64,000 nt of DNA from Candidatus Campbellbacteria bacterium. GTDB lineage: Bacteria > Patescibacteriota > Minisyncoccia > Phycocordibacterales > JAXHMZ01. Shown one piece after another: positions 1 to 64,000 of the stretch. The DNA is taken from the NCBI GenBank assembly GCA_034521025.1, contig JAXHMZ010000005.1, positions 26,352 through 90,351 on the forward strand, given 5' to 3'. The position numbers were made by a program, and so were the translations under genes. The notes below the pieces were generated by a model, which searched no databases, was not told where the DNA came from, and saw only the letters and a program-made list of their open reading frames with translations. Every line of letters starts with the position of its first letter. The first letter of the stretch is position 1.

Positions 1-68
1 AATAATCTACGCTGTGGGAATTCACGATACCAGATAAAATAAGCCAAAAGGCCTAATTTAAGCGAATT

Positions 69-100
69 TAAATGCTTCAATCTATAGATTGAAGCATTTA
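69..100. repeat. Perfect palindrome copy 1: core aatgcttcaat-ctatag-attgaagcatt (71..98), flanked by T-rich sequence
   Basis: Identical 28-nt core recurs at 20591..20618 and 51144..51171; sits downstream of minus-strand ORF 111..737. Confidence 0.9.
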
Positions 101-110
101 TTTAGCGTAC

Positions 111-737
111 CTAAAAGCTAATTTGTATCTTTTCAATTACCCTCTCGTGAGGATAATCCAATATATCGCGCACCAAGCGATCCTTTACGGATAAGCGATA
201 GTAAAAGTCCTCTGTATCAAAGTAGGCGTACGCTATTTCCCGGCCGATGTCGCTTTCGATCATTTGCAGAGTGCGTTCTATATCCTTTTTGCGGATATTA
301 TCTCCAACGACTAATAGGTCCACTCGGTCGCTTGCTCTTCCCAAGAAAATACCGGCCATTACGACAAACTTGAGTTTTCCGGCCTTTTTGAGTTTTTCGG
401 CTATATCTTTGCGTGCCACTGTATCATCAAAAGACAAGAGTCGCTTCAGCGCGTCCGCGTAAACAAAGCGTGGGTTCAATATATATTCAGTTTCCTGCTT
501 GCTCGACCGTTTACTTTTCGTTTTTTTATCTCCTTTAGTTTTCTTCTTGGACGCCTCTTTTCTTTTTAACATTCCGGTCTTTTCAAGAACCCTAAGCTCT
601 TTTCTTATGGTTGTTTTGGTAAGGCGGGTTTTGGAGGCAATATCAACGGTAGTATAATACTTATTCTCGTTAAACAAGAAAAGGCGCATAACCTTTACGC
701 GTGCCACTCCCCCGAACAGTTGCGATAGTATATCCAT
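111..737 (-). CDS. Hypothetical DNA-binding protein: N-terminal winged-helix-like region plus C-terminal nucleotidyltransferase-like motif (GRASDRVDLLVVGD)
   Basis: ORF 208 aa; N-terminal 'TTVDIASKTRLTKTTIRKELRVLEKTGML' HTH-like; C-terminal MNT-fold-like motif; no confident family. Confidence 0.4.
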   Translation of the reverse strand: MDILSQLFGGVARVKVMRLFLFNENKYYTTVDIASKTRLTKTTIRKELRVLEKTGMLKRKEASKKKTKGDKKTKSKRSSKQETEYILNPRFVYADALKRLLSFDDTVARKDIAEKLKKAGKLKFVVMAGIFLGRASDRVDLLVVGDNIRKKDIERTLQMIESDIGREIAYAYFDTEDFYYRLSVKDRLVRDILDYPHERVIEKIQISF

Positions 738-767
738 ACCGGTGAGTATAGCAAATTTAGTGATTCA

Positions 768-800
768 AAAAAAGAAAACCCGCGGGTGCGGGTTTTCTTT
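768..800 (-). terminator. Intrinsic terminator after rplL (hairpin aaaacccgc/gcgggtttt followed by a T-run on the minus strand)
   Basis: GC stem-loop plus U-tract seen in sequence immediately 3' of rplL. Confidence 0.6.
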
Positions 801-826
801 TGAACTCTCTCTTGATTCTCGATAAA

Positions 827-1396
827 CTATTTCAGTGTAATAGTTCCACCGAGCTCTTCAACCGTTCCTTTGAGCTCTTCAGCTTCTTCTTTCGCCATTC
901 CTTCTTTGAGTACTGCCGGCGCTCCTTCAACCAAGTCTTTCGCCTCTTTTAGACCAAGTCCCAGAGCCGCCTTAACTGCCTTTATAACTCCTATTTTTTG
1001 ATCACCGACATCGGTGAGTTCAACATCATACGAGCTTTTTTCCTCGTCTTCTTCCTCGGCGCCTCCGGCGGCCGGAGCAGCTGCTACGGCTTGAGCGGAA
1101 ACTCCGAATTTATTTTCTAGAAGTTTTACAAGTTCGTTTAACTCCAGAACCGTCATATTCTCTACTTGCTCTACTAGAGCTTTGAACTTTTCCGGAACTT
1201 CTACGTTCTCTCCACTTTCTTCTGAAGACTCCTCTTTTTCTGCGGCTTCTGCCTCAGCCGGAGCTTCTTCCTTTACTTCTTCTTTTTCAGCCGGAGCTTC
1301 TTCTGTTTTAGAAGCAGCCTCTTCTTTCGTTTCCTCGGTTGCCTCTTCCGGTTTGACTTCTTCTTTTGTTGTTTTTGTTTCTTTTTCTTCTGCCAT
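827..1396 (-). CDS. rplL: Ribosomal protein L7/L12 with a ~65-aa acidic E/K-rich N-terminal extension
   Basis: C-terminal '[43 protein letters not shown]' and NTD '[21 protein letters not shown]' are canonical L7/L12; no alternative start found before NTD helix 1. Confidence 0.9.
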
Positions 1397-1410
1397 AATA
1401 ATTGTTTAAA

Positions 1411-1902
1411 CTAAGCTTCCCTTGTCTCCGCTATCTGATGCAGAGCGGAAGCGAATCCTTGTATCGGTGAATTGATAACGTTAACGAACTGCGTGAGAAG
1501 GGTTTCTCGCGATGGAATGGTAGCGATATCGACCATAGAAGATCGATCGTAATATACTCCATCGAATACACCGCCAACTATTGAGAGCGCTCCACCCAGA
1601 CCCTTGCCGAACTCATAGATTTCTCGGGCCGGAGCCAGATGATCCTCTGAGTAAGCCAGGGCGATCTCGCCTTCTAGAGGCGGCTTTTCTCCCTCAAACG
1701 ATTTATTATCAAGCGCGCGATGAATAAGGGTCTTTTTGGCTACATAGTAGCCGACGCTTTTTTCGCGCAAATCGTGGCGCATCTTCGTTGAGTCCTCTAC
1801 ACCGAGTCCTTTGAAGTTGACAAAGACGACGGTAGAAGAATTATCAAGAATATCTTCTACTGTCTTTGCCACCTCCTTTTTCTTGTCTCGTGTAATTGCC
1901 AT
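1411..1902 (-). CDS. rplJ: Ribosomal protein L10
   Basis: 'MAITRDKKKEVAKTVEDILDNSSTVVFVNFKGLGVEDSTKMRHDLRE' L10 family; immediately upstream of rplL. Confidence 0.9.
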   Translation of the reverse strand: MAITRDKKKEVAKTVEDILDNSSTVVFVNFKGLGVEDSTKMRHDLREKSVGYYVAKKTLIHRALDNKSFEGEKPPLEGEIALAYSEDHLAPAREIYEFGKGLGGALSIVGGVFDGVYYDRSSMVDIATIPSRETLLTQFVNVINSPIQGFASALHQIAETREA

Positions 1903-2279
1903 ATTTTCTGGTAAGTGTCTTACCTGCTGCTCTACTTAGGGTTTTCTAATAATCGGTATTAAAGCTCATATTGCTCTCCTCGGCTCGGAAATACTCAAGG
2001 CTTCGCCTCGGTATTCCTCTCGCTCTACGTCGGCAATAAAAAAGACCTTTGTAAAAAGGCTCAAATCAAAGCATGCATCATCGCGCCCTTTGGCGCTAGC
2101 GTTGCCTCGGCAGGTCATTTACGCGGGAGATTGCCCGCCACCTGCTGTCTCAAGCCTTACAGGAGAGATACTACTCCACAAACCCCAACAAGTCAAACGC
2201 TAACACGCCATTTTGCGTTCTTTCTGACAGTCTCAGACGTGGATACATTGAGGGCGGACAGGTGATATACTGAAGATGT
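1903..2279. other. 377-bp GC-rich, stem-rich ORF-free divergent region; candidate L10 leader or small ncRNA plus divergent promoters
   Basis: No convincing ORF; nested stems (gcaggt..acctgc; gcggg..cccgc; cctcgg repeats). Confidence 0.25.
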
Positions 2280-2660
2280 ATGCAGTTTGCTCTTCAATAT
2301 GTCAGTTGGCATTACTCGCGGGGAGTGCACGACATCGTTGTACTCTGGTCTAATTTTATATGGTTTCTTTCGCACTTTTTCTCCATACCCTTACTCGCCT
2401 CCACCCTATTCTCTCCTTGGAAGAGATTGCACGAGGAGCCCAAAGATGGCTTTGACCTCGAAGATTTCTTCTCCGCCATATTGGTGAACATAATGATGCG
2501 CCTCGTCGGCTTCTTTATGCGCCTGACTATGATAGCCGTGGGGCTAGCTGTTCTCGCGCTCGCTCTCCTCGGTTTGATAATCGATCTCGCCTTTTGGTTG
2601 CTGTGGCCGGCGGTCATTGGAGTGCTATTATTCTTTGGCTTTAGTCTTCTCATCGCGTAA
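2280..2660 (+). CDS. Small polytopic membrane protein (hypothetical), 3 nt upstream of the Clp-like ATPase
   Basis: 126 aa, 3-4 hydrophobic helices; tightly coupled to the next ORF. Confidence 0.5.
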   Translation: MQFALQYVSWHYSRGVHDIVVLWSNFIWFLSHFFSIPLLASTLFSPWKRLHEEPKDGFDLEDFFSAILVNIMMRLVGFFMRLTMIAVGLAVLALALLGLIIDLAFWLLWPAVIGVLLFFGFSLLIA

Positions 2661-2662
2661 AT

Positions 2663-5143
2663 ATGAACGAAAGAGAAATACAAAGAACATTGAGAAGAAA
2701 CAGCGCCGTACTAACACTCGAACGGGTCTTCCCTAGACGCGTCAGAGGCAACGCTCGCCGAATCGTAACGATAATGATCGTTATATTCGGTTTATTTACG
2801 GCAATGTTGTTCTTTTTGGGCAATAGCGACTTTATAAACGAGAGCGACGTTCCCTCTATTCTCAATAATCTAGCCCTTGAGATAACACGCTTCGTCGGCG
2901 CCCTATTTATCCTCACCGTCTTGTGGTTAATTCTCGTAACTCTAGATTTTTTCTACTACTCCAACTATTTCGACGGGTTCAAAAGCACCATCAGTCGCAT
3001 AGAGCTATACAAACGACGAGACGGATTGAGTTTTGCTCTTTTAAAACTACTTGACGGGCATAGAAACGAGAAAGACCTGGCGCAAATCGCCTTCCGATCA
3101 GCTCAAGCCCACGAATTGGTAAACCGTTTGGGCATTCCCTTTAGAGAGCTCAGGAATTTTCTCAAGGAAAATGATCTTGGTATTCCCAAAGAGTTCCCTC
3201 TGCGAGAAAACGGCAAAATGATCTTGATCAGAGATATAATTGCTCTTTCATACCACAAAAGCCCCGCCATACAAGACTTCTTCTTCAAACGGGGTGTAAA
3301 TTCCGATATTTTCTACGGCGCTTTGGAATGGACAGAGGTTATGCGCCGCGAGCGCCTGCGCAACCTTACCTGGTGGTCACGTATCAATCTCGGAGAGATA
3401 TCCGGTATCGCCAAGGACTGGGCGTACGGCGGGGCGTATACTTTGCGCCGCTACGCGACAGAAATTCGCGCACGCCGTACACATGCCGGTACTTCCGTAC
3501 TGCACGCGCGAGATGAAATAGAAACCATACTTTCCAAGTCACGTGAAGCGAACGCGCTTTTGGTAGGAGCGCGAGGAGGCGGACGAGACCAAGTAATATC
3601 TGATTTTGCCGCTCGTGTTTACGAAGGCAAGTCTCCGGCGCCGCTTGAAGGAAAGCATATATTCCGACTGGATTCTGTGGCTCTGTCCACCAACAATCCC
3701 GACAAGCATTCTTTTGAAAGCGAGCTTTTAAAGCTTTTGAACGACAGCGTTCGCGCCGGCAATATAATTCTCGTCATAGACAACATATCCGACTTTCTCC
3801 TCAACGCGAGATCGATCGGCGTTGACGTAAGAGAGATCTTTGATCCGTTCCTCGCGAGCGACTCTCTTCAACTCGTAGCTACCGCCACCCCCGAAGAAGT
3901 TGAAACTTCGCTAAGGGACTTCCCTTTCACGCGTACCAGGTTTGAAAAGATAAGAGTAAAAATAGACGATAATAAAGAGCTTATCTCGCTGTTATCCTAC
4001 GCCGCTTTGAATATTGAAGCTCGCTCTGATGTATTTTTCACCTTCCAGAGTCTCGCTAAAACTGCTGATCTGGCACGGAGCGCGCTAGTTGACTCCACTC
4101 TCCCTGATGACGCTGTAGATATACTCTACGAGGCCGCCGCGGGAGCCAAGACAAGTAACTCTCCTATCATCACTGAAACGGAGATAGAGACTCTGATATC
4201 AAACCGCACCGGCATACCAGTCGGCAAAGCGAGCGCGTCTGAACGCGAAGAACTGCTAAAACTAGAAGAGAACCTGTCCTCTATGGTGGTCGGCCAAACT
4301 GACGCACTCAAGGCCGTATCAAACGCGCTCAGAAGAAACCGAGCCGGCATCGGAGAAGACGATCGCCCGATGGGCTCTTTCCTCTTCCTCGGCCCTACCG
4401 GAGTTGGCAAAACCCAAGTAGCGCGCTCCTTGGAAGCGACCCTTTTTGACGAGAATGGAGTTATGCACCGTTTGGATATGTCAGAATTCCAGAATGAAAA
4501 CGCTCTAGACCGTCTAATCGGAAGCATAGACTCAAAATCACCGGGAATATTGGAAGAAAAGATCAATCGCTCCCCTTACGGTATCCTTCTTCTGGATGAA
4601 TTCGAAAAGGCACACGGAAACGTTCATAACCTGTTTTTGCAGATATTGGACGAAGGATTCTTTGCTAACTCCCACGGCAAAAGAGTTAATATGAGCAATC
4701 TGATAATTATCGCCACCTCGAACGCCGGCAACCAGGAAATACAAGCGGCCGCCAAGTCATCAACTGATCTCTCGGCTTTCAAAGACGAACTGATCTCCAC
4801 CCTTATAAACGATCAGATATTCCGGCCGGAACTCCTAAACCGCTTTGACGAAGTCGTATTGTTCGAGCCGTTATCAAAAGATGATCTGCGAGCCATCGCA
4901 AAGCTTGAGCTCGAAAAACTGGCGGAACGGACAGAGTCAACCAGAGTGCGTATAAATATAACCGACGAACTTGTAGAATTCCTCGCCGAGAAAGGATACG
5001 ACCCGCGTTTCGGAGCAAGAGAAATGAAGCGCGTAATACAAGACTCCATAGAACGCGTACTCTCCGAGAAAATATTAAAGGGTGAAGCGCTTCCCGGCTC
5101 AACCGTGTCACTTTCAAGAGAGGAGCTGGAAAAAGCCCTGTAA
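2663..5143 (+). CDS. Membrane-anchored ClpA/ClpB-family AAA+ ATPase with degenerate first nucleotide-binding domain and intact second one
   Basis: 2 N-terminal TM helices; D1 'LLVGARGGGRDQ' and 'ILVIDNISDF' replace Walker A/B; D2 'VVGQTDALKAVSNALRRNRAGI..FLFLGPTGVGKTQ..LLLDEFEKAH..IIATSNAG..RPELLNRFDEVVLFEPL' canonical. Confidence 0.8.
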   Translation: MNEREIQRTLRRNSAVLTLERVFPRRVRGNARRIVTIMIVIFGLFTAMLFFLGNSDFINESDVPSILNNLALEITRFVGALFILTVLWLILVTLDFFYYSNYFDGFKSTISRIELYKRRDGLSFALLKLLDGHRNEKDLAQIAFRSAQAHELVNRLGIPFRELRNFLKENDLGIPKEFPLRENGKMILIRDIIALSYHKSPAIQDFFFKRGVNSDIFYGALEWTEVMRRERLRNLTWWSRINLGEISGIAKDWAYGGAYTLRRYATEIRARRTHAGTSVLHARDEIETILSKSREANALLVGARGGGRDQVISDFAARVYEGKSPAPLEGKHIFRLDSVALSTNNPDKHSFESELLKLLNDSVRAGNIILVIDNISDFLLNARSIGVDVREIFDPFLASDSLQLVATATPEEVETSLRDFPFTRTRFEKIRVKIDDNKELISLLSYAALNIEARSDVFFTFQSLAKTADLARSALVDSTLPDDAVDILYEAAAGAKTSNSPIITETEIETLISNRTGIPVGKASASEREELLKLEENLSSMVVGQTDALKAVSNALRRNRAGIGEDDRPMGSFLFLGPTGVGKTQVARSLEATLFDENGVMHRLDMSEFQNENALDRLIGSIDSKSPGILEEKINRSPYGILLLDEFEKAHGNVHNLFLQILDEGFFANSHGKRVNMSNLIIIATSNAGNQEIQAAAKSSTDLSAFKDELISTLINDQIFRPELLNRFDEVVLFEPLSKDDLRAIAKLELEKLAERTESTRVRINITDELVEFLAEKGYDPRFGAREMKRVIQDSIERVLSEKILKGEALPGSTVSLSREELEKAL

Positions 5144-5156
5144 ACTCGTCCTTACC

Positions 5157-5327
5157 CTACTCCACTATATTTTGCTCTGTATTATCGGGCCCGGCCGGCG
5201 ATACCTCCACTCCGGAGTTATTTTCTTCCAAGTATGACAGTACCTCAAAGAGAGACAGCGAGATTATTATGATAACTACAAAGACCACCATAAACTTGAG
5301 TGAAGTACTGTTGAGATAGTCTTTCAT
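5157..5327 (-). CDS. Possible 56-aa small membrane protein (below ORF-track cutoff)
   Basis: ATG with GAGGT 7 nt upstream; hydrophobic core 'FMVVFVVIIIISLSLF'; not in track. Confidence 0.25.
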   Translation of the reverse strand: MKDYLNSTSLKFMVVFVVIIIISLSLFEVLSYLEENNSGVEVSPAGPDNTEQNIVE

Positions 5328-5346
5328 AAAGTTACCTCAAGTATAC

Positions 5347-5390
5347 CAAAAAACTCCCTCCGCCAAATGTCCGGCGGAGGGAGTTTTGTT
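5347..5390. terminator. Bidirectional intrinsic terminator between convergent genes (ctccctccgcc/ggcggagggag stem with A-run and T-run flanks)
   Basis: Perfect 11-bp GC-rich stem flanked by aaaaaa and ttttgtt. Confidence 0.7.
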
Positions 5391-5397
5391 GAAAACT

Positions 5398-6087
5398 CTA
5401 TTGGTTGTTCTCTTCGTTTATCAATGCTTCCAGACGAGCGATCTGCTCAGCATATATGGCGTCATACTGAGGATTCAGCGCGGCCGCCTCTTGCCAGTAC
5501 TGCAGTGCCTCCTCGAATTCCCCTTGGTCTTCTAGGTAATAGGCGTAAGTAACAAGAGAGCCGGTAGCGCGATCTGTCGCTTCTATGGCTTGCTCTATCC
5601 TCGCTTTAAGCTCTTCGCCTCCCACGTCAAACTGGTTTTTCTCGAGCTCTATAAGAAGGTTCCAATAGGCGAAGTTCTCCGGATGATTTTCGGTCGCTTC
5701 CACCAAGACGTCTCTCGCGCGATCATAGTTCTCCGCTTCTGCCTCCATATCATAGATAGCCCTGATCGCTTCCTGTGGATCTTCGGTGTACTCTATGGCG
5801 TTTTCGTAGGCGCTTCGCGCCGCTCGCAAATCCCCTATACGCGCGCTTGCGTTACCGATTATCATATATTCGTTGTAGTAGGCCTTGTCGTTCTCTTCTT
5901 CCCTTCTGTCAAAATCCCTGATCGCCTCTCTAGACTCAGAGATAACCTCTTCCTGTTGCGCTATCTCCTCTGAGGATAGTCCGGTATCGCGTCTCTCAAG
6001 GGCGTTTTCCGGCACCAGCAGGGCCACCGCTATGAGTGCCACCAGAACCGTACCGGCTACAAGTATAATTCTAATTTTTTCTTTCAT
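5398..6087 (-). CDS. Membrane-anchored tetratricopeptide-repeat protein
   Basis: N-terminal TM helix; repeated A..Y..A TPR-like periodicity. Confidence 0.6.
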   Translation of the reverse strand: MKEKIRIILVAGTVLVALIAVALLVPENALERRDTGLSSEEIAQQEEVISESREAIRDFDRREEENDKAYYNEYMIIGNASARIGDLRAARSAYENAIEYTEDPQEAIRAIYDMEAEAENYDRARDVLVEATENHPENFAYWNLLIELEKNQFDVGGEELKARIEQAIEATDRATGSLVTYAYYLEDQGEFEEALQYWQEAAALNPQYDAIYAEQIARLEALINEENNQ

Positions 6088-6212
6088 TTTTGTTCCGTTT
6101 AGTTTTTGTCTCTTTTGCTATGCCCCCAATTGTAGCAAAAGAGAAACAAAAGACAATAAAACCCGCAAGTATAGCGGGTTTTATTGTCTTTATCGTCTCA
6201 ACCTTTATCTGT

Positions 6213-7907
6213 CTACTCTGAGATATTAACTTGATCGGTGTCTATACTTTCACCGCTTACGTCTATTTCTGTAGTGCTGGTCGTACCATCTGAGTTAGTG
6301 CTTACGAAATATGACTCTAATTTCATTCCGTAGGTACCGGTACCGTTATCACTAGCTCCATCAGGGTCCGCCTCTACTTCAATTCCAAAGGTTTCAGTCG
6401 CGCCCTCGGCTATTTCATAGGCGCCCCCAGAAAGAGTAGCCGAGGAGCTAGAGATAGAAGCGGTCTCACTCGCTACTTGGTTGTCGTGTCCGGTCATCGT
6501 GTAGAAGAATCCACTGTCTCCACCGTTTGTCACATTATCTACGTCGTCACTGATGTAGTGCGTACCTGACTTGGAAGTGATCTCCACTACAACTTCGAAT
6601 ATTCCAACAGTTCCTTCATCCGTTGCTTGCGCACTTTGGGCAGCCTGCGTGATGGTCAGAATGTCAGAGATCACATCGTGTATTACACCGGAGCCAATTC
6701 CGATGTTTTCTTGATCAGCACCATTAAGGTTTTCATCAAGCGCGGTAATTTCATCAAGCTCCGCTTCAATGGTGTCTGGTGTTGAGAAGTTTGAAGCCTG
6801 ATTAAAGTCTACTTCAACCGTCATCGGCTCCTCTAGATTTTCGACTAACTCATAATCCAAACTATTAAAAGTGACCGTCTCTACAGAGGAGGATGAACTT
6901 GGTGAAACCGAGCTCAAGAGAGTACCATCACCATAAAGACGAGCTTCTGAGATCATATCTCCCACGTTGCTAGAATCTGTTCTCAATATAACTTCTACAG
7001 ATTTGATAGTTATATCCTGGATCTGGGCGCTAACATTATACTTGAGTAGTTCTACATCAGTCGTAGCTGAGTTATCTTCCACGACAAATGTGCTTTGCTC
7101 TGGGGAGTTCGAGTTCGGGTCAACGCTGAGCGTGCCGGACTCGGTCTCGTTAGTTGCCGTGTCGTCCTCTGTGTCGTCTTCTTCTCCCGGCTCTTCATCG
7201 TCTGTGTCGTCGTTAGTCGTATCATCGTCGGTGTCGTCCCCTGTGTCATCGGTTTCATCGTCGGTTGATCCTTCATCCGTCTCCGACTCTTCTTCCGAGC
7301 TTTCTTCGTCTCCATCGTCACCATCATCTCCGTCGTCGCCATCGTCACCATCACCTGCGGTGATGATAGCGTTGGCTTGAGCACGGGTTGATGGTCCGAA
7401 GTATCCTGTTCCCGCGGAAAGACCGAGGGGTGTAAGGATCTGTGAAGAGTAAGCTCCTTGGAAGTCAGTTACAGCGGCTGCTGTAAGTGGTCCGTAGTAA
7501 CTTGTCTCCTGTCCAGGAGATCCTGCTCCGCTTGCAGAAACTCTAAAGCCTCTCGCATTGAGGAACTCTTGGAGTCTTAATACTTCAGTTCCGGTAGAAC
7601 CTACTCCCATGGAGCGGGTGAACGGAGTGAAGTCTCCACTAACTGAAGCGTTCTGAGCGTCCACTTGGGCTTGAAGTCTCTCAATAGCGAGCTCAAGCTG
7701 CTCTATAACCTTCAATAGCTCTGCCGGATCATTCTGCGCTTTCACTGTCTCTGTTTTGTTGAAGCTAAAGAAAGTCCCCATTGCCATAAAGGCAACCACA
7801 AGCGCGAGGCCGAGAAATCTCAGCGCGAATGTGTTTTGATTTTTGTCTAAATTCATAAATTTGTAATCTTGATATTCGATTAAACTCGTATAAATGTGTT
7901 GTTCCAA
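6213..7907 (-). CDS. Cell-envelope protein, paralog A (intact): TM/signal anchor, coiled coil, PG_binding_1-like domain, poly-Asp/Gly linker, beta-rich S/T/D-rich C-terminal domains
   Basis: 'GVGSTGTEVLRLQEFLNARGF..YYGPLTAAAVTDFQGAYSSQ' matches PG_binding_1 pattern; 'DGDDGDDGDDGDDGDEESSEEE' linker; hydrophobic N-terminal stretch. Confidence 0.75.
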   Translation of the reverse strand: MEQHIYTSLIEYQDYKFMNLDKNQNTFALRFLGLALVVAFMAMGTFFSFNKTETVKAQNDPAELLKVIEQLELAIERLQAQVDAQNASVSGDFTPFTRSMGVGSTGTEVLRLQEFLNARGFRVSASGAGSPGQETSYYGPLTAAAVTDFQGAYSSQILTPLGLSAGTGYFGPSTRAQANAIITAGDGDDGDDGDDGDDGDEESSEEESETDEGSTDDETDDTGDDTDDDTTNDDTDDEEPGEEDDTEDDTATNETESGTLSVDPNSNSPEQSTFVVEDNSATTDVELLKYNVSAQIQDITIKSVEVILRTDSSNVGDMISEARLYGDGTLLSSVSPSSSSSVETVTFNSLDYELVENLEEPMTVEVDFNQASNFSTPDTIEAELDEITALDENLNGADQENIGIGSGVIHDVISDILTITQAAQSAQATDEGTVGIFEVVVEITSKSGTHYISDDVDNVTNGGDSGFFYTMTGHDNQVASETASISSSSATLSGGAYEIAEGATETFGIEVEADPDGASDNGTGTYGMKLESYFVSTNSDGTTSTTEIDVSGESIDTDQVNISE

Positions 7908-7963
7908 TATTATACCGCATACAGTTTTTCTCGTAGTCCAAAATGTGGATTATCCCAACACAA

Positions 7964-8001
7964 AAACCCCCTCGCCACGTATGTGGGAGGGGGTTTTGTT
8001 G
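7964..8001. terminator. Hairpin terminator (aaccccctc..gagggggtt + T-run) followed by conserved motif gagcctcgctcagctgt
   Basis: Same terminator-plus-motif module recurs at 10694..10745. Confidence 0.6.
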
Positions 8002-8039
8002 AGCCTCGCTCAGCTGTGCGCGTAAGAGAGTAAACTTAC

Positions 8040-10543
8040 TTAGGATCCGATATGCTCTTTATCCGTCTCGATGTTCTCACTGGTTACATCCACTTCTGCC
8101 GTACTTGTCGTACCGTCGCTATTCGTTGTGATCCAGTATTCGGAGAGTTGAAGTCCGTAGAATCCGGCCGCGTCAGGAGTAGGTATATCGGGATCTACGA
8201 CAGCCGTAAGCGTAAATGTTTCGCTCTGTCCTTCACGAACGAGATAGCTCGTATCCGTACCGCCGGTAAAGGCAGTGAGAGCCGCAGCTCCGCTAGCCGC
8301 TTCAGCTAGATAAGCTGAGTTGAGAGAGATGTTACCAACGCTTCCAACCGTATCTTGCGTGAGCGTCAACGTACCGTCACTGTTATCGGTTGACGTTACG
8401 TCAAGCGCAGCGCCGGTGCCATCGATTGCTGTGTCAAGCGTCGCTGCGACATTTGCCGCAGTCGTATCTCCGTCAATGGCAACTTCTACACCACCCGCGA
8501 TACCGTTTGCTGCCTGACATTCTGCTGCCGTACTCGTGTCGTCTGTTAACCCAGCATCCGTGTCAAACCAGAAACAGACAGCGGTTGCGGCGGCAGGGTT
8601 GTTGCTCGCCTCGTGGAGAATAAAGTAGTCATTGTTCGCGAGGTTCGCCTGCGTATCTACCGTAAGGGTCGATGTTGCCGCGACCTCAGAACCGGTTGTG
8701 TCAGCTGCTGTGGCAAGTGACGTTGATTCACTATCCACCTGAGTTGCTTCACCGGTAAGCGTATAGAAGAATCCGTTGTCACTTGCGACAGCGTTCTTGC
8801 GCACGTTGCCGAGCCGCGTCGTCTGGATGTAAGCAGCCCATCTTTCGATCGCAGTCAGGTCAAACGTGAGCTTGAGCGTCGACTGATCAGCAGCATCATT
8901 GACGCTGCTCGTCTGCGACCAATCACTCCACAACAACGGTCGTTGTCGTCACATCTGGTGCCTGCGTTCCCGCGACCGATATCAAGGTTTGCTGATGCTG
9001 AGGCCTGGAACAGTTTCGAAGTTCTTGATCTCTGCGGTCATCGCTTCAAGGTCAACCTCGAAGGGGATCACCGTCGGTGAATCCGGTATTCGATGTTGCG
9101 TAGAAGTCAACTTCTACAGAGAACTCAACCTCGCTGTCCTGCTCAATGAGGTACTCAAGGTCGCCGCTGCCATTGAAGGTAACGGTTTGATTGCTCGTAC
9201 CACTGAGTCCACTCGTTGACGTCGTGTCAATAAGATCACCGTCAGCGTAGAGTCGGGCACGACGAACCATGTCTTCTACGGGACTTGATGTCGTGTTGAA
9301 GTTCACATCAACTGTGTTGACAGTGATATCCTGGTCTTCTGCCATTGCGTCGAACGAGAGTACGTGTACGTCATTCGTTCGGTTGTTTGCATCAACCTGG
9401 AATATTGTCTCATCAGGGCGAAGTTCGTGCTTGACGAAACGTCGAGCGTTCCGGCTCCGAAGCTCGCCGTCGAAGTCGATGTCGACATCAGCAACATCGT
9501 TGTCATTGCCGGGTCCGTATCCGATGAGACCTGCTCCGTCCACGAAGCGCGATACGGTCAAGAAATCGATGGTCGGCGACAACCGTGGCGCCTAGCACGG
9601 CTACCCGCGAGGGTATCGTGTACCTCGACTTCGAGTGAAAGCTCGACAGTCTCACCTTCTCGTACGATCTCATCGAGACCGGAGAAGCGTGCTCGCCATT
9701 CAGAGCCGACTTCTGAGAAGTTGTCTGAATCGTCTTCAAGCGCTGCTACTTCAGTTCCGTCGACCATAAGTCGGACTTCACTGAAGTATAGCCATGGACG
9801 TGAATCAAACATAAAGTCAACGCGGTTGAGCTCGACGTCTGCATCTTGTGCTTCAACGTCTGCTTCAACCGTTAGGTCAGAGTCACCTGTGTCGATCTCA
9901 ACGGATCCGACACTGAGGTCACTGACGTTGATGAACCCTTCACCTCCGGAGAGGCCTTCGTCATCGGAGTCATCGCTGTCGTCGCTGTCGTCTGAATCGT
10001 CACTGTCGTCTCCATCGTCGCTGTCCTCACTGTCGTCACCATCACCTGCGGTGATGAGGGCGTTAGCTTGAGTACGGGTTGATGGTCCAAAGTATCCCGT
10101 TCCCGCGGAAAGACCGAGGGGTGCAAGGATCTGTGAAGAGTAAGCTCCTTGGAAGTCAGTTACAGCGGCTGCTGTAAGTGGTCCATAGTAGCTTGTCTCC
10201 TGTCCAGGAGATCCCGCTCCGCTAGCGGCTACAGTCGTAAAGCCGTTGGCGTTGAGGAACTCTTGGAGTCTCATTACTTCAGTTCCGGGTAGCACCTACT
10301 CCCATGGAGCGGGTGAACGGAGTGAAAGTTCATGCCACTGATGCTTGGCCGTCAATTTGCGCTTGCATACTCGGCGATCTTCGCTTCGAGTTGTGCAATG
10401 ATCGCTGCTAGGTCTTCTGAATCGCTTTGTGCTCTTGTGCTTGGTAAGCACCGGCAAAAGCGAATGTCGCTACAAGAGCGAGGACCGCGACGAACCCAAT
10501 GGACCTTGTAGGTAATTGCATTTCGCATTTCGTATAAACTCAT
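8040..10543 (-). pseudogene. Paralog B of the envelope protein, disrupted by multiple frameshifts; four fragment ORFs
   Basis: N-terminus 'MSLYEMRNAITYKV' and C-terminus 'SDWSQTSSVNDAADQSTLKLTFDLTAIE...TNSDGTTSTAEVDVTSENIETDKEHIGS' align to paralogs C and A but fall in different frames; several 1-nt indels visible against paralog C. Confidence 0.65.
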
Positions 10544-10693
10544 AAAGTTATTTCTAATAGTAAGTCTTATAAAGCGGTATTAGTACTACCGTACCGTATA
10601 TTATACATCTATTTTTACCGTCAACATACTCTGATGTGTGGATTATTCCAAAAAGCCCGCTTTATCGGGCTTTTTGATAAATGAGATCAAAAC

Positions 10694-10722
10694 AAAAAAT
10701 CCCCGAATTGGGGATTTTTTGT
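10694..10722. terminator. Hairpin terminator (aatcccc gaat tggggatt + T-run) followed by gagcctcgctcagctgt motif
   Basis: Seen in sequence; paralogous to the 7964..8001 module. Confidence 0.6.
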
Positions 10723-10780
10723 GAGCCTCGCTCAGCTGTTTTGTTCAAGAGACGTGAGTCTCTATACGAGAACCCTAGTG

Positions 10781-12784
10781 ATTAGGATCCGTCGTTGAGA
10801 TACTCTTGATCTGGTCTCGATACTTTCGCCAGTTACATCCACTTCGGTCAAACCGCTCGCACCAGTGCTGTTCGTCGTGATCTGTAGTCAGCGAGCTGAA
10901 TTCCGTAGAATCCGGCGACACCGACAGTATTAGTGTTCTCAGCGACGACACGAATGCGGAATGTTTCGGTCTCTCCCGCGCGAACGAGATATGCATCACT
11001 GAGTTGTCCTGATCAGCACCGAAGGTGATGTCAATGTCGAATTCTCGAGATCCGTGAGTTTCCTCCGAGGAGGTCGTAATCGAATCCGTTGTTCGGTCAC
11101 CAGTCGCAACAGCATTGTTGATATAATAATCATCTTCGATAGCGGTAAGGTCAAACGTGAGCTTGAGAGTCGCTCGGTCGGCATCGTCGTTGATATCGGT
11201 GCTCTGCGACCAGTCACCTGTTACCACCGTCGTCGTTACAACATCATGCGTTGTTCCTGCACCGATGCCGATCGACGTTTCGTTAGCAGCTTCGAAGTCT
11301 TCGTCCTCTGCTCGAATTTCATCAAGCTCAGCTTCGATGGTGTCGGCTACGCTGAATCCTGTGTTTGATGTTGCGTAGAAGTCAACTTCGACTGACATCT
11401 CTTGCTCTTCACCTTCAGGGATCGTGTACTCGAGGTTGTCGAACGTAACGGTCTGGTTCGATGTACCACTGAGGCCGCTTGTTGTCTCGGTTCCGACGAG
11501 ATCACCGTCAGCGTAGAGTCGTGCACGGCGAACCATATCCTCTACGGCGCTTGTCGTGGTCGAGAGGTTTACATCAACCTCGTCGATCTCGATGTCCTGG
11601 TTCTCCGCTTCTGCGTTGAACACAAGCACCTCTTGGTTGTCGGTTCGGTTGGTGTCGTCAACGACGAATACGGTCTCGTCGGGCGTGTTAGCGCTCGTGC
11701 TGAGATCAAGTGATCCTTGTCCGAAGTTGTCGTCAAACGTGACGTCAACGTCGCCGATGTCGCCATCCGCGCTAGGGCCGTATCCGATGATACCTGCTCC
11801 GTCTAGGAAGCGTACGCCGTCTTCATCCATCGTAGCGACGACTGTGTCGGTATCACGCGTACCAGCGAGAGTGCTGTGCACCTCTACTTCGAGCGCAAGC
11901 TCGACAGTATCACCTTCTCGTACAACCTCATCGAGGCCGGAGAAGCGTGCTCTCCATTCAGAGCCAACTTCAGAGTAGTCACCTGAATCGTCTCCAAGAA
12001 CTGCTACTTCGGTTCCGTCGACCATAAGTCGGACTTCATTGAAGTAGAGCCATGGACGTGAGTCGAACATAAAGTCGACGCGGTTCATCTCGACGTCAGA
12101 GTCTTCTGCCGTAGCTTCGAGTTCAACAGCTACGTCAGTGTCTCCCGTGTCGATCTCGACCGATCCGACGCTGAGGTCGTTAAAGTCGAGGAATCCTTCA
12201 CCTCCGGATAGACCTTCGTCGTCCGAGTCGTCGGAGTCATCGCTGTCGTCACCATCATCTCCGTCGTCGCCGTCGTCACCGTCGTCACCATCACCTGCGG
12301 TGATGATAGCGTTGGCTTGAGCGCGAGAAGATGGTCCAAAGTATCCTGTTCCCGCGGAAAGACCGAGGGGTGCAAGGATCTGTGAAGAGTAAGCTCCTTG
12401 GAAGTCAGTTACAGCGGCTGCTGTAAGTGGTCCATAGTAGCTTGTCTCCTGTCCAGGAGATCCTGCTCCGCTAGTGGCTACTGTAAAGCCGTTAGCGTTG
12501 AGGAACTCTTGGAGTCTCAATACTTCAGTTCCGGTAGCACCTACTCCCATGGAGCGGGTGAACGGAGTGAAGTCTCCACTAACTGAAGCTTGGCCGTCAA
12601 TTTGCGCTTGCAAATCGGCGATCTGTGCTTCGAGTTGTGCAATGATCGCTGCTAGGTCGTCTGCATCGCTTTGTGCTTGTGCTTGGTAAGCACCGGCAAA
12701 AGCGAATGTCGCTACAAGAGCGAGGACCGCAACGAACCCAACTACCTTGTAGGTAATTGCATTTCGCATTTCGTATAAACTCAT
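10781..12784 (-). pseudogene. Paralog C of the envelope protein; 5' two-thirds intact, 3' ~400 nt carry at least two frameshifts (true stop inferred at ggatcctaa 10781..10789)
   Basis: Called ORF ends in nonsense tail '...FARERPKHSAFVSSLRTL'; alternate frames restore 'DAYLVRAGETETF...GFYGIQLADY' and 'QITTNSTGASGLTEVDVTGESIET' matching paralog B; 1-nt deletion near 10900 and 1-nt insertion near 10812. Confidence 0.55.
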
Positions 12785-13703
12785 AATTATGATTTTCTAC
12801 TTATTAGAATGCTTTGCGTTTTGATTAATATAATGCTTTGCAAAACATTTTTGCGGCACACCCGCTAAGGTGCACCGCGCTACTTATAATTCCTTGTAAT
12901 GTTGCCCGTAGTTGCCTAGGCTGTGCGCGCCACCGGCAATTTATTGGGCTCATACTATCTCGCCTACTCCTAATATTTCGACCAGGAGAAAACGAGTTAG
13001 ATGCACGTTTGTCGTACGGGTATTCAGTCGTTCGGTATGTTTGTCGGGATATTCTGTTTTCAACGTTCATTCCGTATCGTTCAACGGTGGCGCTATGCCT
13101 AACTTTGGTTGAACGGTGCTCTGTCTAAACAAAACCTGTATTAAACAAGGTTTGCCTTCAATCTTAGCACAGTTCCCTTGTCAGGCAACAGATCGTGTTC
13201 CCACGTATTGTGGAAAACGATCCCCGCCTCTGAACCTAGAGACAATTATAGTACAGACGTTTGCTCTTGCAAATATTTGTGTGGATAAAACATACATATG
13301 AGCGCGCCATACAAGGATTTATAAAAGACAAATGCTTTTAAATCGCTTGCCTCTTTTGTACACGCCTTTTGCCTATAGGGTGTTAAAGAGGCACGCCCAC
13401 TGACTTCTATCCATAAAATTTACAAAGCAAGCGCGTCTGTACCACGTGCTCGCAGTTCTACTACTTCTGACGAACCTAAAAAGCTTTTCTTACAACGCAC
13501 CGTCAATTCCAAAATCTTAATTCTACCCTTATTTTGAGATGCGCTCGTTAGCGATCCTCTTCTAACAAAACGCAACAACAAAACGTTCAAAAATTACCAA
13601 AACTAAAAAGCTATAAAGGACATTTAATATTTATAAAAGACATAAAGGAGAAAATATTTGAAACTATAATTACTAAATCGTTAAGAATGTCTTTTATGTG
13701 TCC
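12785..13703. other. ~0.9 kb ORF-free region with local hairpins and direct repeats; function unknown (long leader, ncRNA, or origin-like region)
   Basis: Only short low-quality ORFs on both strands; hairpins gcaaaacatttttgc and gcctcttt...aaagaggc; direct repeat aatgctttgc x2; AAAGGACA copies at its right end. Confidence 0.3.
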
Positions 13704-14567
13704 TTAAGAAGAACTGTTGAGGCGATAACGACTCCAGCGACGACTGCCGAGGCGTTCGAGTACGCCTTCTTCAACCATGCCAACAATCTCTCTTTGTAGC
13801 GTTTTTTCACTACAGTCCTGGATCTCGCGAGCGGCGTCTTTTACGGTGATCTCCTTTTTGTCCTTAACAAGCTGAATGATGATATCTCTTCTCTGTGTCT
13901 TTGAGAGTGTGCTCGGCTGTAATTGTGTCCTTTTGATTTTTGTCTTTTTGTTGTCCTTTATGTCCTTTTGATTTGTTTTTTGTCCTTTAGAACTTTCCTC
14001 CGCATTCTCGGTTTTCTCTTTTTCGGGAGAACTTATTCCTTGTACTTTATTGCTCGCGCTTGATTCAAGTTTGCCACCTGAACGATTTTCAAAAGCTATC
14101 CCAAATAGATATTTCTCGAGTGAGTCCGTTGTCTGTCTTTCCTCGCTGACATTGAAAAAGTTCTGGGGAAACAACACAGGATCGTGCTTTCCCTCCTTGT
14201 CCGCCTGGTCTTCAAGTGCGTTTAAAAGGGTTTCGTATTCTTGACGCAAGACGGAGAAATTCATTTCCGAGATCAGTCCGGCAGTATGAGCTACACCCAG
14301 AGTGGCAAGAATTGTCGAAAGCGAGTTTTTTATAAAAGACAAGTCAATTGATCTCTCGGATTCGATAGAATCAGCCAGTATGGAGAAATATTCAAGCAGA
14401 GTTAAGTTGTCAGACCGTAGCTTCCACTTGAGGGGTTCGCTCTCTGAGAAGAAGTTCGTTATGAGATATACGGCACGGGCGAGACGTTCTGTCTTTTTTA
14501 CTGCGTAGTAAAAAAAGGCTTTGTTAAGAGTGTATGACTGCAGTTCCTGGGTTGTATTTTCTGCCAT
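13704..14567 (-). CDS. Hypothetical DNA-binding protein with C-terminal winged-helix domain and internal K/D/T-rich linker
   Basis: C-terminus 'RRDIIIQLVKDKKEITVKDAAREIQDCSEKTLQREIVGMVEEGVLERLGSRRWSRYRL' is HTH/wH-like; linker coded by repeated aaaggaca units. Confidence 0.5.
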   Translation of the reverse strand: MAENTTQELQSYTLNKAFFYYAVKKTERLARAVYLITNFFSESEPLKWKLRSDNLTLLEYFSILADSIESERSIDLSFIKNSLSTILATLGVAHTAGLISEMNFSVLRQEYETLLNALEDQADKEGKHDPVLFPQNFFNVSEERQTTDSLEKYLFGIAFENRSGGKLESSASNKVQGISSPEKEKTENAEESSKGQKTNQKDIKDNKKTKIKRTQLQPSTLSKTQRRDIIIQLVKDKKEITVKDAAREIQDCSEKTLQREIVGMVEEGVLERLGSRRWSRYRLNSSS

Positions 14568-14585
14568 GTCTTTTATATATTATCG

Positions 14586-14680
14586 TGTCCTTTAGGATAA
14601 TTTGTCCTTTATAAAAATTGTCCTTTTGTCCTTTAGAGACACATTCCTCTATAAAGGACATTATACAAATATAAAGGACA
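14586..14680. promoter_or_regulatory. Iteron-like array in the divergent promoter between the wHTH gene and ftsK: TGTCCTTT x4 direct then AAAGGACA x2 inverted
   Basis: Copies at 14586, 14603, 14619, 14627 (forward) and 14653, 14673 (reverse); 4 more inside the gene (13926..13988) and 3 partial downstream (13616..13707). Confidence 0.6.
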
Positions 14681-14776
14681 GAAGTAAAGTTATTAACACC
14701 TCTCTGTCGCGTTTGTAGCGGAGGCGCTATGGGGTTACAATAGAGTGGAAATTTAATCATTACCTTAGAAACCTAA

Positions 14777-17128
14777 ATGGCACGCAAGAAATCAAAATCA
14801 GAGAAAAACAAGAACTCTAAAGAGTCATCCAAAAAGAAGAACAAGAAGTCCGAGAAAGATGAAGGAATGCTGATCTGGAACCTTGAGGAACACGTGGCAC
14901 AAGCCCTCTTGGCGCTTTTGTTTTTTGTGTTGGCGGTTTTCTTTACCCTCTCCTATTTTGAGCAAGCGGGCATCGCCGGCGAGCACGCATTTTCTCTTTT
15001 TGAAAGACTTCTCGGTTACGGATATTTCTTGCTTCCGCTTTCAATGTTCATTCTTTCTATAAATTTTTTGCGGAAGCTAAAAGTTAACTTCGCCGTCTCA
15101 AGCGGAGCCGGGATCACGCTCTTTATGATCTCCGGACTTGGACTTATAAACATCGCCACCGACAGCAAAGGCGGAGTCATTGGCAATTTGGTCTCGGACC
15201 CGCTTCTGCCTTTGTTCGATCTCTATGTGACGTTTGTACTTCTAGCGGCAATGATGATCCTTTCGTTCGTACTTCTCTTTGACTTGAAACTTTCCTCTAT
15301 TGATTTCAACTCTCTTAAGTTCTGGAAGAAAGACGAGGAGGACAAAGACTATCTCGCCGCCTCTATCGCCCATCCCGCGGGAGCGGAACAGGCCGAGAGA
15401 GCTATGGCCGAAGAAGAACGCAAGAACGCCGAAAAGAGCACCAAGGAAGAAGGAAGGCCGGAGAAACCTTCAGGTGGAATACTCAGCGGATTGGTCGGAA
15501 AACAAAACAAAGACAAAGAGCTCGATATAGACAGCAAGCTTTCGATAGATACTTCGCGACTGGGCGCGCCATTTACTCCTCCACCACTGAAGCTTTTGAC
15601 CAAGGACAGCGGCAAGCCGTCCGTCGGCGATGTTAAAACCAACGCCAATGTTATAAAGCGCACTCTCAGTAACTTTGGTATTGACGTAGAAATGGACGAG
15701 GTGTCGGTCGGACCCACTGTTACTCGCTACGCCTTGAAGCCGGCCGAAGGAGTAAAGCTTTCGCGAATAGAGGGACTGCAAAAAGAAATACAAGCGGCAC
15801 TCGCGGCCAAGTCGATAAGGATAGAAGCACCGATCCCGGGCAAGTCCCTGGTCGGTATAGAAGTACCAAATATCTCTAAAGCAACAGTCGGTCTGGCTTC
15901 CCTCTTCTCTGATCCCGCCTTTGCTCAAAGCGACAATCCGCTCCTGGTCGCCCTCGGACGAAATCTCTCCGGAGAAGCCGAATTCGCTGACTTTGGCAAA
16001 ATGCCTCACCTCTTGGTAGCGGGAGCTACCGGCGCCGGAAAGTCTGTGACGGTGCATATGCTAATAGCTTCTCTCCTGTATAGGAACTCGCCGGAGAACC
16101 TTAGATTTATCATGGTTGACCCCAAGCGAGTAGAGCTAACTCCGTACAACGACATCCCTCACCTGCTAACTCCGGTTATAAAGAACGCCAAAAAAGCGAT
16201 CCTCGCTTTGAAGTGGGCTGCTAAGGAAATGGAAAGACGGTACGACATATTGGAAAGCTATAGAGTACAAAATATAGACTCTTATCACAAAAACATACTG
16301 GAACCGGCCATAAAAGACATTGAAAAGAAACGAAAGAACAAGGACTCCGAAGAAGTGGAAGACGAACTACCGGAATCAATGCCATATATTGTAATCGTCA
16401 TAGACGAGTTGGCTGATATTATGTCGGCCTACCCCAAAGAGCTCGAGGCGGCTATCGTGCGATTGGCGCAGATGAGCCGTGCAGTCGGTATTCACCTAAT
16501 ACTATCTACCCAAAGGCCCGACGTACGCGTCATAACCGGACTGATCAAAGCCAACATTCCATCCCGTATCGCACTCCAAGTGTCTTCACAGATCGACTCT
16601 CGCACCATCATAGACAAAGCGGGAGCGGAAAGACTTCTCGGTAAAGGAGATATGCTTTATCAAGGAGGAGAAATGGCCAAACCGGCGCGTATTCAATCCG
16701 GTTTCGTGACCGAAGAAGAGATCAAAAGGGTTGTTGATTGGCTCATTAAGCACTATTCGGGACAATTGCCAGATACCATTGATCTCGATAGCGAGACACG
16801 CGAAAACAACACTGACAGCATTTTCAGCTCCGTGGTTGCCGACGAATCCAGCGAAGAAGACGAAAAATTCGAAGAAGCCAAGCAAACGGTTATGGAAGCC
16901 GGTAGGGCTTCGACCTCGTACTTACAGCGCAAATTGGGCGTTGGCTATTCACGAGCCGCCAAGTTAATTGATATGCTGGAAGAACAAGGCATCATTGGAC
17001 CACAAAATGGCTCCAAGCCACGAGAAGTACTCGCCAAAGGAGAAGAGTCTGAGGAAGACAGCTCCGAGAGCTACGAAGAGAACACGGAAGAAGATAACCA
17101 GAAAGGCCTCAGCGAGGAAGACTTGTAG
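14777..17128 (+). CDS. ftsK: DNA translocase FtsK/SpoIIIE (N-terminal TM domain, motor domain, C-terminal gamma wH domain)
   Basis: 'LLVAGATGAGKSVTVHMLIASLL..FIMVDPKRVEL', Walker B 'IVIVIDELADIM', gamma 'TSYLQRKLGVGYSRAAKLIDMLEEQGIIGP'. Confidence 0.9.
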   Translation: MARKKSKSEKNKNSKESSKKKNKKSEKDEGMLIWNLEEHVAQALLALLFFVLAVFFTLSYFEQAGIAGEHAFSLFERLLGYGYFLLPLSMFILSINFLRKLKVNFAVSSGAGITLFMISGLGLINIATDSKGGVIGNLVSDPLLPLFDLYVTFVLLAAMMILSFVLLFDLKLSSIDFNSLKFWKKDEEDKDYLAASIAHPAGAEQAERAMAEEERKNAEKSTKEEGRPEKPSGGILSGLVGKQNKDKELDIDSKLSIDTSRLGAPFTPPPLKLLTKDSGKPSVGDVKTNANVIKRTLSNFGIDVEMDEVSVGPTVTRYALKPAEGVKLSRIEGLQKEIQAALAAKSIRIEAPIPGKSLVGIEVPNISKATVGLASLFSDPAFAQSDNPLLVALGRNLSGEAEFADFGKMPHLLVAGATGAGKSVTVHMLIASLLYRNSPENLRFIMVDPKRVELTPYNDIPHLLTPVIKNAKKAILALKWAAKEMERRYDILESYRVQNIDSYHKNILEPAIKDIEKKRKNKDSEEVEDELPESMPYIVIVIDELADIMSAYPKELEAAIVRLAQMSRAVGIHLILSTQRPDVRVITGLIKANIPSRIALQVSSQIDSRTIIDKAGAERLLGKGDMLYQGGEMAKPARIQSGFVTEEEIKRVVDWLIKHYSGQLPDTIDLDSETRENNTDSIFSSVVADESSEEDEKFEEAKQTVMEAGRASTSYLQRKLGVGYSRAAKLIDMLEEQGIIGPQNGSKPREVLAKGEESEEDSSESYEENTEEDNQKGLSEEDL

Positions 17129-17146
17129 TAGAATATATAAACAACC

Positions 17147-17509
17147 ATGAACGGAAACGCCTTTAACGCTCGCAATATAATGAAGGCGATCTTGCTTATC
17201 GCGATCGCCTCAGGTGTGGCGTCTTACGCCTACTATCAATCACAACCGCTTATGGCCGGACCGGAAATCGCCTTTAGTGATCCCGAAAACGGCGATGTTA
17301 TTAAGGAGTCCCCTATCGAGATCACCGGCACCGCCGAGCGCATTTCTTTTATCAAACTTAATGGCCGGCAAATTTATATCAACGAAAGCGGAGTTTTCGA
17401 GGAGAAATTGCCCTTACTTCCCGGTCATAATATAATAGAGCTACAGGCAGAGGATCGTTTTGGAAGAGTTACTACTAAAAGACTCAACCTTATGTACGAA
17501 GGTGAGTAA
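17147..17509 (+). CDS. Small secreted/membrane-anchored hypothetical protein
   Basis: 120 aa; N-terminal hydrophobic segment. Confidence 0.45.
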   Translation: MNGNAFNARNIMKAILLIAIASGVASYAYYQSQPLMAGPEIAFSDPENGDVIKESPIEITGTAERISFIKLNGRQIYINESGVFEEKLPLLPGHNIIELQAEDRFGRVTTKRLNLMYEGE

Positions 17510-17518
17510 TATATTTTT

Positions 17519-18574
17519 ATGGCAAAATCAAAAAAAACCGAAAAAGAAAGCGGAGCTTCTATTGAAGATACACTGGATCAAATAAAAACCAAGTTTGGAG
17601 ATGAATCAATAATGAAACTGGGCGACCGCCCTAAGGTCAACGTCGACTCGGTTTCAACCGGCTCTATCGGCCTAGATACCGCGCTCGGCATTGGCGGTCT
17701 GCCAAAAGGAAGGATCGTTGAAATATACGGACCGGAAAGCAGTGGTAAATCCACCCTCGCTTTACACGTGGTGGCGGAAGCGCAAAAAGAAGGCGGTGTC
17801 TGCGCCTTTATTGACGCCGAACACGCTCTCGATCCGGATTACTCGAGAAAACTGGGCGTAAATGTCAAAGACCTTCTCATCTCCCAGCCCAACTCGGGCG
17901 AACAAGCTCTCGAGATAACAGAGTCATTGGTCCGATCGGGTAAAATATCCGTGATAGTAGTAGACTCGGTAGCGGCTCTGACTCCCAAAGACGAAATAGA
18001 GGGCGAAATGGGAGACGCTCAAGTCGGAAAACAGGCCCGTCTTATGTCTCAAGCTCTGCGCAAACTAACCGCGATCTCTGCGCAATCCGGAACTGTAGTT
18101 ATATTCATCAACCAGATCCGAATGAAGATAGGCGTTATGTTCGGATCTCCGGAGACAACCACGGGCGGAAAAGCACTGAAGTTCTACACTTCAGTACGTC
18201 TCGACATTCGTCGGATCGCACAGATCAAAAAAGGCGAAGAAGTTATCGGCGCGCGAACCAGAGTCAAAGTAGTAAAGAACAAAGTAGCGGCACCTTTCAA
18301 ACAGACCGAATTTGATCTCATATATTACGAAGGAATTTCGCGCGAAGGAGAGATCCTCACCATCGGCGAAAAACACGGTTTGATAAAGAAATCCGGAGCG
18401 TTCTACTCCTACGCTCCCCCACCCAAAAAAGAGGGCGAAGAACCGGAAGAAGAGATCAAACTCGGACGCGGTTATGACGCCGCTCGCGTATATCTCAAAG
18501 AAGACAAGAAACTAACTAATAGAATTATAAAAGACCTAAAAAAGAAACTCAGAGAATACTACTTCAGCACCTAA
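17519..18574 (+). CDS. recA: Recombinase RecA
   Basis: '[47 protein letters not shown]' canonical. Confidence 0.95.
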
Positions 18575-18620
18575 GAGAACTTATAGATTAGAAATAACCA
18601 AATAACCGGCAAAGATAGAT

Positions 18621-19190
18621 ATGCTTTCATACAACGAAGTCCGCGAAAGGTCTTACATAGTACACCAAGGCGAGCCCAACGAGGTATTGTCATCCAAGAT
18701 ATTCCGCAAGCAACAGCGCAAACCGGTCAATCAGATAAAGCTAAAAAACCTTATAACGGGCAAACAAACTGAAACGACAATACATCAATCAGAAAAGGTG
18801 GAACCGGCCTCCATTGAAACGAGAGATATAAAGTATCTGTACTCCAGACGTGGAGAAAGTTGGTTTTGCGAAGTCGATGATCCGAGCGACCGTTTTTCTA
18901 TTCCTGACGAAAGGATCGAGGACAGCAAACCATTCATCCGTGAAGACGATATTGTTACCGCGCTAATATACGAAGACGAGGTAGTCGGGATCAAACTGCC
19001 GATCAAGGTGGAATTGGAAGTGAGAGAAGCGCCACCCAATATCAAAGGAAACACTTCCTCCGGTGGCAATAAGTCCGTAACTCTGGAAACCGGATATACA
19101 GTAAACGCGCCCCTCTTTATCAATCCGGGTGATATATTGCGCATAAACACCGAAACCGGCGAATACGTCGAACGGGTTGAGAAAGCGTAG
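18621..19190 (+). CDS. efp: Elongation factor P
   Basis: 'IKLKNLITGKQTETTIHQSEKVEPASIETRDIKYLY' EF-P family; loop 'RKQQRKPVNQ' atypical. Confidence 0.8.
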   Translation: MLSYNEVRERSYIVHQGEPNEVLSSKIFRKQQRKPVNQIKLKNLITGKQTETTIHQSEKVEPASIETRDIKYLYSRRGESWFCEVDDPSDRFSIPDERIEDSKPFIREDDIVTALIYEDEVVGIKLPIKVELEVREAPPNIKGNTSSGGNKSVTLETGYTVNAPLFINPGDILRINTETGEYVERVEKA

Positions 19191-19192
19191 TC

Positions 19193-19225
19193 AATAAAAA
19201 ACAAGACCGCCATATCCGGCGGTTT
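19193..19225. terminator. Bidirectional terminator between efp and rpsR (ccgccatatccggcgg hairpin + T-run)
   Basis: Seen in sequence between convergent genes. Confidence 0.65.
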
Positions 19226-19253
19226 TGTTTTTGCTAGATAGATAGGATCTATC

Positions 19254-19487
19254 CTATTTAGCCACGTAAGGCATCAACGCCATAAAGCGCGCCCTCTTGA
19301 TAGCTGAAGCTATCAGGCGCTGATTACGAGCGGAAACTCTTGTTTTGTGTTTGGGTACAATGCGCGCGTGCGTATCTACGAACTGTTCAAGAACGTCCAC
19401 GTCTTTGTAGTCTACGTACTTCACTCGATTGGAATTGAAGTATTGGCTTTGCTTTGCTCTTTTTTCTTTAGTAGTTGTGTTCTGCAT
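19254..19487 (-). CDS. rpsR: Ribosomal protein S18
   Basis: 'RVKYVDYKDVDVLEQFV..RIVPKHKTRVSARNQRLIASAIKRARFMALMPY'. Confidence 0.9.
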   Translation of the reverse strand: MQNTTTKEKRAKQSQYFNSNRVKYVDYKDVDVLEQFVDTHARIVPKHKTRVSARNQRLIASAIKRARFMALMPYVAK

Positions 19488-19509
19488 ATTATTCTTACTT
19501 TATTCAATA

Positions 19510-19998
19510 CTAAAACGGAATATCGTCCGGATTAATATCGTCTTCCGGATATTCTATAGTGTCTAGCTCTTCTCCCCCGTTCTGATTACCTCCCGAGTTG
19601 CTACTACTTCCTCCGGATTGATCGCTCGACTGATCATTGTCATTTTGGTTGTAATTGTCACCGCTTCCGGCTCCGGCTTTGTTGCCGAATTGTACGCGAT
19701 CGGCAACGATCTCGGTTCGATACCGCTTTTGTCCATCATTGCCTTCCCACGATCGGGTCTGAATTCGGCCTTCGATCATTACCTGCTGGCCTTTTTTAAG
19801 ATACTGAGCCGACGTTTCGGCTTGCCTGCCAAATACCACTATATTGTGAAATTCTGTCGCTTCTTGCCTCGCGCCGTCCTTCATCCAAACTCTGTTGGTA
19901 GCCACGCCGAACGTAGTCACTTTTGCCCCCGACGGCAGAGATTTTAGTTCCGGATCGCGGGTAAGGTTTCCAACTATGATTGCTTTATTTAGATACAT
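19510..19998 (-). CDS. ssb: Single-stranded DNA-binding protein
   Basis: OB-fold 'KAIIVGNLTRDPELK..FHNIVVFGRQAE', G/N/Q-rich tail ending 'DDIPF'. Confidence 0.9.
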   Translation of the reverse strand: MYLNKAIIVGNLTRDPELKSLPSGAKVTTFGVATNRVWMKDGARQEATEFHNIVVFGRQAETSAQYLKKGQQVMIEGRIQTRSWEGNDGQKRYRTEIVADRVQFGNKAGAGSGDNYNQNDNDQSSDQSGGSSSNSGGNQNGGEELDTIEYPEDDINPDDIPF

Positions 19999-20002
19999 AC
20001 TT

Positions 20003-20437
20003 TTATTCTATCACGAGATCATCAATTGTCTTGTCCATCTCCTCCTCGGAGACTTCTTCTTCGTCCGGTTCTTCTTCCTCTTTCTCTGTATTTATCCTGG
20101 TATCTTCACGAAGTGTTTTTACAACTATATGACGAAGAACTTCGTCAATATTTCGCACCTCTTGATCTATCTGCCCTATCTTGTCAGTGGCTGATTCGAA
20201 TTTGATCCAGCCAAAATATGCCGTGTCAAAATCCTCTCTTCCACCTTTTACTTTCTTGGAGATCGGATACGCGAGTTCTATTAGCTTTGGGAACTCCTCG
20301 GAAACTATCTCCGCGCTCGCGTCATCCAAAATAGACTTGATCTTAGACACGTGAGACGCAACCTCGTCTTCTGATACGAGGGGGATGAGATGGAAACCGA
20401 TCTCGTAAACGACTCCTTCTGTGTTTTTATCATTCAT
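20003..20437 (-). CDS. rpsF: Ribosomal protein S6 with acidic C-terminal tail
   Basis: 'VYEIGFHLIPLVSEDEV..IKFESATDKIGQIDQEVRNIDEVLRHIVVKT'; rpsF-ssb-rpsR order. Confidence 0.8.
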   Translation of the reverse strand: MNDKNTEGVVYEIGFHLIPLVSEDEVASHVSKIKSILDDASAEIVSEEFPKLIELAYPISKKVKGGREDFDTAYFGWIKFESATDKIGQIDQEVRNIDEVLRHIVVKTLREDTRINTEKEEEEPDEEEVSEEEMDKTIDDLVIE

Positions 20438-20514
20438 ACTGGGCTACTCTAGCACAGAGACAGTCTGGTTTCAATAGTTTGTACTAGATGAGTACACCAT
20501 TAAATAGCGCCTTT

Positions 20515-20535
20515 GAACAACTTCGGAAGTTGTTC
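20515..20535. repeat. Hairpin gaacaacttc-g-gaagttgttc in the rpsF upstream leader
   Basis: 10-nt inverted repeat seen directly. Confidence 0.7.
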
Positions 20536-20546
20536 AACAACCAAAA

Positions 20547-20584
20547 GGTGTCAACCTGCCAGGTCGACCTGGCAGGTTGACACC
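20547..20584. repeat. 38-nt perfect palindrome ggtgtcaacctgccaggtc|gacctggcaggttgacacc (centre GTCGAC)
   Basis: Exact reverse-complement symmetry of 19+19 nt verified by eye; single copy in window. Confidence 0.9.
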
Positions 20585-20590
20585 TCAATT

Positions 20591-20618
20591 AATGCTTCAA
20601 TCTATAGATTGAAGCATT
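20591..20618. repeat. Perfect palindrome copy 2 (aatgcttcaatctatagattgaagcatt)
   Basis: Identical to 71..98 and 51144..51171; between tatD 3' end and rpsF 5' region. Confidence 0.9.
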
Positions 20619-20638
20619 TAGAATGGCTAATTACAGCC

Positions 20639-21439
20639 CTACGGCCGGTTTAATCCAAAATCACGGCGCGCGTTGGAGAGAAGCTGTTTTCGTACTTTTT
20701 CCCTATCTTCTCCGCGAATGTCCGCGATCCTATCGTAGACGTATTTTACAAAGGTTGGCTCATTGCGCTTGCCTCGATTGGGCACGGGAGCGACAAAAGG
20801 CGCGTCGGTTTCACCGTGGATCTTGTCGAGTGGCGCGAATTCGATCGGCTCGTTGTAATTATCCGTGAAAGTAATAACTCCGGTAAAAGAGATGGTGAAA
20901 TCTATTTCTAGATATCGCCGAGCGTTTTCGAGCGACTGAGTGAAAAAATGCACGTTTCCGCGAAGGCGGTCGCCATGTTCCCTTTTCTTGCTTTCAAGAA
21001 AAGACACCGTGTCTTCGTCGGCGTCTCGGGTGTGTATCATTACCGGCAGATCATTCAGAACAGCAAAATCTACCTGCGCCTCAAAGTTCTTCTCCTGTAG
21101 ACGTTTTGCCTTCTCGATGTCGCCCTCAAGGTGAGAGTAGTCAAATCCGCACTCCCCGATAGAGACTACCTTTTCTGATCTTAGCAATCTCTCAAATGTT
21201 TCTCGCTTGTCTTCAAATAGCTCGCTTGAGTCTCCCGGATGTATACCTATTGAAGTAAAAATATTGTCGTTGTTCTCGGAGAGCTCTACTTCTTCTACGC
21301 TGGTGGCAGAATCTATCCCTATAGATATAGTAGCTACTCCCTCTTCGTTCATTCGGGACAATAACTCTTCGCGATCTTCATCATAGCTATCAAAATGCAG
21401 ATGGGAATGAATATCAATGTATTTTATTGCGTTTTCCAT
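20639..21439 (-). CDS. TatD-family metal-dependent hydrolase/DNase
   Basis: 'IDIHSHLHFDSYDED' N-terminal His motif, TatD pattern throughout. Confidence 0.8.
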   Translation of the reverse strand: MENAIKYIDIHSHLHFDSYDEDREELLSRMNEEGVATISIGIDSATSVEEVELSENNDNIFTSIGIHPGDSSELFEDKRETFERLLRSEKVVSIGECGFDYSHLEGDIEKAKRLQEKNFEAQVDFAVLNDLPVMIHTRDADEDTVSFLESKKREHGDRLRGNVHFFTQSLENARRYLEIDFTISFTGVITFTDNYNEPIEFAPLDKIHGETDAPFVAPVPNRGKRNEPTFVKYVYDRIADIRGEDREKVRKQLLSNARRDFGLNRP

Positions 21440-21486
21440 ACCTTAGAAATTAGTAATTTTTGTCACAATACGAGCATACTATCACA

Positions 21487-22637
21487 TCACTTGTCCCCTT
21501 TTCGACGGAAATACTTTTTGCCGGACAGTTTATCCGGTAAAAAACTCGCCTGCTTGCCTTTTTTGTCGGGATACATTTCGTAATCCTTGCCGTATCCTTC
21601 CTTTTTCATAAGCTCGGTCGGTGCATTGCGGATGTGCAATGGAATTGCCAGATTCCCGTATTTTTCGGCATCAGCCAGGACGGCTTTATAAGCGTCGTAG
21701 GCACTGCGATCTTTTTTCGCGGAGGCCAAGTAAGAGACCCCGTGAGCGAGATTTATCCCCGCCTCCGGCAGGCCGACTGTCTCAACCGCGCGGAAAACGG
21801 CGTTTGCCACCACCAGAGCTGTCGGTTGCGCCAACCCGATGTCTTCGGAGGCAAAAATGACCATTCGCCTGGCTATGAACTTTGGATCCTCTCCGGCCGA
21901 GATCATTCGCGCGAGGTAATACATAGCGGCATCTTTATCACCGGCTCGCATGCTTTTTATAAACGCACTTATAGTATTATAGTGCTCCTCGCCGGCGCGA
22001 TCGTAGCGCAAATTCTTCATCGCAGTTGCCTCCAGACTCTCCAGGTTTATTTCACCGTAAAGCGAGTATGTATTTTCCAAAAGCATCAAGACTTCCCTCG
22101 CATCACCGTTCGAGAAATTCAAAAGATACTCTCGGGCTTCGTCGCTTATATCTATATCCGCCCTATCAATGATGCGGCTGATCTCCTCCTCGGTGAGCTG
22201 GTTCAAAGAAAAAACTCTGACTCGAGACAAAAGAGGAGAGATTATCTCAAAGGAAGGATTCTCCGTGGTAGCACCTATGAGAACTATTTCACCGGACTCC
22301 ACATACGGCAAGAAGATAGTCTTGCTGTGCTTTATTGAAACGATGTATCTCATCTAGAAAAAGAACTTTTACTCCCACCATCTTTCGCGATTACGTTCTT
22401 TATGTCGGCCTTACCGGCGGATACCGCTGAAAGTTCAAAAAAGTCCGCGCCGATCGCTTCCGCGTAGATTCGCGCAATCGTGGTTTTGCCCACCCCCGGC
22501 GGCCCCCAAAGGATAAAGGAAAATATCTTTTTCTCCTTTATAGCGTGATACAAGGGCTTCCCTTTGCCGGTAAGGTGATCTTGACCTATAAATTCGTCTA
22601 AATTTTTTGGTCTTATTTTTGCAGCTAAGGGTTCCAT
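21487..22637 (-). pseudogene. rarA: Recombination-associated ATPase RarA/MgsA, split into two ORFs (22350..22637 and 21487..22353) by a frameshift at an A5 run; ATGA overlap
   Basis: N fragment 'LAAKIRPKNLDEFIGQDHL..ILWGPPGVGKTTIARI'; C fragment 'IGATTENPSFE..GDAREVLMLLE'; the Walker-B position reads VSIKHSK instead of DEIHRFNK. Confidence 0.7.
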
Positions 22638-22705
22638 AACCCGATATTACGCCTTTGCAGCAAAAAATAAAGTACAAAGTTTTGCTTTGTACTTTATTTT
22701 TCTTT

Positions 22706-24148
22706 TTATTTCCTGGGAAAAAGAGGTTCGGGCATTTCTCTTTCTTCCAGTAGTTCGCGGATCCTCTTCCCTGTCTCCGGCATTGCTACTGTTAGAAGCG
22801 CGGCAATGTCGCCGAGACGTATAGCTAAGTACGCCACTGTTTCTTTAGCTTTGTCCGGATCGGTTTTTATCAGCTTGAATGGTTCTTCTTCTTGGATGAT
22901 CTCATCTAACTCGGACATTTCCCTCCACAGATAATCCATAGCTCGATTGAATTCATAAGCATCCAATAATTCTCTGAATTCTTTAGACTCTTCTGAAAGA
23001 TAAATATCTTCAACGGTCTCGAGACTGACTTCTACTTCGTATTGGATATACATTTTGAGTATGCGAGACACCAAGTTACCCAGGCCATTTGTAAGGTTTC
23101 CGTTATAGCTTTCGCCAAACGACTCTACGCTCATACTGGAATCCTCGAAAGGATGCACGTGGCGCAATAGATAATAACGCAATGCCTCAGCGCTGAAAGA
23201 GTTGACCAGATCAAGCGGGTCTATCACGTTGCCGAGGGATTTTGACATCTTTTCGCCGTCGTTGAGAATAAAGCCGTGGATAACCACTTGTTTTGAAGGC
23301 TCTATTCCCGCCGCCATCAACATTGCCTGCCACATAGCTGACTGCTGTCGGAGATTGTCTTTGCCCGCGAACTGGATAACCGGCCAAAACGAATTAAAGG
23401 TCTCTTCCTCGTCAGGCCACCCCAGGGTAGAAATATAGTTGACCAAAGCATCAAACCAGACGTACATTACATGCTCTTCGTCATCCGGCACTTCAACACC
23501 CCAAGGCATCTTCTCTTTGAGGCGCGAAATTGAAAAATCATTTAAGCCACGCTCGGTAAACAACTTTATCTCATTCAATCGATAGTCCGGCAAAACAAAA
23601 TCCGGCCTTTCCTCGTAGAGCTTTATAAGATCTTCGGCAAAACGTGAAAAAGTGAAAAAGTAATTCTCTTCGTCTATGAGCTCTATCTCCATATTAGGGT
23701 GAACCGGACAACGGCCGTTGACCAACTCGGAATCGGTCTTCTCCAACTCACATCCCACGCAATATTTTACTCTATAATGTTTTTTATATATAAAGCCGCC
23801 CTCTTTGGCTTTTTTCCAAAATTCGCGCGCGGCGTGTTTGTGATAGGAGTCCGTGGTACGAATAAAGTTCGTATAATCTATGTTGAGCTCATCGGCAAAA
23901 GAACGGAATCTCTCGGCGTATTGGTCCACATATTCTTGTGGCTCTAGATCGTTCTCTTCTGCTTTTCGCAATACTTTGAGTCCGTGCTCATCGGTTCCGA
24001 TATTGAAGAATGTCTCATATCCGGATAATCGGGAGTGACGCACAAAACAATCGGCTTGCACGAATTCAAGCGCGTGCCCCAAGTGAGGGTCGGCATTAAC
24101 ATATGGCAACGTAGTAGTAACGTATCTGGTATTGGCTTTTTCTGACAT
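22706..24148 (-). CDS. metG: Methionyl-tRNA synthetase
   Basis: 'PYVNADPHLGHALE' HIGH-type and 'EKMSKSLGNVIDP' KMSKS. Confidence 0.9.
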   Translation of the reverse strand: MSEKANTRYVTTTLPYVNADPHLGHALEFVQADCFVRHSRLSGYETFFNIGTDEHGLKVLRKAEENDLEPQEYVDQYAERFRSFADELNIDYTNFIRTTDSYHKHAAREFWKKAKEGGFIYKKHYRVKYCVGCELEKTDSELVNGRCPVHPNMEIELIDEENYFFTFSRFAEDLIKLYEERPDFVLPDYRLNEIKLFTERGLNDFSISRLKEKMPWGVEVPDDEEHVMYVWFDALVNYISTLGWPDEEETFNSFWPVIQFAGKDNLRQQSAMWQAMLMAAGIEPSKQVVIHGFILNDGEKMSKSLGNVIDPLDLVNSFSAEALRYYLLRHVHPFEDSSMSVESFGESYNGNLTNGLGNLVSRILKMYIQYEVEVSLETVEDIYLSEESKEFRELLDAYEFNRAMDYLWREMSELDEIIQEEEPFKLIKTDPDKAKETVAYLAIRLGDIAALLTVAMPETGKRIRELLEEREMPEPLFPRK

Positions 24149-24171
24149 TATCTTTTTTGTTTACTTATCTA

Positions 24172-25272
24172 CTAGGTGGGAATTTCTCTTTCGCTTTCTT
24201 CATCTTCTTCATTGTTACCTTCTAGCTCTTTTGTTTCTTTCTCTTTTTTGCCACTATTCTGCATATCTGTAATGAATTCGACAAGAACCGCCGAAACAGG
24301 TACGGCCAATATAACACCGAGAAAGCCAGCAAGCTTAGCTCCAATACCAACAGCCATAATGATCACGATCGGCGATACTCCAACCGCCCTTCCTACCACC
24401 AGTGGATATACAAAATTGCCTTCAATTGCTTGAACTAATATAAAGAGCACTACCACTAAAACTCCCAAAACAAGTCCGCCTTCTACCAAACCAACGATAG
24501 CGGCCGGTATGGTCATAAGCGTAGGACCAACGATCGGTATAAAATTCAAAAGACCCGAAAGAACGGCAAAGAAGAACGCATAAGGAACTCCGAGTATCAA
24601 CAGCCCCGTATAGACCAACAGCCCAACCAGAGCGGAAGAAACCAAGGTACCCTGAAACCACTTTCCGATCTTTCTCTGAGAGTTTTTCCATAGATTTGCC
24701 ACGTATTCAGAATATTGCGCCGGCGTTACATAGGCGAGAAAATTATCAACGCCATTTTTCTGAATAGAAAGATAGAACGAAATAGTTAGAATCAGGATAA
24801 AGTTAAACAGCCCTCCAAAAACAGTCGCGATACTGCCCAAAATACCATCCGTAAGATTACTCATCATATTACGAATACCTTCCGTGAGGTTCTCGAGGGA
24901 AAGTACCTCTACGTCTTCACTGTTGGCTACCTCCGAAAGCTCGGAAGAATATTCGGGTACCGAATTCAAAAAACCGGAAACTTCGCTCGCCAATATGGGA
25001 ACAAAGTAGTAGAAAAACAGAACAAACATTCCTATGGCAGTCGCGTAAATAATACCGGCAGAAACAACTCTGGGTATTTTTCTCTCTACTAAAAGATCCA
25101 CGGCAGGACTAGCGGCGGAAGCGAGAACAACCGCTACTAAAAGAATGAGTAGAATATCACGAACGACAAAAAGCAGAAGGATGCTTATAACAACCACCGC
25201 CGCTCTGATCATTGTTGCCGTATCAATGGAAATGACAGTTTTGTTATTCATACCCAAATTGTAGCACGTCAA
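24172..25272 (-). CDS. AI-2E family (PerM/UPF0118) transporter
   Basis: 8 TM helices, 'LLNFIPIVGPTLMTIPAAIVGLVEGG' family signature. Confidence 0.75.
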   Translation of the reverse strand: MTCYNLGMNNKTVISIDTATMIRAAVVVISILLLFVVRDILLILLVAVVLASAASPAVDLLVERKIPRVVSAGIIYATAIGMFVLFFYYFVPILASEVSGFLNSVPEYSSELSEVANSEDVEVLSLENLTEGIRNMMSNLTDGILGSIATVFGGLFNFILILTISFYLSIQKNGVDNFLAYVTPAQYSEYVANLWKNSQRKIGKWFQGTLVSSALVGLLVYTGLLILGVPYAFFFAVLSGLLNFIPIVGPTLMTIPAAIVGLVEGGLVLGVLVVVLFILVQAIEGNFVYPLVVGRAVGVSPIVIIMAVGIGAKLAGFLGVILAVPVSAVLVEFITDMQNSGKKEKETKELEGNNEEDEESEREIPT

Positions 25273-25303
25273 TTTTGTTAGTCATCTGTAATAACCAAGA
25301 AAA

Positions 25304-26581
25304 TTACTTCTCTAATAAGATCTTATTGAAACTGTTTTCTGTGCTATGGTTTCCAATTATCGCCAAGTTGAGTCTCTCGGGTGAGAAATATTTCTTAGCA
25401 ACACGCCGTACATCTTCGGCGGAAACAGCATTGATCTCCTTTTTTATTTCTTCAATGCTTTTTCTCTCTTTTTTCAAAACCTCTCTAAGTCCGTAAAACC
25501 TCGCCAAAGAATCGGAGGTCTCAAGCCCCAAAAGCAAGCGTCCTAAAATATACTCTTTGGCCTTATTAAGCTCTTCTTCAGAAACTACCTCCTCTCTTAA
25601 TTTCCTCAGTTCTTCCGTCAATATCGAGACAACCTCTTTTGCGCGAGAACGAGTTACGCCGGCAAATATCGCTCCTATTCCATGGTCACTCCCCAGGTGG
25701 AGACCTGAACCGGCGTAATACGCAACTCCCATTTCCTCACGCAACTTCTGAGAGACGCGAGAGCTCATACCGCCGCCCAAAATAGTATCAAACAAGTGAA
25801 GAGGTGAAGCGTCCTTATGGTCAAGCGATACGGTCTCACTTCCCAGGATCAAGTGGGTTTGGTCTGTTTTCTTGCGCTCCAGGTGAAGTCGTGGCTCTTT
25901 TTGTTTGAAATGTACTTTTGGTTTTTTGGCCTCCTTTCCTTTCTCTAATCCCTTGAAAAGAGCGCTAATAGTATCAACGACTTTTTCTTTTTTGATGTCT
26001 CCGGCTACCACAATTACGGTATTGTTGGCTTTGTAATAACGATCAACAAACGAGACAAAATCACGTCGAGAAAAGTTTTTTATCGTGTCCTTGTTCCCTA
26101 GTATATCCCGACCAGCCGGCTGATCACCATAAATAAGCGAGACAAAATTATCATAGACTTTGTCTTGGGGCGTGTCTCGATACATATTGATCTCTTCTAG
26201 AATGACCCCTCTTTCCATATTTATATCTTCTTCGCGCAGAGCCGGATTCAAGGTCATATCGGCAAGTACCTCGGTAACTTTTTCAAAATGTCTTTTCGCT
26301 GCCTTGATATAGTAGCCGGTATATTCGTGAGACGTAAAAGCATTGTAACCGGCTCCGATGCTGTCGAGCTCGAGTGAAATGTCCATAGCGCGCGGACGCT
26401 TCTCCGTGCCCTTAAATATCATATGCTCGAGAAAGTGGGATAAGCCACTTTCGTTTTTGCGCTCAAATTCAGAACCTACGTTAACCAAGGTCATCACCGT
26501 CACTGCGGGGTTACCTTTTATGGGCACATATAGAATGCGCACTCCATTTTTGAGTTCTATTACTTCCTCTTTTGCTGTCAT
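25304..26581 (-). CDS. M16-family zinc peptidase (insulinase-like)
   Basis: Inverted zinc motif 'HFLEHMIFKGT' (HxxEH). Confidence 0.8.
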   Translation of the reverse strand: MTAKEEVIELKNGVRILYVPIKGNPAVTVMTLVNVGSEFERKNESGLSHFLEHMIFKGTEKRPRAMDISLELDSIGAGYNAFTSHEYTGYYIKAAKRHFEKVTEVLADMTLNPALREEDINMERGVILEEINMYRDTPQDKVYDNFVSLIYGDQPAGRDILGNKDTIKNFSRRDFVSFVDRYYKANNTVIVVAGDIKKEKVVDTISALFKGLEKGKEAKKPKVHFKQKEPRLHLERKKTDQTHLILGSETVSLDHKDASPLHLFDTILGGGMSSRVSQKLREEMGVAYYAGSGLHLGSDHGIGAIFAGVTRSRAKEVVSILTEELRKLREEVVSEEELNKAKEYILGRLLLGLETSDSLARFYGLREVLKKERKSIEEIKKEINAVSAEDVRRVAKKYFSPERLNLAIIGNHSTENSFNKILLEK

Positions 26582-26583
26582 AA

Positions 26584-27960
26584 TTAACTATTTTTTATCT
26601 TGGCGATAATATCCGAAACCGCGACTCGCTCTTGCTCTCCCGTATCGCGATGGCGAACGGTCACCGAATCGTCTTCAAGAGTGTCAAAGTCAACGGTGAT
26701 ACAAAATGGCGTACCTATTTCATCCTGCCTGCGATAGCGTTTGCCGATATTACCGTTGTCGTCAAAATGAGTTGCCGGTATTTCTTTTTTGATCTCGGAG
26801 AAGATCTCTCTTGCTTTGGACGTAAGTTGCGGTTTGTTTTTGAGAAGCGGGAAAACAGCGACTTTCACTGGAGCGATCTCATAAGGGAGCTTTAGAAACA
26901 CGCGCGACTCCTCGCCTGTTTCATCCGTGGAATAAGCCGAGAGGAAAATTGCGAGCATAGTTCGTTCTATACCAAGAGAAGGTTCAATAACATGAGGAAC
27001 AAAACGCTCTCCCGATTCTTGGTCAAAATACTCCAGCTTCGCGCCCGAGTGCTCAATGTGACGCGAAAGGTCGTAATCCGTACGATAAGCAAGACCCCAC
27101 AGTTCTTTTTGGCCGAACGGATACTCAAACTCAAAATCTATAGTGCGTTTGCTATAGTGGGCGCGATCCGCTTCGCTCACTTCCACTTCGTGGAGTTTGT
27201 CCGGATCAATACCTACCCTTGAGGCGAACTCATTCATAATGTTCTGCCACTCACTAAAGTGCTCTGACCACTCCTCTTCGCGCACAAAATACTCTACCTC
27301 CATCTGTTCTAGCTCGCGTATGCGAAAAACAAAGTTACGAGGTGATATTTCGTTGCGAAAGGCCTTCCCAATTTGGGCTATCCCAAAAGGAAGCTTGGGA
27401 GAAAAAGAATCAAGTATATTTTTAAAATTAACAAAAATACTTTGCGCGGTCTCCGGGCGCAGGTAAGCTTCTCCTCTGGGACCGCTATCAGACCCCAATT
27501 GAGTTTTGAGCATTAGATTAAAATCGCGCGCCTCCGAGAGTGGGTTACCAGCCGGGCTTTTTATCTCTCCCTCTTCTATTGCTTCCGTCATATCTTCAGT
27601 TGACATACCTTCCGTGTCTACTCCAGCTTCTTCCAATAGATGGTCGGCGCGAAAACGCTCCCCGGTCTCTGTGTCTTCCGTGATGGGATCAGAAAAGCCG
27701 CCTACGTGTCCTGACGCTTCAAGCATTACTCTAGGCAGAACTATAGCTCCGTCTATGCCATATATATTTTCTCTTGAAGAGACAAACTGCTCCCACCATA
27801 CGCGCTTGATATTTTCTTTCATTGCCGCTCCGTACGGTCCGTAGTCAAAAAATCCGGCGACTCCGTCATAGATCAGAGCGGTTGGATAGATAAAACCACG
27901 ACGTTTCAGTAGTGCAACCAGTGTATCCATTTCTTCCTTTTTGTTTTCACTCATAGTCAC
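26584..27960 (-). CDS. glyQS: Glycyl-tRNA synthetase, alpha2 (eukaryote/archaeal-like) type
   Basis: 'LLKRRGFIYPTALIYDGVAGFFDYGPYGAAMKENIKRVWW' canonical GlyRS N-terminus. Confidence 0.9.
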   Translation of the reverse strand: MTMSENKKEEMDTLVALLKRRGFIYPTALIYDGVAGFFDYGPYGAAMKENIKRVWWEQFVSSRENIYGIDGAIVLPRVMLEASGHVGGFSDPITEDTETGERFRADHLLEEAGVDTEGMSTEDMTEAIEEGEIKSPAGNPLSEARDFNLMLKTQLGSDSGPRGEAYLRPETAQSIFVNFKNILDSFSPKLPFGIAQIGKAFRNEISPRNFVFRIRELEQMEVEYFVREEEWSEHFSEWQNIMNEFASRVGIDPDKLHEVEVSEADRAHYSKRTIDFEFEYPFGQKELWGLAYRTDYDLSRHIEHSGAKLEYFDQESGERFVPHVIEPSLGIERTMLAIFLSAYSTDETGEESRVFLKLPYEIAPVKVAVFPLLKNKPQLTSKAREIFSEIKKEIPATHFDDNGNIGKRYRRQDEIGTPFCITVDFDTLEDDSVTVRHRDTGEQERVAVSDIIAKIKNS

Positions 27961-29888
27961 TACTCTACCACAACTCCGGCTCCAAATTCAGCTAGATCTT
28001 CGGTATTTAAGGATTCTGCCGAACCTCGAAGAGTTGAGCCCGCAAAGGAGTCGGTACCTTCTATCACAGCTTCACGAACGAGAGTAGGCGCTGTACCCGC
28101 CTGAGTACTGCTAGGAGTAATTGAGATCTGGAATGAAGTGGTCTCTCCTCGGGTATTTTCTTCTACTCTGCCGACATTCCACACCACTTCGTTCGTCAAC
28201 TGGCTATAGCTAACCGAAGCACTGTCTTCAACCTCAACCAGCTCCACATACGCCGGTAACGCGGCTCTTACAGTAGTATCTGTAGCCGTATTGCCCGTGT
28301 TGTTGACCGACCAGTTGACGGTATAGGTCGTTTCCTCTTCTACCCTTGGCGGCGTAGGACCTGAATTAGTGAAAGGACCACTACTGTAAGTTAAGTTTTG
28401 TGTTACCGCCAGGTCAGACGCGATTCTCACAACTCTTTCAAGTTCACTTTCTACATTGCGTCTGTTTCCGGGAGCTTGAGCTTCACTGGCGCTCGCATCT
28501 ACATCTATGTCTATTTCGGGATTAGAGGCTCCGCCCAGCTCATTTCCTCCTACAGTCTCAAAGGAAAAAGATACAGACCCATTATCTCTTGGCCCGACCG
28601 ATCTTAGGTCAGAATCCGTGGATTGATTCCAAGTAATAGTATTTTCAGCTGATTGATAAAATCCATTCCTTACACTGATAGAGTTTCTTTCTATAAACTC
28701 GCTGTCGAGAAATGCTTTTATTTCAAGATCTTGCAACGTATTAGCTGTTGTGTTTTCCCAGTTAATATCAACCCTTACTCTTTCTCCAGTTGATACAGAC
28801 ACAGTCGGAGCGCTACTTTTGTTTATGTTCGTTGTTAGAGAAAGTTGCGGAAGTGTAATAGTAACTATTGCCCGCGAAGAAGCATAGAGGCGCCCGATTT
28901 GTCCGTTTACACTGCCTTCTACGCCTGAATTAAAAGTGAAGTGTCTTTCTTCGTTATTTTGTCCTTCCAGGTAACCCTCTATAGTAATAGACTCTGTGCG
29001 CCGAGGTTCAATATCGCCAATCCTCCACGTGTTGTTTCCTTCAATCGGACTGGGGTTTGAGGAGACAAAGCTAAAACCACCGGGATATTCAGCTTCAACA
29101 AGTATATCTTTCAGGTTTGCGCTAGTGTTTGAAGAAGCATCGATTTCTATTTCAAAAGTATCTCTGGATTGCGCCTCATCCACGCTAGGCGCCACCAAAA
29201 GGGACAGGGGCGATGAGCTAATGCGCACGATATGCTTATCTTCATTAGAGAATTCAGCGGAGGAAACGTTAGTTGTATATTCGAGCAAAAGATCTATTTC
29301 TATATCCTCTCCTTCTTCACCAAAAAGAAATACCGAGAATTCCTCCTCTACGGTCTCTCCTTCCTCTATCGTCCCTAATTCTCGTACGACACGGTCCATC
29401 TCCTCTCCGCTTTCATCAGACGAAAGAGAATTTTCCGGGAATGTCATAGCCAAGGAAGGATTAGACAGAGCGCTTTTATTCGTATTCTCTATAGAAACCG
29501 TTAGTTTGATCTCATCTCCCGCTCTGGCTGTAGTTGGTCCATCAATATCTATATTGACATTACGGGAAGAGATCAAAGAACCAGCTATAAAGAATTTATA
29601 AAATACGGTTCCGGCAGTTACTATTAAAAGTACAGTCGAAATTATAAAAAATATTTTGAGGTAGTTTACGTTTGACTTTGGCTTTTCTCTCTGTATTGTC
29701 TCTTTTGGGCGTTCCGGCTCTTTATATTCCCAATCTTTAGCCAGGTCCTCTCCATCGCTTTCATCGCTTTTCTCGCGGCGCGCTCGCTTTGAGTTACGCA
29801 CGGACTTACGCGAATACAAACCTCTTTTCATTTTATCCAAAGAATCATCATCTTCGTACATACACTGAGTATAGCAAAGACTGAGCAA
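27960..29888 (-). CDS. Large membrane-anchored surface protein with DUF11/CARDB-like repeated beta domains
   Basis: K/E-rich cytoplasmic N-terminus, one TM, then repeats with 'NTWRIGDIEPRRTESITIEGY' / 'VVWNVGRVEENTRGETTSFQISITP' conserved-repeat-domain pattern. Confidence 0.5.
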   Translation of the reverse strand: MLSLCYTQCMYEDDDSLDKMKRGLYSRKSVRNSKRARREKSDESDGEDLAKDWEYKEPERPKETIQREKPKSNVNYLKIFFIISTVLLIVTAGTVFYKFFIAGSLISSRNVNIDIDGPTTARAGDEIKLTVSIENTNKSALSNPSLAMTFPENSLSSDESGEEMDRVVRELGTIEEGETVEEEFSVFLFGEEGEDIEIDLLLEYTTNVSSAEFSNEDKHIVRISSSPLSLLVAPSVDEAQSRDTFEIEIDASSNTSANLKDILVEAEYPGGFSFVSSNPSPIEGNNTWRIGDIEPRRTESITIEGYLEGQNNEERHFTFNSGVEGSVNGQIGRLYASSRAIVTITLPQLSLTTNINKSSAPTVSVSTGERVRVDINWENTTANTLQDLEIKAFLDSEFIERNSISVRNGFYQSAENTITWNQSTDSDLRSVGPRDNGSVSFSFETVGGNELGGASNPEIDIDVDASASEAQAPGNRRNVESELERVVRIASDLAVTQNLTYSSGPFTNSGPTPPRVEEETTYTVNWSVNNTGNTATDTTVRAALPAYVELVEVEDSASVSYSQLTNEVVWNVGRVEENTRGETTSFQISITPSSTQAGTAPTLVREAVIEGTDSFAGSTLRGSAESLNTEDLAEFGAGVVVE

Positions 29889-29907
29889 AAAATATAAACA
29901 ACACCAG

Positions 29908-30492
29908 CTACAAACCGCTGACGGCGAGTACTTCGTTTATTTCCTTTATGAGAGTCCTTCTTTCTTTTCCATCAATGTATTCGCTCTCGTTCTCTCCCAG
30001 AGGCATATTTGACACCCGCAAAAAAACATCGGAGTCGGTTCCGTATCCCAACACCTGAAGAATTTTGGAGACAAATACAAGCTCGTAGATATCGAGGTGG
30101 TCATTGGATACATTTTTCATTCCAAGAAAACCCTTTTCCACGACTTCGTATAGTTCAATGTCCGGCGACTCCCCCACCAAAAGGCGTTTTAAAAGAACCG
30201 AGATCTTTACCACAAGCGTTCTTTTTTCGCCCTCCGTCGTGGCAAAGAACATATTCTCAAACGGATATGCGTTAGTGATCCTCCACCCGCCTTTACCTTC
30301 AACGAGAGACACTTCCACAAAGGAGAACGGCTGTAAAGCGTAGCGTAACTTTGACTTTTGCAGGCGAATGCTTCTCGCGGACGCGGTTATTGTCCCAATG
30401 TCTTTGGTTAATAGAGTGAAAATTCTGTTGGCTTCTCCGACATTACGAGCCGACAGCACGAAAGAGTCTGTGGTATAAACTGTATTTGCCAT
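29908..30492 (-). CDS. recO: DNA repair protein RecO (short form)
   Basis: N-terminal OB pattern 'FVLSARNVGEANRIFTLLTKDIGTITASARSIRLQKSKLRYALQPFSFVEVSL'. Confidence 0.6.
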   Translation of the reverse strand: MANTVYTTDSFVLSARNVGEANRIFTLLTKDIGTITASARSIRLQKSKLRYALQPFSFVEVSLVEGKGGWRITNAYPFENMFFATTEGEKRTLVVKISVLLKRLLVGESPDIELYEVVEKGFLGMKNVSNDHLDIYELVFVSKILQVLGYGTDSDVFLRVSNMPLGENESEYIDGKERRTLIKEINEVLAVSGL

Positions 30493-30501
30493 AAACCTCC
30501 A

Positions 30502-33500
30502 TTAAAGCTTCTCTACCACTAGCGTTACCTCGAAATCTCCTATTGATTGGGTTGTGCCTGTTTGAGTATTGTCTATAGGACCGACAATTAACTTTTCGGC
30601 ATTAGAAGCTTCTTTTATCTCCTCTTTATACTCCTCAACTATAGAGTCGAATTCTTCTTTGTCCGAATGGAAATAGACGTTGACCAGGTCGCGCGGATTC
30701 AAACCTAAGTTTTTGCGTTCATTTTGGACAGTCCTGATGACCTCGCGGGCGATACCTTCTTTTCTGAGCTCTTCTGTTATATGACTATCTATTTCAACCT
30801 CGCTTTTGCCTTCTTCATATTTGACCGACTTAACATTCATCTCATCGGAGATTATAGATTCCATAGTATCGTCTAACTTTTCGCCCCCATAAGAAAGCGA
30901 GGCGAGAGGTTGGCGCACTTTTATCCCCTCTTTATTCCGCTCCTCAAGTCCTTCGGAGACTATTTCACGAACTCTTTTCATCTTCTCTAAGATATCTCCG
31001 TTTGGCTTCTTTAAAGTAGGCCAAGACTCGAGGTGTACACTTTCCGGATCGCTCTCACCCCTGAGAGAACGATATAGGTAGTCGGCATAAAATGGCATAA
31101 ACGGAGCTGATATCAAAGCAAAAGTCTTTAGAGTAGTATAAAGCACGCGACGAGACATCTTTCCATCTTCTGAATTTTCACCCTTGAAACGATCTCTGGA
31201 ACGGCGAAGATACCAAGTAGACAGATCTTCCACAAAATCAAAGAGGGGTCTCGTGGCTTTATCTAACTCGTAGTTGTCAAGCGAGTGTCGCACCATTTGC
31301 TCGGTTTTGGAGAGTCTAGATTCGATCCATATATCCAGAACATTTTCGCTTTCTTCGAGCTCTTTCTCTTCTTCTAAGGATCTATCCCGATATATTTCGT
31401 AGAATTTATATACGTTATCAAGCCGGCCGATCACTTTTCGTGAGATCTCGGCAACACCTTTCTCGGAGAAATTGAGCGATTCGGCGCGTACTACCGAGGA
31501 AGATGACATATACAATCTGAGAGAGTCAGCTCCATATTTGCTTATTACCTCCAATGGGTCGGGATAGTTCAAAAGTCGTTTGGACATTTTTTGCCCGTCT
31601 TCAGAAAGAATTATGCCGTTGACTATTACGTTTTTGTAGGGCGACTTGTTAAATAGTCCAACTCCTAAGACAAGCAAAGAATAGAACCACCCTCTGGTTT
31701 GATCCAGACCTTCAGCGATAAAGTCCGCCGGGAAACCTTTGTTCCCTTCCGGTTCAAATATATCTCTATTCTCAAAAGGATAATGATGCTGGGCATACGG
31801 CATAGAGCCGGATTCATACCAGGTGTCAAAAACTTCAGCTACTCTGGTAAGCTCAGTTCCTGACTCGGAATAAACTTTTATTTGGTCAATATAAGGACGG
31901 TGAAAATCAAACTGTCTTCCGGTGTCCGTACGAACGTCAAATCTTATCGGAAAAGCAAACCTGCCAACACTCTGTCGATGAAGAAGCTCTTCGTTGATCT
32001 CTTTGTTTTCTATACTCCGTTCTATCTCAGCGACAATACCTTGGTGCGCAACTACAAGAACCGATTCACCGGCGTGCTTATGAGTCGCGTTTTCTAGAAA
32101 CCGATTGACTCTATCACTCACTTCTTTCCAACTTTCACCGTTGGTGCCTCGAACCGCCTCAAATTGCTCTTGGGGTGGAAGACTGAAATATTCTTTTCTT
32201 TCTTCTTTTACCCTCTCGCTATCCAGTGTTTCTTTTTCCCAATCTCCGCTATCCACCTCGCTAACTTCCTCTGCGATCTTCACTTCAAGACCCAATTCCT
32301 CGGCTACTATCTCGGCTGTCTTTCTAGCCCGAAGTACAGGAGAAGAATAAATAACATCAACAGAACCGGATAGCTTCTTGGCAGCCTCTTTCGCCTCTTT
32401 GACACCAGTCTCAGTTAGTCCGTACTTATCGAGAGAAGAATCCAATACATTCAATACATTCTTCTCGCTTTCGGCGTGGCGCATTGTGATTATTCTTGTT
32501 AACGCCCCACGTGATTTCTTGCGTAATTCTTCAACTGAACCAATAACTTCCATCTCCTTTGTCTCCTCATTTCTCCAAACTGGCAGAGGGGAACCCCAGT
32601 AGCGCGAACGAGAAACAGCCCAATCGCGAGCGTTTTCCAGCCATTTGCCAAATCTTCCCGTACCTATGTGATCAGGGGTCCAACTTACTCCTTCATTTGC
32701 TTTGATGATCTCATCTTTTATGTCAGTTACCGCAATAAACCAGGAAGTAGTAGCGTAATTTAAAAGCGGTGTGTCACAGCGCCAGCACAAAGGATACGAG
32801 TGGGTTATTTTCTCTTTGGCGAAGAGAAGGTTGTTCTCGGCAAGCCACTTTATTATCTTGATATCAGTAGCCATATGATCTTCCCCATCTTCGTCTTTTG
32901 GCTTTACCTTTTCTCCGGCAAAATCAACTACGTCTTCGGTAAACGCTCCCTCAAAATTGACATGGTGAACTATAGGTATATTCTTCTCTTGCGCGAGCAA
33001 GAGATCTTCCTCACCGAAGGCGGGTGCTAAGTGCACAATACCGGTTCCGTCGTCCGTCGTTACATAATCAGCGTCATATATTTTCCAGGCGTTTTCTTTG
33101 TTAGGAAGATCTTTATCTAAAAAGTACGGAAATGGTGGCTTGTACGAAAGCCCGACCAGATCACTACCCTTCATTTCTTTGGTTTGGATTTCGCTTTTCC
33201 CAGCCAACCAAAATAGCTGGTGCAGTTTGCCTTCGTTTGATGAATCCTTTTGTCCGGCTTCTTTGGCGAAAATATAAGTACCCGGATCAATGTCGCTCTT
33301 TAAGTCAAAGCCCAATTCCTCAATATTTTCCGGAACGGTAACGGCAATATAGTCAATATCTTTGTGCACGCCGACCGCCACATTACCCGGAAGCGTCCAC
33401 GGCGTAGTTGTCCAAGTCAAAAGAAAAGTTCCCGGCTCTTCTTTTAGTTCGAACTTTGTCGTTACGGAAAGATCCTTGATGTCTTGATATCCTAAATTAA

Positions 33501-34164
33501 CTTCAAAGTTGGAAAGCGTAGTGCCACAACGCGGACATAGGTGCATAGACTTAAAGCCCTCGTACACTAGATCTTTCTCAAAAAGAGTCTTGAATATCCA
33601 CCAGGTGGTTTCCGAGTATTCCGGATCCATAGTTTTGTAGTCATTTTCCATATCCACGAAACGTCCCGTGCGGGGAACGATCTTTCTCCATTCATCTCTG
33701 TACTTCAAAACCGAACCTCTGGCTTCCTCATTGAACTTATCTATTCCGAGATCCTCGATCTCACGTTTTGTATTAACGCCGAATTTTTTCTCGATCAAGT
33801 TCTCTATAGGCAGACCGTGTACATCCCACCCCCAAACTCTTCTCACGTGTTTTCCTCGCATTGTTTGAAAACGCGGGATTATATCCTTAATAGTCCCGGC
33901 CAAGAGATGGCCATAGTGCGGCAGACCGGTGGCGAACGGAGGACCATCATAAAAGACAAATTCCCCTTCCGGCGAAGGTTTGGAAAGAGACTTAAGAAAT
34001 ATATCGCTTTCGTTCCAAAATTCGAGGATGTCTTCCTCTCTTTTAGATACTTCACTTTCAGCTTTTATTTCCACGTTTTCTTTAGAGTTCTCTTTTTCCT
34101 TTTTTTTCACGTTTTCTTTCGTTTTTTTGGAATTCATCTCTTGCGAGTTTAGGTCATTGCTCAT
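30502..34164 (-). CDS. ileS: Isoleucyl-tRNA synthetase (type 2) with an inserted histidine-phosphatase (PGAM/SixA-like) domain and a K/E-rich N-terminal extension
   Basis: 'PPFATGLPHYGHLL' HIGH, 'GQKMSKRLLNYPDP' KMSKS, editing-domain and 'WAVSRSRYWGSPLPVW' motifs; ~200 aa between 'GSVEELRKKSRG' and 'FDFHRPYID' containing 'RHAESEKN', 'SSPVLRARKTAEIV', 'VLVVAHQG'. Confidence 0.9.
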   Translation of the reverse strand: MSNDLNSQEMNSKKTKENVKKKEKENSKENVEIKAESEVSKREEDILEFWNESDIFLKSLSKPSPEGEFVFYDGPPFATGLPHYGHLLAGTIKDIIPRFQTMRGKHVRRVWGWDVHGLPIENLIEKKFGVNTKREIEDLGIDKFNEEARGSVLKYRDEWRKIVPRTGRFVDMENDYKTMDPEYSETTWWIFKTLFEKDLVYEGFKSMHLCPRCGTTLSNFEVNLGYQDIKDLSVTTKFELKEEPGTFLLTWTTTPWTLPGNVAVGVHKDIDYIAVTVPENIEELGFDLKSDIDPGTYIFAKEAGQKDSSNEGKLHQLFWLAGKSEIQTKEMKGSDLVGLSYKPPFPYFLDKDLPNKENAWKIYDADYVTTDDGTGIVHLAPAFGEEDLLLAQEKNIPIVHHVNFEGAFTEDVVDFAGEKVKPKDEDGEDHMATDIKIIKWLAENNLLFAKEKITHSYPLCWRCDTPLLNYATTSWFIAVTDIKDEIIKANEGVSWTPDHIGTGRFGKWLENARDWAVSRSRYWGSPLPVWRNEETKEMEVIGSVEELRKKSRGALTRIITMRHAESEKNVLNVLDSSLDKYGLTETGVKEAKEAAKKLSGSVDVIYSSPVLRARKTAEIVAEELGLEVKIAEEVSEVDSGDWEKETLDSERVKEERKEYFSLPPQEQFEAVRGTNGESWKEVSDRVNRFLENATHKHAGESVLVVAHQGIVAEIERSIENKEINEELLHRQSVGRFAFPIRFDVRTDTGRQFDFHRPYIDQIKVYSESGTELTRVAEVFDTWYESGSMPYAQHHYPFENRDIFEPEGNKGFPADFIAEGLDQTRGWFYSLLVLGVGLFNKSPYKNVIVNGIILSEDGQKMSKRLLNYPDPLEVISKYGADSLRLYMSSSSVVRAESLNFSEKGVAEISRKVIGRLDNVYKFYEIYRDRSLEEEKELEESENVLDIWIESRLSKTEQMVRHSLDNYELDKATRPLFDFVEDLSTWYLRRSRDRFKGENSEDGKMSRRVLYTTLKTFALISAPFMPFYADYLYRSLRGESDPESVHLESWPTLKKPNGDILEKMKRVREIVSEGLEERNKEGIKVRQPLASLSYGGEKLDDTMESIISDEMNVKSVKYEEGKSEVEIDSHITEELRKEGIAREVIRTVQNERKNLGLNPRDLVNVYFHSDKEEFDSIVEEYKEEIKEASNAEKLIVGPIDNTQTGTTQSIGDFEVTLVVEKL

Positions 34165-34248
34165 ACTTTCTACTCTACCCCAGCTTTAAATCAAAATCAA
34201 AAGGCCCTAGATCAAATGGCCGTTGTGATCACACCGATAATAAATTAT

Positions 34249-35958
34249 CTACATTTTCTCCGGCACTCGAATACCTAGAATATACAAACCATTCTCCATC
34301 GCGGCAATAAAGCCTTTTGTTAACGCAAGCTTGTACGGACTATATTCATCGTTGGGATCTGCTATTTTTTCTTGCGCGTAAAAGGCGTTGAACTCACCGG
34401 CTATTTCGATCAAGTAAGTGACTACGTAGTGCGGTGCATTCTCTTTTTCCGCGCGTAGCACAACATCAGGAAAGCGTTTGAGCAATCGCTCTAATGGATA
34501 AATGCTCTCAGGGGCATTTTCAAATGAAGGTTCAATTCCTTCAGAGCAAGCTTTTTCTATCACTGAACGAGCACGCACAGTAGAATATTGCAAATATGGA
34601 CCTGAGTCACCTTCAAAAGAAAGTGACTGCTCCATATCAAAAGTAACTTCTTTGCCTATTGCCTGTTTGAGTATGGTGTATTTTATCGCCGCTACCCCCA
34701 CATCTCGCGCAATTTCCTCGCGCGTCTCTTCGGAATATTCTTCTTTCATCTTCTCGATGGAACGGTTTACTGCCTTCATAACCAAGTCCTCGCCGGAGAT
34801 TATGTTCCCTTTTCTTGAAGACATTTTTCCTTCCGGCAGTCGAAGTATATTGTGACTGATATGTCTCGTTTTCTTGGCTAATTCAGGAAAGATCTTTTCC
34901 ATAGCTACCAGAAGAACTTTGAAATATTCATTTATCTCGTTCCCAGTTACTACAACGGATGAGTCGTAAGGATAGCGTTCGTGTTTCTCTTTTGCCAAGG
35001 CCAGCTCTTTTGCCTCATAAGTTGGCAGTCCTTCGGAGTTAACAAAAACTCTGGTATGCAAACCGTGGTCTTCCCCTTTGAAAACGATAGCGCCGTCGCT
35101 TTCCGAGAATACGCCCTGGTCAAGTCCAGAGAGAACAACCTCTTTCCCTTTTTCGGCTACCTCGCTTTCGAAAAAGTATAGATCAAATTTTGTTCCCAAT
35201 AGATCGTAAATGCGCTCGAAGTCCTCTAAGCTCCAACGCCTACCCGTCTCGTAAAGATTGTTTATTTCTTCGTTACTCTTTTCGTAGATCTCTTTGTTGA
35301 TCCGCACTATAGCCGCGCGGGCTTCCTCGGATTCTTCATAGGCGCGAGATCCAAACGCATAAGCGTTTCCGAGAAATTCGATCTTCGATTTCAGGGAGTC
35401 GCTTTCCGCGGGAAAATTTCCATCGTCTTGTGTCATCCCCCAGACAGCTTTCGCTACGTGCATACCCACGTCTCCTTGATAACTTGCTCTTTTGACTCGA
35501 GCTCCAGAAAATTCAGTGAGGCGCGAGAGGGATTCACCAATAACGTTGGGCATTAGATGTCCAATATGAAATTCCTTGAAAGGATTGGGGTCTGTATATT
35601 CTATTATCACTTTTTCGCCCTCGCGATGATCGCTCCTGCCAAAATTCTTACTATCAGCATTGATATCTTTCAGAAGATCCGTGAAAAATTTTCTTGTGTA
35701 AAAGAAATTTATAAAACCGGGACCGGCTACTTCTATTTTCTCTACCTCTTCGGGTTTTATATTATTTATCTCACTCTCTAATTCTTCGGCCAGATCACGC
35801 GGGTTCTTTCCTGTTTTTTGGGAAAGAACCATAGCTATATTTGTTGAGACATCACCGAAAGAGATATCCGTGGGGAACTCCAGGTGTACGTCATCCACCT
35901 CAATAGAAAGACTATGAAGCGACTCTATGATTGCCTGTTTTATGCGACCTTCTATCAT
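34249..35958 (-). CDS. argS: Arginyl-tRNA synthetase
   Basis: 'TDPNPFKEFHIGHLMPNVIGESL' HIGH region, ArgRS N-terminal add-domain and C-terminal DALR region. Confidence 0.9.
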   Translation of the reverse strand: MIEGRIKQAIIESLHSLSIEVDDVHLEFPTDISFGDVSTNIAMVLSQKTGKNPRDLAEELESEINNIKPEEVEKIEVAGPGFINFFYTRKFFTDLLKDINADSKNFGRSDHREGEKVIIEYTDPNPFKEFHIGHLMPNVIGESLSRLTEFSGARVKRASYQGDVGMHVAKAVWGMTQDDGNFPAESDSLKSKIEFLGNAYAFGSRAYEESEEARAAIVRINKEIYEKSNEEINNLYETGRRWSLEDFERIYDLLGTKFDLYFFESEVAEKGKEVVLSGLDQGVFSESDGAIVFKGEDHGLHTRVFVNSEGLPTYEAKELALAKEKHERYPYDSSVVVTGNEINEYFKVLLVAMEKIFPELAKKTRHISHNILRLPEGKMSSRKGNIISGEDLVMKAVNRSIEKMKEEYSEETREEIARDVGVAAIKYTILKQAIGKEVTFDMEQSLSFEGDSGPYLQYSTVRARSVIEKACSEGIEPSFENAPESIYPLERLLKRFPDVVLRAEKENAPHYVVTYLIEIAGEFNAFYAQEKIADPNDEYSPYKLALTKGFIAAMENGLYILGIRVPEKM

Positions 35959-35978
35959 TTAGATAATTTTATCATCAT

Positions 35979-36401
35979 TTATCTTCCCGTACTTCCAAAT
36001 CCGCCTTCACCGCGAGAAGTTTCGTTCAATTCATTTACTTCTACTATTCCGGCTTGCTCCACGCGCTGAAAAAGGATTTGCGCAACTTTATGCCCACTTT
36101 CCATTGCCGCTTTTTCATTACCAAGATTAATAATTCCTACCATAATTTCTCCTCTATAACTAGCATCGATAACTCCACCGAGCACCTTTAATCCTTGTTT
36201 ATGAGAAAGTCCGCTTTTGTCCCATATCAATCCAACATAACCATCCGGAATTTCCATAGCAATACCTGTGCGCACTTGAGTTCTTTCTCCCGGAGAAAGT
36301 TCCAATCCTTCAAGCGCAAAAAGATCAGCACCAGCATCGCTCAGGTTTGCGTAAACCGGCAGCTTTGCCTCTTTTTCTAATTTTTTTACTTTAATATCCA
36401 T
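35979..36401 (-). CDS. dut: dUTP diphosphatase
   Basis: 'AGADLFALEGLELSPGERTQVRTGIAMEIPDGYVGLIWDKSGL..RGEIMVGIINLG'. Confidence 0.9.
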   Translation of the reverse strand: MDIKVKKLEKEAKLPVYANLSDAGADLFALEGLELSPGERTQVRTGIAMEIPDGYVGLIWDKSGLSHKQGLKVLGGVIDASYRGEIMVGIINLGNEKAAMESGHKVAQILFQRVEQAGIVEVNELNETSRGEGGFGSTGR

Positions 36402-36452
36402 ATTCCTTCATAGTAACAAACAAAACTGTAAAAGAGTGATGTTTTTATATAT

Positions 36453-37076
36453 TTATAAATATTCATTGATCATCTCAGTGATACTCTCGGTTACTTTATC
36501 AATCGGCTGTGAAGCGTCTACAAAACGAGACGGCACCTGTTCGGCAAACGCTCTTGTACCCTCGCGAACGCGTTCATGAAAAGCTATTTCTCGCTCATCA
36601 AAATGATTGCTTTCACTTTTGTTAACCACCTTTCTTTCAAGAGCTAAGCCCGGATCAACGTCTAAGAAAATATACGTCTCCGGTGCCCTGTCTTCGAGAT
36701 AGTAGTCGCGCATTGTCCAAAAGAGTTCAGTAAGCTCTTTTTCTTCTTGCCCATAGATCTGATGTGTGAACGTGGTGGAATCAAACCTGTCAGAGATGAC
36801 CAATGAACCGGATTCAAGGGCGGGTATGATCGTGCGCGCCAAGTGATCAGCGCGAGCCGCCCAAAAAAGAGCGAACATAACTTTAGCGTTGGCCTGTCCC
36901 GCGTACTCGGAGTTTAATATTAGCTCGCGAATTTCCTCGGCATAGGGCGAGCCGCCCGGCTCTCTCGTAACTACCGCTTTTTCGCCTAAGTTCTCTTTTA
37001 ATTTTTTTATTTGGGTGGATTTTCCGGCTCCTTCCACTCCATCTATGACAATAAATTTTCCAACTTGTCCTGGCAT
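36453..37076 (-). CDS. tmk: Thymidylate kinase
   Basis: 'KFIVIDGVEGAGKSTQIKKLKENL..VTREPGGS' P-loop and lid. Confidence 0.9.
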   Translation of the reverse strand: MPGQVGKFIVIDGVEGAGKSTQIKKLKENLGEKAVVTREPGGSPYAEEIRELILNSEYAGQANAKVMFALFWAARADHLARTIIPALESGSLVISDRFDSTTFTHQIYGQEEKELTELFWTMRDYYLEDRAPETYIFLDVDPGLALERKVVNKSESNHFDEREIAFHERVREGTRAFAEQVPSRFVDASQPIDKVTESITEMINEYL

Positions 37077-37155
37077 ATTATGTTTTTTAAACTTGGCAAT
37101 ATTGTTTCCCTAGTACGATCAAAATACTGAAGTGTAGTATACTACAAATAAGAAA

Positions 37156-37659
37156 ATGTCTTCAGAGCCGAAAATTTTAATGTTAGCTACCATAGCCGGA
37201 GAGGATCGCGTGATCTCCAAAGACGGTGCTTTACCGTGGCGTATTCCCGAAGATGAAAAGCATTTCTCTTCTACAATAAAAAATCAAACAGTGATCATTG
37301 GGCGCAAAGCCTTTGAGGCAAATGTGCGAGACCTGAAGAACGCACGGCATAAAATTGTCCTCACTCAAAATATAAATCTTTTTTACGAGGGAGTTATTAC
37401 CGCTTATTCTCCGGAAGACGCTCTACAGAAGGCGCAAGAACTGGGGAGTAAAGAAGTTGTCGTGGTTGGAGGCGGATTATCTTTTGCTACCTTTTTACCT
37501 CAGACAACAACTCTATATCTCACCGTAATAGACCAAGACCTAGCGGGAGATATAACGTTCCCGGAATGTAATAATTTCGAAATAGTTTCCGAAGAAGAGA
37601 AAAAGCTGGGAAGAAACACTATTACTTTTACGGAATTAGAAAGAAAAAAAGCGGCCTGA
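37156..37659 (+). CDS. folA: Dihydrofolate reductase
   Basis: 'ILMLATIAGEDRVISKDGALPWRIPEDEKHFSSTIKNQTVIIGRKAFE' DHFR signature. Confidence 0.85.
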   Translation: MSSEPKILMLATIAGEDRVISKDGALPWRIPEDEKHFSSTIKNQTVIIGRKAFEANVRDLKNARHKIVLTQNINLFYEGVITAYSPEDALQKAQELGSKEVVVVGGGLSFATFLPQTTTLYLTVIDQDLAGDITFPECNNFEIVSEEEKKLGRNTITFTELERKKAA

Positions 37660-37678
37660 AGCCGCTTTTTTAATTATC

Positions 37679-38101
37679 TTATTTTACTTCTACCCCCATC
37701 GATCGCGCGGTTCCTTCTATGATCCGATCAGCTGCTTCTTCTGTGGCCGCATTAAGATCTGGGGCTTTTTTCTCGGCGATCTCTCTTACTTGTGCCTTGC
37801 TTAAAGTTCCCACCTTACGAGTAACATTTTTACCGGAACCTTTATCTTGGCCAATAGCTTTCAAAATAAGACGGGAAGCCGGTGGTGTTTTGAGTACAAA
37901 ATCAAAGCTTCGATCTTCATAAACCGATATCTCCACGGGAACAACGTCTCCGCGCATCTCAGCTGTTGCTTCGTTGAATTGCGTAACAAACTGTCCAATA
38001 TTGATCCCTGCCTGACCTAAAGCAGGTCCTACCGGTGGAGCCGGATTGGCGGCACCGCCTTGTATTTGGAGTTTTAATTTTTTTTCTACTTTCTTTGCCA
38101 T
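37679..38101 (-). CDS. rplK: Ribosomal protein L11
   Basis: '[34 protein letters not shown]' canonical. Confidence 0.95.
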
Positions 38102-38155
38102 ATAATTAGTCTTTTGACGGGATAAATGCTACACCAGTAGCTCTTTTTCTGCAAG

Positions 38156-38701
38156 CTATAATTTCGCGACTTGAAGGAAATCCAACTCAACCGGTGTTTC
38201 TCGTCCGAACATAGAAACCAACACCCTTATTTTGCCTGCTTCTTCGTCTACCTCGTCTACTTTGCCCTCTAATTCTTTGAAAGGACCGTCAACGATCCTT
38301 ACCGTATCGCCCTTAATAAGATCGATCGTGTGTTTGGCGGTATCGCGATTCATTCTAGCAAAAAGATCATCAACCTCTTTTTGCGAAAGCGGTACCGGCT
38401 GAACTCCGGAACCAACGAACCCGGTTACTCTAGGAGTGTTGCGAACCACATACCACGAATCATCAGTTACTATCATATCCACCAAAATATATCCGGGATA
38501 TATTCTTTCTTCTTCTTCTACTCTTTTTCCTCGTTTTATTTTTACTTTCTTTTCAGTTGGGACCACAACATCGAAGATCCTGTCGTCCATACCCAAAGAC
38601 TCTATCCGTTGTCTTAGGTTACGCTCAACTGCTTTTTCGTAACCGGCATATGTATGTATAGCATACCAATTACGTTCTCCTGTTGTTTGCTGCTTAGGCA
38701 T
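38156..38701 (-). CDS. nusG: Transcription antiterminator NusG
   Basis: NGN 'NWYAIHTYAGYEKAVERNL' and KOW 'FKEGDTVRIVDGPFKELEGKVDEVD'. Confidence 0.9.
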   Translation of the reverse strand: MPKQQTTGERNWYAIHTYAGYEKAVERNLRQRIESLGMDDRIFDVVVPTEKKVKIKRGKRVEEEERIYPGYILVDMIVTDDSWYVVRNTPRVTGFVGSGVQPVPLSQKEVDDLFARMNRDTAKHTIDLIKGDTVRIVDGPFKELEGKVDEVDEEAGKIRVLVSMFGRETPVELDFLQVAKL

Positions 38702-38705
38702 ATTT

Positions 38706-38885
38706 CTATATAGATTGGATAACTTCAGTTAGAACTACATCAAAAAGCCCAAGCATTCCCGCTACCAAGAGGGATAGAGCAATAACAACAATAGTAAAAG
38801 AAACTATTTCACGTTGTGTCGGCCAGCTAACGTGTTTTACCTCCCCTCGCACATTTCTTAGATAATTTAATCCTCTTTCGATCAT
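38706..38885 (-). CDS. secE: Preprotein translocase subunit SecE (59 aa; not in ORF track)
   Basis: Translated by hand: MIERGLNYLRNVRGEVKHVSWPTQREIVSFTIVVIALSLLVAGMLGLFDVVLTEVIQSI; 'V.WP...E' motif plus single TM; 4 nt upstream of nusG. Confidence 0.75.
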   Translation of the reverse strand: MIERGLNYLRNVRGEVKHVSWPTQREIVSFTIVVIALSLLVAGMLGLFDVVLTEVIQSI

Positions 38886-38908
38886 AATAAATACTTAGGC
38901 CATTCTAA

Positions 38909-38930
38909 CAAAAAACCCCCGCGGGGTTAT
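38909..38930 (-). terminator. Intrinsic terminator after the SIMPL-domain gene (aacccccgcggggtt + T-run on minus strand)
   Basis: Seen in sequence. Confidence 0.6.
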
Positions 38931-39007
38931 TGAGACCCTATATTACTTCATCTTTCTGATTTGGTCAATATTACATATTAGAATCGACATAAACTCAACC
39001 GATCCGA

Positions 39008-39799
39008 TTATCTGATCCTATAGGTAACTTCCACATTTACAGATATCCTGTTTTCTCCGGCCGGTATACTTGGGGCGGAACTGCCACCATCTTCCTCCAC
39101 TTCAAGTCTTGCCATATCTCCATGATATGGCCTCGGGTAACCGCCCTGGTTTTCGTTGTAGCTAATTACATCATCAAGACCGACACCCAAATTACGCGCG
39201 AGCGTCTTGGCTTTTTCTCTCGCGTTCTCTATAGCTTTTTCCCGCGCTTCCGCCATAAGTTCTGACTCATCGTCAATTGTGAAAGAAATTCCGGAAAGGT
39301 TATTAACCTCAAAGTCCCCTACAGAGCTAAGTATTTCTCCAGTTTTATCAGTATCACGTACCTTCACTTGAGCTGTCTGCGTTACCGTATAGGCAACTAT
39401 TTCTCGATCATTGTCAAATCTGAAGCCAGAAGACGATACATTCTCATATACAGGCGAAATGGAATATCCGGTTGTTTTTATATCCTCTTCCTTTACTCCG
39501 GCATCATCCAAGTAATCGAGAATTTGGTTCCATTTTTCGGTGGCCAAATTCTCTGCCTCTGCCACGGTTTCTCCTCGCTCCCTCACTGAATAATTAAAGG
39601 TTGCGATATCAGCGGTAGCAAATACCTCCCCTTCTCCGGACACTGTTATAGAACGCGTCTCCGAAACCGAGTCATCGCCTATGTAACTGAATTGTTTTAT
39701 TTCGTTGATCGTTTTTACACCAACAAACAGAGTTAATACTATCAATAGTATTCCTCCTAAATTCACTAATCGTCCTAATTTACTATTTAAAAATTCCAT
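39008..39799 (-). CDS. SIMPL/DUF541-domain secreted protein (YggE-like)
   Basis: N-terminal TM/signal; 'ITVSGEGEVFATADIATFNYSVRERGETVAEAENLATEKWNQILDYL' SIMPL pattern. Confidence 0.7.
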   Translation of the reverse strand: MEFLNSKLGRLVNLGGILLIVLTLFVGVKTINEIKQFSYIGDDSVSETRSITVSGEGEVFATADIATFNYSVRERGETVAEAENLATEKWNQILDYLDDAGVKEEDIKTTGYSISPVYENVSSSGFRFDNDREIVAYTVTQTAQVKVRDTDKTGEILSSVGDFEVNNLSGISFTIDDESELMAEAREKAIENAREKAKTLARNLGVGLDDVISYNENQGGYPRPYHGDMARLEVEEDGGSSAPSIPAGENRISVNVEVTYRIR

Positions 39800-39832
39800 A
39801 TTTATTTTGTTAATTACTTTTATTACTCTAGG

Positions 39833-41305
39833 TTAATCCGCGACTTCTACCTCCACCGCTCCCTCTATTTCTTTTTCAAGATCTCCCTCTTCACTACTCT
39901 CTTTGTCATTCTGTTCTTCTTTCTCCGATTTATTACCTTCCTCTTCTTCCGCCTCTTTACTTCCTTCGTCGTTATTTTTGGCTTCTTCTGTTTCTTCTTC
40001 GCCCTCACCGTCTTCCTCGTCTCCCTTCTCGCTTCTAAAGCCTTTTATTATGCCCTCAAGGGCATCAAAAGCATTAGCGGAGGTTTCTTTCTTTAAAGAC
40101 TCCAGAATACTCTGAGCCGGGATCGATTCAGAAATCCTAAGGGTTGTTCGAACGTCCTCAATACGACCTAGAGATGTTTTAAAGTACTCTCGAGCTTCTT
40201 CTTCAGAATCGTTTTCAGAAGCTTTTTTGCCATTTTCGTAATCTCGCTTCGCCTGCTCCAAGTGCTCTGACAACCGTTCTTTTAGCTCACTATTACCAAC
40301 CTCTTTTTTCTCGAGAAGCACTTCTGTTTTTTCCAGACGCGTACTTACGAATAACTCAAGAGTGTTTATTGTTAGATTGTCTTTTTCTTCTATGTTCTCT
40401 GTTTCGATCCGAAGTTCTTTTGCTTCGTCCTTGTTATTCTCCTGCAATTGGTCTTCCTCACTGTCCTCTTCGTTGACATCAACTGAAACGCTTACCTCTT
40501 CTTCAGCCATAATACCCACCTCTCCCCCTGCTTCAGCTGAAGATGATCCGCCTTCAGATCCATCGTCAGCTAATTCTTTCGGAGGCTCTTCACTTTCAAG
40601 CGAAAGAGCCCCTTCGGTTTCCGGAGGCTCAGAAACACTCAGAGATTCCGTAGTCTCTTTTTCATAATCCATATCTGTTAAAGAGGCAACAAGGCCGGCC
40701 ATTTCGCTGTTGCCCTCGGAAAGACGAGCCAAGAGATCTCTGTAAACTCGGAGGATAGATTCATATTCACTACCTATTTCGAGAGCCGTTATGGCGTCAT
40801 TTTGTTCTTCCAGCGCGGCGATTTTCTTTTCTATAGACCGAATACGAGTATCGATCTTTGTCTTTAGTTGCTCTGAAGTCTTTGGCGTAAGCGAGTCCGA
40901 AAAAGCCAATTCGCTAGCCTCTGATAAACGCCTTTCCACCCTGGCGGCATCCAAACGCGCCTTAGATTCAGTTGAGAAGGAAAGCTGGTTTCGCATCTCT
41001 TCTTGTGCGGTCTTCAGAACATAGAGAGGATCCCCCGGTAGAGCATTTTGCGCCATCACAAAACCACCGCTTACAAAGAAAAGCACTACGACCAAAGCCG
41101 GAACCAAACGCAAAGACACTAGAGCAAACCACGAACGAGAACTGGTGTGCGCCGCTCTCTCACCGCGCACTGGAGTGTGTTCCATATAAGAATAAAGAAA
41201 ATTCCGCATACGTTCGCGCTCACCCTCAGACAACGAAACATTCTTCGCGGCTTGAAGCTTGTTTTCTAATTCCTTTTCTGTTTTGTTTTCCTTACTCATT
41301 TTCAA
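39833..41305 (-). CDS. Putative membrane anti-sigma factor with coiled-coil and long acidic extracytoplasmic region
   Basis: Overlaps the upstream ECF sigma gene by 14 nt; cytoplasmic N-terminus, single TM 'WFALVSLRLVPALVVVLFFVSGGFVMA'. Confidence 0.5.
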   Translation of the reverse strand: MKMSKENKTEKELENKLQAAKNVSLSEGERERMRNFLYSYMEHTPVRGERAAHTSSRSWFALVSLRLVPALVVVLFFVSGGFVMAQNALPGDPLYVLKTAQEEMRNQLSFSTESKARLDAARVERRLSEASELAFSDSLTPKTSEQLKTKIDTRIRSIEKKIAALEEQNDAITALEIGSEYESILRVYRDLLARLSEGNSEMAGLVASLTDMDYEKETTESLSVSEPPETEGALSLESEEPPKELADDGSEGGSSSAEAGGEVGIMAEEEVSVSVDVNEEDSEEDQLQENNKDEAKELRIETENIEEKDNLTINTLELFVSTRLEKTEVLLEKKEVGNSELKERLSEHLEQAKRDYENGKKASENDSEEEAREYFKTSLGRIEDVRTTLRISESIPAQSILESLKKETSANAFDALEGIIKGFRSEKGDEEDGEGEEETEEAKNNDEGSKEAEEEEGNKSEKEEQNDKESSEEGDLEKEIEGAVEVEVAD

Positions 41306-41810
41306 CTTTTAGCATTACGCGCAATTTCTTTACCGCCCTGTTCAAGCGGACAGAAACAACGTTTTCGGAGACCGAGAGCATCTCAGCGATCTCTCTCGGA
41401 GGATACCCCTCAACAAAGCGCAAGAGCGCTACTTCGCAGTAGAGATCATCCAGCTTATGAATAGCTTCAACTACTTCGCGAGTACTTACATCCATCTCAA
41501 TATCCTTTTCCCCGCCGGAGGATACATCGAAGCCTCCCTCCTGTAGAGTATCCAAAGACATAGAGTCTTTTTTGCGGTATTCGTCTATGATCAGATTTCT
41601 CGCTATCTTGTACAAAAAAGCGCGCTCGTTATCGATGGTTTTTTCTCCATCGCGAATATAATTCCACAAGCGCACAAAAGTTTCCTGTGCAAGGTCATAA
41701 GCTTTATCTCTATCAGATATTTTAAAGAAACAGAAACGGAAGATAGCGTCTGAATAGGCTTCGTGTGTTTCTATAAATTTTTTCTCTATATCTCCCCCGT
41801 CATGCTTCAT
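41292..41810 (-). CDS. ECF-type RNA polymerase sigma factor
   Basis: Region 2 'AYDLAQETFVRLWNYI' and region 4 'LLRFVEGYPPREIAEMLSVSENVVSVRLNRAVKKLR'. Confidence 0.85.
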   Translation of the reverse strand: MKHDGGDIEKKFIETHEAYSDAIFRFCFFKISDRDKAYDLAQETFVRLWNYIRDGEKTIDNERAFLYKIARNLIIDEYRKKDSMSLDTLQEGGFDVSSGGEKDIEMDVSTREVVEAIHKLDDLYCEVALLRFVEGYPPREIAEMLSVSENVVSVRLNRAVKKLRVMLKVENE

Positions 41811-41852
41811 ATTTTGAGACGGCTCGATTAATAAATTCTTACCGTGTTAATT

Positions 41853-42977
41853 CTATCTACCAATGAAATTATGTGTAATTATTAGATACTCATTGACCCT
41901 GACGACTCCAATTCCACTGTGAGTATAGTCGGGATAAAGTATGTTTTCTCTATGTCCGGGAGAATCCATCCATCCTTCTATCGTCAGGTCAACTATCTCA
42001 TCTTCTGTATATCTTTTTGCTCGAATAAAGTCCACTGAACCAACAGACTGTGATTTATCCAGGAGTCCGTCGATATAATCTAAATATTCTTCTTCGTCAC
42101 TGACGTCTTCGATAGAAAACTCTTCTCTTTCTGGGCATTTTGGCATTTCTTCATCAACCCCGTAAGAATAGGTTCTGGACTTGATAGCGGGGATCATCGC
42201 AATGTTCTCTCCCACGGATCTGAACGAAATATCAGAATTCATAACTCGGTCTCTTATTGAAAATCCGTTCTCAAAACCTTCGTGCCGGATAATAGGATAC
42301 TGGCAAAGATATTCGGACTCTGTGATCTCTTCGTTATCCCTTGATTGCTCTTGGCTGTGTTCGCGAGCTACACGTGCTAATTCTTCATCCCAAACCAGGG
42401 CATTAAGTCCATTTCTGACTCTGGTTTTGTTAACCTCTATATGAATTTGCCTAGCTAAAGAAGAAGTGTTTATGTTGGCGTCCCCTTCTACAGGATCTTC
42501 GTCATTATTGTCCTCGTCGTCACTGGTTCCTTCGGGCTCCAAGGTGAACCCGGAAGTTGATACTACAAAAGATGAGCGCTTTTGAAATAGGTCGTTGAGT
42601 GCTTCGCGAGATTCTTCACCAAAGCCCGGCTCAGATATATTGTATTCTATCTTTAATCTGGTTACGGCTGCACTTGTCAATTCGCCGTAATATCCGGTAA
42701 CCATTTTTTCCGGATAAAATTGAGTGTTGTACGCAAGGAAGTTCTGTAACTTTTCCACATCTCTACCTCGTGAGCCAATATTAAGATCCCGTTCAAACCG
42801 AAAATCCTTGTTCTCTTCGAACAACTTCTCCTGCAGTTCTGCCTTAAGCTCGCGCAGAGTTTCTCTCAAAACCTCTATTCTGGCTTCGAGCTCCTCGCGC
42901 GTCTGGGCTTCCGCGCTTAAAAACGGAGTAAAGAAGAAAGCGGAAGACAAAAATAGTATGACGACAAAGAATCTCAT
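41853..42977 (-). CDS. Secreted protein: signal/TM, coiled coil, PG_binding_1-like domain, acidic linker, CAP (SCP/PR-1/YkwD-like) domain
   Basis: 'GSRGRDVEKLQNFLAYN..YYGELTSAAVTRLK' PG-binding; C-terminal 'GWMDSPGHRENILYPDYTHSGIGV' CAP motif. Confidence 0.7.
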   Translation of the reverse strand: MRFFVVILFLSSAFFFTPFLSAEAQTREELEARIEVLRETLRELKAELQEKLFEENKDFRFERDLNIGSRGRDVEKLQNFLAYNTQFYPEKMVTGYYGELTSAAVTRLKIEYNISEPGFGEESREALNDLFQKRSSFVVSTSGFTLEPEGTSDDEDNNDEDPVEGDANINTSSLARQIHIEVNKTRVRNGLNALVWDEELARVAREHSQEQSRDNEEITESEYLCQYPIIRHEGFENGFSIRDRVMNSDISFRSVGENIAMIPAIKSRTYSYGVDEEMPKCPEREEFSIEDVSDEEEYLDYIDGLLDKSQSVGSVDFIRAKRYTEDEIVDLTIEGWMDSPGHRENILYPDYTHSGIGVVRVNEYLIITHNFIGR

Positions 42978-43068
42978 AACGTGTCTATTGTAGCGTATTT
43001 ATTGAAAGCGCAAAAGAAAAGCAAGGTCGAAGGAGTCGACCTTGCTTTTCTCGACTAACTTTAAAGAC

Positions 43069-43407
43069 TTACTCTTCTGCTCCGGTTGGCGGCAATTCTG
43101 CCTCTCCTTCTAATTCAGTGTTCACACCGTTTTCCGTATCACTACCTTGACCAGGTCGCTCTGGTGTAGCGTTACGATTCATGAACACGTACGCGGCGTA
43201 GGCCAAGAGTGCGAGCAGAACGACTACCGCAATAACAGCTACTACGTTAGTAGATCCGCCTCCTTCTCCTTCAACGTTAGATTGAGGTTCTTGGCTTGGT
43301 CCGGTCTGGAATTGATCCTGTCCCGGAGTTTGATCTCCGGAGTCATGTCCTCCTTCGTGATCATGTCCTTGTCCGTTTTCGTCGTAATTATTTTCTCTTT
43401 CGTTCAT
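43069..43407 (-). CDS. Small single-TM protein with His/Gln/Gly-rich N-terminus (hypothetical)
   Basis: 112 aa; TM 'VVAVIAVVVLLALLAYAAYVF'. Confidence 0.4.
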   Translation of the reverse strand: MNERENNYDENGQGHDHEGGHDSGDQTPGQDQFQTGPSQEPQSNVEGEGGGSTNVVAVIAVVVLLALLAYAAYVFMNRNATPERPGQGSDTENGVNTELEGEAELPPTGAEE

Positions 43408-43472
43408 AAGAAATGATTTTTATTAAACCTATAAAACTCCCTCAAATATTGTAACATCTAAAGGAGAAAAAA

Positions 43473-44648
43473 TTATTTTTCGTAGAGATCTCGTGAAGAA
43501 AAAAGATTGATGGTCCAAGTGGAAAATACTTCAACCTTATTTCTGAAGCCCGGCACTTTGGTCAGATACGCGCCTTTCCAGACCATCCAACCGAAGAATC
43601 CTTTAACATCAAAGCCGAACAATTTCCCCGCACCTCTACCCTTTCCTAAGGAAAGCAAGATGCCTTTGAGCTTAACCTCGTATCGGGTCATTTCTTTTCC
43701 TTGATTATGAAGTTTTATGTTTTTAGCCACGCCCTTTCCCTGGCGAATGGCTGTTTGAGCAAGCTTGGGAATAACTTCACCTTCTCGGGTCATAACATCG
43801 CCGATAGCAAACTCTCTTTCGCGTCCCGCTACACGAAGATTATCGTCCACTATTACGTTACCTTTTTCATCTTTAAATGACTCACCCACGATTTCGGTAT
43901 TGGGGGAAACGCCCGCAGTCCAAATATTCAGATCACCATCAATTTTCTCACCCTCTTTAGTTATTACACCCTCGGGTGTAATTTCTGTAACAAACGTCTC
44001 AAGCCGTATATCTATACCAACGCGTTTCATTGTCGCTAAAGTATAATCCTGAACCGACATCGGAAAATTGGGACAAAGATTTTTATCAGCGTGAATAAGA
44101 CGAACCGAATATTCAAGCGAGGATGAATATTTTTTGATGGTTTCCAAAAATTCCTTTATTTCAAAGACCAACTCAGATCCGGTTGGCCCTCCCCCGATAA
44201 CATTCACCGAAACGTTGCGTTCAATACCTTGAGCTTTCTTTATAATACGCCGTTTTATTTCGTTAGCATCTTCTATGGTCTTTAACTCGAGAGCGTTCTC
44301 TTCCCCTTTAGTACCAAAAAAGTTTGTTTTCGCCCCCGTCGAAACAATAAGATAATCGTAAAAGATCTCTTCTCCGTCAGAGGTAACAACTTTGTGAGAT
44401 TCGAAATCCGTCTCTCTTACGTTCTCGCGATAGAACGTGAAGTCGGTGTTATGAAAAAAGTCCGAATATTCAAATGTAATGTCGCTTGCGTTCAGAGCGC
44501 CAGTAGCCACCTCGTGCAGGAGTGGAGTAAAAATAAAGAAATTAGTACGCGAGATCAGCGTAACGTCATACCCTGAGCGCAAAAGCGATCTTGCCGCGTA
44601 AACTCCCCCAAATCCGCCTCCTACTATAACTACTTTTGTCTTTGACAT
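43473..44648 (-). CDS. ndh: Type II NADH dehydrogenase / FAD-dependent pyridine nucleotide-disulfide oxidoreductase
   Basis: 'KVVIVGGGFGGVYAA' and second 'VNVIGGGPTGSE' dinucleotide-binding motifs. Confidence 0.8.
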   Translation of the reverse strand: MSKTKVVIVGGGFGGVYAARSLLRSGYDVTLISRTNFFIFTPLLHEVATGALNASDITFEYSDFFHNTDFTFYRENVRETDFESHKVVTSDGEEIFYDYLIVSTGAKTNFFGTKGEENALELKTIEDANEIKRRIIKKAQGIERNVSVNVIGGGPTGSELVFEIKEFLETIKKYSSSLEYSVRLIHADKNLCPNFPMSVQDYTLATMKRVGIDIRLETFVTEITPEGVITKEGEKIDGDLNIWTAGVSPNTEIVGESFKDEKGNVIVDDNLRVAGREREFAIGDVMTREGEVIPKLAQTAIRQGKGVAKNIKLHNQGKEMTRYEVKLKGILLSLGKGRGAGKLFGFDVKGFFGWMVWKGAYLTKVPGFRNKVEVFSTWTINLFSSRDLYEK

Positions 44649-44767
44649 CGCTCTTACTTTATCACGAACTGATAAGTATGTGGAATTAAGTATATTCTCG
44701 CCTATTATCTTTATCTATATCCTTTTTGTAGCGTTCCGTCCTCCCCCGAGGTTAAACCTAGGAGAAA

Positions 44768-45832
44768 TTAGGACTTCGCACCAGCCTCTTTATCGATGTC
44801 GCGTTTGTAGCGTGTTTCGTATATTTCAAGCATTGCCAGAAGAAAAGCCATTACTACCGGCCCGAAAACAACGCCTGAGACACCAAACAAAGCCAACCCT
44901 CCTAAGGTAGCGAAAAGAAATACAGCCGGATGCATAGCTATATCGCTCCCCGCCAAAACCGGTCGCAAAATATTGTCAGAGACGTTTATAACAACGGCTG
45001 CCACCAAGAGGAGTACGCCCTGCCAAAGCGGAGCGGTAAAAAATAAATAAACTGCCGCCGGAACCACGATCAAGGTCGCGCCTAAGGCGGGAATAAGAGC
45101 CAAGAAACCGGCAACGATAGTGAGAAAGACAACTGCCGGCAATCCAACCGCCAAAAAACTACTTCCGGCTATTATGGCTTGTATGATCGCGATAAATACA
45201 GTTCCCTTTAAAGTCGCGCGCGAAGTGGAAGTGAACTTTTCAAACAACCTCCTTTCGTTGTCATCTCCAAAAGGAAGCAGTCTCTCTACTTTAAGTAATA
45301 ATTTCTTTCCATCACGCAAAAGGTAAAATAGCGTGTAAAGCATTACAAATAACTTGGCGATAAAAGAAAGCGTAGTAGCCGAGCCCTGCCGAACAAACGC
45401 AAGTAATGAAGAAGCTACGGTGCTAAAGATATCTCTTATCCTCTCTTCTACCTCAAGCCCTTCCATATATCCCTTGAACGCGCCGCTCTCACGTTGTGCT
45501 TCTACGAAAGAGGTTATGGTGTTTACTGTTTCCGGATCGCTGAGATACTCATACACTCCCACCATTTCCCGCACAAGCATAACGGCTACCACGGAAACAG
45601 GTACCAGAACTATGAGTACAATAAAAGTAGTTGTAATGAGGGAGCTCGCGTTCTCATTTTTTATGATGGACTGTATTTTTTGGTTAAGGGGATAGAAAAC
45701 ACTCGCCAAAATCGCCGCCCAGAGCAAAGGAGTCAAAAAAGGCGCGATCATATAAACGGTCAAAGCAAAGACACCGAGTAAAGTTATAAAAAAGGTTCTT
45801 GTTTGTATTTTTTGAAAACTTTTTGAAAACAT
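44768..45832 (-). CDS. AI-2E family transporter (second copy)
   Basis: Polytopic membrane protein with AI-2E topology. Confidence 0.7.
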   Translation of the reverse strand: MFSKSFQKIQTRTFFITLLGVFALTVYMIAPFLTPLLWAAILASVFYPLNQKIQSIIKNENASSLITTTFIVLIVLVPVSVVAVMLVREMVGVYEYLSDPETVNTITSFVEAQRESGAFKGYMEGLEVEERIRDIFSTVASSLLAFVRQGSATTLSFIAKLFVMLYTLFYLLRDGKKLLLKVERLLPFGDDNERRLFEKFTSTSRATLKGTVFIAIIQAIIAGSSFLAVGLPAVVFLTIVAGFLALIPALGATLIVVPAAVYLFFTAPLWQGVLLLVAAVVINVSDNILRPVLAGSDIAMHPAVFLFATLGGLALFGVSGVVFGPVVMAFLLAMLEIYETRYKRDIDKEAGAKS

Positions 45833-45843
45833 AAAGGTTCGTA

Positions 45844-47289
45844 TTATTTACCCCGAAACGCCGGATGTTCATTTTGCGGGTAACTCTCAAGCGGTCTCAA
45901 GTTCTCTCTCCAGCCCTTGATAACTGCCTCGGCAAATTCCCAAAGAAGAAGAGTTTCGCGCGGAGCGAGAAATAGCGAGCGGTTTCCTTCTGCGGCCGCT
46001 TGAAAAAGAGTTTTGTATTCCTCGGTATATTGTTTCCTTTCCGTTCGCTCACGAAGCTGTATAGTAATACTTTTTACATCTTCTTCGTCTTCCCCGGGAC
46101 GTTTGAAGATCTCAATTTCTTCCGTTGGTTCCAGGCGGAAAATTATTCGTTCATTCTTGTCCTCCCGGCCGGCCTCGGGATCTTTAGTAAAGATCACTTC
46201 TATTTCTTTGAGGTTTTCTTTGCCTATGCGCTTACCTCCCTCAAGGTTAATTTGAGCACCCTTTAGGGCACCTTTGCGGATATCAGTTTCAACGCAGAAA
46301 TAAGTTTCCGTATCTGAATTGTCGGACACTTCTTTTATCTGTCGGTATCCTTCATACTGACCGCGACGAGTTCTGGTTTTAATTTCTTCCGGCGTTAAGA
46401 TACCTATGCTTGATAGTGCCTGCTCTCGAGCTTCACCGATCTCTTTATCTTTATCCAAATCCTCGGCAAGCACTAACGCCGCAGTTAGCATTTGCAAAAC
46501 GTGATTTTGCCCAACGTCTATAAAAGCGCCCACGGCATCATAGAAGGATCCTCTACTCTCGACCCCCGCAGCTTCAAAGAGTCGTATATTTATTCTTGCA
46601 ACCTCGCCGGACCCGAACATATTGTCTATCTTTTCGTCTTTCTGACGAAGCGACGACATGTCGCGCAGTAGGGGTTTGGCTAAATAGTGATCAATGTTGT
46701 AAATTTCCTCTGTTGAAAAGACCTTACCCAGACTGTCAAATATCGATCGGGCTGAGGCCAGATCTTTTCCAAACGGCTTTTCTACAACCACTCTCTTCCA
46801 AGCGTTAGCGGCATGATCTAAAGGAACTACACCCGCCTCCTTCATATTATCAATTATAACTCCTAAGTGGTCGGGGTATACAGGCATATAGAAAAGCAAA
46901 TTGCTTTTCCCTTTTTCCCCAAGAGACTCTTTTAGATGCTTGAAGTCTTCATTATTATCATAGTCCCCGCGTACATATCTAAATCGATCAGCAAAACGCT
47001 CGTAGACCTTCTCATCCACTGAATCGAACACACGTTCTAGAGAAGGCCGCACGAAATCTCTTAGAAATTCCTCGGTTTTTAGATCGCGCCGAGTGAATAA
47101 AATTATATCTTCCGCGATCATCTCCTCGTCCATTTCAAGCTCAAATAGACTCGGCAAAACCTTACGAAATACCAAGTCACCGGTCGCTCCAAACAATACT
47201 AGGGTTGTTTTATTGTCCTTGTGTTTCTTGTCCATTTTCCAATATAGATCGAGTGGCCTTCTTATAGGATTCCACCTCCGGCTGATCAA
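45844..47289 (-). CDS. zwf: Glucose-6-phosphate 1-dehydrogenase (true start probably the internal Met at ~47235)
   Basis: 'LVLFGATGDLVFRKVLPSL', 'RVVVEKPFGKDLASARS', 'IDHYLAKPLL' signatures. Confidence 0.9.
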   Translation of the reverse strand: MISRRWNPIRRPLDLYWKMDKKHKDNKTTLVLFGATGDLVFRKVLPSLFELEMDEEMIAEDIILFTRRDLKTEEFLRDFVRPSLERVFDSVDEKVYERFADRFRYVRGDYDNNEDFKHLKESLGEKGKSNLLFYMPVYPDHLGVIIDNMKEAGVVPLDHAANAWKRVVVEKPFGKDLASARSIFDSLGKVFSTEEIYNIDHYLAKPLLRDMSSLRQKDEKIDNMFGSGEVARINIRLFEAAGVESRGSFYDAVGAFIDVGQNHVLQMLTAALVLAEDLDKDKEIGEAREQALSSIGILTPEEIKTRTRRGQYEGYRQIKEVSDNSDTETYFCVETDIRKGALKGAQINLEGGKRIGKENLKEIEVIFTKDPEAGREDKNERIIFRLEPTEEIEIFKRPGEDEEDVKSITIQLRERTERKQYTEEYKTLFQAAAEGNRSLFLAPRETLLLWEFAEAVIKGWRENLRPLESYPQNEHPAFRGK

Positions 47290-48532
47290 AGGCGTTGACG
47301 TTCAAAAGCTCCCCTAAGTACATCACCTCTAACATTTTCCATTGCATAAAAGCGCCTATTTCAAATTCATCGACACTTTCAAGAGTACAGCTAAGAAACG
47401 GCAAGCCCGATTTGACATACGCGCTCTCTGCTCCGCGTATCAACGCTTCAAGAACTTCCTCAAGAGTCCGACCTTGCGTTAATCCAGAGAACGCTCCGGA
47501 GGTCGGAATATCAAATTCTTCAGAACCAAGATCTCTACTGACAAAGGTCGTGATCTTGTCGCGCGGTCCTCCCAGAGTAAGCTGGCCCACGGAATGAAGA
47601 TCGGTTGAACCGATCGACACCGTAGGAGTATAGCCGATCCTTCTTTCGTTGCCGTCACGATCCATTCTTTTTCCTATACTTTCCGCCAACAACTGACGAT
47701 ACCATTTGCCCAAATACTCAAAAGAGGGGTCAAAAATGAACGTATCGTGGATGCGGCAACCTTCTTCGTAATGGTGTGCGAGCATAATAGCGGAATGCAT
47801 AGCCGGATTATCTGTTTGTGACAAAGACCGATCACGCATTTCTCGCGCTCCCGCGTGAAGTTTTTCAATATCAAAACCTAAACAAGCCAACGGGAATAGA
47901 CCTACTGCCGACATCACCGAATACCGGCCACCAACTACCTTAGGAATTTCAAGTAAGCTAAAACCTTCTTCTCTCGCGACACTCGCCAATGAAGAATCCG
48001 GATCGGTTATGGCGACCAGCCTCTCTTTTGCCACCTCCCCGAATTTCTCAAACAGCTTGTCCGTAAGCAAACTAGCGTTCGCGACAGTTTCGGTTGTGGT
48101 TCCCGATTTGCTTACAACACAAATAAGTATTTCCGAAGCTGAATTTACTTTATTCAAGATCTGAAACAAAGATTCCATATAGCGGCTGTCTGTCGTTTCG
48201 AGAAAAAGCACACTGGGGTGAGAGTTGCTCAGTAGTTTGTTGTAGTAACCTCCCAAGGCCTCCGACACGGCTTCCGTGCCCAAGTTGGACCCGCCAATGC
48301 CGACTACTACCAAATAAGAAAGGCCATTTTTTGTTTTTTCATTGGCAAGCTCGGTTACGCTGTCGCGAATTCCCGAGTCGTCGGGAAGATTTATCGAGCT
48401 TTCGGGGCTGGAATAATCAGCTGCGGCAACCACTTCATTCAAGTGTTTTTGATATGATTCCAATTTGCGACCTATGGTCTCAATTTCTTCTGCGGGTACT
48501 AAAGTATTTTCAAATTCAAATTTCATAAGCAA
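47210..48532 (-). CDS. pgi: Glucose-6-phosphate isomerase
   Basis: 'LVVVGIGGSNLGTEAV' SIS-domain motif, PGI family. Confidence 0.85.
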   Translation of the reverse strand: MLMKFEFENTLVPAEEIETIGRKLESYQKHLNEVVAAADYSSPESSINLPDDSGIRDSVTELANEKTKNGLSYLVVVGIGGSNLGTEAVSEALGGYYNKLLSNSHPSVLFLETTDSRYMESLFQILNKVNSASEILICVVSKSGTTTETVANASLLTDKLFEKFGEVAKERLVAITDPDSSLASVAREEGFSLLEIPKVVGGRYSVMSAVGLFPLACLGFDIEKLHAGAREMRDRSLSQTDNPAMHSAIMLAHHYEEGCRIHDTFIFDPSFEYLGKWYRQLLAESIGKRMDRDGNERRIGYTPTVSIGSTDLHSVGQLTLGGPRDKITTFVSRDLGSEEFDIPTSGAFSGLTQGRTLEEVLEALIRGAESAYVKSGLPFLSCTLESVDEFEIGAFMQWKMLEVMYLGELLNVNAFDQPEVESYKKATRSILENGQETQGQ

Positions 48533-48545
48533 AATTGCAGATTAT

Positions 48546-49103
48546 TTAAGCTCCTCCTTCATTTCTATAACTATTTCTCGAAGAGTTTCTTTGGAGTGAG
48601 TTGATGACTTGCTTAAGGTGGGTCGGCGCCGGAGCTCCCTTCATTTCAAAGTAGCGGTTTTCTCCCGCGGTCTGCACGTGAATAGTGCCAAAATTAAGAA
48701 AGGTAGAGATGACGCCGTGAACCTCGATCGTAACATCTTGGATACGCTCCGCGCGAAAAGTGGAGATCTCACGACGGAAGAAACCGTGTTGTTCAATATC
48801 CAAAATGCGCTCATTAGTTATTATCCAGACATCAAGATAATAGTCAGTCCAAATTATAAATGCCCATATCCATATGAAAAAGAACCAAAGGATCAATCCC
48901 AGCAATAAATAAGCTCCGTCTATCGAGTCAAACATAGAAAGTTGGTTTTCCGTCCCCCACGCTCCCATAAGGAAGTTGATAAGGTAATAGACAACCAGAG
49001 GTAAAAACAGCAACAAAAATAGTGAGAAAATACGACTCACTAGTACAAACCAGTGTTTGCGTATCACCATATCTATTTTTTCTCCTTCGTGAAGATCGAT
49101 CAT
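48546..49103 (-). CDS. Membrane protein with bacterial PH (bPH_2/YdbS-like) domain
   Basis: 2 TM helices + 'FRAERIQDVTIEVHGVISTFLNFGTIHVQTAGE'. Confidence 0.6.
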   Translation of the reverse strand: MIDLHEGEKIDMVIRKHWFVLVSRIFSLFLLLFLPLVVYYLINFLMGAWGTENQLSMFDSIDGAYLLLGLILWFFFIWIWAFIIWTDYYLDVWIITNERILDIEQHGFFRREISTFRAERIQDVTIEVHGVISTFLNFGTIHVQTAGENRYFEMKGAPAPTHLKQVINSLQRNSSRNSYRNEGGA

Positions 49104-49106
49104 AGA

Positions 49107-49367
49107 CTAAAGAGTTATAGAAAGAATTAGCAAAACCAAAGAAAGAATAAAGACCCCGGATACCGAAAAGTATATTATGATCATACGGCGTACTACTTCT
49201 TTACCGAGCGCGTATTTCCGCCAATGGAAAACGAGGATAGAGCTTATAACGGCAAACAAAACCAATACCGCCAAAAGAGCCCACCATAACAACTGCGGTG
49301 TTATGAATTCGGACACGTTTATACTTTCTAGATTCTCGGCTATCTGTCCGGGAAGATCTCCTTCCAT
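49107..49367 (-). CDS. Small membrane protein (hypothetical)
   Basis: 86 aa, two hydrophobic helices. Confidence 0.4.
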   Translation of the reverse strand: MEGDLPGQIAENLESINVSEFITPQLLWWALLAVLVLFAVISSILVFHWRKYALGKEVVRRMIIIYFSVSGVFILSLVLLILSITL

Positions 49368-49412
49368 ACTACAAGCATATCACGAAATAATTGCTTCTAG
49401 TGATATACTACT

Positions 49413-49850
49413 GTGATGAAAGAGAGAGTTAAAATGATAGCAAAGAGCGAGGAAGATCTTTCTTCGGTAAGCGCTCCCCTATTTACAGACAGGCCACAAG
49501 CCGGTTTTCCGTCTCCGGCTGATGACTCCGTAGAAAGATCACTTGATCTCAATAATTACATAATAAAAAACCCGGCCACTACTTTTTTCGTGCGTGCCGA
49601 AGGAGACTCGATGAAAGAAGCTGGTATTTTTTCCGGAGACATACTGGTGGTCGACAGATCACTTGAACCAAAACCCGGCAATATCGTCATAGCCGCCGTA
49701 TTTGATGAATTGACCATAAAAAGACTGGAGAAAAAAGGTGGCGACTATTTCCTTGTGGCTGAAAATTCTGAGTATGAGCCCATCAAACTAACCGAGGAAA
49801 TGGAGTCCACTGTTTGGGGAGTTGTAACCAATTCGGTGCGCTCATTTTAA
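49413..49850 (+). CDS. umuD: UmuD-like S24 peptidase (LexA-type autoprotease, no HTH)
   Basis: Ala-Gly cleavage site 'RPQAGFPSP', Ser 'EGDSMKEAGI', Lys 'TIKRLEKK'. Confidence 0.8.
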   Translation: MMKERVKMIAKSEEDLSSVSAPLFTDRPQAGFPSPADDSVERSLDLNNYIIKNPATTFFVRAEGDSMKEAGIFSGDILVVDRSLEPKPGNIVIAAVFDELTIKRLEKKGGDYFLVAENSEYEPIKLTEEMESTVWGVVTNSVRSF

Positions 49851-49862
49851 AGCGCTAGCCCT

Positions 49863-51122
49863 ATGAATAAAAGAACTTACACTGCTCTGGTAGATTGCAA
49901 CAATTTCTTCGTATCCTGCGAGCGACTTTTTCGTCCCGAGCTAGGAGAAAGGCCGGTAGTTGTATTGTCCAATAACGACGGTTGCGTGGTAGCCCGCTCT
50001 AATGAAGTGAAAAGAATGGGTATCCCGATGGGAGCACCCTATTTTCAGGTAAAAGATTCTTTGAAACAAAAAGGAGTTACCGTCTTCTCCGGTAACTTTT
50101 CCCTTTACAACGATTTGTCCAAGAGAGTTATGAGCGTGATCGATGATTGTGCAGAAGAGATAGAAGTTTATTCCATAGACGAGAGCTTCGTAACTCTCAG
50201 AGGCGACAAGTTAGAGGTGGAACGTCAAGCTCGCGAAATAAAGAAACGAGTGGAGCGCGGTACGGGCATCCCTGTTTCGATCGGCGTATCTTCAAGTAAG
50301 ACGCTGGCCAAGCTCGCGAGCGAGAAAGCAAAAAGCACGGGGGTCTTTATGATCTCTGAAGATGAACGCGAGGCAATTCTCAGAGAAACCGATGTCGGTG
50401 AAATATGGGGTGTGGGAAGACAACTGCGCTCCAGGCTATCAAGCTCTAATATAGTCTCGGCTCTCGCCTTGGCGGAATCTAGCGATCAATGGCTTCGCGC
50501 CACACTCGGATTATCCGGACTCAGGGTGGCTTACGAGTTGCGCGGAGTAAAAGCGCTATCTGACGACCACCTTCGTAAAGACAAGAAGGCAATAATATCT
50601 TCGCGTTCATTCGGAAAAAAGACCCGCCAAAAGAAAGACCTGGAAGAGTCGGTTGCTCATCACATAACCAACGCGGCACGAAAGATGCGAAAACAATGTA
50701 GCGCGGCAAAGTATGTGTCAGTCACGATCAGCGTGCAAGAAAGGAGCAACAAAAAAAGCCTTTCTGGCTTTCGCGATCTTTTATATCACACGAACGATTC
50801 TCTGGAGTTGATCAAACACGCCCACGACATACTCTCGGAGATCTATCAGGACAATTCATTGTACTGTAAAGCCGGCGTTCTTTTGTCTGATTTTACTCAA
50901 ATCGAACTTGCTCCCGAAAAAACTCTGTTTGAGGATCTAAAAACAAAAGACAGAAAAGAGCTTATGGATACCCTTGACACTATCGAGAAAAAGCACGGCC
51001 AAAACGCGCTTTTCTCCGCGGCTGTGGGTATAAGACAAAGCTGGTCTTTGCGGAGTGAGTTTTCTTCTCCGGCTTATACTACCCAATGGAAAAGTCTTCC
51101 TAGTGTCAAAACAAGCCCTTAA
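49863..51122 (+). CDS. umuC: Y-family error-prone DNA polymerase (UmuC/DinB-like)
   Basis: 'YTALVDCNNFFVSCERLFRPELGERPVVVLSNNDGCVVARSNEVKRMGI' canonical N-terminus. Confidence 0.85.
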   Translation: MNKRTYTALVDCNNFFVSCERLFRPELGERPVVVLSNNDGCVVARSNEVKRMGIPMGAPYFQVKDSLKQKGVTVFSGNFSLYNDLSKRVMSVIDDCAEEIEVYSIDESFVTLRGDKLEVERQAREIKKRVERGTGIPVSIGVSSSKTLAKLASEKAKSTGVFMISEDEREAILRETDVGEIWGVGRQLRSRLSSSNIVSALALAESSDQWLRATLGLSGLRVAYELRGVKALSDDHLRKDKKAIISSRSFGKKTRQKKDLEESVAHHITNAARKMRKQCSAAKYVSVTISVQERSNKKSLSGFRDLLYHTNDSLELIKHAHDILSEIYQDNSLYCKAGVLLSDFTQIELAPEKTLFEDLKTKDRKELMDTLDTIEKKHGQNALFSAAVGIRQSWSLRSEFSSPAYTTQWKSLPSVKTSP

Positions 51123-51137
51123 AGTCGGGTATTTCCC

Positions 51138-51177
51138 AAATTTAAATGCTTCAATCTATAGATTGAAGCATTTAAAT
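51138..51177. repeat. Perfect palindrome copy 3 (core 51144..51171), extended to a 40-nt perfect palindrome by AT-rich arms
   Basis: Between convergent umuC and S9 peptidase genes; plausible bidirectional terminator. Confidence 0.9.
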
Positions 51178-51202
51178 TGAAAATAGACAGCTAAACTCCT
51201 AG

Positions 51203-53047
51203 CTAAATTTCGCAGAGGGATTCAGAAAGACTGAAGACTTCGGCTGTTCTTTGGCACAAATCGAGTAGATTCTCGCTTTTTAGGATCGTGTGTCCTTCTT
51301 CTTCATAATTCACAAGCTCTACGTTCTTGCCTTCTTCTTCGGCAAAAGAGTAAAACTCCGTAGATTGCCACGTTGGCACTGTCGCATCATCTTCACCGTA
51401 TACGAGAAGTATTTTTTCGTCGTCAATGTTATCCAAACGACTCATTATAGAAGCCGCTTCGTACTTGTCTTCATTGTCTCTGTTTGGAGTGCCGTCAAAG
51501 TAGGTTTTGAACGGAGACGAAGGGATCCTTGAAATAAGACTCTCCCAATCAAGTACACCTGACAAAGATACTACGGCATCAATTTCTTCCGGGTCTTCCA
51601 CAAGAGTTCGAGCACCCAGATATCCACCGTAGCTGTTACCAAGCAAGTACACGTTGCTTATGTCCCTTTCCTTTTTGATCTCTTCTATAGACTTAAGAAC
51701 ATCACTTACATCCGCTACGCCTAAGTTGTCATCAAGTCTTTCGCGTAGCTCTTCGCCGTGTCCCCAACTACCGGCATAGTCGATCTTTAGTACATTAGCC
51801 TCTTCGGCGAAACGCTCGAGAAATTCATCGTAAACCGCGTACCCATAGAAGGTATGGTAACCGATAGAGGTCTGCCTCATTGGACCGCCGTGAAGCCAAA
51901 CGATCAAAGGAAGTTCTCCGGTTTCTCCTTCAGGAGTTAAAAGAACTCCGGGTACGCCATCAAGATCTACCGCGGTTCGCGTTATCTTATCGGAAGCTTC
52001 TCGCGGTTCTACCGCAGACAGCACCGTGCGCTTCTCTCCTTCCCGCGCGTCTGGCTCATAGATGATCACATTTTTGTTTGTACCGTCTACTTTTTCGTAC
52101 ATTAGGGCGCTGTGTGTCTTTTTGAGGTTGCCGTACCAGTCGTCATAACCCACATCACTATCAACTACCTCGGTTTCTCCTGACTCGGGATCATAGGAAT
52201 AAAGATTCCAAATGTACGGACCGGAGGGACCCTCCTCAGAGTTTGCTATGTAATAAAGAGTGTCGCCGATAAACTCATACTCAACCACGGTATAGTCGCC
52301 TTCGTTAACCTCTTCTTTGTCCTCCAAGTCATCGATAGGAGCGACAAAAAGCTTTTTGAATCCGTCTACCTCTTCCAGATAGGCCACCCGTTCTTCTCTA
52401 TTATCAAAAACCACATAGCTCGGGGTTTCGGTAGAAATTGACATTTCCTTACCATTAATTAGATTCCATATTTTATGCTCATCGTCTCCTCCGTAATAAG
52501 CCGTTATGTACTTGCCATGCTCCGAGAGGCTTATATATGGGTAATAGGTTTTTTCTGTTGAAATTTCAGAGATCTTTCCGGTTGATACCTGATACCTTGT
52601 TATTTCACCGCCATTACCAACAAAAACCACCGCGTCGTTCGCGTAGGTTATAGAAGTCCTAATAGATGGTCCATTGTAAGGTATTAAACTAATGAAAGAA
52701 GAATCGTCACCGTCCACGGCGTACAAAGCGCGGTATGTGTTGTCACCAATTTCGGCAAGCTTAACTACCGCGCGATGACCGTCAACGCTTTTTTCGTAGT
52801 CAGTCTTTCCGAGAATTTCCGGAAAAACTTGCGGGGCATCATTGTCCTCGTTTTCATCGTATAAAAGCTCTCCGCACTGTCCACTAAAGTCACAGACAGA
52901 GAAAGTATATCCGTCGGTCGTTCTGTATTTCAAAATTACCTCATCACCCACGATGTCTTCCACACTGGCATAGTTAACCTGATAAGCATCCGCTACATTC
53001 GGAGCAATCAAGAATACCGGCACTATTAAGAGAATTAATTTTTTCAT
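51203..53047 (-). CDS. S9-family serine peptidase (beta-propeller + alpha/beta hydrolase)
   Basis: Signal peptide; 'VYLLGNSYGGYLG' GxSxGG nucleophile elbow. Confidence 0.8.
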   Translation of the reverse strand: MKKLILLIVPVFLIAPNVADAYQVNYASVEDIVGDEVILKYRTTDGYTFSVCDFSGQCGELLYDENEDNDAPQVFPEILGKTDYEKSVDGHRAVVKLAEIGDNTYRALYAVDGDDSSFISLIPYNGPSIRTSITYANDAVVFVGNGGEITRYQVSTGKISEISTEKTYYPYISLSEHGKYITAYYGGDDEHKIWNLINGKEMSISTETPSYVVFDNREERVAYLEEVDGFKKLFVAPIDDLEDKEEVNEGDYTVVEYEFIGDTLYYIANSEEGPSGPYIWNLYSYDPESGETEVVDSDVGYDDWYGNLKKTHSALMYEKVDGTNKNVIIYEPDAREGEKRTVLSAVEPREASDKITRTAVDLDGVPGVLLTPEGETGELPLIVWLHGGPMRQTSIGYHTFYGYAVYDEFLERFAEEANVLKIDYAGSWGHGEELRERLDDNLGVADVSDVLKSIEEIKKERDISNVYLLGNSYGGYLGARTLVEDPEEIDAVVSLSGVLDWESLISRIPSSPFKTYFDGTPNRDNEDKYEAASIMSRLDNIDDEKILLVYGEDDATVPTWQSTEFYSFAEEEGKNVELVNYEEEGHTILKSENLLDLCQRTAEVFSLSESLCEI

Positions 53048-53193
53048 AACTTTTATTTATTTTTAAACCCGCTTCTATACCCTACTGAAGACGATCGATC
53101 ATCTTCGCTTCTTACTTAACACAGTACCACGTCTCGCCCTAATTTATAAATCAAATAAAGAAATGTTGAGTATATCCGCTCCTTTTACATTGC

Positions 53194-54213
53194 TCATTGA
53201 GATGAAGGCAATGTGAACTTGCACGTACCGCTAATATCGCCGAGTACCCTGTCGCAAAGCGCGGTACGATTTTCTCCCTCATAGAAAGACGGCTGATTGC
53301 CTGAGATCAAAAACGGATAAACTCTAAAATCCGTTGCTTCTTCCTTGAAGACAACTTCTACGCCGGCGCCGGTACGATTTTCCTCTAATATTTGATCAAA
53401 AATAAAATTCCCGAGTGAATAGAATACAACCGAATCTTCAATTATCTCCGCGGGCTGCAACACGTGCGGATGGTGACCAATAATAAGATCGGCTCCGGAA
53501 GCCACCAATGCACGCGCGAGTGTTGTTTGATTTTGGTTTGGCTCTGTCTCATATTCATTGCCCCAGTGCATATACACAACCACCACATCAGCGACAGAGC
53601 TTGCCTCCGCAACCTCTTTTATCATCATTTCCTCAGAGTGAGAGTTCATGGTGGTATCAAAACCCAAAAATGCGACAGTCCTGTCATTTATCTCTTGATA
53701 ATGAACAGTTGGTTTGGGGTTAAAACCTCCAAAATCATCTATTCCGTTTTCGGAAAGTATTCTTTTAGTGTCTTTCTCTCCCTCTTCATAGCAATCCAGC
53801 GTGTGGTTGTTTGAAATACTTACGGCAGTAATTCCAGCGCTTTTAAGTAAAGAGACATATTCCGGCTCAAACCGAAATGTATACGGTTTTTCTTGGCATT
53901 CTTGGGAGTCGGTAAATGGACCCTCAAGATTAACCGCTACAACGTCAAAAGCCCCCATTCTGATCGTATCTTTCACATTTTCAAAAGGATCAACGCCGGA
54001 TTTAATAGAGGCCTCCACTCCCCGATCAAGCATCAGGTCACCAAAATGTATCGTTTTTATCGGTATACTTACTCCAGAGCTATCTTCTGTTTTCTTTTCA
54101 GTTGTATTTTGAGAGGAAATAGTCGCAACCTCTTCACGCTTCGTTTCTTGAAAGAAAATGGTGGAGAACACCGATAGATTGACCAACAGAAGCAGGAGGA
54201 TGATTTTTCGCAT
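53194..54213 (-). CDS. CapA/PGA_cap-family metallophosphatase-like protein
   Basis: 'VVVVYMHWGNEY' and 'ADLIIGHHPHVLQPAEI' motifs. Confidence 0.75.
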   Translation of the reverse strand: MRKIILLLLLVNLSVFSTIFFQETKREEVATISSQNTTEKKTEDSSGVSIPIKTIHFGDLMLDRGVEASIKSGVDPFENVKDTIRMGAFDVVAVNLEGPFTDSQECQEKPYTFRFEPEYVSLLKSAGITAVSISNNHTLDCYEEGEKDTKRILSENGIDDFGGFNPKPTVHYQEINDRTVAFLGFDTTMNSHSEEMMIKEVAEASSVADVVVVYMHWGNEYETEPNQNQTTLARALVASGADLIIGHHPHVLQPAEIIEDSVVFYSLGNFIFDQILEENRTGAGVEVVFKEEATDFRVYPFLISGNQPSFYEGENRTALCDRVLGDISGTCKFTLPSSQ

Positions 54214-56171
54214 TGCCCACAGTATACTACATCCACACTCGCAAAAAGAAGTTTTTTGATATACTTATAACAATGAATCAAGACGGAAATTCCCCAAACA
54301 GTCCTCAGAACTTCAGCGCCGGTACTTCCGGCAGCAGTCCTACTAAAGGCAGGGGTTTGCGCACTCTAGAGCAAGATATGGAAGCTCTCAAAAAACGCGG
54401 CTTGCGCGGAGGAGAGAATAAACAAAAGAAAGAACAAAGCGAGCAACACGGCACGCAAAACGAAGCAAAACCAGCAGAGCCGCCGACCGCTCCCAAAGCT
54501 AAAGTCGGAAAAGAACAGGATCAAAGCGGCTCAAATACAGGGGTGCCGGAGCGACCTAACAACCCTCGCAAAACACACTACAAAGAAGAGTTGGATAAAC
54601 TGGCTGATCTATATATTCCAAGTAAAAAGCCAGCTAAAGATGATGAAGACAAAGGAAGGGCTGAAGATCTTAAAAGCAAAACCACCGAAGAAAGAGAGAG
54701 TCCGGACCTTGAAGGCAAATCTGAAGAGAAGGAAGACGGCACTGACGACGCAATAAAATCGTTTGAAAGCAACAAGGAATTTAACGAAAAACTGCACAAA
54801 CAACGCACTGAGAAAGAAACCGAGACCAAATCGGCAGAGAAAGGATCTAAAGAAGAGACGAAAGAGAAAGACGATGAAAAAGAAGAGGCTTCAACTGAGA
54901 AAAACTTGAGCGCGACTGAAGCTATTCAAAAAACACACAAAAAAGAAGAATCTGACAAAGACAAGACTGAAGAAAAGAAAGACAAAAAGGAGGAGAAGTT
55001 TAAAGATCTTTCCGAAGAAGAGATCACAAAACAAATAAACGAAGTTCTCGGAAAGAACAAGGGGGTTTCAGAAGAAAACGAGAAGCAAGACGAAGAAACT
55101 GAAGAGCTTTATGAAGAGGCTACAGTAGAAGACCTTGAATCGTCTATCTCTACCCTTTCAACACAAATTACTTCAAGCTCTTCACGAATTGAGACTCTAC
55201 AAGACGACAAGAAGGACGTCTCTGAGACATTAGATAACCTCAAAGAGCGCCGAGAAATAATCGACAAGAACTTAGAACCGATCAAAGACAAAGAAGAAGA
55301 AATAACAAAAGAGATCAAAGAACTGGAAGGAGCTGAGGCTAACTCCAGTAATAAAGCTGAAAAGCGCGATGCTGAACGCAAACGCTGGAAGAAAGAAAGA
55401 GAACGAAGAGAAATGGAAGACGATCGTTGGCGTCTAGAAGAAATATATGAAAAATTGCGACACATCATCGAAAAAACTGAAAACGAACTGAGCTCGATCG
55501 AAAACAAACTAAGAGACGAAAGAGAGAGAAAACAGAACTTAGAAAGCGAAAAAGAGGAAACTACTACCCACCGAGACTTGTTGGTCAAGAAGAATGAGAA
55601 GAAAAAAGCTGAATCAGAACGCGATGAAGCGCAGAAACAAATCTCCTCACTAAAAGAAGAGTTAAATGAGATCAGAGAAGAAGAAAAGAAGCTAGAAGAT
55701 CAAAAGCGTGATCTGGACGGGAGGATCACTAGCTCACACGATGCTAAGAAGCGCCGCGAAATGGGTGAAGAAAGACGGCAGGTTGAAGACAAACGACACG
55801 AAGTAGAAGAAGAGCGTTGGTCAAAAGAAGATAAGCTGAAAGAAGCTTATCGTAATAAAGACGAAAAGGATAAGAACCTCAATATGATCTCAAACGAGGT
55901 TAATTCCCTTAAGAAAAAGTTGGATGAATTAAAATCCGTAAGCGTAGATCTAAACAGCCGCGAACAAGAAAAAGAAAGCGAAAAAGAAAAGAACGAAGAA
56001 TATACAAGCGACCAAGACAAAGAAGAACACAACAACAACCATCTAGGCAATTTTAAAGAGGAGAACGAAAATAAAAAAGAACAAAACACGGAGAATCAAA
56101 AAGACGAGAGCGAAGAGAAGAAGAGTGAAGAAGATAATCAAAATAACGGATCTGAAGACAACAAAAAATAA
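54213..56171 (+). CDS. Very K/E-rich predicted coiled-coil protein (low complexity, hypothetical)
   Basis: 652 aa ORF with heptad-like runs of E/K/R/D; likely true start at MNQDG (54273). Confidence 0.5.
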   Translation: MPTVYYIHTRKKKFFDILITMNQDGNSPNSPQNFSAGTSGSSPTKGRGLRTLEQDMEALKKRGLRGGENKQKKEQSEQHGTQNEAKPAEPPTAPKAKVGKEQDQSGSNTGVPERPNNPRKTHYKEELDKLADLYIPSKKPAKDDEDKGRAEDLKSKTTEERESPDLEGKSEEKEDGTDDAIKSFESNKEFNEKLHKQRTEKETETKSAEKGSKEETKEKDDEKEEASTEKNLSATEAIQKTHKKEESDKDKTEEKKDKKEEKFKDLSEEEITKQINEVLGKNKGVSEENEKQDEETEELYEEATVEDLESSISTLSTQITSSSSRIETLQDDKKDVSETLDNLKERREIIDKNLEPIKDKEEEITKEIKELEGAEANSSNKAEKRDAERKRWKKERERREMEDDRWRLEEIYEKLRHIIEKTENELSSIENKLRDERERKQNLESEKEETTTHRDLLVKKNEKKKAESERDEAQKQISSLKEELNEIREEEKKLEDQKRDLDGRITSSHDAKKRREMGEERRQVEDKRHEVEEERWSKEDKLKEAYRNKDEKDKNLNMISNEVNSLKKKLDELKSVSVDLNSREQEKESEKEKNEEYTSDQDKEEHNNNHLGNFKEENENKKEQNTENQKDESEEKKSEEDNQNNGSEDNKK

Positions 56172-56205
56172 GCTTGTTGTTCCCTGTCGCGAGCAATAAA
56201 TAAAT

Positions 56206-56823
56206 ATGATGAAACTGTTCGCTTGCCTTAGCGTAAGGAATAATATAGTATCAGAGTATAATTTTTTTAAATTGTCTATGGAAGAACAAGCTAAATCACA
56301 AAAACATACATTACCCGGCGGGCCGTACAAAATGGATCCGCGCTACATTTGGTACTATATGATAGGACACACCGTTACACTTCTTTTTATTATAGTTTTA
56401 CTTATAGGAGGTATTTTTCTTGAATTAACAATTAATCTCACCTCTCCGGTCGTGGGTCTAATTTTATCGTTAATTCTAGTTCTGATACTTATACTAGGAG
56501 TCTATGGGTGGACTAGACTTGTCTATCATTTTTACCGATATGAGCTATGGGAGGATGAATTTCGAAAGGAATACGGAGTTATTAATAAGAAATACGCATC
56601 TATACCGTACGATCGTATTCAAAACGTTGATATAAGCCGCGGCTTGCTACAACGCATCTTTGGTCTTTCAGAAATTAGGATTCAAACTGCCGGCCAAAGC
56701 GGCTTGGTTATCGCCGAAGGAAGTCTACCCGGTCTTTCAAAAGAAAATGCCGAAGACCTTCGAGAACTACTCTTAGACATTTCACGCACCAGACGAACCA
56801 AAACTCAACAAGACGGTTTGTGA
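56206..56823 (+). CDS. Membrane protein with bPH_2 (YdbT/YdbS-like) domain
   Basis: 2 TM + 'YASIPYDRIQNVDISRGLLQRIFGLSEIRIQTAGQSG'. Confidence 0.6.
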   Translation: MMKLFACLSVRNNIVSEYNFFKLSMEEQAKSQKHTLPGGPYKMDPRYIWYYMIGHTVTLLFIIVLLIGGIFLELTINLTSPVVGLILSLILVLILILGVYGWTRLVYHFYRYELWEDEFRKEYGVINKKYASIPYDRIQNVDISRGLLQRIFGLSEIRIQTAGQSGLVIAEGSLPGLSKENAEDLRELLLDISRTRRTKTQQDGL

Positions 56824-56962
56824 CCCCTCTGCTCTCCCTAGGTTAAACCTAGGGAGGGTGAAAGAGTTTTCTCGACCTCTTTCCTGTTAGATTCCAGGTA
56901 GTATGATATAAAGCATTGCTTAAACTTAAAAGACTCGAGACAAGTCTCGAGTCTTTTTTAAT

Positions 56963-57036
56963 GGGTGCCTACCCGGAATCGAACCGGGGTCTGAAGCTCC
57001 ACAAGCTACCGTAATAACCGTTATACCATAGGCACC
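56963..57036 (-). tRNA. tRNA-His (anticodon GUG) with genomically encoded G-1 pairing C73; CCA not encoded
   Basis: Hand-folded: 8-bp acceptor GGUGCCUA/UAGGCACC, U8, T-arm CCCGG-UUCGAUU-CCGGG, anticodon loop UUGUGGA; one U-U mismatch in the anticodon stem. Confidence 0.75.
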
Positions 57037-57048
57037 ATATTTTGTTTT

Positions 57049-57627
57049 CTAGGTATAGTCTGGCGCTTTTTCGTCTATACCATAGATATAATTGGAGTAA
57101 CGCGCAAGTGCGTAAAGCAAAGAAGAAAGTCTATTCATATATTTCCGTGTTTGCTTGCTAACTTTCTTCTCCCCTGATTCGTGCAAAAGCACCACACGCC
57201 TTTCTGCTCTACGGGCGAGAGTTCGAGCTACATCAAAGCGAGACGCCAGCTCCGTACCTCCGGAAATAAAAAAAGTTTTTATCGGAGGAAGTTCTTTTTC
57301 AATACTATCTATGTAGTTCTCTATTTTCGTAACTTTATTTGCCGTGATCTTTTTATCTGCTCCGGCGAGCTCTGCTTGTACAATAAAAAGATTCCCTTGT
57401 ACCTCGTGCGCGACATCAGCCAACAGAACTTTTCGCCTTTTTTTGCCCTTTAACTCAAGAGAGTAATTCCATTTCCGTGCCTCTACCTTGCACGACCCTA
57501 GAAAGGAATTGATCTCATCCATTGACCCCAGAGCTTCCGCGCGTGGAGAGCTTTTCGTAATTCGCTCGCCCGGACCGGCGCTAAAGGTTTTTGTAGTGCC
57601 GTCGTCCCCTCGTCTCGTGTAAAGCAT
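57049..57627 (-). CDS. PduO-type ATP:cob(I)alamin adenosyltransferase
   Basis: 'LYTRRGDDGTTK', 'RAEALGSMDEINSFLG', 'NRLSSLLYALAR' family motifs. Confidence 0.8.
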   Translation of the reverse strand: MLYTRRGDDGTTKTFSAGPGERITKSSPRAEALGSMDEINSFLGSCKVEARKWNYSLELKGKKRRKVLLADVAHEVQGNLFIVQAELAGADKKITANKVTKIENYIDSIEKELPPIKTFFISGGTELASRFDVARTLARRAERRVVLLHESGEKKVSKQTRKYMNRLSSLLYALARYSNYIYGIDEKAPDYT

Positions 57628-57715
57628 TGGCGTTATAGTACCACAATTTTGACCATTGAAAAGAAAAGCCCACTCGATAATGAGACGGGTTATGTCTAGA
57701 GAATTTTATTAACTT

Positions 57716-58252
57716 TTAGCTTTTATAGGAGCGGATTTCGTTCCCGCGGTACGCTCTGCAGATCTCTTTAATACTCTCAGGATCTTTGGATTTACTATCA
57801 ATTTGGACAACAACCAGAATCTCTCCAGCACGTACACGTTCTTCGTATGTTTCGGCGTCCTCGCGCGCGACCCCGAACCTTGCCAAAGAGCCAACTAGTC
57901 CACGTCGGATAATTGCCGTAACCGCATCAGACATAACGCTCGATGTATCGTTCATTCCCAATACATCAGCAAGGTCTCCGGCGACAAACACCCTTCCTGT
58001 TCCGGAGATCGCGCCTTTAGTTGCCATAACTCCGGCAACTGATTCACTCGTTTGTTCCTTGGTACTTTTGGAACTTTCCCGGCGCTGTGACCCTTCTATC
58101 CCATCTAGGTATATATAAGAGATATTTTTACTTGAGCCCACAACTTCGAGCAATTCTCGTATAGCTCCTTCGGCTTCAGTTTTTTTGGAAAACGCACCAA
58201 CAATTGTATTGTTCATAATTTTTTGGATTAAGCGCCGGCGCTTTCGTGTCAA
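57716..58252 (-). CDS. YflT-domain general-stress-like protein
   Basis: 'NTIVGAFSKKTEAEGAIRELLEVVGSSKNISYI' YflT N-terminal pattern; real start probably MNNTIV. Confidence 0.5.
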   Translation of the reverse strand: MTRKRRRLIQKIMNNTIVGAFSKKTEAEGAIRELLEVVGSSKNISYIYLDGIEGSQRRESSKSTKEQTSESVAGVMATKGAISGTGRVFVAGDLADVLGMNDTSSVMSDAVTAIIRRGLVGSLARFGVAREDAETYEERVRAGEILVVVQIDSKSKDPESIKEICRAYRGNEIRSYKS

Positions 58253-58307
58253 ACCACGCTAGCATTTTCATTTTATTTGTCCAGTTCGTGATAACTTAAA
58301 GACGAAA

Positions 58308-58787
58308 CTACACCTTATTTCTTACGAGAAAGTCGTGGGCTTCTCTGAACATTTCTCGTGAATTTTCCGGCAACAACCTTAACACTTCTTCAAAACCAGC
58401 CCATTTGTATTCAGAAAACTCATTTTCTTCAATAGTTACGTTTGGCACCTCAGACCCGGGAGTAGTAACTTGGCCCAGGAAATATGTATTTATTTTTCGA
58501 ATTATACTTCCGTCCGGTTTTTCATAAAAATATTCCTCAGAAAAAGGCGAGCTATTTATGACAGCGTTCGGCTCCAGGCTCATTCCGGTCTCTTCTCTAA
58601 GCTCTCGCGCGGCGGCCTCTGCTTCATCTTCTTCGTCTGAATCCTTATGACCTTTTGGAAATTTCCAAAATATTTTCCTTCCATCTTTGCCTTGAGTTTT
58701 GCCAATAAAAAATACGTACTCTCCCGACAGCTCGCGGTAAAAAGGTATCACTCCATAAGCATAATCTCTTTGTATATCCATATGCAC
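58308..58787 (-). CDS. NUDIX hydrolase
   Basis: Nudix box 'GHKDSDEEDEAEAAARELREETGMSL'. Confidence 0.85.
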   Translation of the reverse strand: MHMDIQRDYAYGVIPFYRELSGEYVFFIGKTQGKDGRKIFWKFPKGHKDSDEEDEAEAAARELREETGMSLEPNAVINSSPFSEEYFYEKPDGSIIRKINTYFLGQVTTPGSEVPNVTIEENEFSEYKWAGFEEVLRLLPENSREMFREAHDFLVRNKV

Positions 58788-58794
58788 TATATAT

Positions 58795-59895
58795 TTAGCG
58801 TGTCTCTGTCTTTCGCGGTAATTCTTTGTCCGTATCTACAACTCGAAATAATTTGCTACCGATAACTCTTCCTGATTCAGTCTCAACCGTAACACGCCAC
58901 CAACCCGCACTTACGTTAGATTTATAGGTATAGCCACGATAGCCCTGATCTCTACCGCCGTATACTGGGAAAGACACACTGCTCACCGAAACCCAGCCGC
59001 CATCGCTCCATCTCTTCCAATTGTGGACCACTTCAGCGTTTAAATTCGTGGGAGCAAAAATACTGCTAAAAAGATATAGCCGGCTATTCTCTTCTGCGAT
59101 GTGAATAGTGTCATATAGCAGAAACCACTCATACCACCTATCAACTTCCGCTAAAGCTTTGTATTCTCCTGAGTTGTTTCTCTCCACGTTATGGTAAACT
59201 CCGGCGTCTCGCAGGGAGAGCGGAAAAGGAGGAATGAGATTGGCAAAATAAAGAAAATTCACTGCCAAAAAAACAACCGTGACACTCCCCAAAAGAAGAT
59301 CTTTCCTATTTCCAATACGAGGAGCTAAGCGAGAAGCTATCCATAGATAAACTAGAATAGCTATCACGCTTAAAACCCCGCTCAACAAAAATACCAAAGT
59401 ACTTATGTCGCGCAACATATACGGCACAAACAAGACCAAGTAGGACATTATGGCAAAAAAGTACGCGCTAACTTGTACCGTAAGCCACATATATTGTTTT
59501 TTGAAAAGTTCAGTCCCGACAAAAAGAAATATCAACGGAAGGAGAAACGGCCAGCTCGTAGTGATAGCCCCACTATGAGAATATAAAACAATAAATATGC
59601 TAAAAAGTGCTCCATACGAATATAAAATGACTAGCGGGATAAATAGACGTATATAACGCAACATCTTTCCCTGCATAGCGTCTTTGGGAAGATTGACGAC
59701 AATTATTCCGATCCCTATCAAAACCAGGTGTACTAAAAGTATTATTTGTACAACTTCTATATTAAGAGTCCTAACCGCTATAGTATCTCCGATAAAACCA
59801 AAAAGCAACGCTCCCGGCAACAGATAGCGCTCGTATTTTTTGTACCAATCCCGTACCTGGCGGAACTGCGACCATTCTTTTATACGCTTTAACAT
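58795..59895 (-). CDS. Polytopic membrane protein with C-terminal extracytoplasmic W/G-rich domain (hypothetical)
   Basis: At least 7 TM helices; C-terminal 'WKRWSDGGWVSVSSVSFPVYGG'. Confidence 0.45.
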   Translation of the reverse strand: MLKRIKEWSQFRQVRDWYKKYERYLLPGALLFGFIGDTIAVRTLNIEVVQIILLVHLVLIGIGIIVVNLPKDAMQGKMLRYIRLFIPLVILYSYGALFSIFIVLYSHSGAITTSWPFLLPLIFLFVGTELFKKQYMWLTVQVSAYFFAIMSYLVLFVPYMLRDISTLVFLLSGVLSVIAILVYLWIASRLAPRIGNRKDLLLGSVTVVFLAVNFLYFANLIPPFPLSLRDAGVYHNVERNNSGEYKALAEVDRWYEWFLLYDTIHIAEENSRLYLFSSIFAPTNLNAEVVHNWKRWSDGGWVSVSSVSFPVYGGRDQGYRGYTYKSNVSAGWWRVTVETESGRVIGSKLFRVVDTDKELPRKTETR

Positions 59896-59972
59896 TTCTT
59901 GATATTAGCGAGAAATCGTCTATTAAACAAATAAATACCCGCCGGAGCGGGTATTGGAGGGTTTTAGCGAGA

Positions 59973-60455
59973 TCAGCTGACGGATTCCTCTCTAGTAGCA
60001 CCAAGTGCGTCCCTGAGCTTCTCCTCGATATCGTGCTTATCTGCAGGAGAAATGTTCTCTCTACCGAGTTTGCCTAGCTCTCGACGAACCTGAGACACGA
60101 GATCAACCAGATCTTCTCTCCCGTCGTCCTGTCGCTTTTTGATCAACTCGAGAGCCTTCTTTATTCTCAGCCAGCATCCTTTGATGCAAATGTCATCGAA
60201 CTCCTTTTCGTCTGAAGGAAGAACCCAGAGGTCACTTCGCGAATAACCGGCTTTCTCTAGGTCTCCTCTGATAAGCTCCAGCACGGGTTCGTACTCGACA
60301 TTCTTCATACGAACCCTCTGTAGGCGTCTACGTCCGCGCTCGAGATCGTCGTTTCCGATACCTGAGTTCTCCACGTCCTCAAACCTATGGCTACTCATTT
60401 TATAGCTCCTCCCTTGAAAGTACTTGCAAGATTTCCTTCTGTAAAAAGAACACAT
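59973..60455 (-). CDS. Hypothetical charged protein (likely start at MSSHRF, ~60398)
   Basis: ORF only; no recognisable family. Confidence 0.35.
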   Translation of the reverse strand: MCSFYRRKSCKYFQGRSYKMSSHRFEDVENSGIGNDDLERGRRRLQRVRMKNVEYEPVLELIRGDLEKAGYSRSDLWVLPSDEKEFDDICIKGCWLRIKKALELIKKRQDDGREDLVDLVSQVRRELGKLGRENISPADKHDIEEKLRDALGATREESVS

Positions 60456-60476
60456 TTAAAGCATTTTTTCAACCTT

Positions 60477-60500
60477 TGTGCGCAAGAGAGGAATCGAATC
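60477..60500 (-). repeat. Direct repeat of the 3' ~24 nt of tRNA-Leu (tgtgcgcaagagaggaatcgaa), ~125 bp 3' of the intact tRNA
   Basis: Identical 22-24 nt at 60479..60500 and 60603..60624; the rest of the tRNA is not reconstructable at the first site. Confidence 0.7.
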
Positions 60501-60604
60501 TTACAGATTCGGTACAGGTTTCGTGTTGTGCTCGCTATCGCGACGCGCAACATACTCAACCTTTTCGATTCCTCACAAAAGCTCATAAATGAGCTTTTTT
60601 CTTG

Positions 60605-60689
60605 TGCGCAAGAGAGGAATCGAACCTCCACGCCCGCAATGGACACTAGCCCCTCAAGCTAGCCTGTCTACCAGTTCCAGCACTTGCGC
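60605..60689 (-). tRNA. tRNA-Leu (anticodon GAG), long variable arm
   Basis: Hand-folded: acceptor GCGCAAG/CUUGCGC + A73, anticodon stem CUAGC/GCUAG with loop UUGAGGG, T-arm GGAGG-UUCGAUU-CCUCU. Confidence 0.8.
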
Positions 60690-60759
60690 TCACGTTTCCG
60701 GGTACATAAAACTCACCTAGAGTATACCCGTTTAAAATAAGTTTTCAAGAAAACGAAAG

Positions 60760-60993
60760 CTATTGATCTTGTGTTGTATCTTCTTCGAGGATCTCGGATT
60801 CTACGGCGGACTCATCGTCGTCATCCGCTGGTGTAGGCTCTACTTGTTCTTGCTCGTTTCGGTCGTTGGCATTATCCTCAACCTCGTCAATGGAGCTCTC
60901 AAGGATCCCTAGGTAAATAAAGTGGTTCAAAACCATCAATACAAGCACTAGAACGATAATCGAAAAACCATATAATGTGGGTACTCTTTGCAT
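60760..60993 (-). CDS. Small membrane protein with acidic tail (hypothetical)
   Basis: 77 aa; one TM. Confidence 0.35.
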   Translation of the reverse strand: MQRVPTLYGFSIIVLVLVLMVLNHFIYLGILESSIDEVEDNANDRNEQEQVEPTPADDDDESAVESEILEEDTTQDQ

Positions 60994-61053
60994 ATAGAGA
61001 CAGTATACATTTTATAAGAAAAAAAGTAATCAACACAAGAAAAAAAGAAGGTT

Positions 61054-61650
61054 TTATCCTTCTTTTTTGTCTTCTTCGGTTGTCTCGTCTTCTTTTGGAG
61101 TCTCTTCTTCGGTGGTCGACTCTTTTTCAGATTCTTCTGTAGTATTTCCCTCATCTTCAGAGCTTGCTTGTGTATCTTCTGTTTCTTTTTCTGTCTCTTC
61201 TGCCGTATTTTCTTCTTCCTTTTTCTTTTCCTCTTCTTCGGCTTGTCGCTTGGCTTCTGCCTCGGACTCGCTCATAGTAGATCTGTCCATAAACCGAGCG
61301 TTACGCATCTGTCGGCGGATCTCACGCGCGACTTTCTTGCGTATATAGTAGAGCTTGGAGCGGCGAACTCTCGCTCGTTTTACAATTTCTATCTTATCGA
61401 TCAATGGTGAATAGAGTGGGAATATACGCTCAACACCGACACCGCTTGATACGCGACGAACGGTAAATGTAGCTCCCGGTTCGTTTCCGTGTTTGACCGC
61501 CAAAACAATTCCCTCAAATACCTGAATTCGAGTTTTTCCTTTTTCCTCTATTTTCTGGTGAACACGCACGGTGTCTCCGGCGCGAACTCCGATTTCTTTG
61601 CGCTCTTCAACGTTTACTGGAGAAAAGTCATTTGTTAGTACTTGTGACAT
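61054..61650 (-). CDS. rplS: Ribosomal protein L19 with ~80-aa acidic/lysine-rich C-terminal extension
   Basis: '[69 protein letters not shown]' canonical. Confidence 0.9.
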
Positions 61651-61691
61651 ACAAAGAGTAAATTACCACGCGCAGAGGTTTTTAGCAATAC

Positions 61692-62435
61692 TTACTCAGC
61701 GCGTAGAGTGTTTAAGAATCTTTCAAAGCTTTCGGGCATATCGGCTACTACCGTTTCTGTGTCTCCATTTAAGTTACGGAAAGATATTTTTCGCGCATGC
61801 AAGGCCATACGACCCAACTCCTCCGGACATGGCGTATCTTTAAAGCTATAGAGCGGGTCGCAGAGAACCGGCCTATGGATACTTTTGAGGTGTACTCGTA
61901 TCTGATGTGTGCGCCCGGTTTTTGGAAATACTGATATATATGTAAGGTCCGCGAAGCGATCTATAACTTCTATCTCGGTTTCCGCATCGCGCAATTTCCC
62001 TTTGGCGCCGCGCTGAGCTGACCATTTCCGAAAGTCACCGGAACTGCGTCCAATCGGTCTACTTATGGTTTGGATATCTTCTCTGACTATACCGGCAACT
62101 ATTGCTCTATATTCTTTCTCAATTGAGTGCTCCTGGAATTGCTTTTTAAGGTGGAGAAACTCTTCCTGAGTCTTCGCTATTAGGATCACTCCTGAGGTAT
62201 CTTTGTCTAATCTGTGAACAATACCCGGCCTTTTAATAGTTTCACCACTGGAGACCTTCTGGAGCTCCCCCACCTCCTCTAGTTTTGGGTACTTGTCTCG
62301 TATCCAATCCACGAGCGTAGGATCACTTGTCCTGCCGTCTGAATGCACCATAAGCCCTGACGGCTTATCGACCGCCAGTAAATGTTCGTTTTCTAATAGA
62401 ATATTTGGGATCAATGACTTATCCATCAGCCCCAA
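61692..62435 (-). CDS. RluA-family pseudouridine synthase
   Basis: 'HRLDKDTSGVILIAKT' catalytic Asp motif. Confidence 0.85.
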   Translation of the reverse strand: MGLMDKSLIPNILLENEHLLAVDKPSGLMVHSDGRTSDPTLVDWIRDKYPKLEEVGELQKVSSGETIKRPGIVHRLDKDTSGVILIAKTQEEFLHLKKQFQEHSIEKEYRAIVAGIVREDIQTISRPIGRSSGDFRKWSAQRGAKGKLRDAETEIEVIDRFADLTYISVFPKTGRTHQIRVHLKSIHRPVLCDPLYSFKDTPCPEELGRMALHARKISFRNLNGDTETVVADMPESFERFLNTLRAE

Positions 62436-62466
62436 TATACCTCAAAAGTAGTACAGGAGCTACACA

Positions 62467-63984
62467 CTAGTCACAACTGTAATCCTCGGCAGTAGGTTCT
62501 TCGACTTCTCCTGCAAAGCCGGTTGAATCCGCGCAGTAGACACCCCCACCCGAGAGAGTGGCTTCAGCCGCCCACGCATCAGCGCTGTCGTAGCAAGAAG
62601 CACTCACATCCGAGCTCAGCTCTGATATCTCTTCAGACTTCTCCTGCCACCGATCTGAATCACAGAATCCCTCATAGGAAAGTGAATTATCAGAATAATA
62701 CAGTTCCGCTTCGGAGCGCACCTGTTGTATGTCTGCTCGTATATTAATGGCTATAGTTGCCTTTCTATCCTCAATAACTCTACTTCCAAACATAAGTTCG
62801 GCTGCTTCATCAAAGGTCAAAGGGTCATCCGGAGCTTGAATGTCAATTCGTTGATTTATGTCAGACAAAGTTACCTTTGAAACCAGTCGAAGCTGGGTAT
62901 CACTTGAGGCCTGAGGAGGACCAAAAAACATCTCGTCTTCCGGTATCGCTTCCGGATTTGGCACAAATACTACTTCCGTTGAATACTGGATCGGATAGCC
63001 CGTACGCTCATCCATCCAGATGGTAAAGTCAACGTGTTCATTAAGGTATTCAACTAACTCAGTGAATTCTTCTGTTTCAAAAAAGGCAAGATCGTGCTCA
63101 AGCGCTCGCTCTTCTGCCGCGATCTGTTCTTCATCAGTAAGTTTCGAAATTATGTCCGACATAAGCACTTCATAAAACTCGGGGAAACTATCCGCATTTA
63201 TTCCCAAACTGTACCCGATCGCATTTCTGCCATCCTCAAGTTCTTTCTTCTGGGGCGAGCCATTCAAGACGAACGGATTGTGCTCGGAAACAGCGTTGGA
63301 TAGCATACGCGGAGACTCAGAAAGGTATTCTTCTTCGCTTTCGCTAGTGTCTGAAGGTAAGACAGAGCTAAGCATATTGTTCGATATCTCCTCCTCGGGG
63401 ATACTGATCCATCGCTCTCTAATTGGCTCTATATCAAAGAAGAATATTGAGGGGAAATGATTCACACGCGCGTATATTTTTTCATCCTTTATCAAGCTTT
63501 CGGCATCAACCTTAACCGTAAGATCCCCCCAATCAACATCTGCTGAGAGAGAATTTTTCATATCAGGTAATTCCGTATCCTCTTCTTCCAAGCCCGCTAT
63601 GCCGGAAAACGAGACATCGCCATTAAAACGCGCCGGTAGAGATATTGCAGTCATATTCAGACCTTCAAGACCTCCCACAAATGAGCTTTTGTATAAAACT
63701 CTATTGGCAGAAAGAAAGAAGAAATCGCTTGTGTCTTGGGTAAATGTAATGGTGCCATCGGTATGTTCGCCTTCTATATCCTCCTTGAGATAATCAAAAA
63801 CCTCTTCTGTTTCAAATTGCACCGCGAGTTCATAACCACTACCGCCGTCTGTCCTTTGATAGTCAAGGGAGTCAGTGTCAACTTCTGCAAAAGTCCCGAT
63901 CTCCGCAAGAGAAGCAGGAAAAGATCCGCTTAACCGTTCGTGACTATTCAAATCTCTTCTTATGCTTTTAACACCGTCAAACAA
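62467..63984 (-). CDS. Hypothetical acidic secreted/surface protein with C-terminal Cys pair; N-terminus probably runs past the window end
   Basis: 505 aa ORF opening on a non-ATG codon 17 nt from the window edge; no family recognised. Confidence 0.35.
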   Translation of the reverse strand: MFDGVKSIRRDLNSHERLSGSFPASLAEIGTFAEVDTDSLDYQRTDGGSGYELAVQFETEEVFDYLKEDIEGEHTDGTITFTQDTSDFFFLSANRVLYKSSFVGGLEGLNMTAISLPARFNGDVSFSGIAGLEEEDTELPDMKNSLSADVDWGDLTVKVDAESLIKDEKIYARVNHFPSIFFFDIEPIRERWISIPEEEISNNMLSSVLPSDTSESEEEYLSESPRMLSNAVSEHNPFVLNGSPQKKELEDGRNAIGYSLGINADSFPEFYEVLMSDIISKLTDEEQIAAEERALEHDLAFFETEEFTELVEYLNEHVDFTIWMDERTGYPIQYSTEVVFVPNPEAIPEDEMFFGPPQASSDTQLRLVSKVTLSDINQRIDIQAPDDPLTFDEAAELMFGSRVIEDRKATIAINIRADIQQVRSEAELYYSDNSLSYEGFCDSDRWQEKSEEISELSSDVSASCYDSADAWAAEATLSGGGVYCADSTGFAGEVEEPTAEDYSCD

Positions 63985-64000
63985 CTCGATATCGTCTTCA

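What the first reader, a model, noticed from the sequence alone, without database searches (positions are those of the whole stretch)
69..100. One 28-nt perfect palindrome (11-6-11: AATGCTTCAAT-CTATAG-ATTGAAGCATT) present identically at three loci 20 and 51 kb apart
Exact copies sit at 71..98, 20591..20618 and 51144..51171, always intergenic and always at gene 3' ends, with A/T-rich symmetric flanks; copy 3 extends to a 40-nt perfect palindrome. Identical conservation across unrelated loci points to a dispersed REP-like element. It is most simply a shared bidirectional intrinsic terminator, since copy 3 lies between convergent umuC and the S9 peptidase gene. The 11-6-11 geometry also matches tyrosine-recombinase or dif-type sites and palindromic operator sites, so a protein-binding role is possible.
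Basis: seen in the sequence. Interest (0 to 1): 0.5.

Follow-up and report, generated by a model that had tools for sequence, protein, structure and literature searches.

The report
Dispersed 28-base palindrome after gene ends
A tiny uncultured (Campbellbacteria, CPR) bacterium carries three identical copies of a 28-base perfect palindrome just after gene ends, where its relatives have ordinary transcription terminators; it looks like a small REP-like repeat used as a transcript-end hairpin, which is of modest interest rather than a new kind of system.

Summary
No shuffle of the window produced a match. All three copies lie 12-30 nt after stop codons.

The window comes from a Candidatus Campbellbacteria MAG. 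The palindrome is not this organism's standard terminator. About a dozen other terminator hairpins in the window each have their own sequence, a GC-rich stem and A/T tracts. The palindrome fails the U-tract test.

It does occupy the terminator position. Two of five convergent spacers hold only this hairpin, and relatives have an ordinary terminator at the same S9-peptidase/umuC site. Relatives with 62-77% TatD identity lack it at orthologous sites.

A near-identical version (centre CTGCAG) is multi-copy in a Staskawiczbacteria-like organism, and a CTACAG version occurs on a third contig. None of 185,579 reference genomes has the family.

The window has no recombinase, no skew switch and no broken synteny, so a dif or recombination site is unlikely. 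No isolated half-sites occur.

Best reading: a REP-like dispersed palindrome serving as a non-canonical, bidirectional transcript-end hairpin. How it is copied is unknown.

The parts
65..100 (.). Copy 1. The core 28-mer is at 71-98 and the perfect palindrome spans 69-100. The 36-nt stretch 65-100 is identical to copy 3. It lies 12 nt beyond the stop of the wHTH-like gene 111-737(-), in a probably convergent spacer at the window edge.
   Evidence: RNA hairpin about -16.5 kcal/mol for the 32-nt palindrome on its own and -21 to -22 kcal/mol for the 71-nt stretch around it
20591..20618 (.). Copy 2. Here the palindrome is the 28-nt core only. It lies 20 nt after the TatD stop on the minus strand and is the first of three consecutive hairpins in the 201-nt TatD-to-rpsF spacer.
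   Evidence: absent from the orthologous spacer in relatives L006-L010 and L040
51139..51178 (.). Copy 3. The core is at 51145-51172 and the perfect palindrome extends to 40 nt. It is the only strong hairpin in the 80-nt spacer between convergent umuC(+) and the S9 peptidase gene(-).
   Evidence: (-25 kcal/mol, z about -6). Relatives have an ordinary terminator at this position.
20545..20586 (-). Neighbouring feature, not a family member. A 40-nt perfect GC-rich palindrome followed by UUUUGGUUGUUG, the probable true intrinsic terminator of TatD. It shows that copy 2 is not needed as a terminator at this site.
   Evidence: (-36 kcal/mol)

Best explanation
The three sites belong to a small family of dispersed, extragenic, perfectly palindromic repeats (REP-like) in Parcubacteria-group (CPR) bacteria. 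Each copy sits 12-30 nt downstream of a stop codon.

Transcribed from either strand, it gives the same AU-rich hairpin: a 12-bp stem with a UAUA loop, lengthened to 14-18 bp by copy-specific symmetric A/T flanks.

Inferred function: it acts as the transcript-end hairpin. At convergent gene pairs (copies 1 and 3) it would pause RNA polymerase arriving from both sides. It would then end transcripts, either as a weak intrinsic terminator with an AUUUAAAUU-type tail or by the hairpin-positioned head-on collision mechanism described for E. coli convergent genes. It could also protect mRNA 3' ends from exonucleases, as REPs do.

The identity of the copies reflects recent copying rather than a functional need for this exact sequence. 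The copying could be non-autonomous mobilisation or gene conversion; the mechanism is unknown. Perfect symmetry through the centre and into the flanks is most simply explained by hairpin-templated (template-switch) correction, by selection for a longer stem, or by both.

Shown: existence, identity, positions, hairpin stability, absence from relatives, and a sister variant in another lineage. Inferred: termination or stabilisation activity and mobility.
For: - Non-chance identity. There are three exact copies and none in any of 100 shuffles.
- It is the only dispersed intergenic repeat family in the window.
- Hairpin stability. RNA hairpins are -14 to -20 kcal/mol for the element alone and z is -4.6 to -6.2 in context. 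The core stem (-10.7) falls within the range of the window's own terminator stems (-5.7 to -24).
- Terminator slot. All five convergent spacers hold exactly one strong symmetric hairpin. Three are unique A-tract/GC-stem/T-tract terminators and two are this palindrome. The chance of at least 2 of 3 copies landing in convergent spacers is about 0.05.
- Orthologous replacement. In relatives L041 and L043 the syntenic S9-peptidase/umuC spacer carries a conventional terminator (TTAAAATACCTCG...CGAGGTATTTTAA).
- Lineage-specific gain. The palindrome is absent from the TatD-rpsF spacer of relatives at 62-77% TatD identity. The closest relative has a 90-nt spacer with one hairpin, against 201 nt with three hairpins here.
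- Family beyond the window. AATGCTTCAAT-CTGCAG-ATTGAAGCATT occurs at two different loci in one sample (L002, L005). The same ComF-adjacent locus as L005 was recovered in a further JGI sample (L001) and in two ENA assemblies (L033, L034). The organism's ComF matches Staskawiczbacteria. A CTACAG version occurs on L004.
- Symmetric flanks. Copy-specific flanks extend the palindrome far more than chance predicts (19 extra pairs in total against about 2 expected; P<0.004 even for pure A/T flanks).
- Published precedents. REPs are short extragenic palindromes with effects on neighbouring gene expression (PMC3337134). [quoted passage not shown]
Against: - No copy has a canonical U-tract.
- In L002 and L005 the 3' flank is A-rich on both strands.
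- Copy 2 is followed by a proper terminator, so it is dispensable for termination there.
- There are no expression data.
- Only three copies are visible and the rest of the genome could not be obtained.
- No mobilising enzyme was found in the window.
- No consistent target-site duplication could be derived from the flanks.
- Unlike classical REPs, the palindrome is perfect and occurs singly rather than as doublets.
- Symmetry at the very centre (UAUA, UGCA) is not required by an RNA hairpin. That leaves room for a DNA-level reading.
Confidence: 0.5

Rival explanations
1. Selfish or neutral mini-element with no host function. In this reading the element is a solo pair of abutted terminal inverted repeats or a minimal MITE or REP, mobilised in trans by an enzyme encoded elsewhere. 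It would accumulate after stop codons only because insertions there are harmless.
For: - The copies are identical, whereas every ordinary terminator in the window is unique.
- The distribution is patchy. The family is present in a Campbellbacteria MAG and in a Staskawiczbacteria-like organism but absent from closer relatives of each.
- It is absent from 185,579 reference genomes.
- Copy 2 and the L004 copy sit in clusters of other hairpins.
- Copy 2 is functionally redundant with the adjacent terminator.
Against: - Copy 3 replaces the terminator found in relatives, and no other hairpin is left in that spacer. Some termination role there therefore seems needed.
- No transposase, RAYT or recombinase is present in 64 kb.
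- There is no consistent target-site duplication.
Confidence: 0.22
2. DNA-level binding site of a symmetric (homodimeric) protein. Candidates would be a nucleoid or segregation factor, a transcription roadblock at gene ends, or the enzyme that copies the element.
For: - The 28 bp are perfectly symmetric, including the centre.
- The differences between the window version and the L002/L005 version are symmetric. The centre changes from TA to GC, and one A/T is lost in both arms (TTTAAATGC against TTTAATGC).
- The same sequence is kept across two candidate-phylum-level lineages at non-orthologous loci.
- The flanks are A/T-rich and symmetric.
Against: - There are no degenerate copies or isolated half-sites, as a binding-site family would normally show.
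- The sites are not in promoters.
- The HTH genes next to copy 1 and next to the L005 copy are not homologous.
- L004 has an asymmetric centre, CTACAG.
- 28-40 bp is long for a simple dimer site.
- No candidate protein was identified.
Confidence: 0.15
3. Canonical bidirectional Rho-independent terminator, with the identical sequence only an incidental result of duplication.
For: - The position is directly after stop codons and between convergent genes.
- The hairpin is stable.
- Copies 1 and 3 have partly U-rich tails (AUUUAUUUA, AUUUAAAUU).
- A conventional terminator occupies the orthologous position in relatives.
Against: - It fails the stem-plus-T-tract criterion at all three copies, although that scan does find the neighbouring terminators.
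- The minus-strand tail of copy 2 is AAUUGAGG.
- The L002 and L005 copies have A-tracts on the 3' side.
- The stem is AU-rich (4 G-C pairs of 12), unlike the organism's other terminators.
Confidence: 0.1
4. Site for a Xer/dif-type or other tyrosine recombinase, on the basis of the 11-6-11 geometry.
For: The only support is the geometry: 11-bp arms and a 6-bp centre, 28 bp in all.
Against: - There are three copies within 51 kb of a region with uniformly negative GC skew, so this is not a terminus.
- The centre is perfectly symmetric, which would give recombination no directionality.
- Gene order across copies 2 and 3 is the same as in relatives, so there are no inversions or deletions.
- No recombinase is encoded in the window.
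Confidence: 0.03

Closest known systems
REP / REPIN elements of Proteobacteria (E. coli REP/BIME; Pseudomonas REPIN-RAYT systems; PMC3337134, PMC3116915)
   Same: Both are short (about 20-40 nt) palindromic sequences that are extragenic, dispersed and multi-copy. They are often found after gene ends and between convergent genes, can fold as hairpins in RNA or single-stranded DNA, and are lineage-specific families. Some REP doublets carry flanking A/T runs that have been linked to transcription attenuation.
   Different: Here the palindrome is perfect and AU-rich, whereas REPs are imperfect and GC-rich. It occurs singly rather than as REPIN doublets. Only 3 copies are visible, against hundreds for REPs. 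No RAYT gene was seen in 64 kb. The host is a reduced CPR genome. Nearly the same sequence is shared by two distant lineages, whereas REPIN-RAYT systems are described as mostly vertically inherited (abstract of bioRxiv 10.1101/2022.05.22.493013, listed).
Bidirectional terminators between convergent genes (SEnd-seq class of Ju et al. 2019, as described in bioRxiv 10.1101/2022.10.23.513370)
   Same: A symmetric hairpin-encoding element lies between convergent genes. That class is described as not resembling intrinsic terminators, with the hairpin acting as a pause that positions head-on polymerase collisions. This fits copies 1 and 3 and the L005 copy.
   Different: Those elements are not repeated sequences. 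Copy 2 lies between tandem genes rather than convergent ones. The mechanism has been shown only for E. coli RNA polymerase, and nothing has been tested in CPR bacteria.
Canonical bidirectional intrinsic terminators (A-tract / GC stem / T-tract), such as those at 770-801, 5350-5387 and 56928-56957 in this window
   Same: Same position after stop codons, the same two-fold symmetry and comparable hairpin free energy.
   Different: The palindrome has no T-tract, an AU-rich stem, an identical sequence at several loci and a palindromic loop.
Xer/dif sites and Acinetobacter pdif modules (28 bp, 11-6-11; from general knowledge)
   Same: The length and the 11-6-11 layout are the same, and pdif sites can also be multi-copy.
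   Different: The palindrome has a perfectly symmetric centre and arms. It is not at a skew switch. The intervening segments are conserved housekeeping synteny, not modules. No recombinase is nearby.
Neisseria DNA uptake sequences, which often occur as inverted pairs forming terminators (from general knowledge)
   Same: A specific short sequence in inverted pairs sits after genes in an organism likely to depend on DNA uptake. ComF and type IV pilus genes are present in related contigs.
   Different: The 11-mer arm never occurs on its own in 64 kb. All six exact occurrences lie inside the three palindromes.

Membership tests
Rho-independent (intrinsic) terminator | Stable stem-loop in the nascent RNA | tested here: met
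   The hairpin is -14.3 kcal/mol for the 28-mer and -20.3 for the 40-mer. In context z is -4.6 to -6.2. The stem is AU-rich (4 G-C pairs of 12).
Rho-independent (intrinsic) terminator | U-tract (about 5 or more U in 8 nt) directly 3' of the stem | tested here: not met
   The element is not reported by the stem-plus-T-tract scan at any copy, although that scan finds the neighbouring terminators. The tails are AUUUAAAUU-like at best. The L002 and L005 copies have A-rich 3' flanks.
Rho-independent (intrinsic) terminator | Location just downstream of a stop codon, at the end of an operon | tested here: met
   The copies lie 12-30 nt from stop codons. The orthologous slot in relatives holds a conventional terminator.
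Rho-independent (intrinsic) terminator | Transcripts actually end there | not testable with these tools
   No RNA 3'-end data are available for this MAG.
REP / REPIN | Short palindromic sequence confined to extragenic space | tested here: met
   All three copies, and the L002, L005 and L004 copies, are intergenic.
REP / REPIN | High copy number across the genome (tens to hundreds) | tested here: inconclusive
   There are 3 copies in 64 kb. The rest of the 266,769-bp contig and of the genome could not be retrieved.
REP / REPIN | Associated RAYT (HUH Y1 transposase) gene flanked by the repeats | tested here: inconclusive
   About 40 of the roughly 60 larger ORFs were scanned and none is a transposase or RAYT. 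The genome-wide question is not testable here.
REP / REPIN | Imperfect palindrome, typically arranged as inverted doublets (REPIN) | tested here: not met
   The palindromes are perfect and occur as single units.
Collision-type bidirectional terminator (E. coli SEnd-seq class) | Hairpin-encoding element between convergent genes that does not resemble an intrinsic terminator | tested here: met
   Copy 3 meets this definitely and copy 1 probably, as does the L005 copy. Copy 2 lies between tandem genes. The class is as described.
Collision-type bidirectional terminator (E. coli SEnd-seq class) | Convergent transcription ends at the element | not testable with these tools
   No transcript data are available.
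Xer/dif recombination site | Single site at the replication terminus (GC-skew switch) | tested here: not met
   There are three sites, and GC skew is negative throughout the window with no switch.
Xer/dif recombination site | Cognate tyrosine recombinase; evidence of recombination at the site | tested here: not met
   No recombinase was found in the window. Synteny across copies 2 and 3 is identical to that of relatives. The genome-wide presence of Xer was not testable.
Transcription-factor operator | Located in promoter regions, with degenerate family members and half-sites | tested here: not met
   The copies lie after stop codons. The nearest start codon (rpsF) is 153 nt away, beyond two other hairpins. 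With up to 3 mismatches there are no extra hits, and the arms never occur alone.
DNA uptake sequence (DUS/USS) | Many single copies of the short motif, including inside genes | tested here: not met
   The 11-mer arm occurs only inside the three palindromes. One 1-mismatch hit is consistent with chance.
Rfam RNA family | Match at gathering score | tested here: not met
   Only two tRNAs reach threshold. The E-value scans around copies 2 and 3 give only sub-threshold generic hairpin (miRNA-precursor) matches.

The most novel reading that the evidence does not exclude
The palindrome could be the recognition site of an unidentified symmetric DNA-binding or DNA-processing protein that moves between Parcubacteria lineages. 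Examples would be the enzyme that copies this minimal 28-36-bp element, or a protein roadblock that ends transcription at gene boundaries. That would explain three things: why nearly the same sequence sits at non-orthologous loci in two candidate-phylum-level lineages while closer relatives lack it; why the differences between the two versions are symmetric, including at the centre; and why the flanks are symmetric but copy-specific.
Probability: 0.15. Interest if true: 0.6.

Novelty: new member of a known kind. Interest (0 to 1): 0.3.

Why it matters
CPR/Patescibacteria genomes are small and compact, and I know of little published work on dispersed repeats, terminators or small mobile elements in them; my searches of the held papers found none. 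A repeat family that sits in the terminator slot without a U-tract would add to evidence that transcript ends in these organisms need not follow the E. coli rule. The same palindrome in two distant Parcubacteria lineages, but not in their closer relatives, would also point to exchange of very small DNA elements between CPR bacteria. If instead it is only a weak terminator that has been duplicated a few times, it is a minor annotation detail.

Tried and rejected
- Exact 28-mer in 185,579 reference genomes: 0 hits. The source MAG is therefore not in that collection.
- Degenerate scan ATGCTTCAAT-N4-8-ATTGAAGCAT in the reference genomes: 22 single hits in unrelated phyla. Their loops and flanks are heterogeneous and many have ordinary A/T-tracts. 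I judged them coincidences among ordinary hairpins and not family members.
- L003, a Bacteroidota SusC contig with centre TTCGAA and a proper U-tract on the gene's strand: probably also a coincidence. Its position after an S9-like gene matches copy 3 only at family level (31% identity over 42 aa).
- Viral contigs, phage records and plasmid records: nothing meaningful.
- Retrieving more of the MAG through exact-protein look-ups failed.
- DNA-uptake-sequence idea: rejected, because the arms never occur singly.
- LexA/SOS box idea (copy 3 is next to umuDC): rejected. The site is downstream of umuC, and Patescibacteria LexA is reported to use a direct-repeat motif.
- Cognate HTH idea: the wHTH-like gene next to copy 1 and the HTH gene next to the L005 copy are not homologous.
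- Target-site duplications (TA, TTAA): no rule fits all copies.
- A composite element with the neighbouring GGTGTC...GACACC hairpin: the window and L002 share only about 12-15 nt there, which is too little to decide.
- Literature search for the sequence itself returned only unrelated primers. No paper on CPR palindromic repeats or CPR intrinsic terminators was found.
- Assembly artefact: rejected. Synteny with relatives runs across copies 2 and 3, and the sister variant recurs identically in several independent assemblies.

Full report
**1. The observation**

The 28-mer AATGCTTCAATCTATAGATTGAAGCATT is present exactly three times, at 71-98, 20591-20618 and 51145-51172. Allowing up to three mismatches finds no further copy, and none of 100 dinucleotide-preserving shuffles gave a match.

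The perfect palindrome extends to 32 nt at copy 1 (69-100), stays at 28 nt at copy 2, and reaches 40 nt at copy 3 (51139-51178). Copies 1 and 3 share 36 identical bases. It is the only dispersed intergenic repeat family in the window. The other repeats are paralogous coding sequence or low-complexity runs.

**2. The organism and gene context**

The TatD and S9-peptidase products are 100% identical to proteins of a 'MAG: Candidatus Campbellbacteria bacterium' on a 266,769-bp contig. This places the window in the Parcubacteria group of the CPR/Patescibacteria.

The window holds housekeeping genes:
- rplJ/rplL, clpC-like, ftsK, recA, efp and rpsF-ssb
- tatD, metG, proS, ileS and argS
- nusG-rplK, an ECF sigma factor, pgi, zwf and umuDC

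About 40 of the roughly 60 larger ORFs were scanned, and none is a recombinase, transposase or RAYT. GC skew is negative throughout, so there is no origin or terminus in the window.

- Copy 1 lies 12 nt past the stop of a 208-aa wHTH-like gene (111-737, minus strand). The gene on its other side is cut by the window edge.
- Copy 2 lies 20 nt past the TatD stop and 153 nt upstream of the rpsF start.
- Copy 3 lies between convergent umuC (22 nt away) and the S9 peptidase gene (30 nt away).

**3. Is it this organism's standard terminator? No.**

A survey of all spacers of at least 25 nt finds about a dozen strong hairpins of the usual bidirectional type, with an A-tract, a GC-rich stem and a T-tract. 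Examples are AAAAGAAAACCCGC...GCGGGTTTTCTTTT at 770-801, and those at 5350-5387, 6149-6191, 10692-10722, 43015-43051 and 56928-56957. Each has its own sequence.

The palindrome differs in three ways:
- Its stem is AU-rich, with 4 G-C pairs in 12.
- Its loop is palindromic.
- It has no T-tract. The stem-plus-T-tract scan does not report it at any of the three loci, although it does report its neighbours.

At copy 2 the TatD transcript would meet three hairpins in turn. First comes the palindrome with the tail AAUUGAGG. Next comes a 40-nt perfect GC-rich palindrome (-36 kcal/mol) followed by UUUUGGUUGUUG, which is a textbook terminator. A third hairpin follows.

**4. It nevertheless sits in the terminator slot**

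All five convergent spacers in the window contain exactly one strong symmetric hairpin. Three are conventional terminators and two are the palindrome. The chance that at least 2 of 3 copies fall in the 13% of intergenic DNA that is convergent is about 0.05.

The hairpin is stable: -14.3 kcal/mol for the 28-mer, -20.3 for the 40-mer, and z of -4.6 to -6.2 in context. Its GC-closed core (-10.7) lies within the range of the local terminator stems.

The most telling comparison is with relatives that keep the same gene order (PGA_cap, S9 peptidase, umuC/umuD in the reverse orientation, bPH_2, pgi and so on). In them the S9/umuC spacer holds an ordinary terminator directly after the S9 stop, TTAAAATACCTCG-N-CGAGGTATTTTAA in L041 and a T-tract hairpin in L043. 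That spacer is 194-232 nt long, against 80 nt here. In the window the palindrome is the only hairpin left at that site.

**5. Lineage-specific gain**

Syntenic relatives at 62-70% TatD identity (L006-L010) and the closest one at 77% (L040) have no trace of the palindrome in the TatD-rpsF spacer. L040 has a 90-nt spacer with one hairpin, against 201 nt with three hairpins here. Gene order across copies 2 and 3 is unchanged relative to these genomes. This argues against the sites being active recombination sites.

**6. The family outside the window**

The exact 28-mer is absent from 185,579 species-representative genomes.

A scan of those genomes with the 10-nt arms and any 4-8-nt centre gave 22 single hits in unrelated phyla, including an archaeon. 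Their loops are heterogeneous and many have ordinary A/T-tracts. I read these as coincidences, expected given the very large number of hairpin terminators scanned.

The JGI metagenome scan gave five contigs. Three of them (L001, L002, L005) also share features the search did not demand: the A...T pair that completes the 28-mer, a CTRYAG centre and A/T-rich palindromic flanks. A fourth, L004, shares the first two but lacks A/T-rich flanks.
- L001/L005 and L002 carry TTT-AATGCTTCAATCTGCAGATTGAAGCATT-AAA at two different loci in the same sample.
- The L005 locus recurs identically in two ENA assemblies (L033, L034).
- The ComF gene of that organism matches Staskawiczbacteria at about 70-73% identity. 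NCBI ranks this as a different candidate phylum within the Parcubacteria group.
- Relatives of that organism at 75-77% ComF identity lack the family in about 20 kb each.
- L004 has the centre CTACAG, one transition from each of the other two. It lies in a hairpin-rich non-coding stretch.
- L003 (Bacteroidota, centre TTCGAA) has a normal U-tract on the gene's strand and is probably a coincidence.

Caveat: because my scans required exact arms, they say nothing about how much the arms vary.

**7. Symmetry**

The window version and the L002/L005 version differ by symmetric changes. The centre is TATA against TGCA. The arms read TTTAAATGC against TTTAATGC on both sides.

Flanks outside the shared unit differ between copies, yet they extend the perfect palindrome by 2, 0, 6, 3, 7 and 1 pairs. 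About 2 pairs in total would be expected by chance, and P is below 0.004 even if the flanks were pure A/T. Some copies share flank bases, so they are not fully independent.

Stem-extending symmetry fits selection for, or mutational drift towards, a longer hairpin. Symmetry at the very centre is not needed by an RNA hairpin. It is better explained by hairpin-templated (template-switch) correction of quasi-palindromes, which I cite from general knowledge, or by a two-fold symmetric protein.

In L002 and L005 the flanks are T-rich on the 5' side and A-rich on the 3' side, the reverse of a terminator. For the family as a whole a canonical U-tract is therefore not under selection.

**8. Alternatives checked**

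- DNA uptake sequence: the 11-mer arm never occurs outside the palindromes.
- Operator: the copies are not at promoters and have no degenerate relatives. The two neighbouring HTH genes are unrelated.
- LexA box: wrong location, and Patescibacteria LexA is reported to use a direct repeat.
- dif/Xer: there are three symmetric sites in a region of monotonic skew, intact synteny and no recombinase.
- Known RNA families: none.
- Phage and plasmid records and viral contigs: nothing.
- Literature: no paper mentions the sequence, and none was found on CPR palindromic repeats or CPR terminators.

**9. Interpretation**

The best-supported reading is a small REP-like family of dispersed perfect palindromes, gained in particular Parcubacteria lineages. 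They lodge directly after stop codons and supply the transcript-end hairpin.

At convergent pairs the hairpin could work in two ways. It could act as a weak intrinsic terminator, since the tails AUUUAAAUU and AUUUAUUUA are partly U-rich. More in keeping with the missing U-tract, it could act as a pause element that positions head-on polymerase collisions. That mechanism is described for the E. coli class of bidirectional terminators that 'do not resemble intrinsic terminators' (bioRxiv 10.1101/2022.10.23.513370).

Protection of 3' ends, as known for REPs (PMC3337134), is equally possible. At copy 2 it is the more likely role, because a proper terminator follows.

The function and the means of copying are both inferred. 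No expression data, no full genome and no mobilising enzyme were available.

I put about 0.5 on this reading, 0.22 on a purely selfish or neutral element, 0.15 on a DNA-level protein site, 0.1 on a plain intrinsic terminator and 0.03 on a recombination site.

**10. Verdict**

'Shared intrinsic terminator' is only a functional analogy, because a defining feature is missing. The recombination and operator ideas are disfavoured.

It is a new member of a familiar kind of element, in an unusual host group. The cross-lineage distribution and the through-the-centre symmetry remain unexplained. Interest is modest.

Noticed in passing
window 20513-20586: A 40-nt perfect GC-rich palindrome (20546-20585, AGGTGTCAACCTGCCAGGTCGACCTGGCAGGTTGACACCT) is followed on the minus strand by a U-tract. 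A further hairpin lies at 20513-20537. Together with copy 2, three hairpins are stacked in the TatD-rpsF spacer. The closest relative (L040) has a single hairpin in a 90-nt spacer.
   Followed up: partly
L002 522-551 compared with window 20574-20590: In L002 a mini-palindrome GGTGTCGACACC followed by TCA lies just 5' of its palindrome copy. This resembles the end of the window's 40-nt palindrome (GGTTGACACCTCA) in the same position relative to copy 2. It may hint at a composite two-hairpin unit, or it may be chance.
   Followed up: partly
window 30502-34164 (-): The isoleucyl-tRNA synthetase is 1220 aa long and has a histidine-phosphatase (His_Phos_1/PspA-like) domain inserted at about residues 546-727. 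The same architecture occurs in related Campbellbacteria contigs (L007, L010).
   Followed up: partly
window 21487-22637 (-): The MgsA/RarA AAA+ gene appears split into two overlapping ORFs (288 aa and 95 aa), whereas a relative (L006) has one 383-aa gene. This could be a frameshift, a pseudogene or an assembly error.
   Followed up: no
window 6213-12784 (-): A run of paralogous large genes shares 75-91% identical 300-nt blocks and 9-nt-period Asp/Ser-rich coding repeats. They have no Pfam or NCBIfam match and may be surface proteins.
   Followed up: no
window 20446-20474 (-): A promoter-like TTGAAA-17-TAGAGT with an extended TG ends 9 nt before the rpsF ATG. The GTGNTAGAGT motif is conserved at the same place in relatives. 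This suggests a nearly leaderless rpsF-ssb-rpsR transcript.
   Followed up: partly
L004 520-800: This is a hairpin-rich non-coding stretch with several copies of a GTCATTGCGAG...CGAAGCAATCT-type motif around its CTACAG palindrome copy. It appears to be another family of short repeats in an unidentified organism.
   Followed up: no
L035 9962-9989 and L036 5467-5494: A 28-nt perfect palindrome ATTGACTTTATTATATAATAAAGTCAAT lies in the divergent spacer between pilM and comF in a Staskawiczbacteria-like contig. Its position suggests an operator.
   Followed up: no
L010 18553-18594: A unique 42-nt perfect palindrome TTATCGTCATCGCAAGACGATATCGTCTTGCGATGACGATAA lies in a tandem spacer of a related Campbellbacteria contig. 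Long perfect palindromes seem to recur in these genomes.
   Followed up: no
L005 583-2293: The CTGCAG palindrome copy abuts the stop codon of a small membrane-anchored HTH gene. It lies next to toxin-like, DUF4065 (Panacea-type) and restriction-modification-like ORFs, which together look like a mobile or defence islet. These three assignments are my reading of the ORF translations, not database matches.
   Followed up: no

What the first reader, a model, noticed from the sequence alone, without database searches (positions are those of the whole stretch)
6213..12784. Tandem array of three paralogous PG-binding envelope proteins; two of three copies carry multiple frameshifts
Three head-to-tail minus-strand genes share one architecture: N-terminal TM/signal, coiled coil, PG_binding_1-like domain, poly-Asp/Gly linker, then divergent S/T/D-rich beta domains ending in a conserved '...TNSDGTTST..VDV...' tail. 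Each has its own -10-like promoter and a conserved terminator plus 'gagcctcgctcagctgt' module. Copy A is intact. Copy B (8040..10543) is broken into four ORFs by scattered 1-nt indels and substitutions relative to C. Copy C has at least two indels in its last ~130 codons (near 10812 and 10900). No housekeeping gene in the window except rarA has a frameshift. The damage is therefore local: either real decay or phase-variable switching of a surface-protein family, or consensus errors from collapsed near-identical paralogs in the assembly.
Basis: partly seen in the sequence, partly recalled or inferred. Interest (0 to 1): 0.6.

Follow-up and report, generated by a model that had tools for sequence, protein, structure and literature searches.

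The report
Triplicated wall-protein gene with an error-like tract
A cell-wall-anchored surface protein gene that is single-copy in nearly all related ultra-small (CPR/Paceibacteria) bacteria is triplicated here, and the many frameshifts in two copies all fall in one continuous 2.2-kb stretch that looks more like poor-quality assembly than gene decay or switching.

Summary
Three head-to-tail minus-strand paralogs (A 6213-7856, B 8040-10543, C 10775-12784) share a signal peptide, coiled coil, PG_binding_1, an acidic linker and Ig-like beta domains. A is intact; B and the tail of C are frameshifted.

The damage is heavier and more ordered than reported. There are about 12 events in B and 3-5 in C, and all lie in one tract, 8927-11094. 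The tract is about one repeat unit long and crosses the C/B intergenic region. C's first 1690 nt and B's last 890 nt are clean.

The events are mostly insertions, not at homopolymers or simple repeats, and often sit next to substitutions. After frame correction, B versus C gives dN/dS of 0.2-0.4.

In 79 related species the gene is almost always one intact copy of 650-715 aa, in fixed synteny (RecA-FtsK-HTH gene-spacer-gene-L10-L12).

- **Best reading (0.6):** a real triplication carrying a low-fidelity consensus tract, perhaps a minority one-unit structural variant.
- **Real decay (about 0.25):** not excluded.
- **Phase variation and a DGR:** rejected.

The source is an NCBI Campbellbacteria MAG; reads could not be checked. 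Interest is low to moderate.

The parts
6213..7856 (-). Copy A. Intact 547-aa paralog with signal peptide, coiled coil, PG_binding_1, a long disordered acidic linker and two Ig-like beta domains. It lacks family domain 1.
   Evidence: ORF. PF01471 E=3e-8. AlphaFold model, mean pLDDT 74.7. Family HMM positions 5-196 and 327-648 matched in one frame.
7961..8016 (-). Downstream of B: the CAGCTGAGCGAGGCTCA module (8000-8016) followed by a G+C-rich hairpin and T-run terminator (about 7961-7996).
   Evidence: Sequence. The module matches twice in the window against 0.1 expected by chance.
8040..8926 (-). B tail. About 295 codons in one clean frame. It includes an inserted module of about 135 aa that is also found at the N-terminus of P0020. 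GenBank annotates it as a separate hypothetical protein, MDZ7726436.1.
   Evidence: ORF. 100% match to P0019 and 50% identity to P0020. Module alignment. Single frame against the family HMM.
8927..10543 (-). B head. It has about 11-12 frame-breaking events (near 10502, 10435, 10370, 10289, 9592, 9576, 9465, 9422/9415, 9067, 8989, 8927) and a scrambled patch with an in-frame stop near 10330. After frame correction it is still a good family member.
   Evidence: Frameshift-aware alignment. DNA alignment to C. HMM hits spread over three frames. dN/dS 0.2-0.4.
10544..10774 (-). C/B intergenic region. It holds the CAGCTGAGCGAGGCTCA module (10722-10738), two terminator hairpins (10692-10722 and about 10651-10675) and a TATAAT box upstream of B. 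It lies inside the damaged tract.
   Evidence: Sequence. Terminator scan. Module search.
10782..11094 (-). C tail. It has 3-5 frame changes (about 11094, 11044, 11013/11001, 10882, 10812). The reconstructed stop codon is TAA at 10782-10784.
   Evidence: Three-frame translation. Frameshift-aware alignment to the A tail. HMM positions 584-619 matched in another frame.
11095..12784 (-). C head. 563 codons in one clean frame: signal peptide, coiled coil, PG_binding_1, acidic linker, beta domains 1 and 2, and the start of domain 3.
   Evidence: ORF. HMM positions 3-586 in one frame, 702 bits. AlphaFold model, mean pLDDT 77.7.
8927..11094 (.). The contiguous damaged tract of about 2.17 kb, roughly one B-C repeat period (2242-2291 nt). 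It contains every frame-breaking event in the array.
   Evidence: Clustering statistics.
12785..13703 (-). Long non-coding spacer upstream of C. A spacer of this kind is conserved in length (median about 830 nt) in 58 related loci. It contains a promoter-like site at 13273-13245.
21487..22637 (-). rarA/mgsA, broken by two +1 insertions near 22385 and 22300. This is the only other frame damage found in the window.

Best explanation
**What the genes are.** They are real. They form a lineage-specific triplication of a core Paceibacteria (Parcubacteria) envelope protein.

**How the protein most likely works (inferred).**
- It is exported through a cleavable Sec signal, with AxA-Q type sites.
- A short coiled coil lets it oligomerise.
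- The PG_binding_1 three-helix domain docks it non-covalently on peptidoglycan.
- A disordered poly-Asp/Gly/Ser linker spans the wall.
- Two or three Ig-like beta-sandwich domains are displayed on the cell surface.

**How the copies relate.** Gene conversion keeps the anchor domain nearly identical among the three copies. The surface-exposed domains have diversified: A lost domain 1, and B gained a 135-aa module.

**What the frameshifts are.** They most likely do not reflect the biology of these genes. They mark one contiguous tract of low-fidelity consensus, 8927-11094. A plausible cause is that this repeat unit is present in only a minority of the sampled population. A one-unit deletion would give a C-head/B-tail hybrid gene as the majority form. 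The tract would then have been built or polished from few reads.

**Shown:** the architecture, the synteny, the conversion, the tract and the indel spectrum.

**Inferred:** export, wall docking, surface display and the technical origin of the indels.
For: **1. Position of the damage.** All of about 14-17 events lie within 2167 nt, crossing the C/B gene boundary. C's first 1690 nt and B's last 890 nt are clean.
- P(all events fall in a window this small) is about 7e-5 to 3e-4.
- P(B tail untouched, given 12 events spread uniformly over B) is 0.005.

**2. Tract size.** The tract is about one repeat period long. Its clean flanks overlap at homologous positions (DWSQ..LKLTFDLTAIE), so C-head plus B-tail would make one complete gene.

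**3. Indel spectrum.**
- Events are predominantly +1 or +2 insertions. Both rarA events are also +1.
- 15 of 18 sites are in base runs of 2 or fewer.
- Three of the five events in the 95%-identical 5' region are complex, meaning an indel plus adjacent substitutions.
- Natural bacterial indels are deletion-biased and concentrated in homopolymer runs (established knowledge: Mira, Ochman and Moran 2001; mutation-accumulation studies).

**4. B looks like a selected gene.** After frame correction, B versus C gives dN/dS 0.20-0.42 in every segment. The module in B's tail is 50% identical to P0020.

**5. Comparison with relatives.**
- In 79 related species the gene is almost always a single intact full-length ORF.
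- The only frame-broken cases are L073 and L019.
- L073 comes from a Nanopore/Illumina hybrid project (PMC8518188).

**6. Baseline indel rate.** A 3.6-kb contig from an independent assembly (SRR26473340) matches the window at 99.53% with no indels.

**7. Architecture.** PF01471 in all three copies, AlphaFold models and Ig-like fold matches.

**8. Gene conversion.** dS is 0.17-0.2 between A and C in the anchor block. dS between B and C rises from 0.13 at the 5' end to 1.4 at the 3' end.
Against: - No reads, coverage data or sequencing-technology field were available, so the technical origin is inferred only.
- If the MAG is Illumina-only, de novo indels in a consensus are unusual.
- C's pattern on its own (clean head, broken tail) is also what real decay looks like after a 3' truncating frameshift.
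- B-specific substitutions exceed C-specific ones (18 against 8) in the anchor region. Either sequencing noise or relaxed constraint could explain that.
- The rest of the 64-kb window is essentially error-free, so the cause must be very local.
- No independent assembly of the array could be found.
Confidence: 0.6

Rival explanations
1. Real pseudogenisation. After the triplication, the redundant copies B and C were inactivated and are decaying. A, or a truncated C, supplies the function.
For: - PGAP apparently treats C and the B head as non-coding, because neither is in the protein database although both neighbours are.
- Redundant tandem paralogs often decay.
- C's breaks all lie downstream of the first one, as expected once a gene is truncated.
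- B carries more lineage-specific substitutions than C.
- rarA is also broken, so the genome may hold real pseudogenes.
Against: - B's 3' 890 nt has no break although its 5' 1615 nt has about 12 (p about 0.005).
- The damage is contiguous across two genes and the intergenic region.
- The spectrum is insertion-biased, not at homopolymers and often complex. This is the opposite of known bacterial indel bias.
- dN/dS of 0.2-0.4 shows no relaxation of constraint.
- Only one in-frame stop accompanies about 12 indels.
- Every other species keeps an intact full-length copy, so loss of both full-length copies would be exceptional.
Confidence: 0.25
2. Silent-cassette surface variation. The broken C tail and B head are archival donor segments that recombine by gene conversion into an expressed copy, as in pilE/pilS or vlsE.
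For: - Gene conversion among the copies is demonstrable.
- The surface-exposed domains are the divergent parts.
- Episymbiotic CPR cells depend on surface contacts (general knowledge).
Against: - Conversion is seen in the conserved anchor domain, not in the variable domains.
- Each copy keeps its own start codon, promoter-like box and terminator.
- There are only two candidate cassettes.
- Cassette systems do not require, or explain, an insertion-biased indel tract that includes an intergenic region.
- Relatives have one copy.
Confidence: 0.07
3. Chimeric consensus between co-occurring strains. The tract comes from a second strain in which the locus has really decayed, and the flanks come from the dominant strain.
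For: - Strain heterogeneity exists. An independent contig from SRR26473340 differs by 0.47%, all of it substitutions.
- The tract has sharp limits.
Against: - It requires a strain that lacks any intact full-length copy.
- It cannot be tested without reads.
- The indel spectrum argues against natural decay in the donor strain for the same reasons as above.
Confidence: 0.06
4. Phase-variable (contingency) switching, or DGR-driven diversification, of a surface-protein family.
For: It is a surface protein family in tandem copies. DGRs are frequent in CPR genomes (general knowledge).
Against: - There is no homopolymer or frame-shifting simple repeat at any break.
- At least 14 breaks cannot toggle a gene on and off.
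- No reverse transcriptase was found among the ORFs scanned.
- No template-like repeat exists in the window.
- The fold is Ig-like, not C-type lectin.
- DGRs make A-to-N substitutions, not indels.
Confidence: 0.02

Closest known systems
PG_binding_1 (PF01471) wall-binding proteins of monoderm bacteria, e.g. the targeting domain of cell-wall hydrolases
   Same: There is a significant PF01471 match and a predicted three-helix domain placed after a signal peptide. The role is presumably non-covalent docking on peptidoglycan.
   Different: No catalytic domain is attached. Instead there is a coiled coil, an acidic disordered linker and 2-3 Ig-like domains. The protein belongs to an unnamed family of about 670 aa, restricted to Paceibacteria and held in fixed synteny. 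No NCBIfam model matches it.
Wall-anchored Ig-like surface proteins and S-layer-type proteins of Gram-positive bacteria (SLH- or CWB2-anchored proteins, MSCRAMM-like adhesins such as FnBPA, matrix protein RbmA)
   Same: The logic is the same: an anchor module followed by tandem beta-sandwich domains. Foldseek hits include FnBPA, RbmA, WxLIP and transglutaminase beta-barrels. The gene is one conserved copy next to the ribosomal protein genes L10 and L7/L12.
   Different: The anchor domain is different, with no SLH, CWB2 or LPXTG. There is no sequence homology. Lattice formation or adhesion has not been tested.
Residual indel clusters in metagenome-assembled genomes built from long or hybrid reads
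   Same: The frameshifts are local, indel-dominated and ignore gene boundaries, within an otherwise clean contig. Of the two related genomes with a frame-broken copy of this gene, one (L073) comes from a Nanopore/Illumina hybrid project.
   Different: The sequencing technology of this MAG is unknown. The events are not at homopolymers, unlike typical Nanopore residual errors.
Silent-cassette antigenic variation loci (Neisseria pilE/pilS, Borrelia vlsE)
   Same: These are tandem, partly defective paralogs of a surface protein, with evidence of gene conversion.
   Different: Conversion affects the conserved anchor, not the variable part. The copies have their own expression signals. There are only three copies.

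Membership tests
PG_binding_1 (PF01471) domain proteins | Match to PF01471 above the Pfam gathering score | tested here: met
   A scores 34.0 bits, C 34.2 and the B fragment 36.0, against a cut-off of 23.
PG_binding_1 (PF01471) domain proteins | Small helical-bundle fold | tested here: met
   AlphaFold places helices at 86-97, 119-136 and 151-164 in C, with pLDDT 86-94. The same arrangement is predicted in A.
PG_binding_1 (PF01471) domain proteins | Binds peptidoglycan | not testable with these tools
   This needs a binding assay.
Unnamed Paceibacteria envelope protein family of about 670 aa (defined here from alignment A2) | End-to-end match to the family profile (649 positions) | tested here: met
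   C matches positions 3-586 in one frame and 584-619 in another. B's pieces cover 10-647 across three frames. A matches 5-196 and 327-648, so it lacks domain 1.
Unnamed Paceibacteria envelope protein family of about 670 aa (defined here from alignment A2) | Conserved position: RecA, FtsK, HTH-type hypothetical gene, long spacer, family gene, then L10 and L7/L12 | tested here: met
   The window has the same order. FtsK is present in 66 of 79 loci, the hypothetical gene in 58 and L10 in 44.
Unnamed Paceibacteria envelope protein family of about 670 aa (defined here from alignment A2) | Single intact copy per genome | tested here: not met
   There are three copies here. Two-copy arrays occur only in L007/L008, L028 and L029, and L058 has two separated copies.
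Phase-variable contingency locus | Frameshifts occur at a homopolymer or short tandem repeat whose unit is not a multiple of 3 | tested here: not met
   There is no homopolymer of 6 or more bases in the coding parts. Runs at the events are 1-3 nt. The only tandem repeats have periods of 9 or 18 and lie in frame.
DGR target gene | Reverse transcriptase and a template repeat that matches a variable region with adenine-specific mismatches | tested here: not met
   No RT domain was found in the window ORFs scanned. No copy of any part of the array exists elsewhere in the window. The rest of the genome could not be examined.
DGR target gene | C-type lectin or Ig-like variable domain at the C-terminus | tested here: inconclusive
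   The C-terminal domains are Ig-like beta sandwiches. A few DGR targets are Ig-like, so the fold alone does not decide the question.
Neutrally decaying pseudogene | Disruptions are spread over the whole inactivated gene | tested here: not met
   There are 12 events in B's first 1615 nt and none in its last 890 nt, p = 0.005.
Neutrally decaying pseudogene | Relaxed constraint (dN/dS rising towards 1) and nonsense codons | tested here: not met
   dN/dS is 0.20-0.42 in all five segments. There is one in-frame stop, and it lies inside a scrambled patch.
Neutrally decaying pseudogene | Deletion-biased indel spectrum concentrated in base runs | tested here: not met
   Net insertions predominate. 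15 of 18 sites are in runs of 2 or fewer bases.
Silent-cassette antigenic variation system | Promoterless partial cassettes plus one expression site, with conversion tracts in the variable region | tested here: not met
   Each copy has a start codon, a -10-like box and a terminator. The conversion signal is in the conserved anchor block.
S-layer protein | Forms a paracrystalline surface lattice and is highly abundant | not testable with these tools
   There are only indirect hints: one conserved copy beside the ribosomal protein genes L10 and L7/L12 and a long upstream leader.

The most novel reading that the evidence does not exclude
The frameshifted C tail and B head are real. They would serve as archival, non-expressed cassettes in a gene-conversion-based system that varies the surface-exposed Ig-like domains of the main wall-anchored coat protein of an episymbiotic CPR bacterium. 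That would be an antigenic-variation-like mechanism in Patescibacteria.
Probability: 0.07. Interest if true: 0.65.

Novelty: new member of a known kind. Interest (0 to 1): 0.27.

Why it matters
- **If the tract is an artefact (most likely).** The practical lesson is that this MAG (Candidatus Campbellbacteria, locus tags U5L75_...) carries a local consensus problem. That problem turned two good genes into "pseudogenes" and produced a spurious 297-aa "hypothetical protein", MDZ7726436.1.
- **The family itself.** The more durable result is a nearly universal, single-copy, syntenic Paceibacteria protein: a PG_binding_1 anchor, an acidic spacer and Ig-like domains. No curated family model matches it (no NCBIfam hit), and my literature search found no paper on it. 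It is a reasonable candidate for the main wall-associated surface protein of these episymbionts.
- **The triplication.** The anchor is homogenised by conversion while the outer domains have diverged, which shows where the family tolerates change.
- **If the frameshifts are real.** This organism would be the only one of about 80 species without an intact full-length copy.

Tried and rejected
**Searching for an independent assembly of the array**
- Exact-protein look-ups for the ClpB-like gene, A, the 287-aa gene and P0019 found nothing.
- RecA gave only a 3.6-kb Logan contig that stops inside FtsK.
- Peptide-pattern scans of genome contigs and metagenome contigs with the C head found no close relative. 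The single metagenome hit, L001, is an unrelated short PG-binding protein.
- The protein search with full-length A was swamped by poly-Asp words. Searches with the B tail and the middle of C found nothing more than 50% identical except the GenBank entry itself.

**Finding the sequencing method of the MAG**
- Literature searches for SRR26473340 and for Campbellbacteria with nanopore gave nothing usable.

**Ideas rejected**
- Collapse of near-identical paralogs: B and C are 20% diverged.
- A noisy spurious duplicate of the C-head/B-tail gene: the divergence is mostly synonymous, with dN/dS about 0.29, so B is a real distinct gene.
- Phase variation.
- A DGR.
- An RNA gene in the long upstream spacer: there is no Rfam hit at E of 1 or less and no cross-species sequence similarity.

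**Technical dead ends**
- My simple linear-gap alignment could not align the B tail to the C tail, because of B's 135-aa insert.


Full report
**1. What is in the sequence**

Three head-to-tail genes lie on the minus strand between 6213 and 12784.
- Copy A is one intact ORF. Its likely start is the ATG at 7856, giving 547 aa. The ORF runs up to a TTG at 7907, but that codon lies inside the TATAAT box.
- Copy B (8040-10543) is split into ORFs of 63, 245, 176 and 298 aa.
- Copy C (10775-12784) is a 669-aa ORF whose last 100 or so residues do not resemble the family.

PF01471 (PG_binding_1) scores above its gathering threshold in all three copies.

AlphaFold models of A (mean pLDDT 74.7) and of the C head (77.7) show the same layout:
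- an N-terminal hydrophobic helix that ends in an AxA-Q type signal-peptidase site (read by eye, so inferred);
- a helix of about 25 residues, probably a coiled coil;
- the helical PG_binding_1 domain;
- a disordered Asp/Gly/Ser-rich linker;
- beta-sandwich domains: three in the B/C type, two in A.

Foldseek against the PDB returns only generic Ig-like sandwiches, such as Fab fragments, transglutaminase barrels, FnBPA, RbmA and WxLIP.

**2. The damage is heavier and more ordered than reported**

I aligned B's DNA to the C protein with an aligner that allows frameshifts, and aligned the two DNAs directly.
- B has about 11-12 frame-breaking events between 10502 and 8927.
- B also has a scrambled 15-nt patch near 10330 that contains the only in-frame stop.
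- From 8926 to the stop at 8040 (about 295 codons), B reads in one frame.

For C:
- The frame is clean from 12784 down to about 11095.
- It then changes 3-5 times, near 11094, 11044, 11013/11001, 10882 and 10812.
- Following those changes recovers the family's terminal motif and a stop at 10782-10784, which matches B's "...GS*" ending.

A family profile built from other species together with C and A confirms these frame assignments.

All events therefore fall in one contiguous stretch, 8927-11094 (2167 nt).
- The stretch includes the C/B intergenic region.
- It is about as long as the B-C repeat period of 2242-2291 nt.
- Its clean flanks overlap at homologous positions (…DWSQ…LKLTFDLTAIE…), so C-head plus B-tail would make one complete gene.

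The statistics are as follows.
- If 14-17 events were spread uniformly over B plus C, the chance that all fall in a window this small is about 3e-4 to 3e-5.
- If B were decaying as a whole gene, the chance that its last 890 nt escaped 12 events is 0.005.

**3. The nature of the events**

- In the 5' 500 nt, B and C are about 95% identical and A serves as an outgroup. There, every difference that breaks the frame is an insertion in B.
- Overall, +1 events dominate. At least one "+2" event is a clean AG duplication.
- Fifteen of 18 sites lie in base runs of 2 or fewer. No homopolymer of 6 or more bases exists in the coding parts.
- The only tandem repeats are in-frame 9/18-nt units of the acidic linker.
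- Three of the five events in the well-aligned region come with adjacent substitutions.

Natural bacterial indels are deletion-biased and concentrated in runs (established knowledge), so this spectrum is atypical for real mutation.

After frame correction, B versus C gives dN/dS of 0.20-0.42 in every segment. B has therefore been a selected coding gene for essentially all of its divergence from C.

The module of about 135 aa in B's clean tail is 50% identical to the N-terminus of P0020, from another genome.

**4. The rest of the window**

- Every neighbouring gene shared with related contigs aligns in a single frame.
- The ORFs I scanned against Pfam are full-length.
- The one exception is rarA/mgsA (21487-22637), which has two +1 insertions about 90 nt apart.
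- A 3.6-kb contig from an independent assembly of run SRR26473340 matches window 16930-20529 at 99.53%, with 17 mismatches and no gaps.

Frame damage in this 64-kb window is thus confined to two small clusters.

**5. Source and relatives**

The B tail is identical to GenBank MDZ7726436.1. That entry is a "hypothetical protein U5L75_02550" of a Candidatus Campbellbacteria MAG, on a 266,769-nt contig. C and the B head are absent from the protein collection, presumably because they were annotated as pseudogenes.

No close relative of the array was found anywhere.

More distant relatives are plentiful. A scan of one genome per GTDB species returned 79 loci in Paceibacteria-type MAGs (Nomurabacteria, Kaiserbacteria and others).
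- In nearly all of them a family profile finds one intact, full-length ORF of 650-715 aa.
- Two adjacent copies occur only in L007/L008, L028 and L029.
- Frame-broken copies occur only in L073 and L019, with two frame changes each.
- L073 (HK-STAS-PATE-27) comes from a hybrid Nanopore/Illumina study (PMC8518188).

The gene sits in a fixed neighbourhood: RecA, FtsK, a divergently oriented protein of about 240-290 aa with a C-terminal HTH, a non-coding spacer of median 830 nt, the family gene, then L10, L7/L12 and a 208-aa protein. FtsK is present in 66 of 79 loci, the HTH gene in 58 and L10 in 44. The window has this same order.

The array is therefore a lineage-specific triplication of a core gene, not a free-floating surface-protein family.

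**6. Gene conversion**

- Between A and C, DNA similarity is confined to the anchor block: about 90% identity and dS of 0.17-0.2. Outside that block the genes cannot be aligned at the DNA level.
- Between B and C, dS rises from 0.13 at the 5' end to 1.4 at the 3' end.
- The three copies share a stretch of about 130 nt that is almost identical even at synonymous sites.

The anchor is being homogenised while the surface-exposed domains diverge.

**7. Interpretation**

*The genes (shown and inferred).* They encode a secreted protein that docks on peptidoglycan and displays Ig-like domains at the surface. The gene is duplicated twice in this lineage.

*The frameshifts.* The best explanation is technical: one repeat-unit-sized tract of poor consensus. 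A plausible cause is that this unit is missing from most genomes of the population, through unequal crossing-over that leaves a C-head/B-tail hybrid. The tract would then have been assembled or polished from few reads. I give this 0.6. The evidence is indirect, because no reads and no technology field were available.

*Rivals.*
- Real decay (0.25) fits C on its own. It does not fit B's clean tail, the contiguity of the tract, the indel spectrum or the low dN/dS.
- A strain-chimeric consensus (0.06) remains possible.
- A silent-cassette variation system (0.07) remains possible.
- Phase variation is rejected. A DGR has no support in the window.

**8. Novelty and interest**

Wall-anchored Ig-like surface proteins and tandem paralog expansions are ordinary. 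The frameshift pattern is most likely not biology.

The conserved, syntenic Paceibacteria family has no NCBIfam model, and my search of the paper library found no paper on it. It may be the major wall-associated surface protein of these cells, but that is a modest annotation-level advance.

Interest is 0.27.

Noticed in passing
window 30502-34164 (-): The isoleucyl-tRNA synthetase-like ORF (1220 aa) carries a histidine phosphatase domain (His_Phos_1, E=3e-33) at residues 558-721. The domain is inserted inside the class I synthetase catalytic domain.
   Followed up: no
window 49413-51122 (+): A UmuC-type Y-family polymerase (IMS, IMS_C, DUF4113; 419 aa) is preceded by a 145-aa ORF. This looks like an error-prone polymerase pair in a reduced CPR genome.
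   Followed up: no
window 65-100, 20585-20620, 51139-51174: A 36-nt perfect palindrome, AATTTAAATGCTTCAATCTATAGATTGAAGCATTTA, is repeated three times in intergenic positions at 86-100% identity. It resembles a REP-like or shared terminator element.
   Followed up: no
window 12785-13703; the same position in 58 related loci (e.g. L004 9124-10001): An unusually long non-coding spacer (median about 830 nt) always precedes the family gene in these otherwise gene-dense genomes. It has no Rfam match and no cross-species sequence similarity. A promoter-like site lies at 13273-13245.
   Followed up: partly
window 21487-22637 (-): rarA/mgsA is broken by two +1 insertions about 90 nt apart, near 22385 and 22300. 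This is the only other frame damage found in the window, and it is of the same insertion type as in the array.
   Followed up: partly
window 8300-8700 (-) and P0020 residues 1-200: A module of about 135 aa (…NLANNDYFIL…CFWFDTDAGL…) is inserted in the last domain of copy B. The same module occurs at 50% identity at the N-terminus, ahead of the PG-binding domain, of the second tandem copy in another genome (L007). It appears to be a domain that moves within this family.
   Followed up: partly
window 13704-14567 (-): The conserved 287-aa neighbour lies divergent from FtsK and upstream of the family gene. Only its C-terminus is conserved, and that part weakly resembles a DeoR/GlpR-type HTH (E=0.0017). 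It could be a regulator of the envelope gene.
   Followed up: no
window 827-1396 (-) and 2663-5143 (+): L7/L12 has an N-terminal extension of about 70 aa ahead of its dimerisation domain. The ClpB-like protein (826 aa) has a hydrophobic N-terminal region, and only its second AAA module is detected.
   Followed up: no
L073 7992-9913; L019 7926-9899: Only two of 79 related genomes have frame breaks in this gene, two each. In L019 the two breaks compensate within about 70 nt. L073 comes from a Nanopore/Illumina hybrid project.
   Followed up: partly

What the first reader, a model, noticed from the sequence alone, without database searches (positions are those of the whole stretch)
13600..14776. 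Iteron-like 8-mer array (TGTCCTTT/AAAGGACA) in the divergent ftsK promoter, inside and downstream of a wHTH protein gene
Six copies of one 8-mer lie within 95 bp just upstream of the wHTH protein gene 13704..14567 and ~100 bp before ftsK: four direct TGTCCTTT at 14586, 14603, 14619, 14627 and two inverted at 14653, 14673. Four more copies lie in-frame inside that gene, where they code its KGQ/KDI/KDN linker (13926..13988). Three partial copies flank its stop (13616..13707). This density is far above chance and looks like operator or iteron sites for the adjacent winged-helix protein. Possible readings are autoregulation, control of ftsK, or, together with the neighbouring 0.9 kb ORF-free region, a plasmid-like Rep-iteron replication or partition module. 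The in-gene copies overlap coding sequence, which is odd in itself.
Basis: seen in the sequence. Interest (0 to 1): 0.65.

Follow-up and report, generated by a model that had tools for sequence, protein, structure and literature searches.

The report
Self-operator array of a Patescibacteria regulator
The repeated 8-mer is real and is the conserved DNA site, most likely the operator, of an uncharacterised regulator found across a large group of ultra-small bacteria; copies cover the regulator's own promoter and are also written into its coding sequence, and it is not a replication origin.

Summary
TGTCCTTT/AAAGGACA occurs 12 times in 64 kb against 2.6 expected, and 11 copies lie in 13615..14680.

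The gene 13704..14567(-) is a hypothetical protein of a Campbellbacteria MAG. It has an N-terminal four-helix bundle, a roughly 95-residue disordered linker and a C-terminal DeoR-like winged helix. The family is large: at least 569 species and 2364 clusters at 50% identity.

In 77 loci whose proteins are only about 30% identical, the same motif (consensus TATAAA[G/A]GACA) marks this gene. There are 5-6 sites over the promoter and 5'UTR and 5-6 inside the gene, mostly in the linker and in all three reading frames. Synonymous shuffles give 31.5±4.6 in-gene copies against 152 observed.

Sites overlap the predicted -35, spacer or -10 and are phased at about 10 bp. The best reading is multi-site autorepression by the encoded protein.

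The Rep-iteron or origin reading is not supported. There is no skew or strand switch, and only 1-2 DnaA boxes sit beside a promoter. Control of ftsK is possible but unproven.

The same sites also flank a DnaA box in a conserved promoter downstream of xth that drives an unannotated structured RNA of about 430 nt. No binding experiment exists.

The parts
13704..14567 (-). Regulator gene (287 aa): four-helix bundle (res 3-126), disordered linker (127-222), winged helix (223-283)
   Evidence: ORF and translation. The protein is identical to a hypothetical protein of a Ca. Campbellbacteria MAG. AF2 model has pLDDT >95 in both domains. HTH_DeoR match is weak, 16.9 bits at residues 226-273.
14660..14688 (-). 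Predicted promoter of the regulator gene: -35 TTTACT (14688..14683), 17-nt spacer, -10 TATAAT (14665..14660)
   Evidence: Consensus scan, 10 of 12 matches. The same layout, with the motif in the spacer and directly after the -10, is seen in related loci.
14670..14681 (+). Site TATAAAGGACAG inside the promoter spacer (antisense to the regulator gene)
   Evidence: Exact 8-mer at 14673. PWM score 16.7 bits.
14650..14661 (+). Site TATAAAGGACAT abutting the -10 and covering the predicted transcription start
   Evidence: Exact 8-mer at 14653. PWM score 18.1 bits.
14566..14637 (-). Five gene-sense sites in the predicted 5'UTR: 14626..14637, 14618..14629, 14602..14613, 14585..14596 and the variant ATAAAAGACAT at 14566..14577 over the start codon
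   Evidence: PWM scores 11.7-17.5 bits.
13925..13991 (-). Intragenic array in the linker-coding DNA: sites at 13980..13991, 13960..13971, 13951..13962, 13940..13951 and 13925..13936. Weaker sites lie at 13895..13906 and 13858..13869.
   Evidence: The sites use three reading frames (and offsets). They are islands of identity against homolog L001 within otherwise diverged linker DNA. Family-wide synonymous shuffle gives 152 observed against 31.5±4.6.
13612..13709 (.). Convergent array at the 3' end: sense sites 13698..13709 (over the stop codon) and 13687..13698; antisense sites 13632..13643 and 13612..13623
   Evidence: A comparable array follows the stop codon in L001. Across loci the first 150 nt after the stop are enriched only about 7-fold.
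14777..17128 (+). ftsK, divergent neighbour. It heads the ftsK - small gene - recA - efp run.
   Evidence: Pfam domains FtsK_SpoIIIE, FtsK_alpha and FtsK_gamma. The divergent arrangement is kept in 80 of 81 loci.
13245..13288 (-). Perfect DnaA box TTATCCACA (13288..13280) followed by promoter TTGCAA (13272..13267), 16 nt, TATAAT (13250..13245)
   Evidence: The box plus promoter is the most conserved block of the region downstream of the regulator gene.
12785..13244 (-). Conserved non-coding 5' leader (about 450 nt) of the next gene.
   Evidence: Iterative nhmmer finds it in 68 of 77 loci, including window 12994..13330. It runs up to the ATG of the downstream gene. No Rfam match even at E<=10.
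13320..13331 (+). Isolated site TATAAAAGACAA about 35 nt upstream of the DnaA box
   Evidence: PWM score 16.8 bits. Its function is unknown.
10775..12784 (-). Downstream gene (669 aa, PG_binding_1 domain), syntenic in 72 loci

Best explanation
The 8-mer is the core of an 11-bp operator, TATAAA(G/A)GACA. The protein encoded by 13704..14567 most likely binds it through its C-terminal winged helix.

**Anatomy (shown).** Sites sit in the spacer and at the -10/+1 of the gene's own predicted promoter, in its 5'UTR, over its start codon, in the linker-coding DNA and at its 3' end.

**Mechanism (inferred).**
- The four-helix-bundle domain oligomerises. Its closest structural relatives include Avd, which forms a pentamer.
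- The long disordered linkers let several winged-helix heads reach clustered, irregularly spaced sites on one face of the DNA.
- This gives avidity-driven occlusion of RNA polymerase, that is negative autoregulation.
- The intragenic and 3' clusters add looping or roadblock strength.

**Wider role.** The protein is a clade-wide transcription factor, not a replication protein. The same sites overlap the -35 and spacer of a second conserved promoter downstream of xth, which also carries a DnaA box. Co-control of the divergent ftsK-recA-efp genes is possible but not shown.
For: 1. **Local enrichment.** 12 copies against 2.6 expected, 11 of them in 1.07 kb, and no other cluster in the window.

2. 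**Phylogenetic footprint.** In 812 kb from 77 loci, the gene-sense 8-mer occurs 155 times in the gene and 66 times within 400 nt upstream, nearly all between -75 and 0. It occurs 12 times in the other roughly 700 kb. PWM site density is 27/kb over promoter and UTR, 7.9/kb in the gene and 0.33/kb elsewhere.

3. **DNA-level selection inside the gene.** 152 copies are observed against 31.5±4.6 (maximum 44) in synonymous-codon shuffles. 97 of them lie in the linker, in three frames coding KGQ/KGH, xKD and KRT. Identity islands sit exactly at the sites when compared with L001.

4. **Overlap with core promoter elements.** Predicted promoter TTTACT-17-TATAAT carries one site in the spacer and one after the -10. 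A -10-like hexamer followed by RGACA occurs in 44 of 77 loci, against 0.001 expected per 200 nt. The palindrome TGTCY-N10/11-RGACA occurs in 15 of 77 loci.

5. **Helical phasing.** Adjacent upstream sites are spaced at 11, 19-23 and 28-33 bp (vector strength 0.26 at period 10, n=207).

6. **Invariance on both sides.** The recognition helix SEKT(I/L)QRE and the wing RRW are essentially invariant, as is the motif core GACA.

8. **Second target.** The composite site - DnaA box - TGTCCTTTACA (-35) - TGTCCTTTA (spacer) - -10 was found in 12 motif-selected loci. It was also found in 5 of 6 loci fetched only through xth homologues; in the sixth (L206) the same site pair lies about 0.5 kb past the xth stop and was not inspected.
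Against: - There is no binding, expression or transcription-start data for any member. The link between protein and motif rests on co-localisation.
- The recognition helix and the motif are both invariant, so no co-variation test is possible.
- The HTH match of the window protein is below Pfam's cut-off (16.9 against 21 bits).
- Upstream copies show a strong sense-strand bias (66:5), which also fits an RNA-level function.
- The loci were taken as the best 80 of more than 569, and related genomes are not independent observations.
Confidence: 0.7

Rival explanations
1. RNA-level element: the sense-strand copies in the 5'UTR and coding region are binding sites on the mRNA for the protein itself or another factor. 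Translation or stability would be controlled in the manner of TRAP or CsrA. AAAGGA might also act as a Shine-Dalgarno-like ribosome site.
For: - Sense:antisense ratio is 66:5 upstream and 155:21 in the gene.
- In several loci a copy sits 5-7 nt before the ATG.
- The N-terminal domain resembles Avd and the 23S-rRNA-IVS proteins, which are associated with RNA.
Against: - In the window two copies lie in the promoter spacer and at the -10, in antisense orientation.
- In the xth-downstream promoter the antisense copies form the -35 and fill the spacer in 12 motif-selected loci and in 5 of 6 unselected loci, upstream of any transcript.
- Antisense copies follow the stop codon.
- Spacing shows the roughly 10-bp phasing expected for duplex DNA.
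- The sense bias inside the gene is explained by coding. AAAGGACA gives K/G/Q/D/R/T, whereas the reverse gives C/P/F/V/L, which suits a hydrophilic linker poorly.
Confidence: 0.1
2. The sites are bound by a different protein, for example a partner of DnaA or another regulator. The winged-helix gene would then be only its best-conserved target.
For: - No direct evidence links the protein to the motif.
- DnaA boxes sit inside the second class of arrays (15 of 69 clusters against about 3 expected).
- A DnaA box also sits next to the regulator gene.
Against: - The arrays accompany this gene in 77 of 77 loci and were found nowhere else in 870 kb of flanks plus window.
- Autoregulated repressors with operators on their own promoter are the common case.
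- The invariant recognition helix matches the invariant motif.
Confidence: 0.12
3. Iteron-type replication origin or partition centromere with its Rep/ParB-like binding protein.
For: - Clustered direct repeats lie next to a winged-helix gene.
- A DnaA box is nearby, and ftsK is the neighbour.
- The winged helix weakly resembles the archaeal centromere binder AspA.
Against: - GC skew stays negative across the window with no flip.
- Genes are on the - strand on both sides of the locus.
- Only 1-2 DnaA boxes are present per locus, placed directly upstream of a -35.
- Sites are 9-11 bp with spacings of 8-33 bp, not 17-22 bp iterons.
- No Rep, ParA or ParB domains are present.
- The gene is chromosomal, single-copy and syntenic in hundreds of species.
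- The sites coincide with promoter elements.
Confidence: 0.03
4. Chance or compositional artefact: A/T-rich codon bias and a lysine-rich linker create the 8-mer.
For: - Coding coincidences do occur. rplO of gut bacteria carries TAAAGGACATAAAGGACA for the peptide KGHKGQK.
- Part of the cca signal may be of the same kind.
Against: - Dinucleotide shuffles of the window give 0 of 100 reaching 12 copies.
- Synonymous shuffles put the observed count about 26 standard deviations above the mean.
- Non-coding copies upstream are enriched about 80-fold.
Confidence: 0.01

Closest known systems
E. coli DeoR repressor with its three deo operators (from my own knowledge)
   Same: DeoR-type helix-turn-helix. 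A higher oligomer binds several operator clusters hundreds of bp apart and represses by looping. Here there are three clusters, at the promoter, about +600 bp and about +950 bp.
   Different: The HTH is C-terminal, not N-terminal. There is no DeoRC sugar-phosphate domain; a four-helix bundle and a roughly 95-residue disordered linker take its place. Sites are short, asymmetric and numerous (5-6 per cluster). Two clusters lie inside or behind the regulator's own coding sequence.
MraZ and its direct-repeat operator ahead of the division/cell-wall cluster (from my own knowledge)
   Same: A clade-wide conserved, autoregulated oligomeric regulator that reads an array of short direct repeats next to cell-division genes.
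   Different: The fold is unrelated (MraZ uses SpoVT/AbrB-type domains). MraZ repeats are few and regularly spaced. MraZ has no intragenic array.
Plasmid Rep proteins and iterons (RepA, RepE, Pi; from my own knowledge)
   Same: A winged-helix protein with repeated direct sites next to its gene, and autorepression through sites overlapping its promoter.
   Different: Iterons are 17-22 bp at regular spacing and sit in an origin with an AT-rich unwinding element. Rep proteins have two winged-helix domains. None of this is found here.
Regulators that bind next to DnaA boxes (CtrA, Spo0A, MtrA, HP1021 at oriC; DnaA as a transcription factor, PMC11317965)
   Same: In the second target, the sites flank and abut a perfect DnaA box. 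A DnaA box also precedes the promoter next to the regulator gene.
   Different: Here the DnaA box is single or double and sits immediately upstream of a -35, so the context is a promoter and not an origin. The protein is not a response regulator.
Avd / PF05635 four-helix-bundle proteins (Avd is pentameric: PMC6182149)
   Different: Those proteins are stand-alone, about 110 aa, and work with reverse transcriptase and RNA. A fusion to a winged helix through a long linker has not been described, as far as I could find.

Membership tests
Rep-iteron replication module | Iterons of about 17-22 bp in regular tandem array | tested here: not met
   The conserved unit is 9-11 bp. Spacings are 8-33 bp with only about 10-bp phasing.
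Rep-iteron replication module | Initiator with Rep-type tandem winged-helix domains | tested here: not met
   Pfam and NCBIfam give only one weak DeoR-like HTH. The AF2 model shows a four-helix bundle plus a single winged helix.
Chromosomal origin (oriC) | Cluster of DnaA boxes with an unwinding element, plus a switch of GC skew and gene strand | tested here: not met
   Skew is negative throughout. The - strand dominates on both sides. There are 1-2 boxes per locus, against a background of 0.18 per 700 nt, positioned at a promoter.
DeoR family regulators | N-terminal HTH_DeoR (PF08220) passing threshold | tested here: inconclusive
   The window protein scores 16.9 bits against a cut-off of 21, and the domain is C-terminal. 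109 of 119 relatives match at E<=1, best 1.4e-6.
DeoR family regulators | C-terminal DeoRC effector domain | tested here: not met
   No such hit. The other domain is a four-helix bundle.
PF05635 / Avd-like four-helix-bundle proteins | Sequence match to the family model | tested here: inconclusive
   11 of 119 members match, best E 0.0047, all below cut-off. A profile search against PDB sequences finds none.
PF05635 / Avd-like four-helix-bundle proteins | Same fold | tested here: met
PF05635 / Avd-like four-helix-bundle proteins | Pentameric barrel | not testable with these tools
   Only monomer prediction is available. The pentamer is known for Avd (PMC6182149).
LexA / SOS repressor | S24 peptidase domain and a palindromic SOS box upstream of recA and lexA | tested here: not met
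   No Peptidase_S24 hit. recA lies inside the ftsK run with no array of its own.
ParB-parS partition system | ParB N-terminal/HTH domains, a neighbouring ParA and a 16-bp palindromic parS | tested here: not met
   No ParB or ParA domains in the gene or its neighbours. The sites are asymmetric.
Autoregulated multi-operator repressor (functional class) | Sites overlapping the regulator's own core promoter | tested here: met
   Met for predicted promoters only. No experimental transcription start is available.
Autoregulated multi-operator repressor (functional class) | Binding of the protein to the sites, with repression | not testable with these tools
   Needs EMSA or footprinting and reporter assays.

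The most novel reading that the evidence does not exclude
The family is a multivalent hub regulator. An Avd-like pentameric barrel carries five winged-helix heads on long flexible tethers, and these read arrays of about five short sites.

The DNA coding for the tether has itself been turned into an operator array, in all three reading frames. The gene is therefore both template and target.

Together with DnaA, the protein gates a small cell-cycle regulon in Paceibacteria. That regulon would comprise its own gene, the ftsK-recA run, a DnaA-box promoter for a cell-wall protein and a new roughly 430-nt structured RNA. If so, it would be the first defined master regulator of these uncultivated, reduced-genome bacteria.
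Probability: 0.2. Interest if true: 0.85.

Novelty: new variant of a known kind. Interest (0 to 1): 0.66.

Why it matters
Almost nothing is known about gene regulation in Patescibacteria (CPR). These bacteria have tiny genomes, few regulators and almost no cultured members.

This analysis gives a clade-wide regulator family with a computationally defined 11-bp operator and a conserved promoter layout. It also identifies at least two conserved target loci, one of them shared with DnaA. All of this can be tested in vitro with synthetic DNA and recombinant protein.

The intragenic array is a clean natural example of dual coding. A regulatory DNA signal is maintained in three reading frames inside the one part of the protein, a disordered linker, that can tolerate it.

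The work also uncovered two conserved non-coding RNAs or leaders that have no Rfam family.

Tried and rejected
- **Rfam on the window and gap.** Only two tRNAs were found in the window, and nothing in the gap at E<=10.
- **RNAalifold on crude MAFFT alignments of the leader.** It recovered only one short helix, because indels spoil the alignment.
- **Origin or terminus test.** Negative.
- **Exact look-up of the window protein's contig.** Not on record.
- **Profile search against PDB sequences.** Nothing useful.
- **Metagenome scan for TAAAGGACA-N0-30-TAAAGGACA.**
  - Only 17 of 120 hits carry the regulator.
  - Many hits are chance or coding coincidences, for example rplO KGHKGQK in gut bacteria and tandem repeats.
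  - The scan is therefore not a regulon census, though it did lead to the xth/cca locus.
- **Search for co-variation between recognition-helix residues and the G/A variant of the motif.** Both are invariant, so there is no signal.
- **Leader profile against the xth-cca gaps.** No relation.
- **tmRNA test of the 430-nt RNA.** Negative.
- **Literature searches for the motif, the family, CPR regulators or CPR origins.** Nothing relevant was found.
- **SOS/LexA-like idea prompted by the recA neighbour.** Dropped, because there is no S24 domain and recA has no array of its own.
Full report
**1. Observation.**

The 8-mer TGTCCTTT/AAAGGACA occurs 12 times in the 64 kb window. Dinucleotide-preserving shuffles give 2.58±1.50, and none of 100 reaches 12.

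The four in-gene copies are not in one frame. Their offsets from the ATG (579, 599, 608, 634) put them in frames 0, 2, 2 and 1, coding KGQ, KDI, KDN and (K)RT. One-mismatch variants add further copies:
- AAAAGACA over the start codon and at 13941
- AAAAGACA at 13635 and 13688
- TAAGGACA over the stop codon

**2. The gene.**

ORF 13704..14567(-) encodes 287 aa and is identical to a 'hypothetical protein' of a Candidatus Campbellbacteria MAG. Pfam gives only a sub-threshold DeoR-like HTH at residues 226-273.

An AlphaFold model built on 119 relatives shows three parts:
- a confident four-helix bundle (residues 3-126)
- a disordered linker (127-222)
- a winged helix (223-283)

The family is large and uniform in architecture. 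At least 569 species representatives in GTDB carry it, and it spans 2364 clusters at 50% identity with E<=1e-30. All named sources are Patescibacteria of the Parcubacteria/Paceibacteria type.

**3. The motif follows the gene.**

I analysed 77 loci totalling 812 kb, with proteins mostly about 30% identical to the window's. The gene-sense 8-mer is distributed as follows:

| Region | Gene-sense copies |
|---|---|
| Inside the gene | 155 |
| 400 nt upstream (nearly all -75..0) | 66 |
| Remaining ~700 kb | 12 |

A weight matrix refined on the upstream regions has the consensus TATAAA(G/A)GACA. Site densities are:

| Region | Sites per kb |
|---|---|
| Promoter + 5'UTR | 27 |
| Gene | 7.9 |
| 150 nt after the stop | 2.3 |
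| Elsewhere | 0.33 |

The modal count is 5-6 sites per promoter region and 5-6 per gene. No cluster of 3 or more sites occurs anywhere else in these loci or in the window.

The recognition helix SEKT(I/L)QRE and the wing RRW are essentially invariant, as is the GACA core.

**4. The in-gene copies are selected at the DNA level.**

- Permuting synonymous codons within each gene gives 31.5±4.6 copies (maximum 44) against 152 observed.
- 97 copies lie in the linker-coding part (7.8/kb). The N-terminal domain has 0.6/kb and the winged helix 2.1/kb.
- The copies use all three frames, coding KGQ/KGH, xKD and KRT.
- Against the 57%-identical homologue L001, the linker DNA is diverged except for islands of identity exactly at the sites.
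- The odd 'KGQ...IKDIKD...KRT' peptides that recur in an otherwise unconserved linker are therefore the protein-level shadow of a DNA signal.

**5. Promoter anatomy.**

In the window a consensus scan finds -35 TTTACT (14688..14683), a 17-nt spacer and -10 TATAAT (14665..14660) on the gene strand. One copy lies in the spacer and one directly after the -10. Four exact copies and one variant then fill the predicted 85-nt 5'UTR up to the ATG.

Related loci show the same logic:
- TTGACT/TTGACG as the -35
- often TGTCCGTT in the spacer
- TATAAT immediately followed by GGACA
- 2-4 sense copies downstream, and one at codons 4-6

A -10-like hexamer followed by RGACA is present upstream in 44 of 77 loci, against 0.001 expected per 200 nt. 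A palindrome TGTCY-N10/11-RGACA straddling the -10 occurs in 15 of 77 loci. Adjacent same-strand sites are spaced preferentially at 11, 19-23 and 28-33 bp, which places them on one face of duplex DNA.

**6. Not an origin, iteron array or centromere.**

- GC skew is negative across the whole window and does not change sign.
- Genes lie on the - strand on both sides of the locus.
- No Rep, ParA or ParB domain is present.
- The '0.9 kb ORF-free region' is conserved in 68 of 77 loci.
- Its core is one perfect DnaA box, GTTATCCACAC, directly followed by a strong promoter. In the window these are 13288..13280, TTGCAA 13272..13267 and TATAAT 13250..13245.
- The conservation runs to the ATG of the next gene, a PG_binding_1 protein. 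The region is therefore that gene's long 5' leader.
- Loci carry 1-2 DnaA boxes against a background of 0.18 per 700 nt. That fits DnaA acting as a transcription factor, not an origin.

**7. Synteny.**

The arrangement efp <- recA <- small gene <- ftsK | regulator -> leader -> PG_binding gene is kept in about 80 of 81 loci.

Whether the arrays also control ftsK is open. In short intergenic regions the ftsK promoter must overlap the array. A -10 plus RGACA on the ftsK strand is seen in only 14 of 77 loci. In the window the candidate ftsK promoters are weak and were identified by eye.

**8. A second target.**

A metagenome scan for two copies of TAAAGGACA within 30 nt returned 120 loci. Seventeen carry the regulator. 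Many others are chance or coding coincidences, such as rplO KGHKGQK. Twenty-three fall in a conserved Paceibacteria block containing yraN, cca, xth and rpsO.

Immediately after the xth stop lies a composite element with this order:
1. TATAAAGGACA
2. a DnaA box, TTATCCACA
3. TGTCCTTTACA, whose TTTACA is a -35
4. a second TGTCCTTTA inside the 16-17-nt spacer
5. a TATAAT-like -10

Fifteen of 69 site clusters contain a DnaA box, against about 3 expected.

I then fetched six loci only through xth homologues, without reference to the motif. Five carry the same element right after the xth stop. In the sixth (L206) the matching site pair lies about 0.5 kb downstream and I did not inspect it. The xth relatives are named Pacebacteria, Parcubacteria or Paceibacterota.

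The promoter drives a roughly 430-nt RNA with these properties:
- a conserved 5' end, AGACCAGCGUGAUGGUGAUUCCAAAG
- 78 predicted pairs, 27 with compensatory changes in six sequences, and a terminal stem followed by a U-run
- no Rfam match
- no tmRNA call by ARAGORN

Because the antisense copies here form the -35 and spacer, upstream of any transcript, the motif must act on DNA.

**9. Mechanism.**

*Shown computationally:* the location, conservation and DNA-level selection of the sites; their overlap with predicted core promoters; the protein's domain layout.

*Inferred:*
- The encoded protein binds the sites through its winged helix.
- Binding represses its own promoter and the xth-downstream promoter by occlusion.
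- The four-helix bundle makes an oligomer. Avd, a close structural match, is a pentamer (PMC6182149). The oligomer's flexibly tethered heads would bind clustered, irregularly spaced sites with high avidity.
- The linker and 3' clusters strengthen repression by looping or roadblock, as multi-operator repressors such as DeoR do (my own knowledge).

The signal that relieves repression is unknown.

**10. Rivals.**

- *RNA-level role.* It is favoured by the sense bias. It is contradicted by the copies within promoters, by the antisense copies and by the helical phasing.
- *A different binding protein.* This cannot be excluded without experiments.
- *Origin or iteron.* Rejected on the evidence in section 6.
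- *Chance.* Rejected by the shuffles.

**11. Novelty and limits.**

I found no paper on this motif, this family or CPR regulons of this kind. The kind of system, an autoregulated winged-helix repressor with a multi-site operator, is known. The new elements are:
- the domain combination
- the clade-wide invariant operator
- the operator array embedded in three frames in the regulator's own linker-coding DNA
- the pairing with DnaA boxes

Everything here is computational. The loci are related, so they are not independent observations. Promoters and transcription starts are predicted. The link between the two target loci and one protein rests on motif identity and shared taxonomy, not on a single complete genome.

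Noticed in passing
window 12785..13330 (- strand); L002-L080 downstream of the regulator gene: There is a conserved non-coding block of up to about 550 nt. Its most conserved core is an invariant DnaA box plus a strong promoter, preceded in about half the loci by an upstream promoter-like element that the window lacks. A leader then runs to the ATG of a PG_binding_1 gene. It is present in 68 of 77 loci, has no Rfam match, and at least one helix shows compensatory changes. It may be a new cis-regulatory leader.
   Followed up: partly
L201:3367-3828, L203:3347-3814, L204:3340-3749, L205:3411-3840, L206:3887-4324, L187:8395-8848: An unannotated structured RNA of about 430 nt lies between xth and cca in Paceibacteria. 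It has 78 predicted pairs, 27 with compensatory changes, and a terminal stem plus U-run. It has no Rfam family and is not called as tmRNA. Its promoter combines a DnaA box with the same sites studied here.
   Followed up: partly
L201-L206 and L178, L130, L152 (cca gene): The CCA-adding enzyme gene carries two sense sites 24 nt apart, coding KGH...KGQKD, in all six loci fetched without reference to the motif. In L130 this has grown into a 7-site in-gene array (2604..2741). L130 also has a 10-site convergent array with a DnaA box upstream of rpsO (4091..4318). It is unclear how much of this is coding coincidence.
   Followed up: partly
L003, L031, L034, L036, L021, L062, L064 and others (contig ranges): Many regulator loci end within 0.3-12 kb of a contig end on the downstream side, in or beyond the PG_binding gene. 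This suggests a repeat or a strain-variable region that breaks assemblies there.
   Followed up: no
window 13209..13217 (-): A second, one-mismatch DnaA-like box (TTTTCCACA) lies about 30 nt downstream of the leader promoter's -10, inside the predicted transcript.
   Followed up: no
window 17147..17509 (+): A small 120-aa gene with a Glucodextran_B-like domain sits between ftsK and recA and is syntenic in 72 loci. Its function in this context is unknown.
   Followed up: no
L090, L093, L095, L102, L104, L135, L154, L172 (human-gut contigs): The pair TAAAGGACATAAAGGACA occurs inside rplO, where it codes the conserved L15 peptide KGHKGQK. This coding coincidence is unrelated to the Paceibacteria system and is a caution for motif scans.
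   Followed up: yes
L008 about 5745..5790 (intergenic, between ftsK and the regulator promoter): A perfect long hairpin (aaatgagggtttgcgcgaagcgcaaaccctcattt) lies between the divergent genes in this locus only. It is terminator-like or an inserted element.
   Followed up: no
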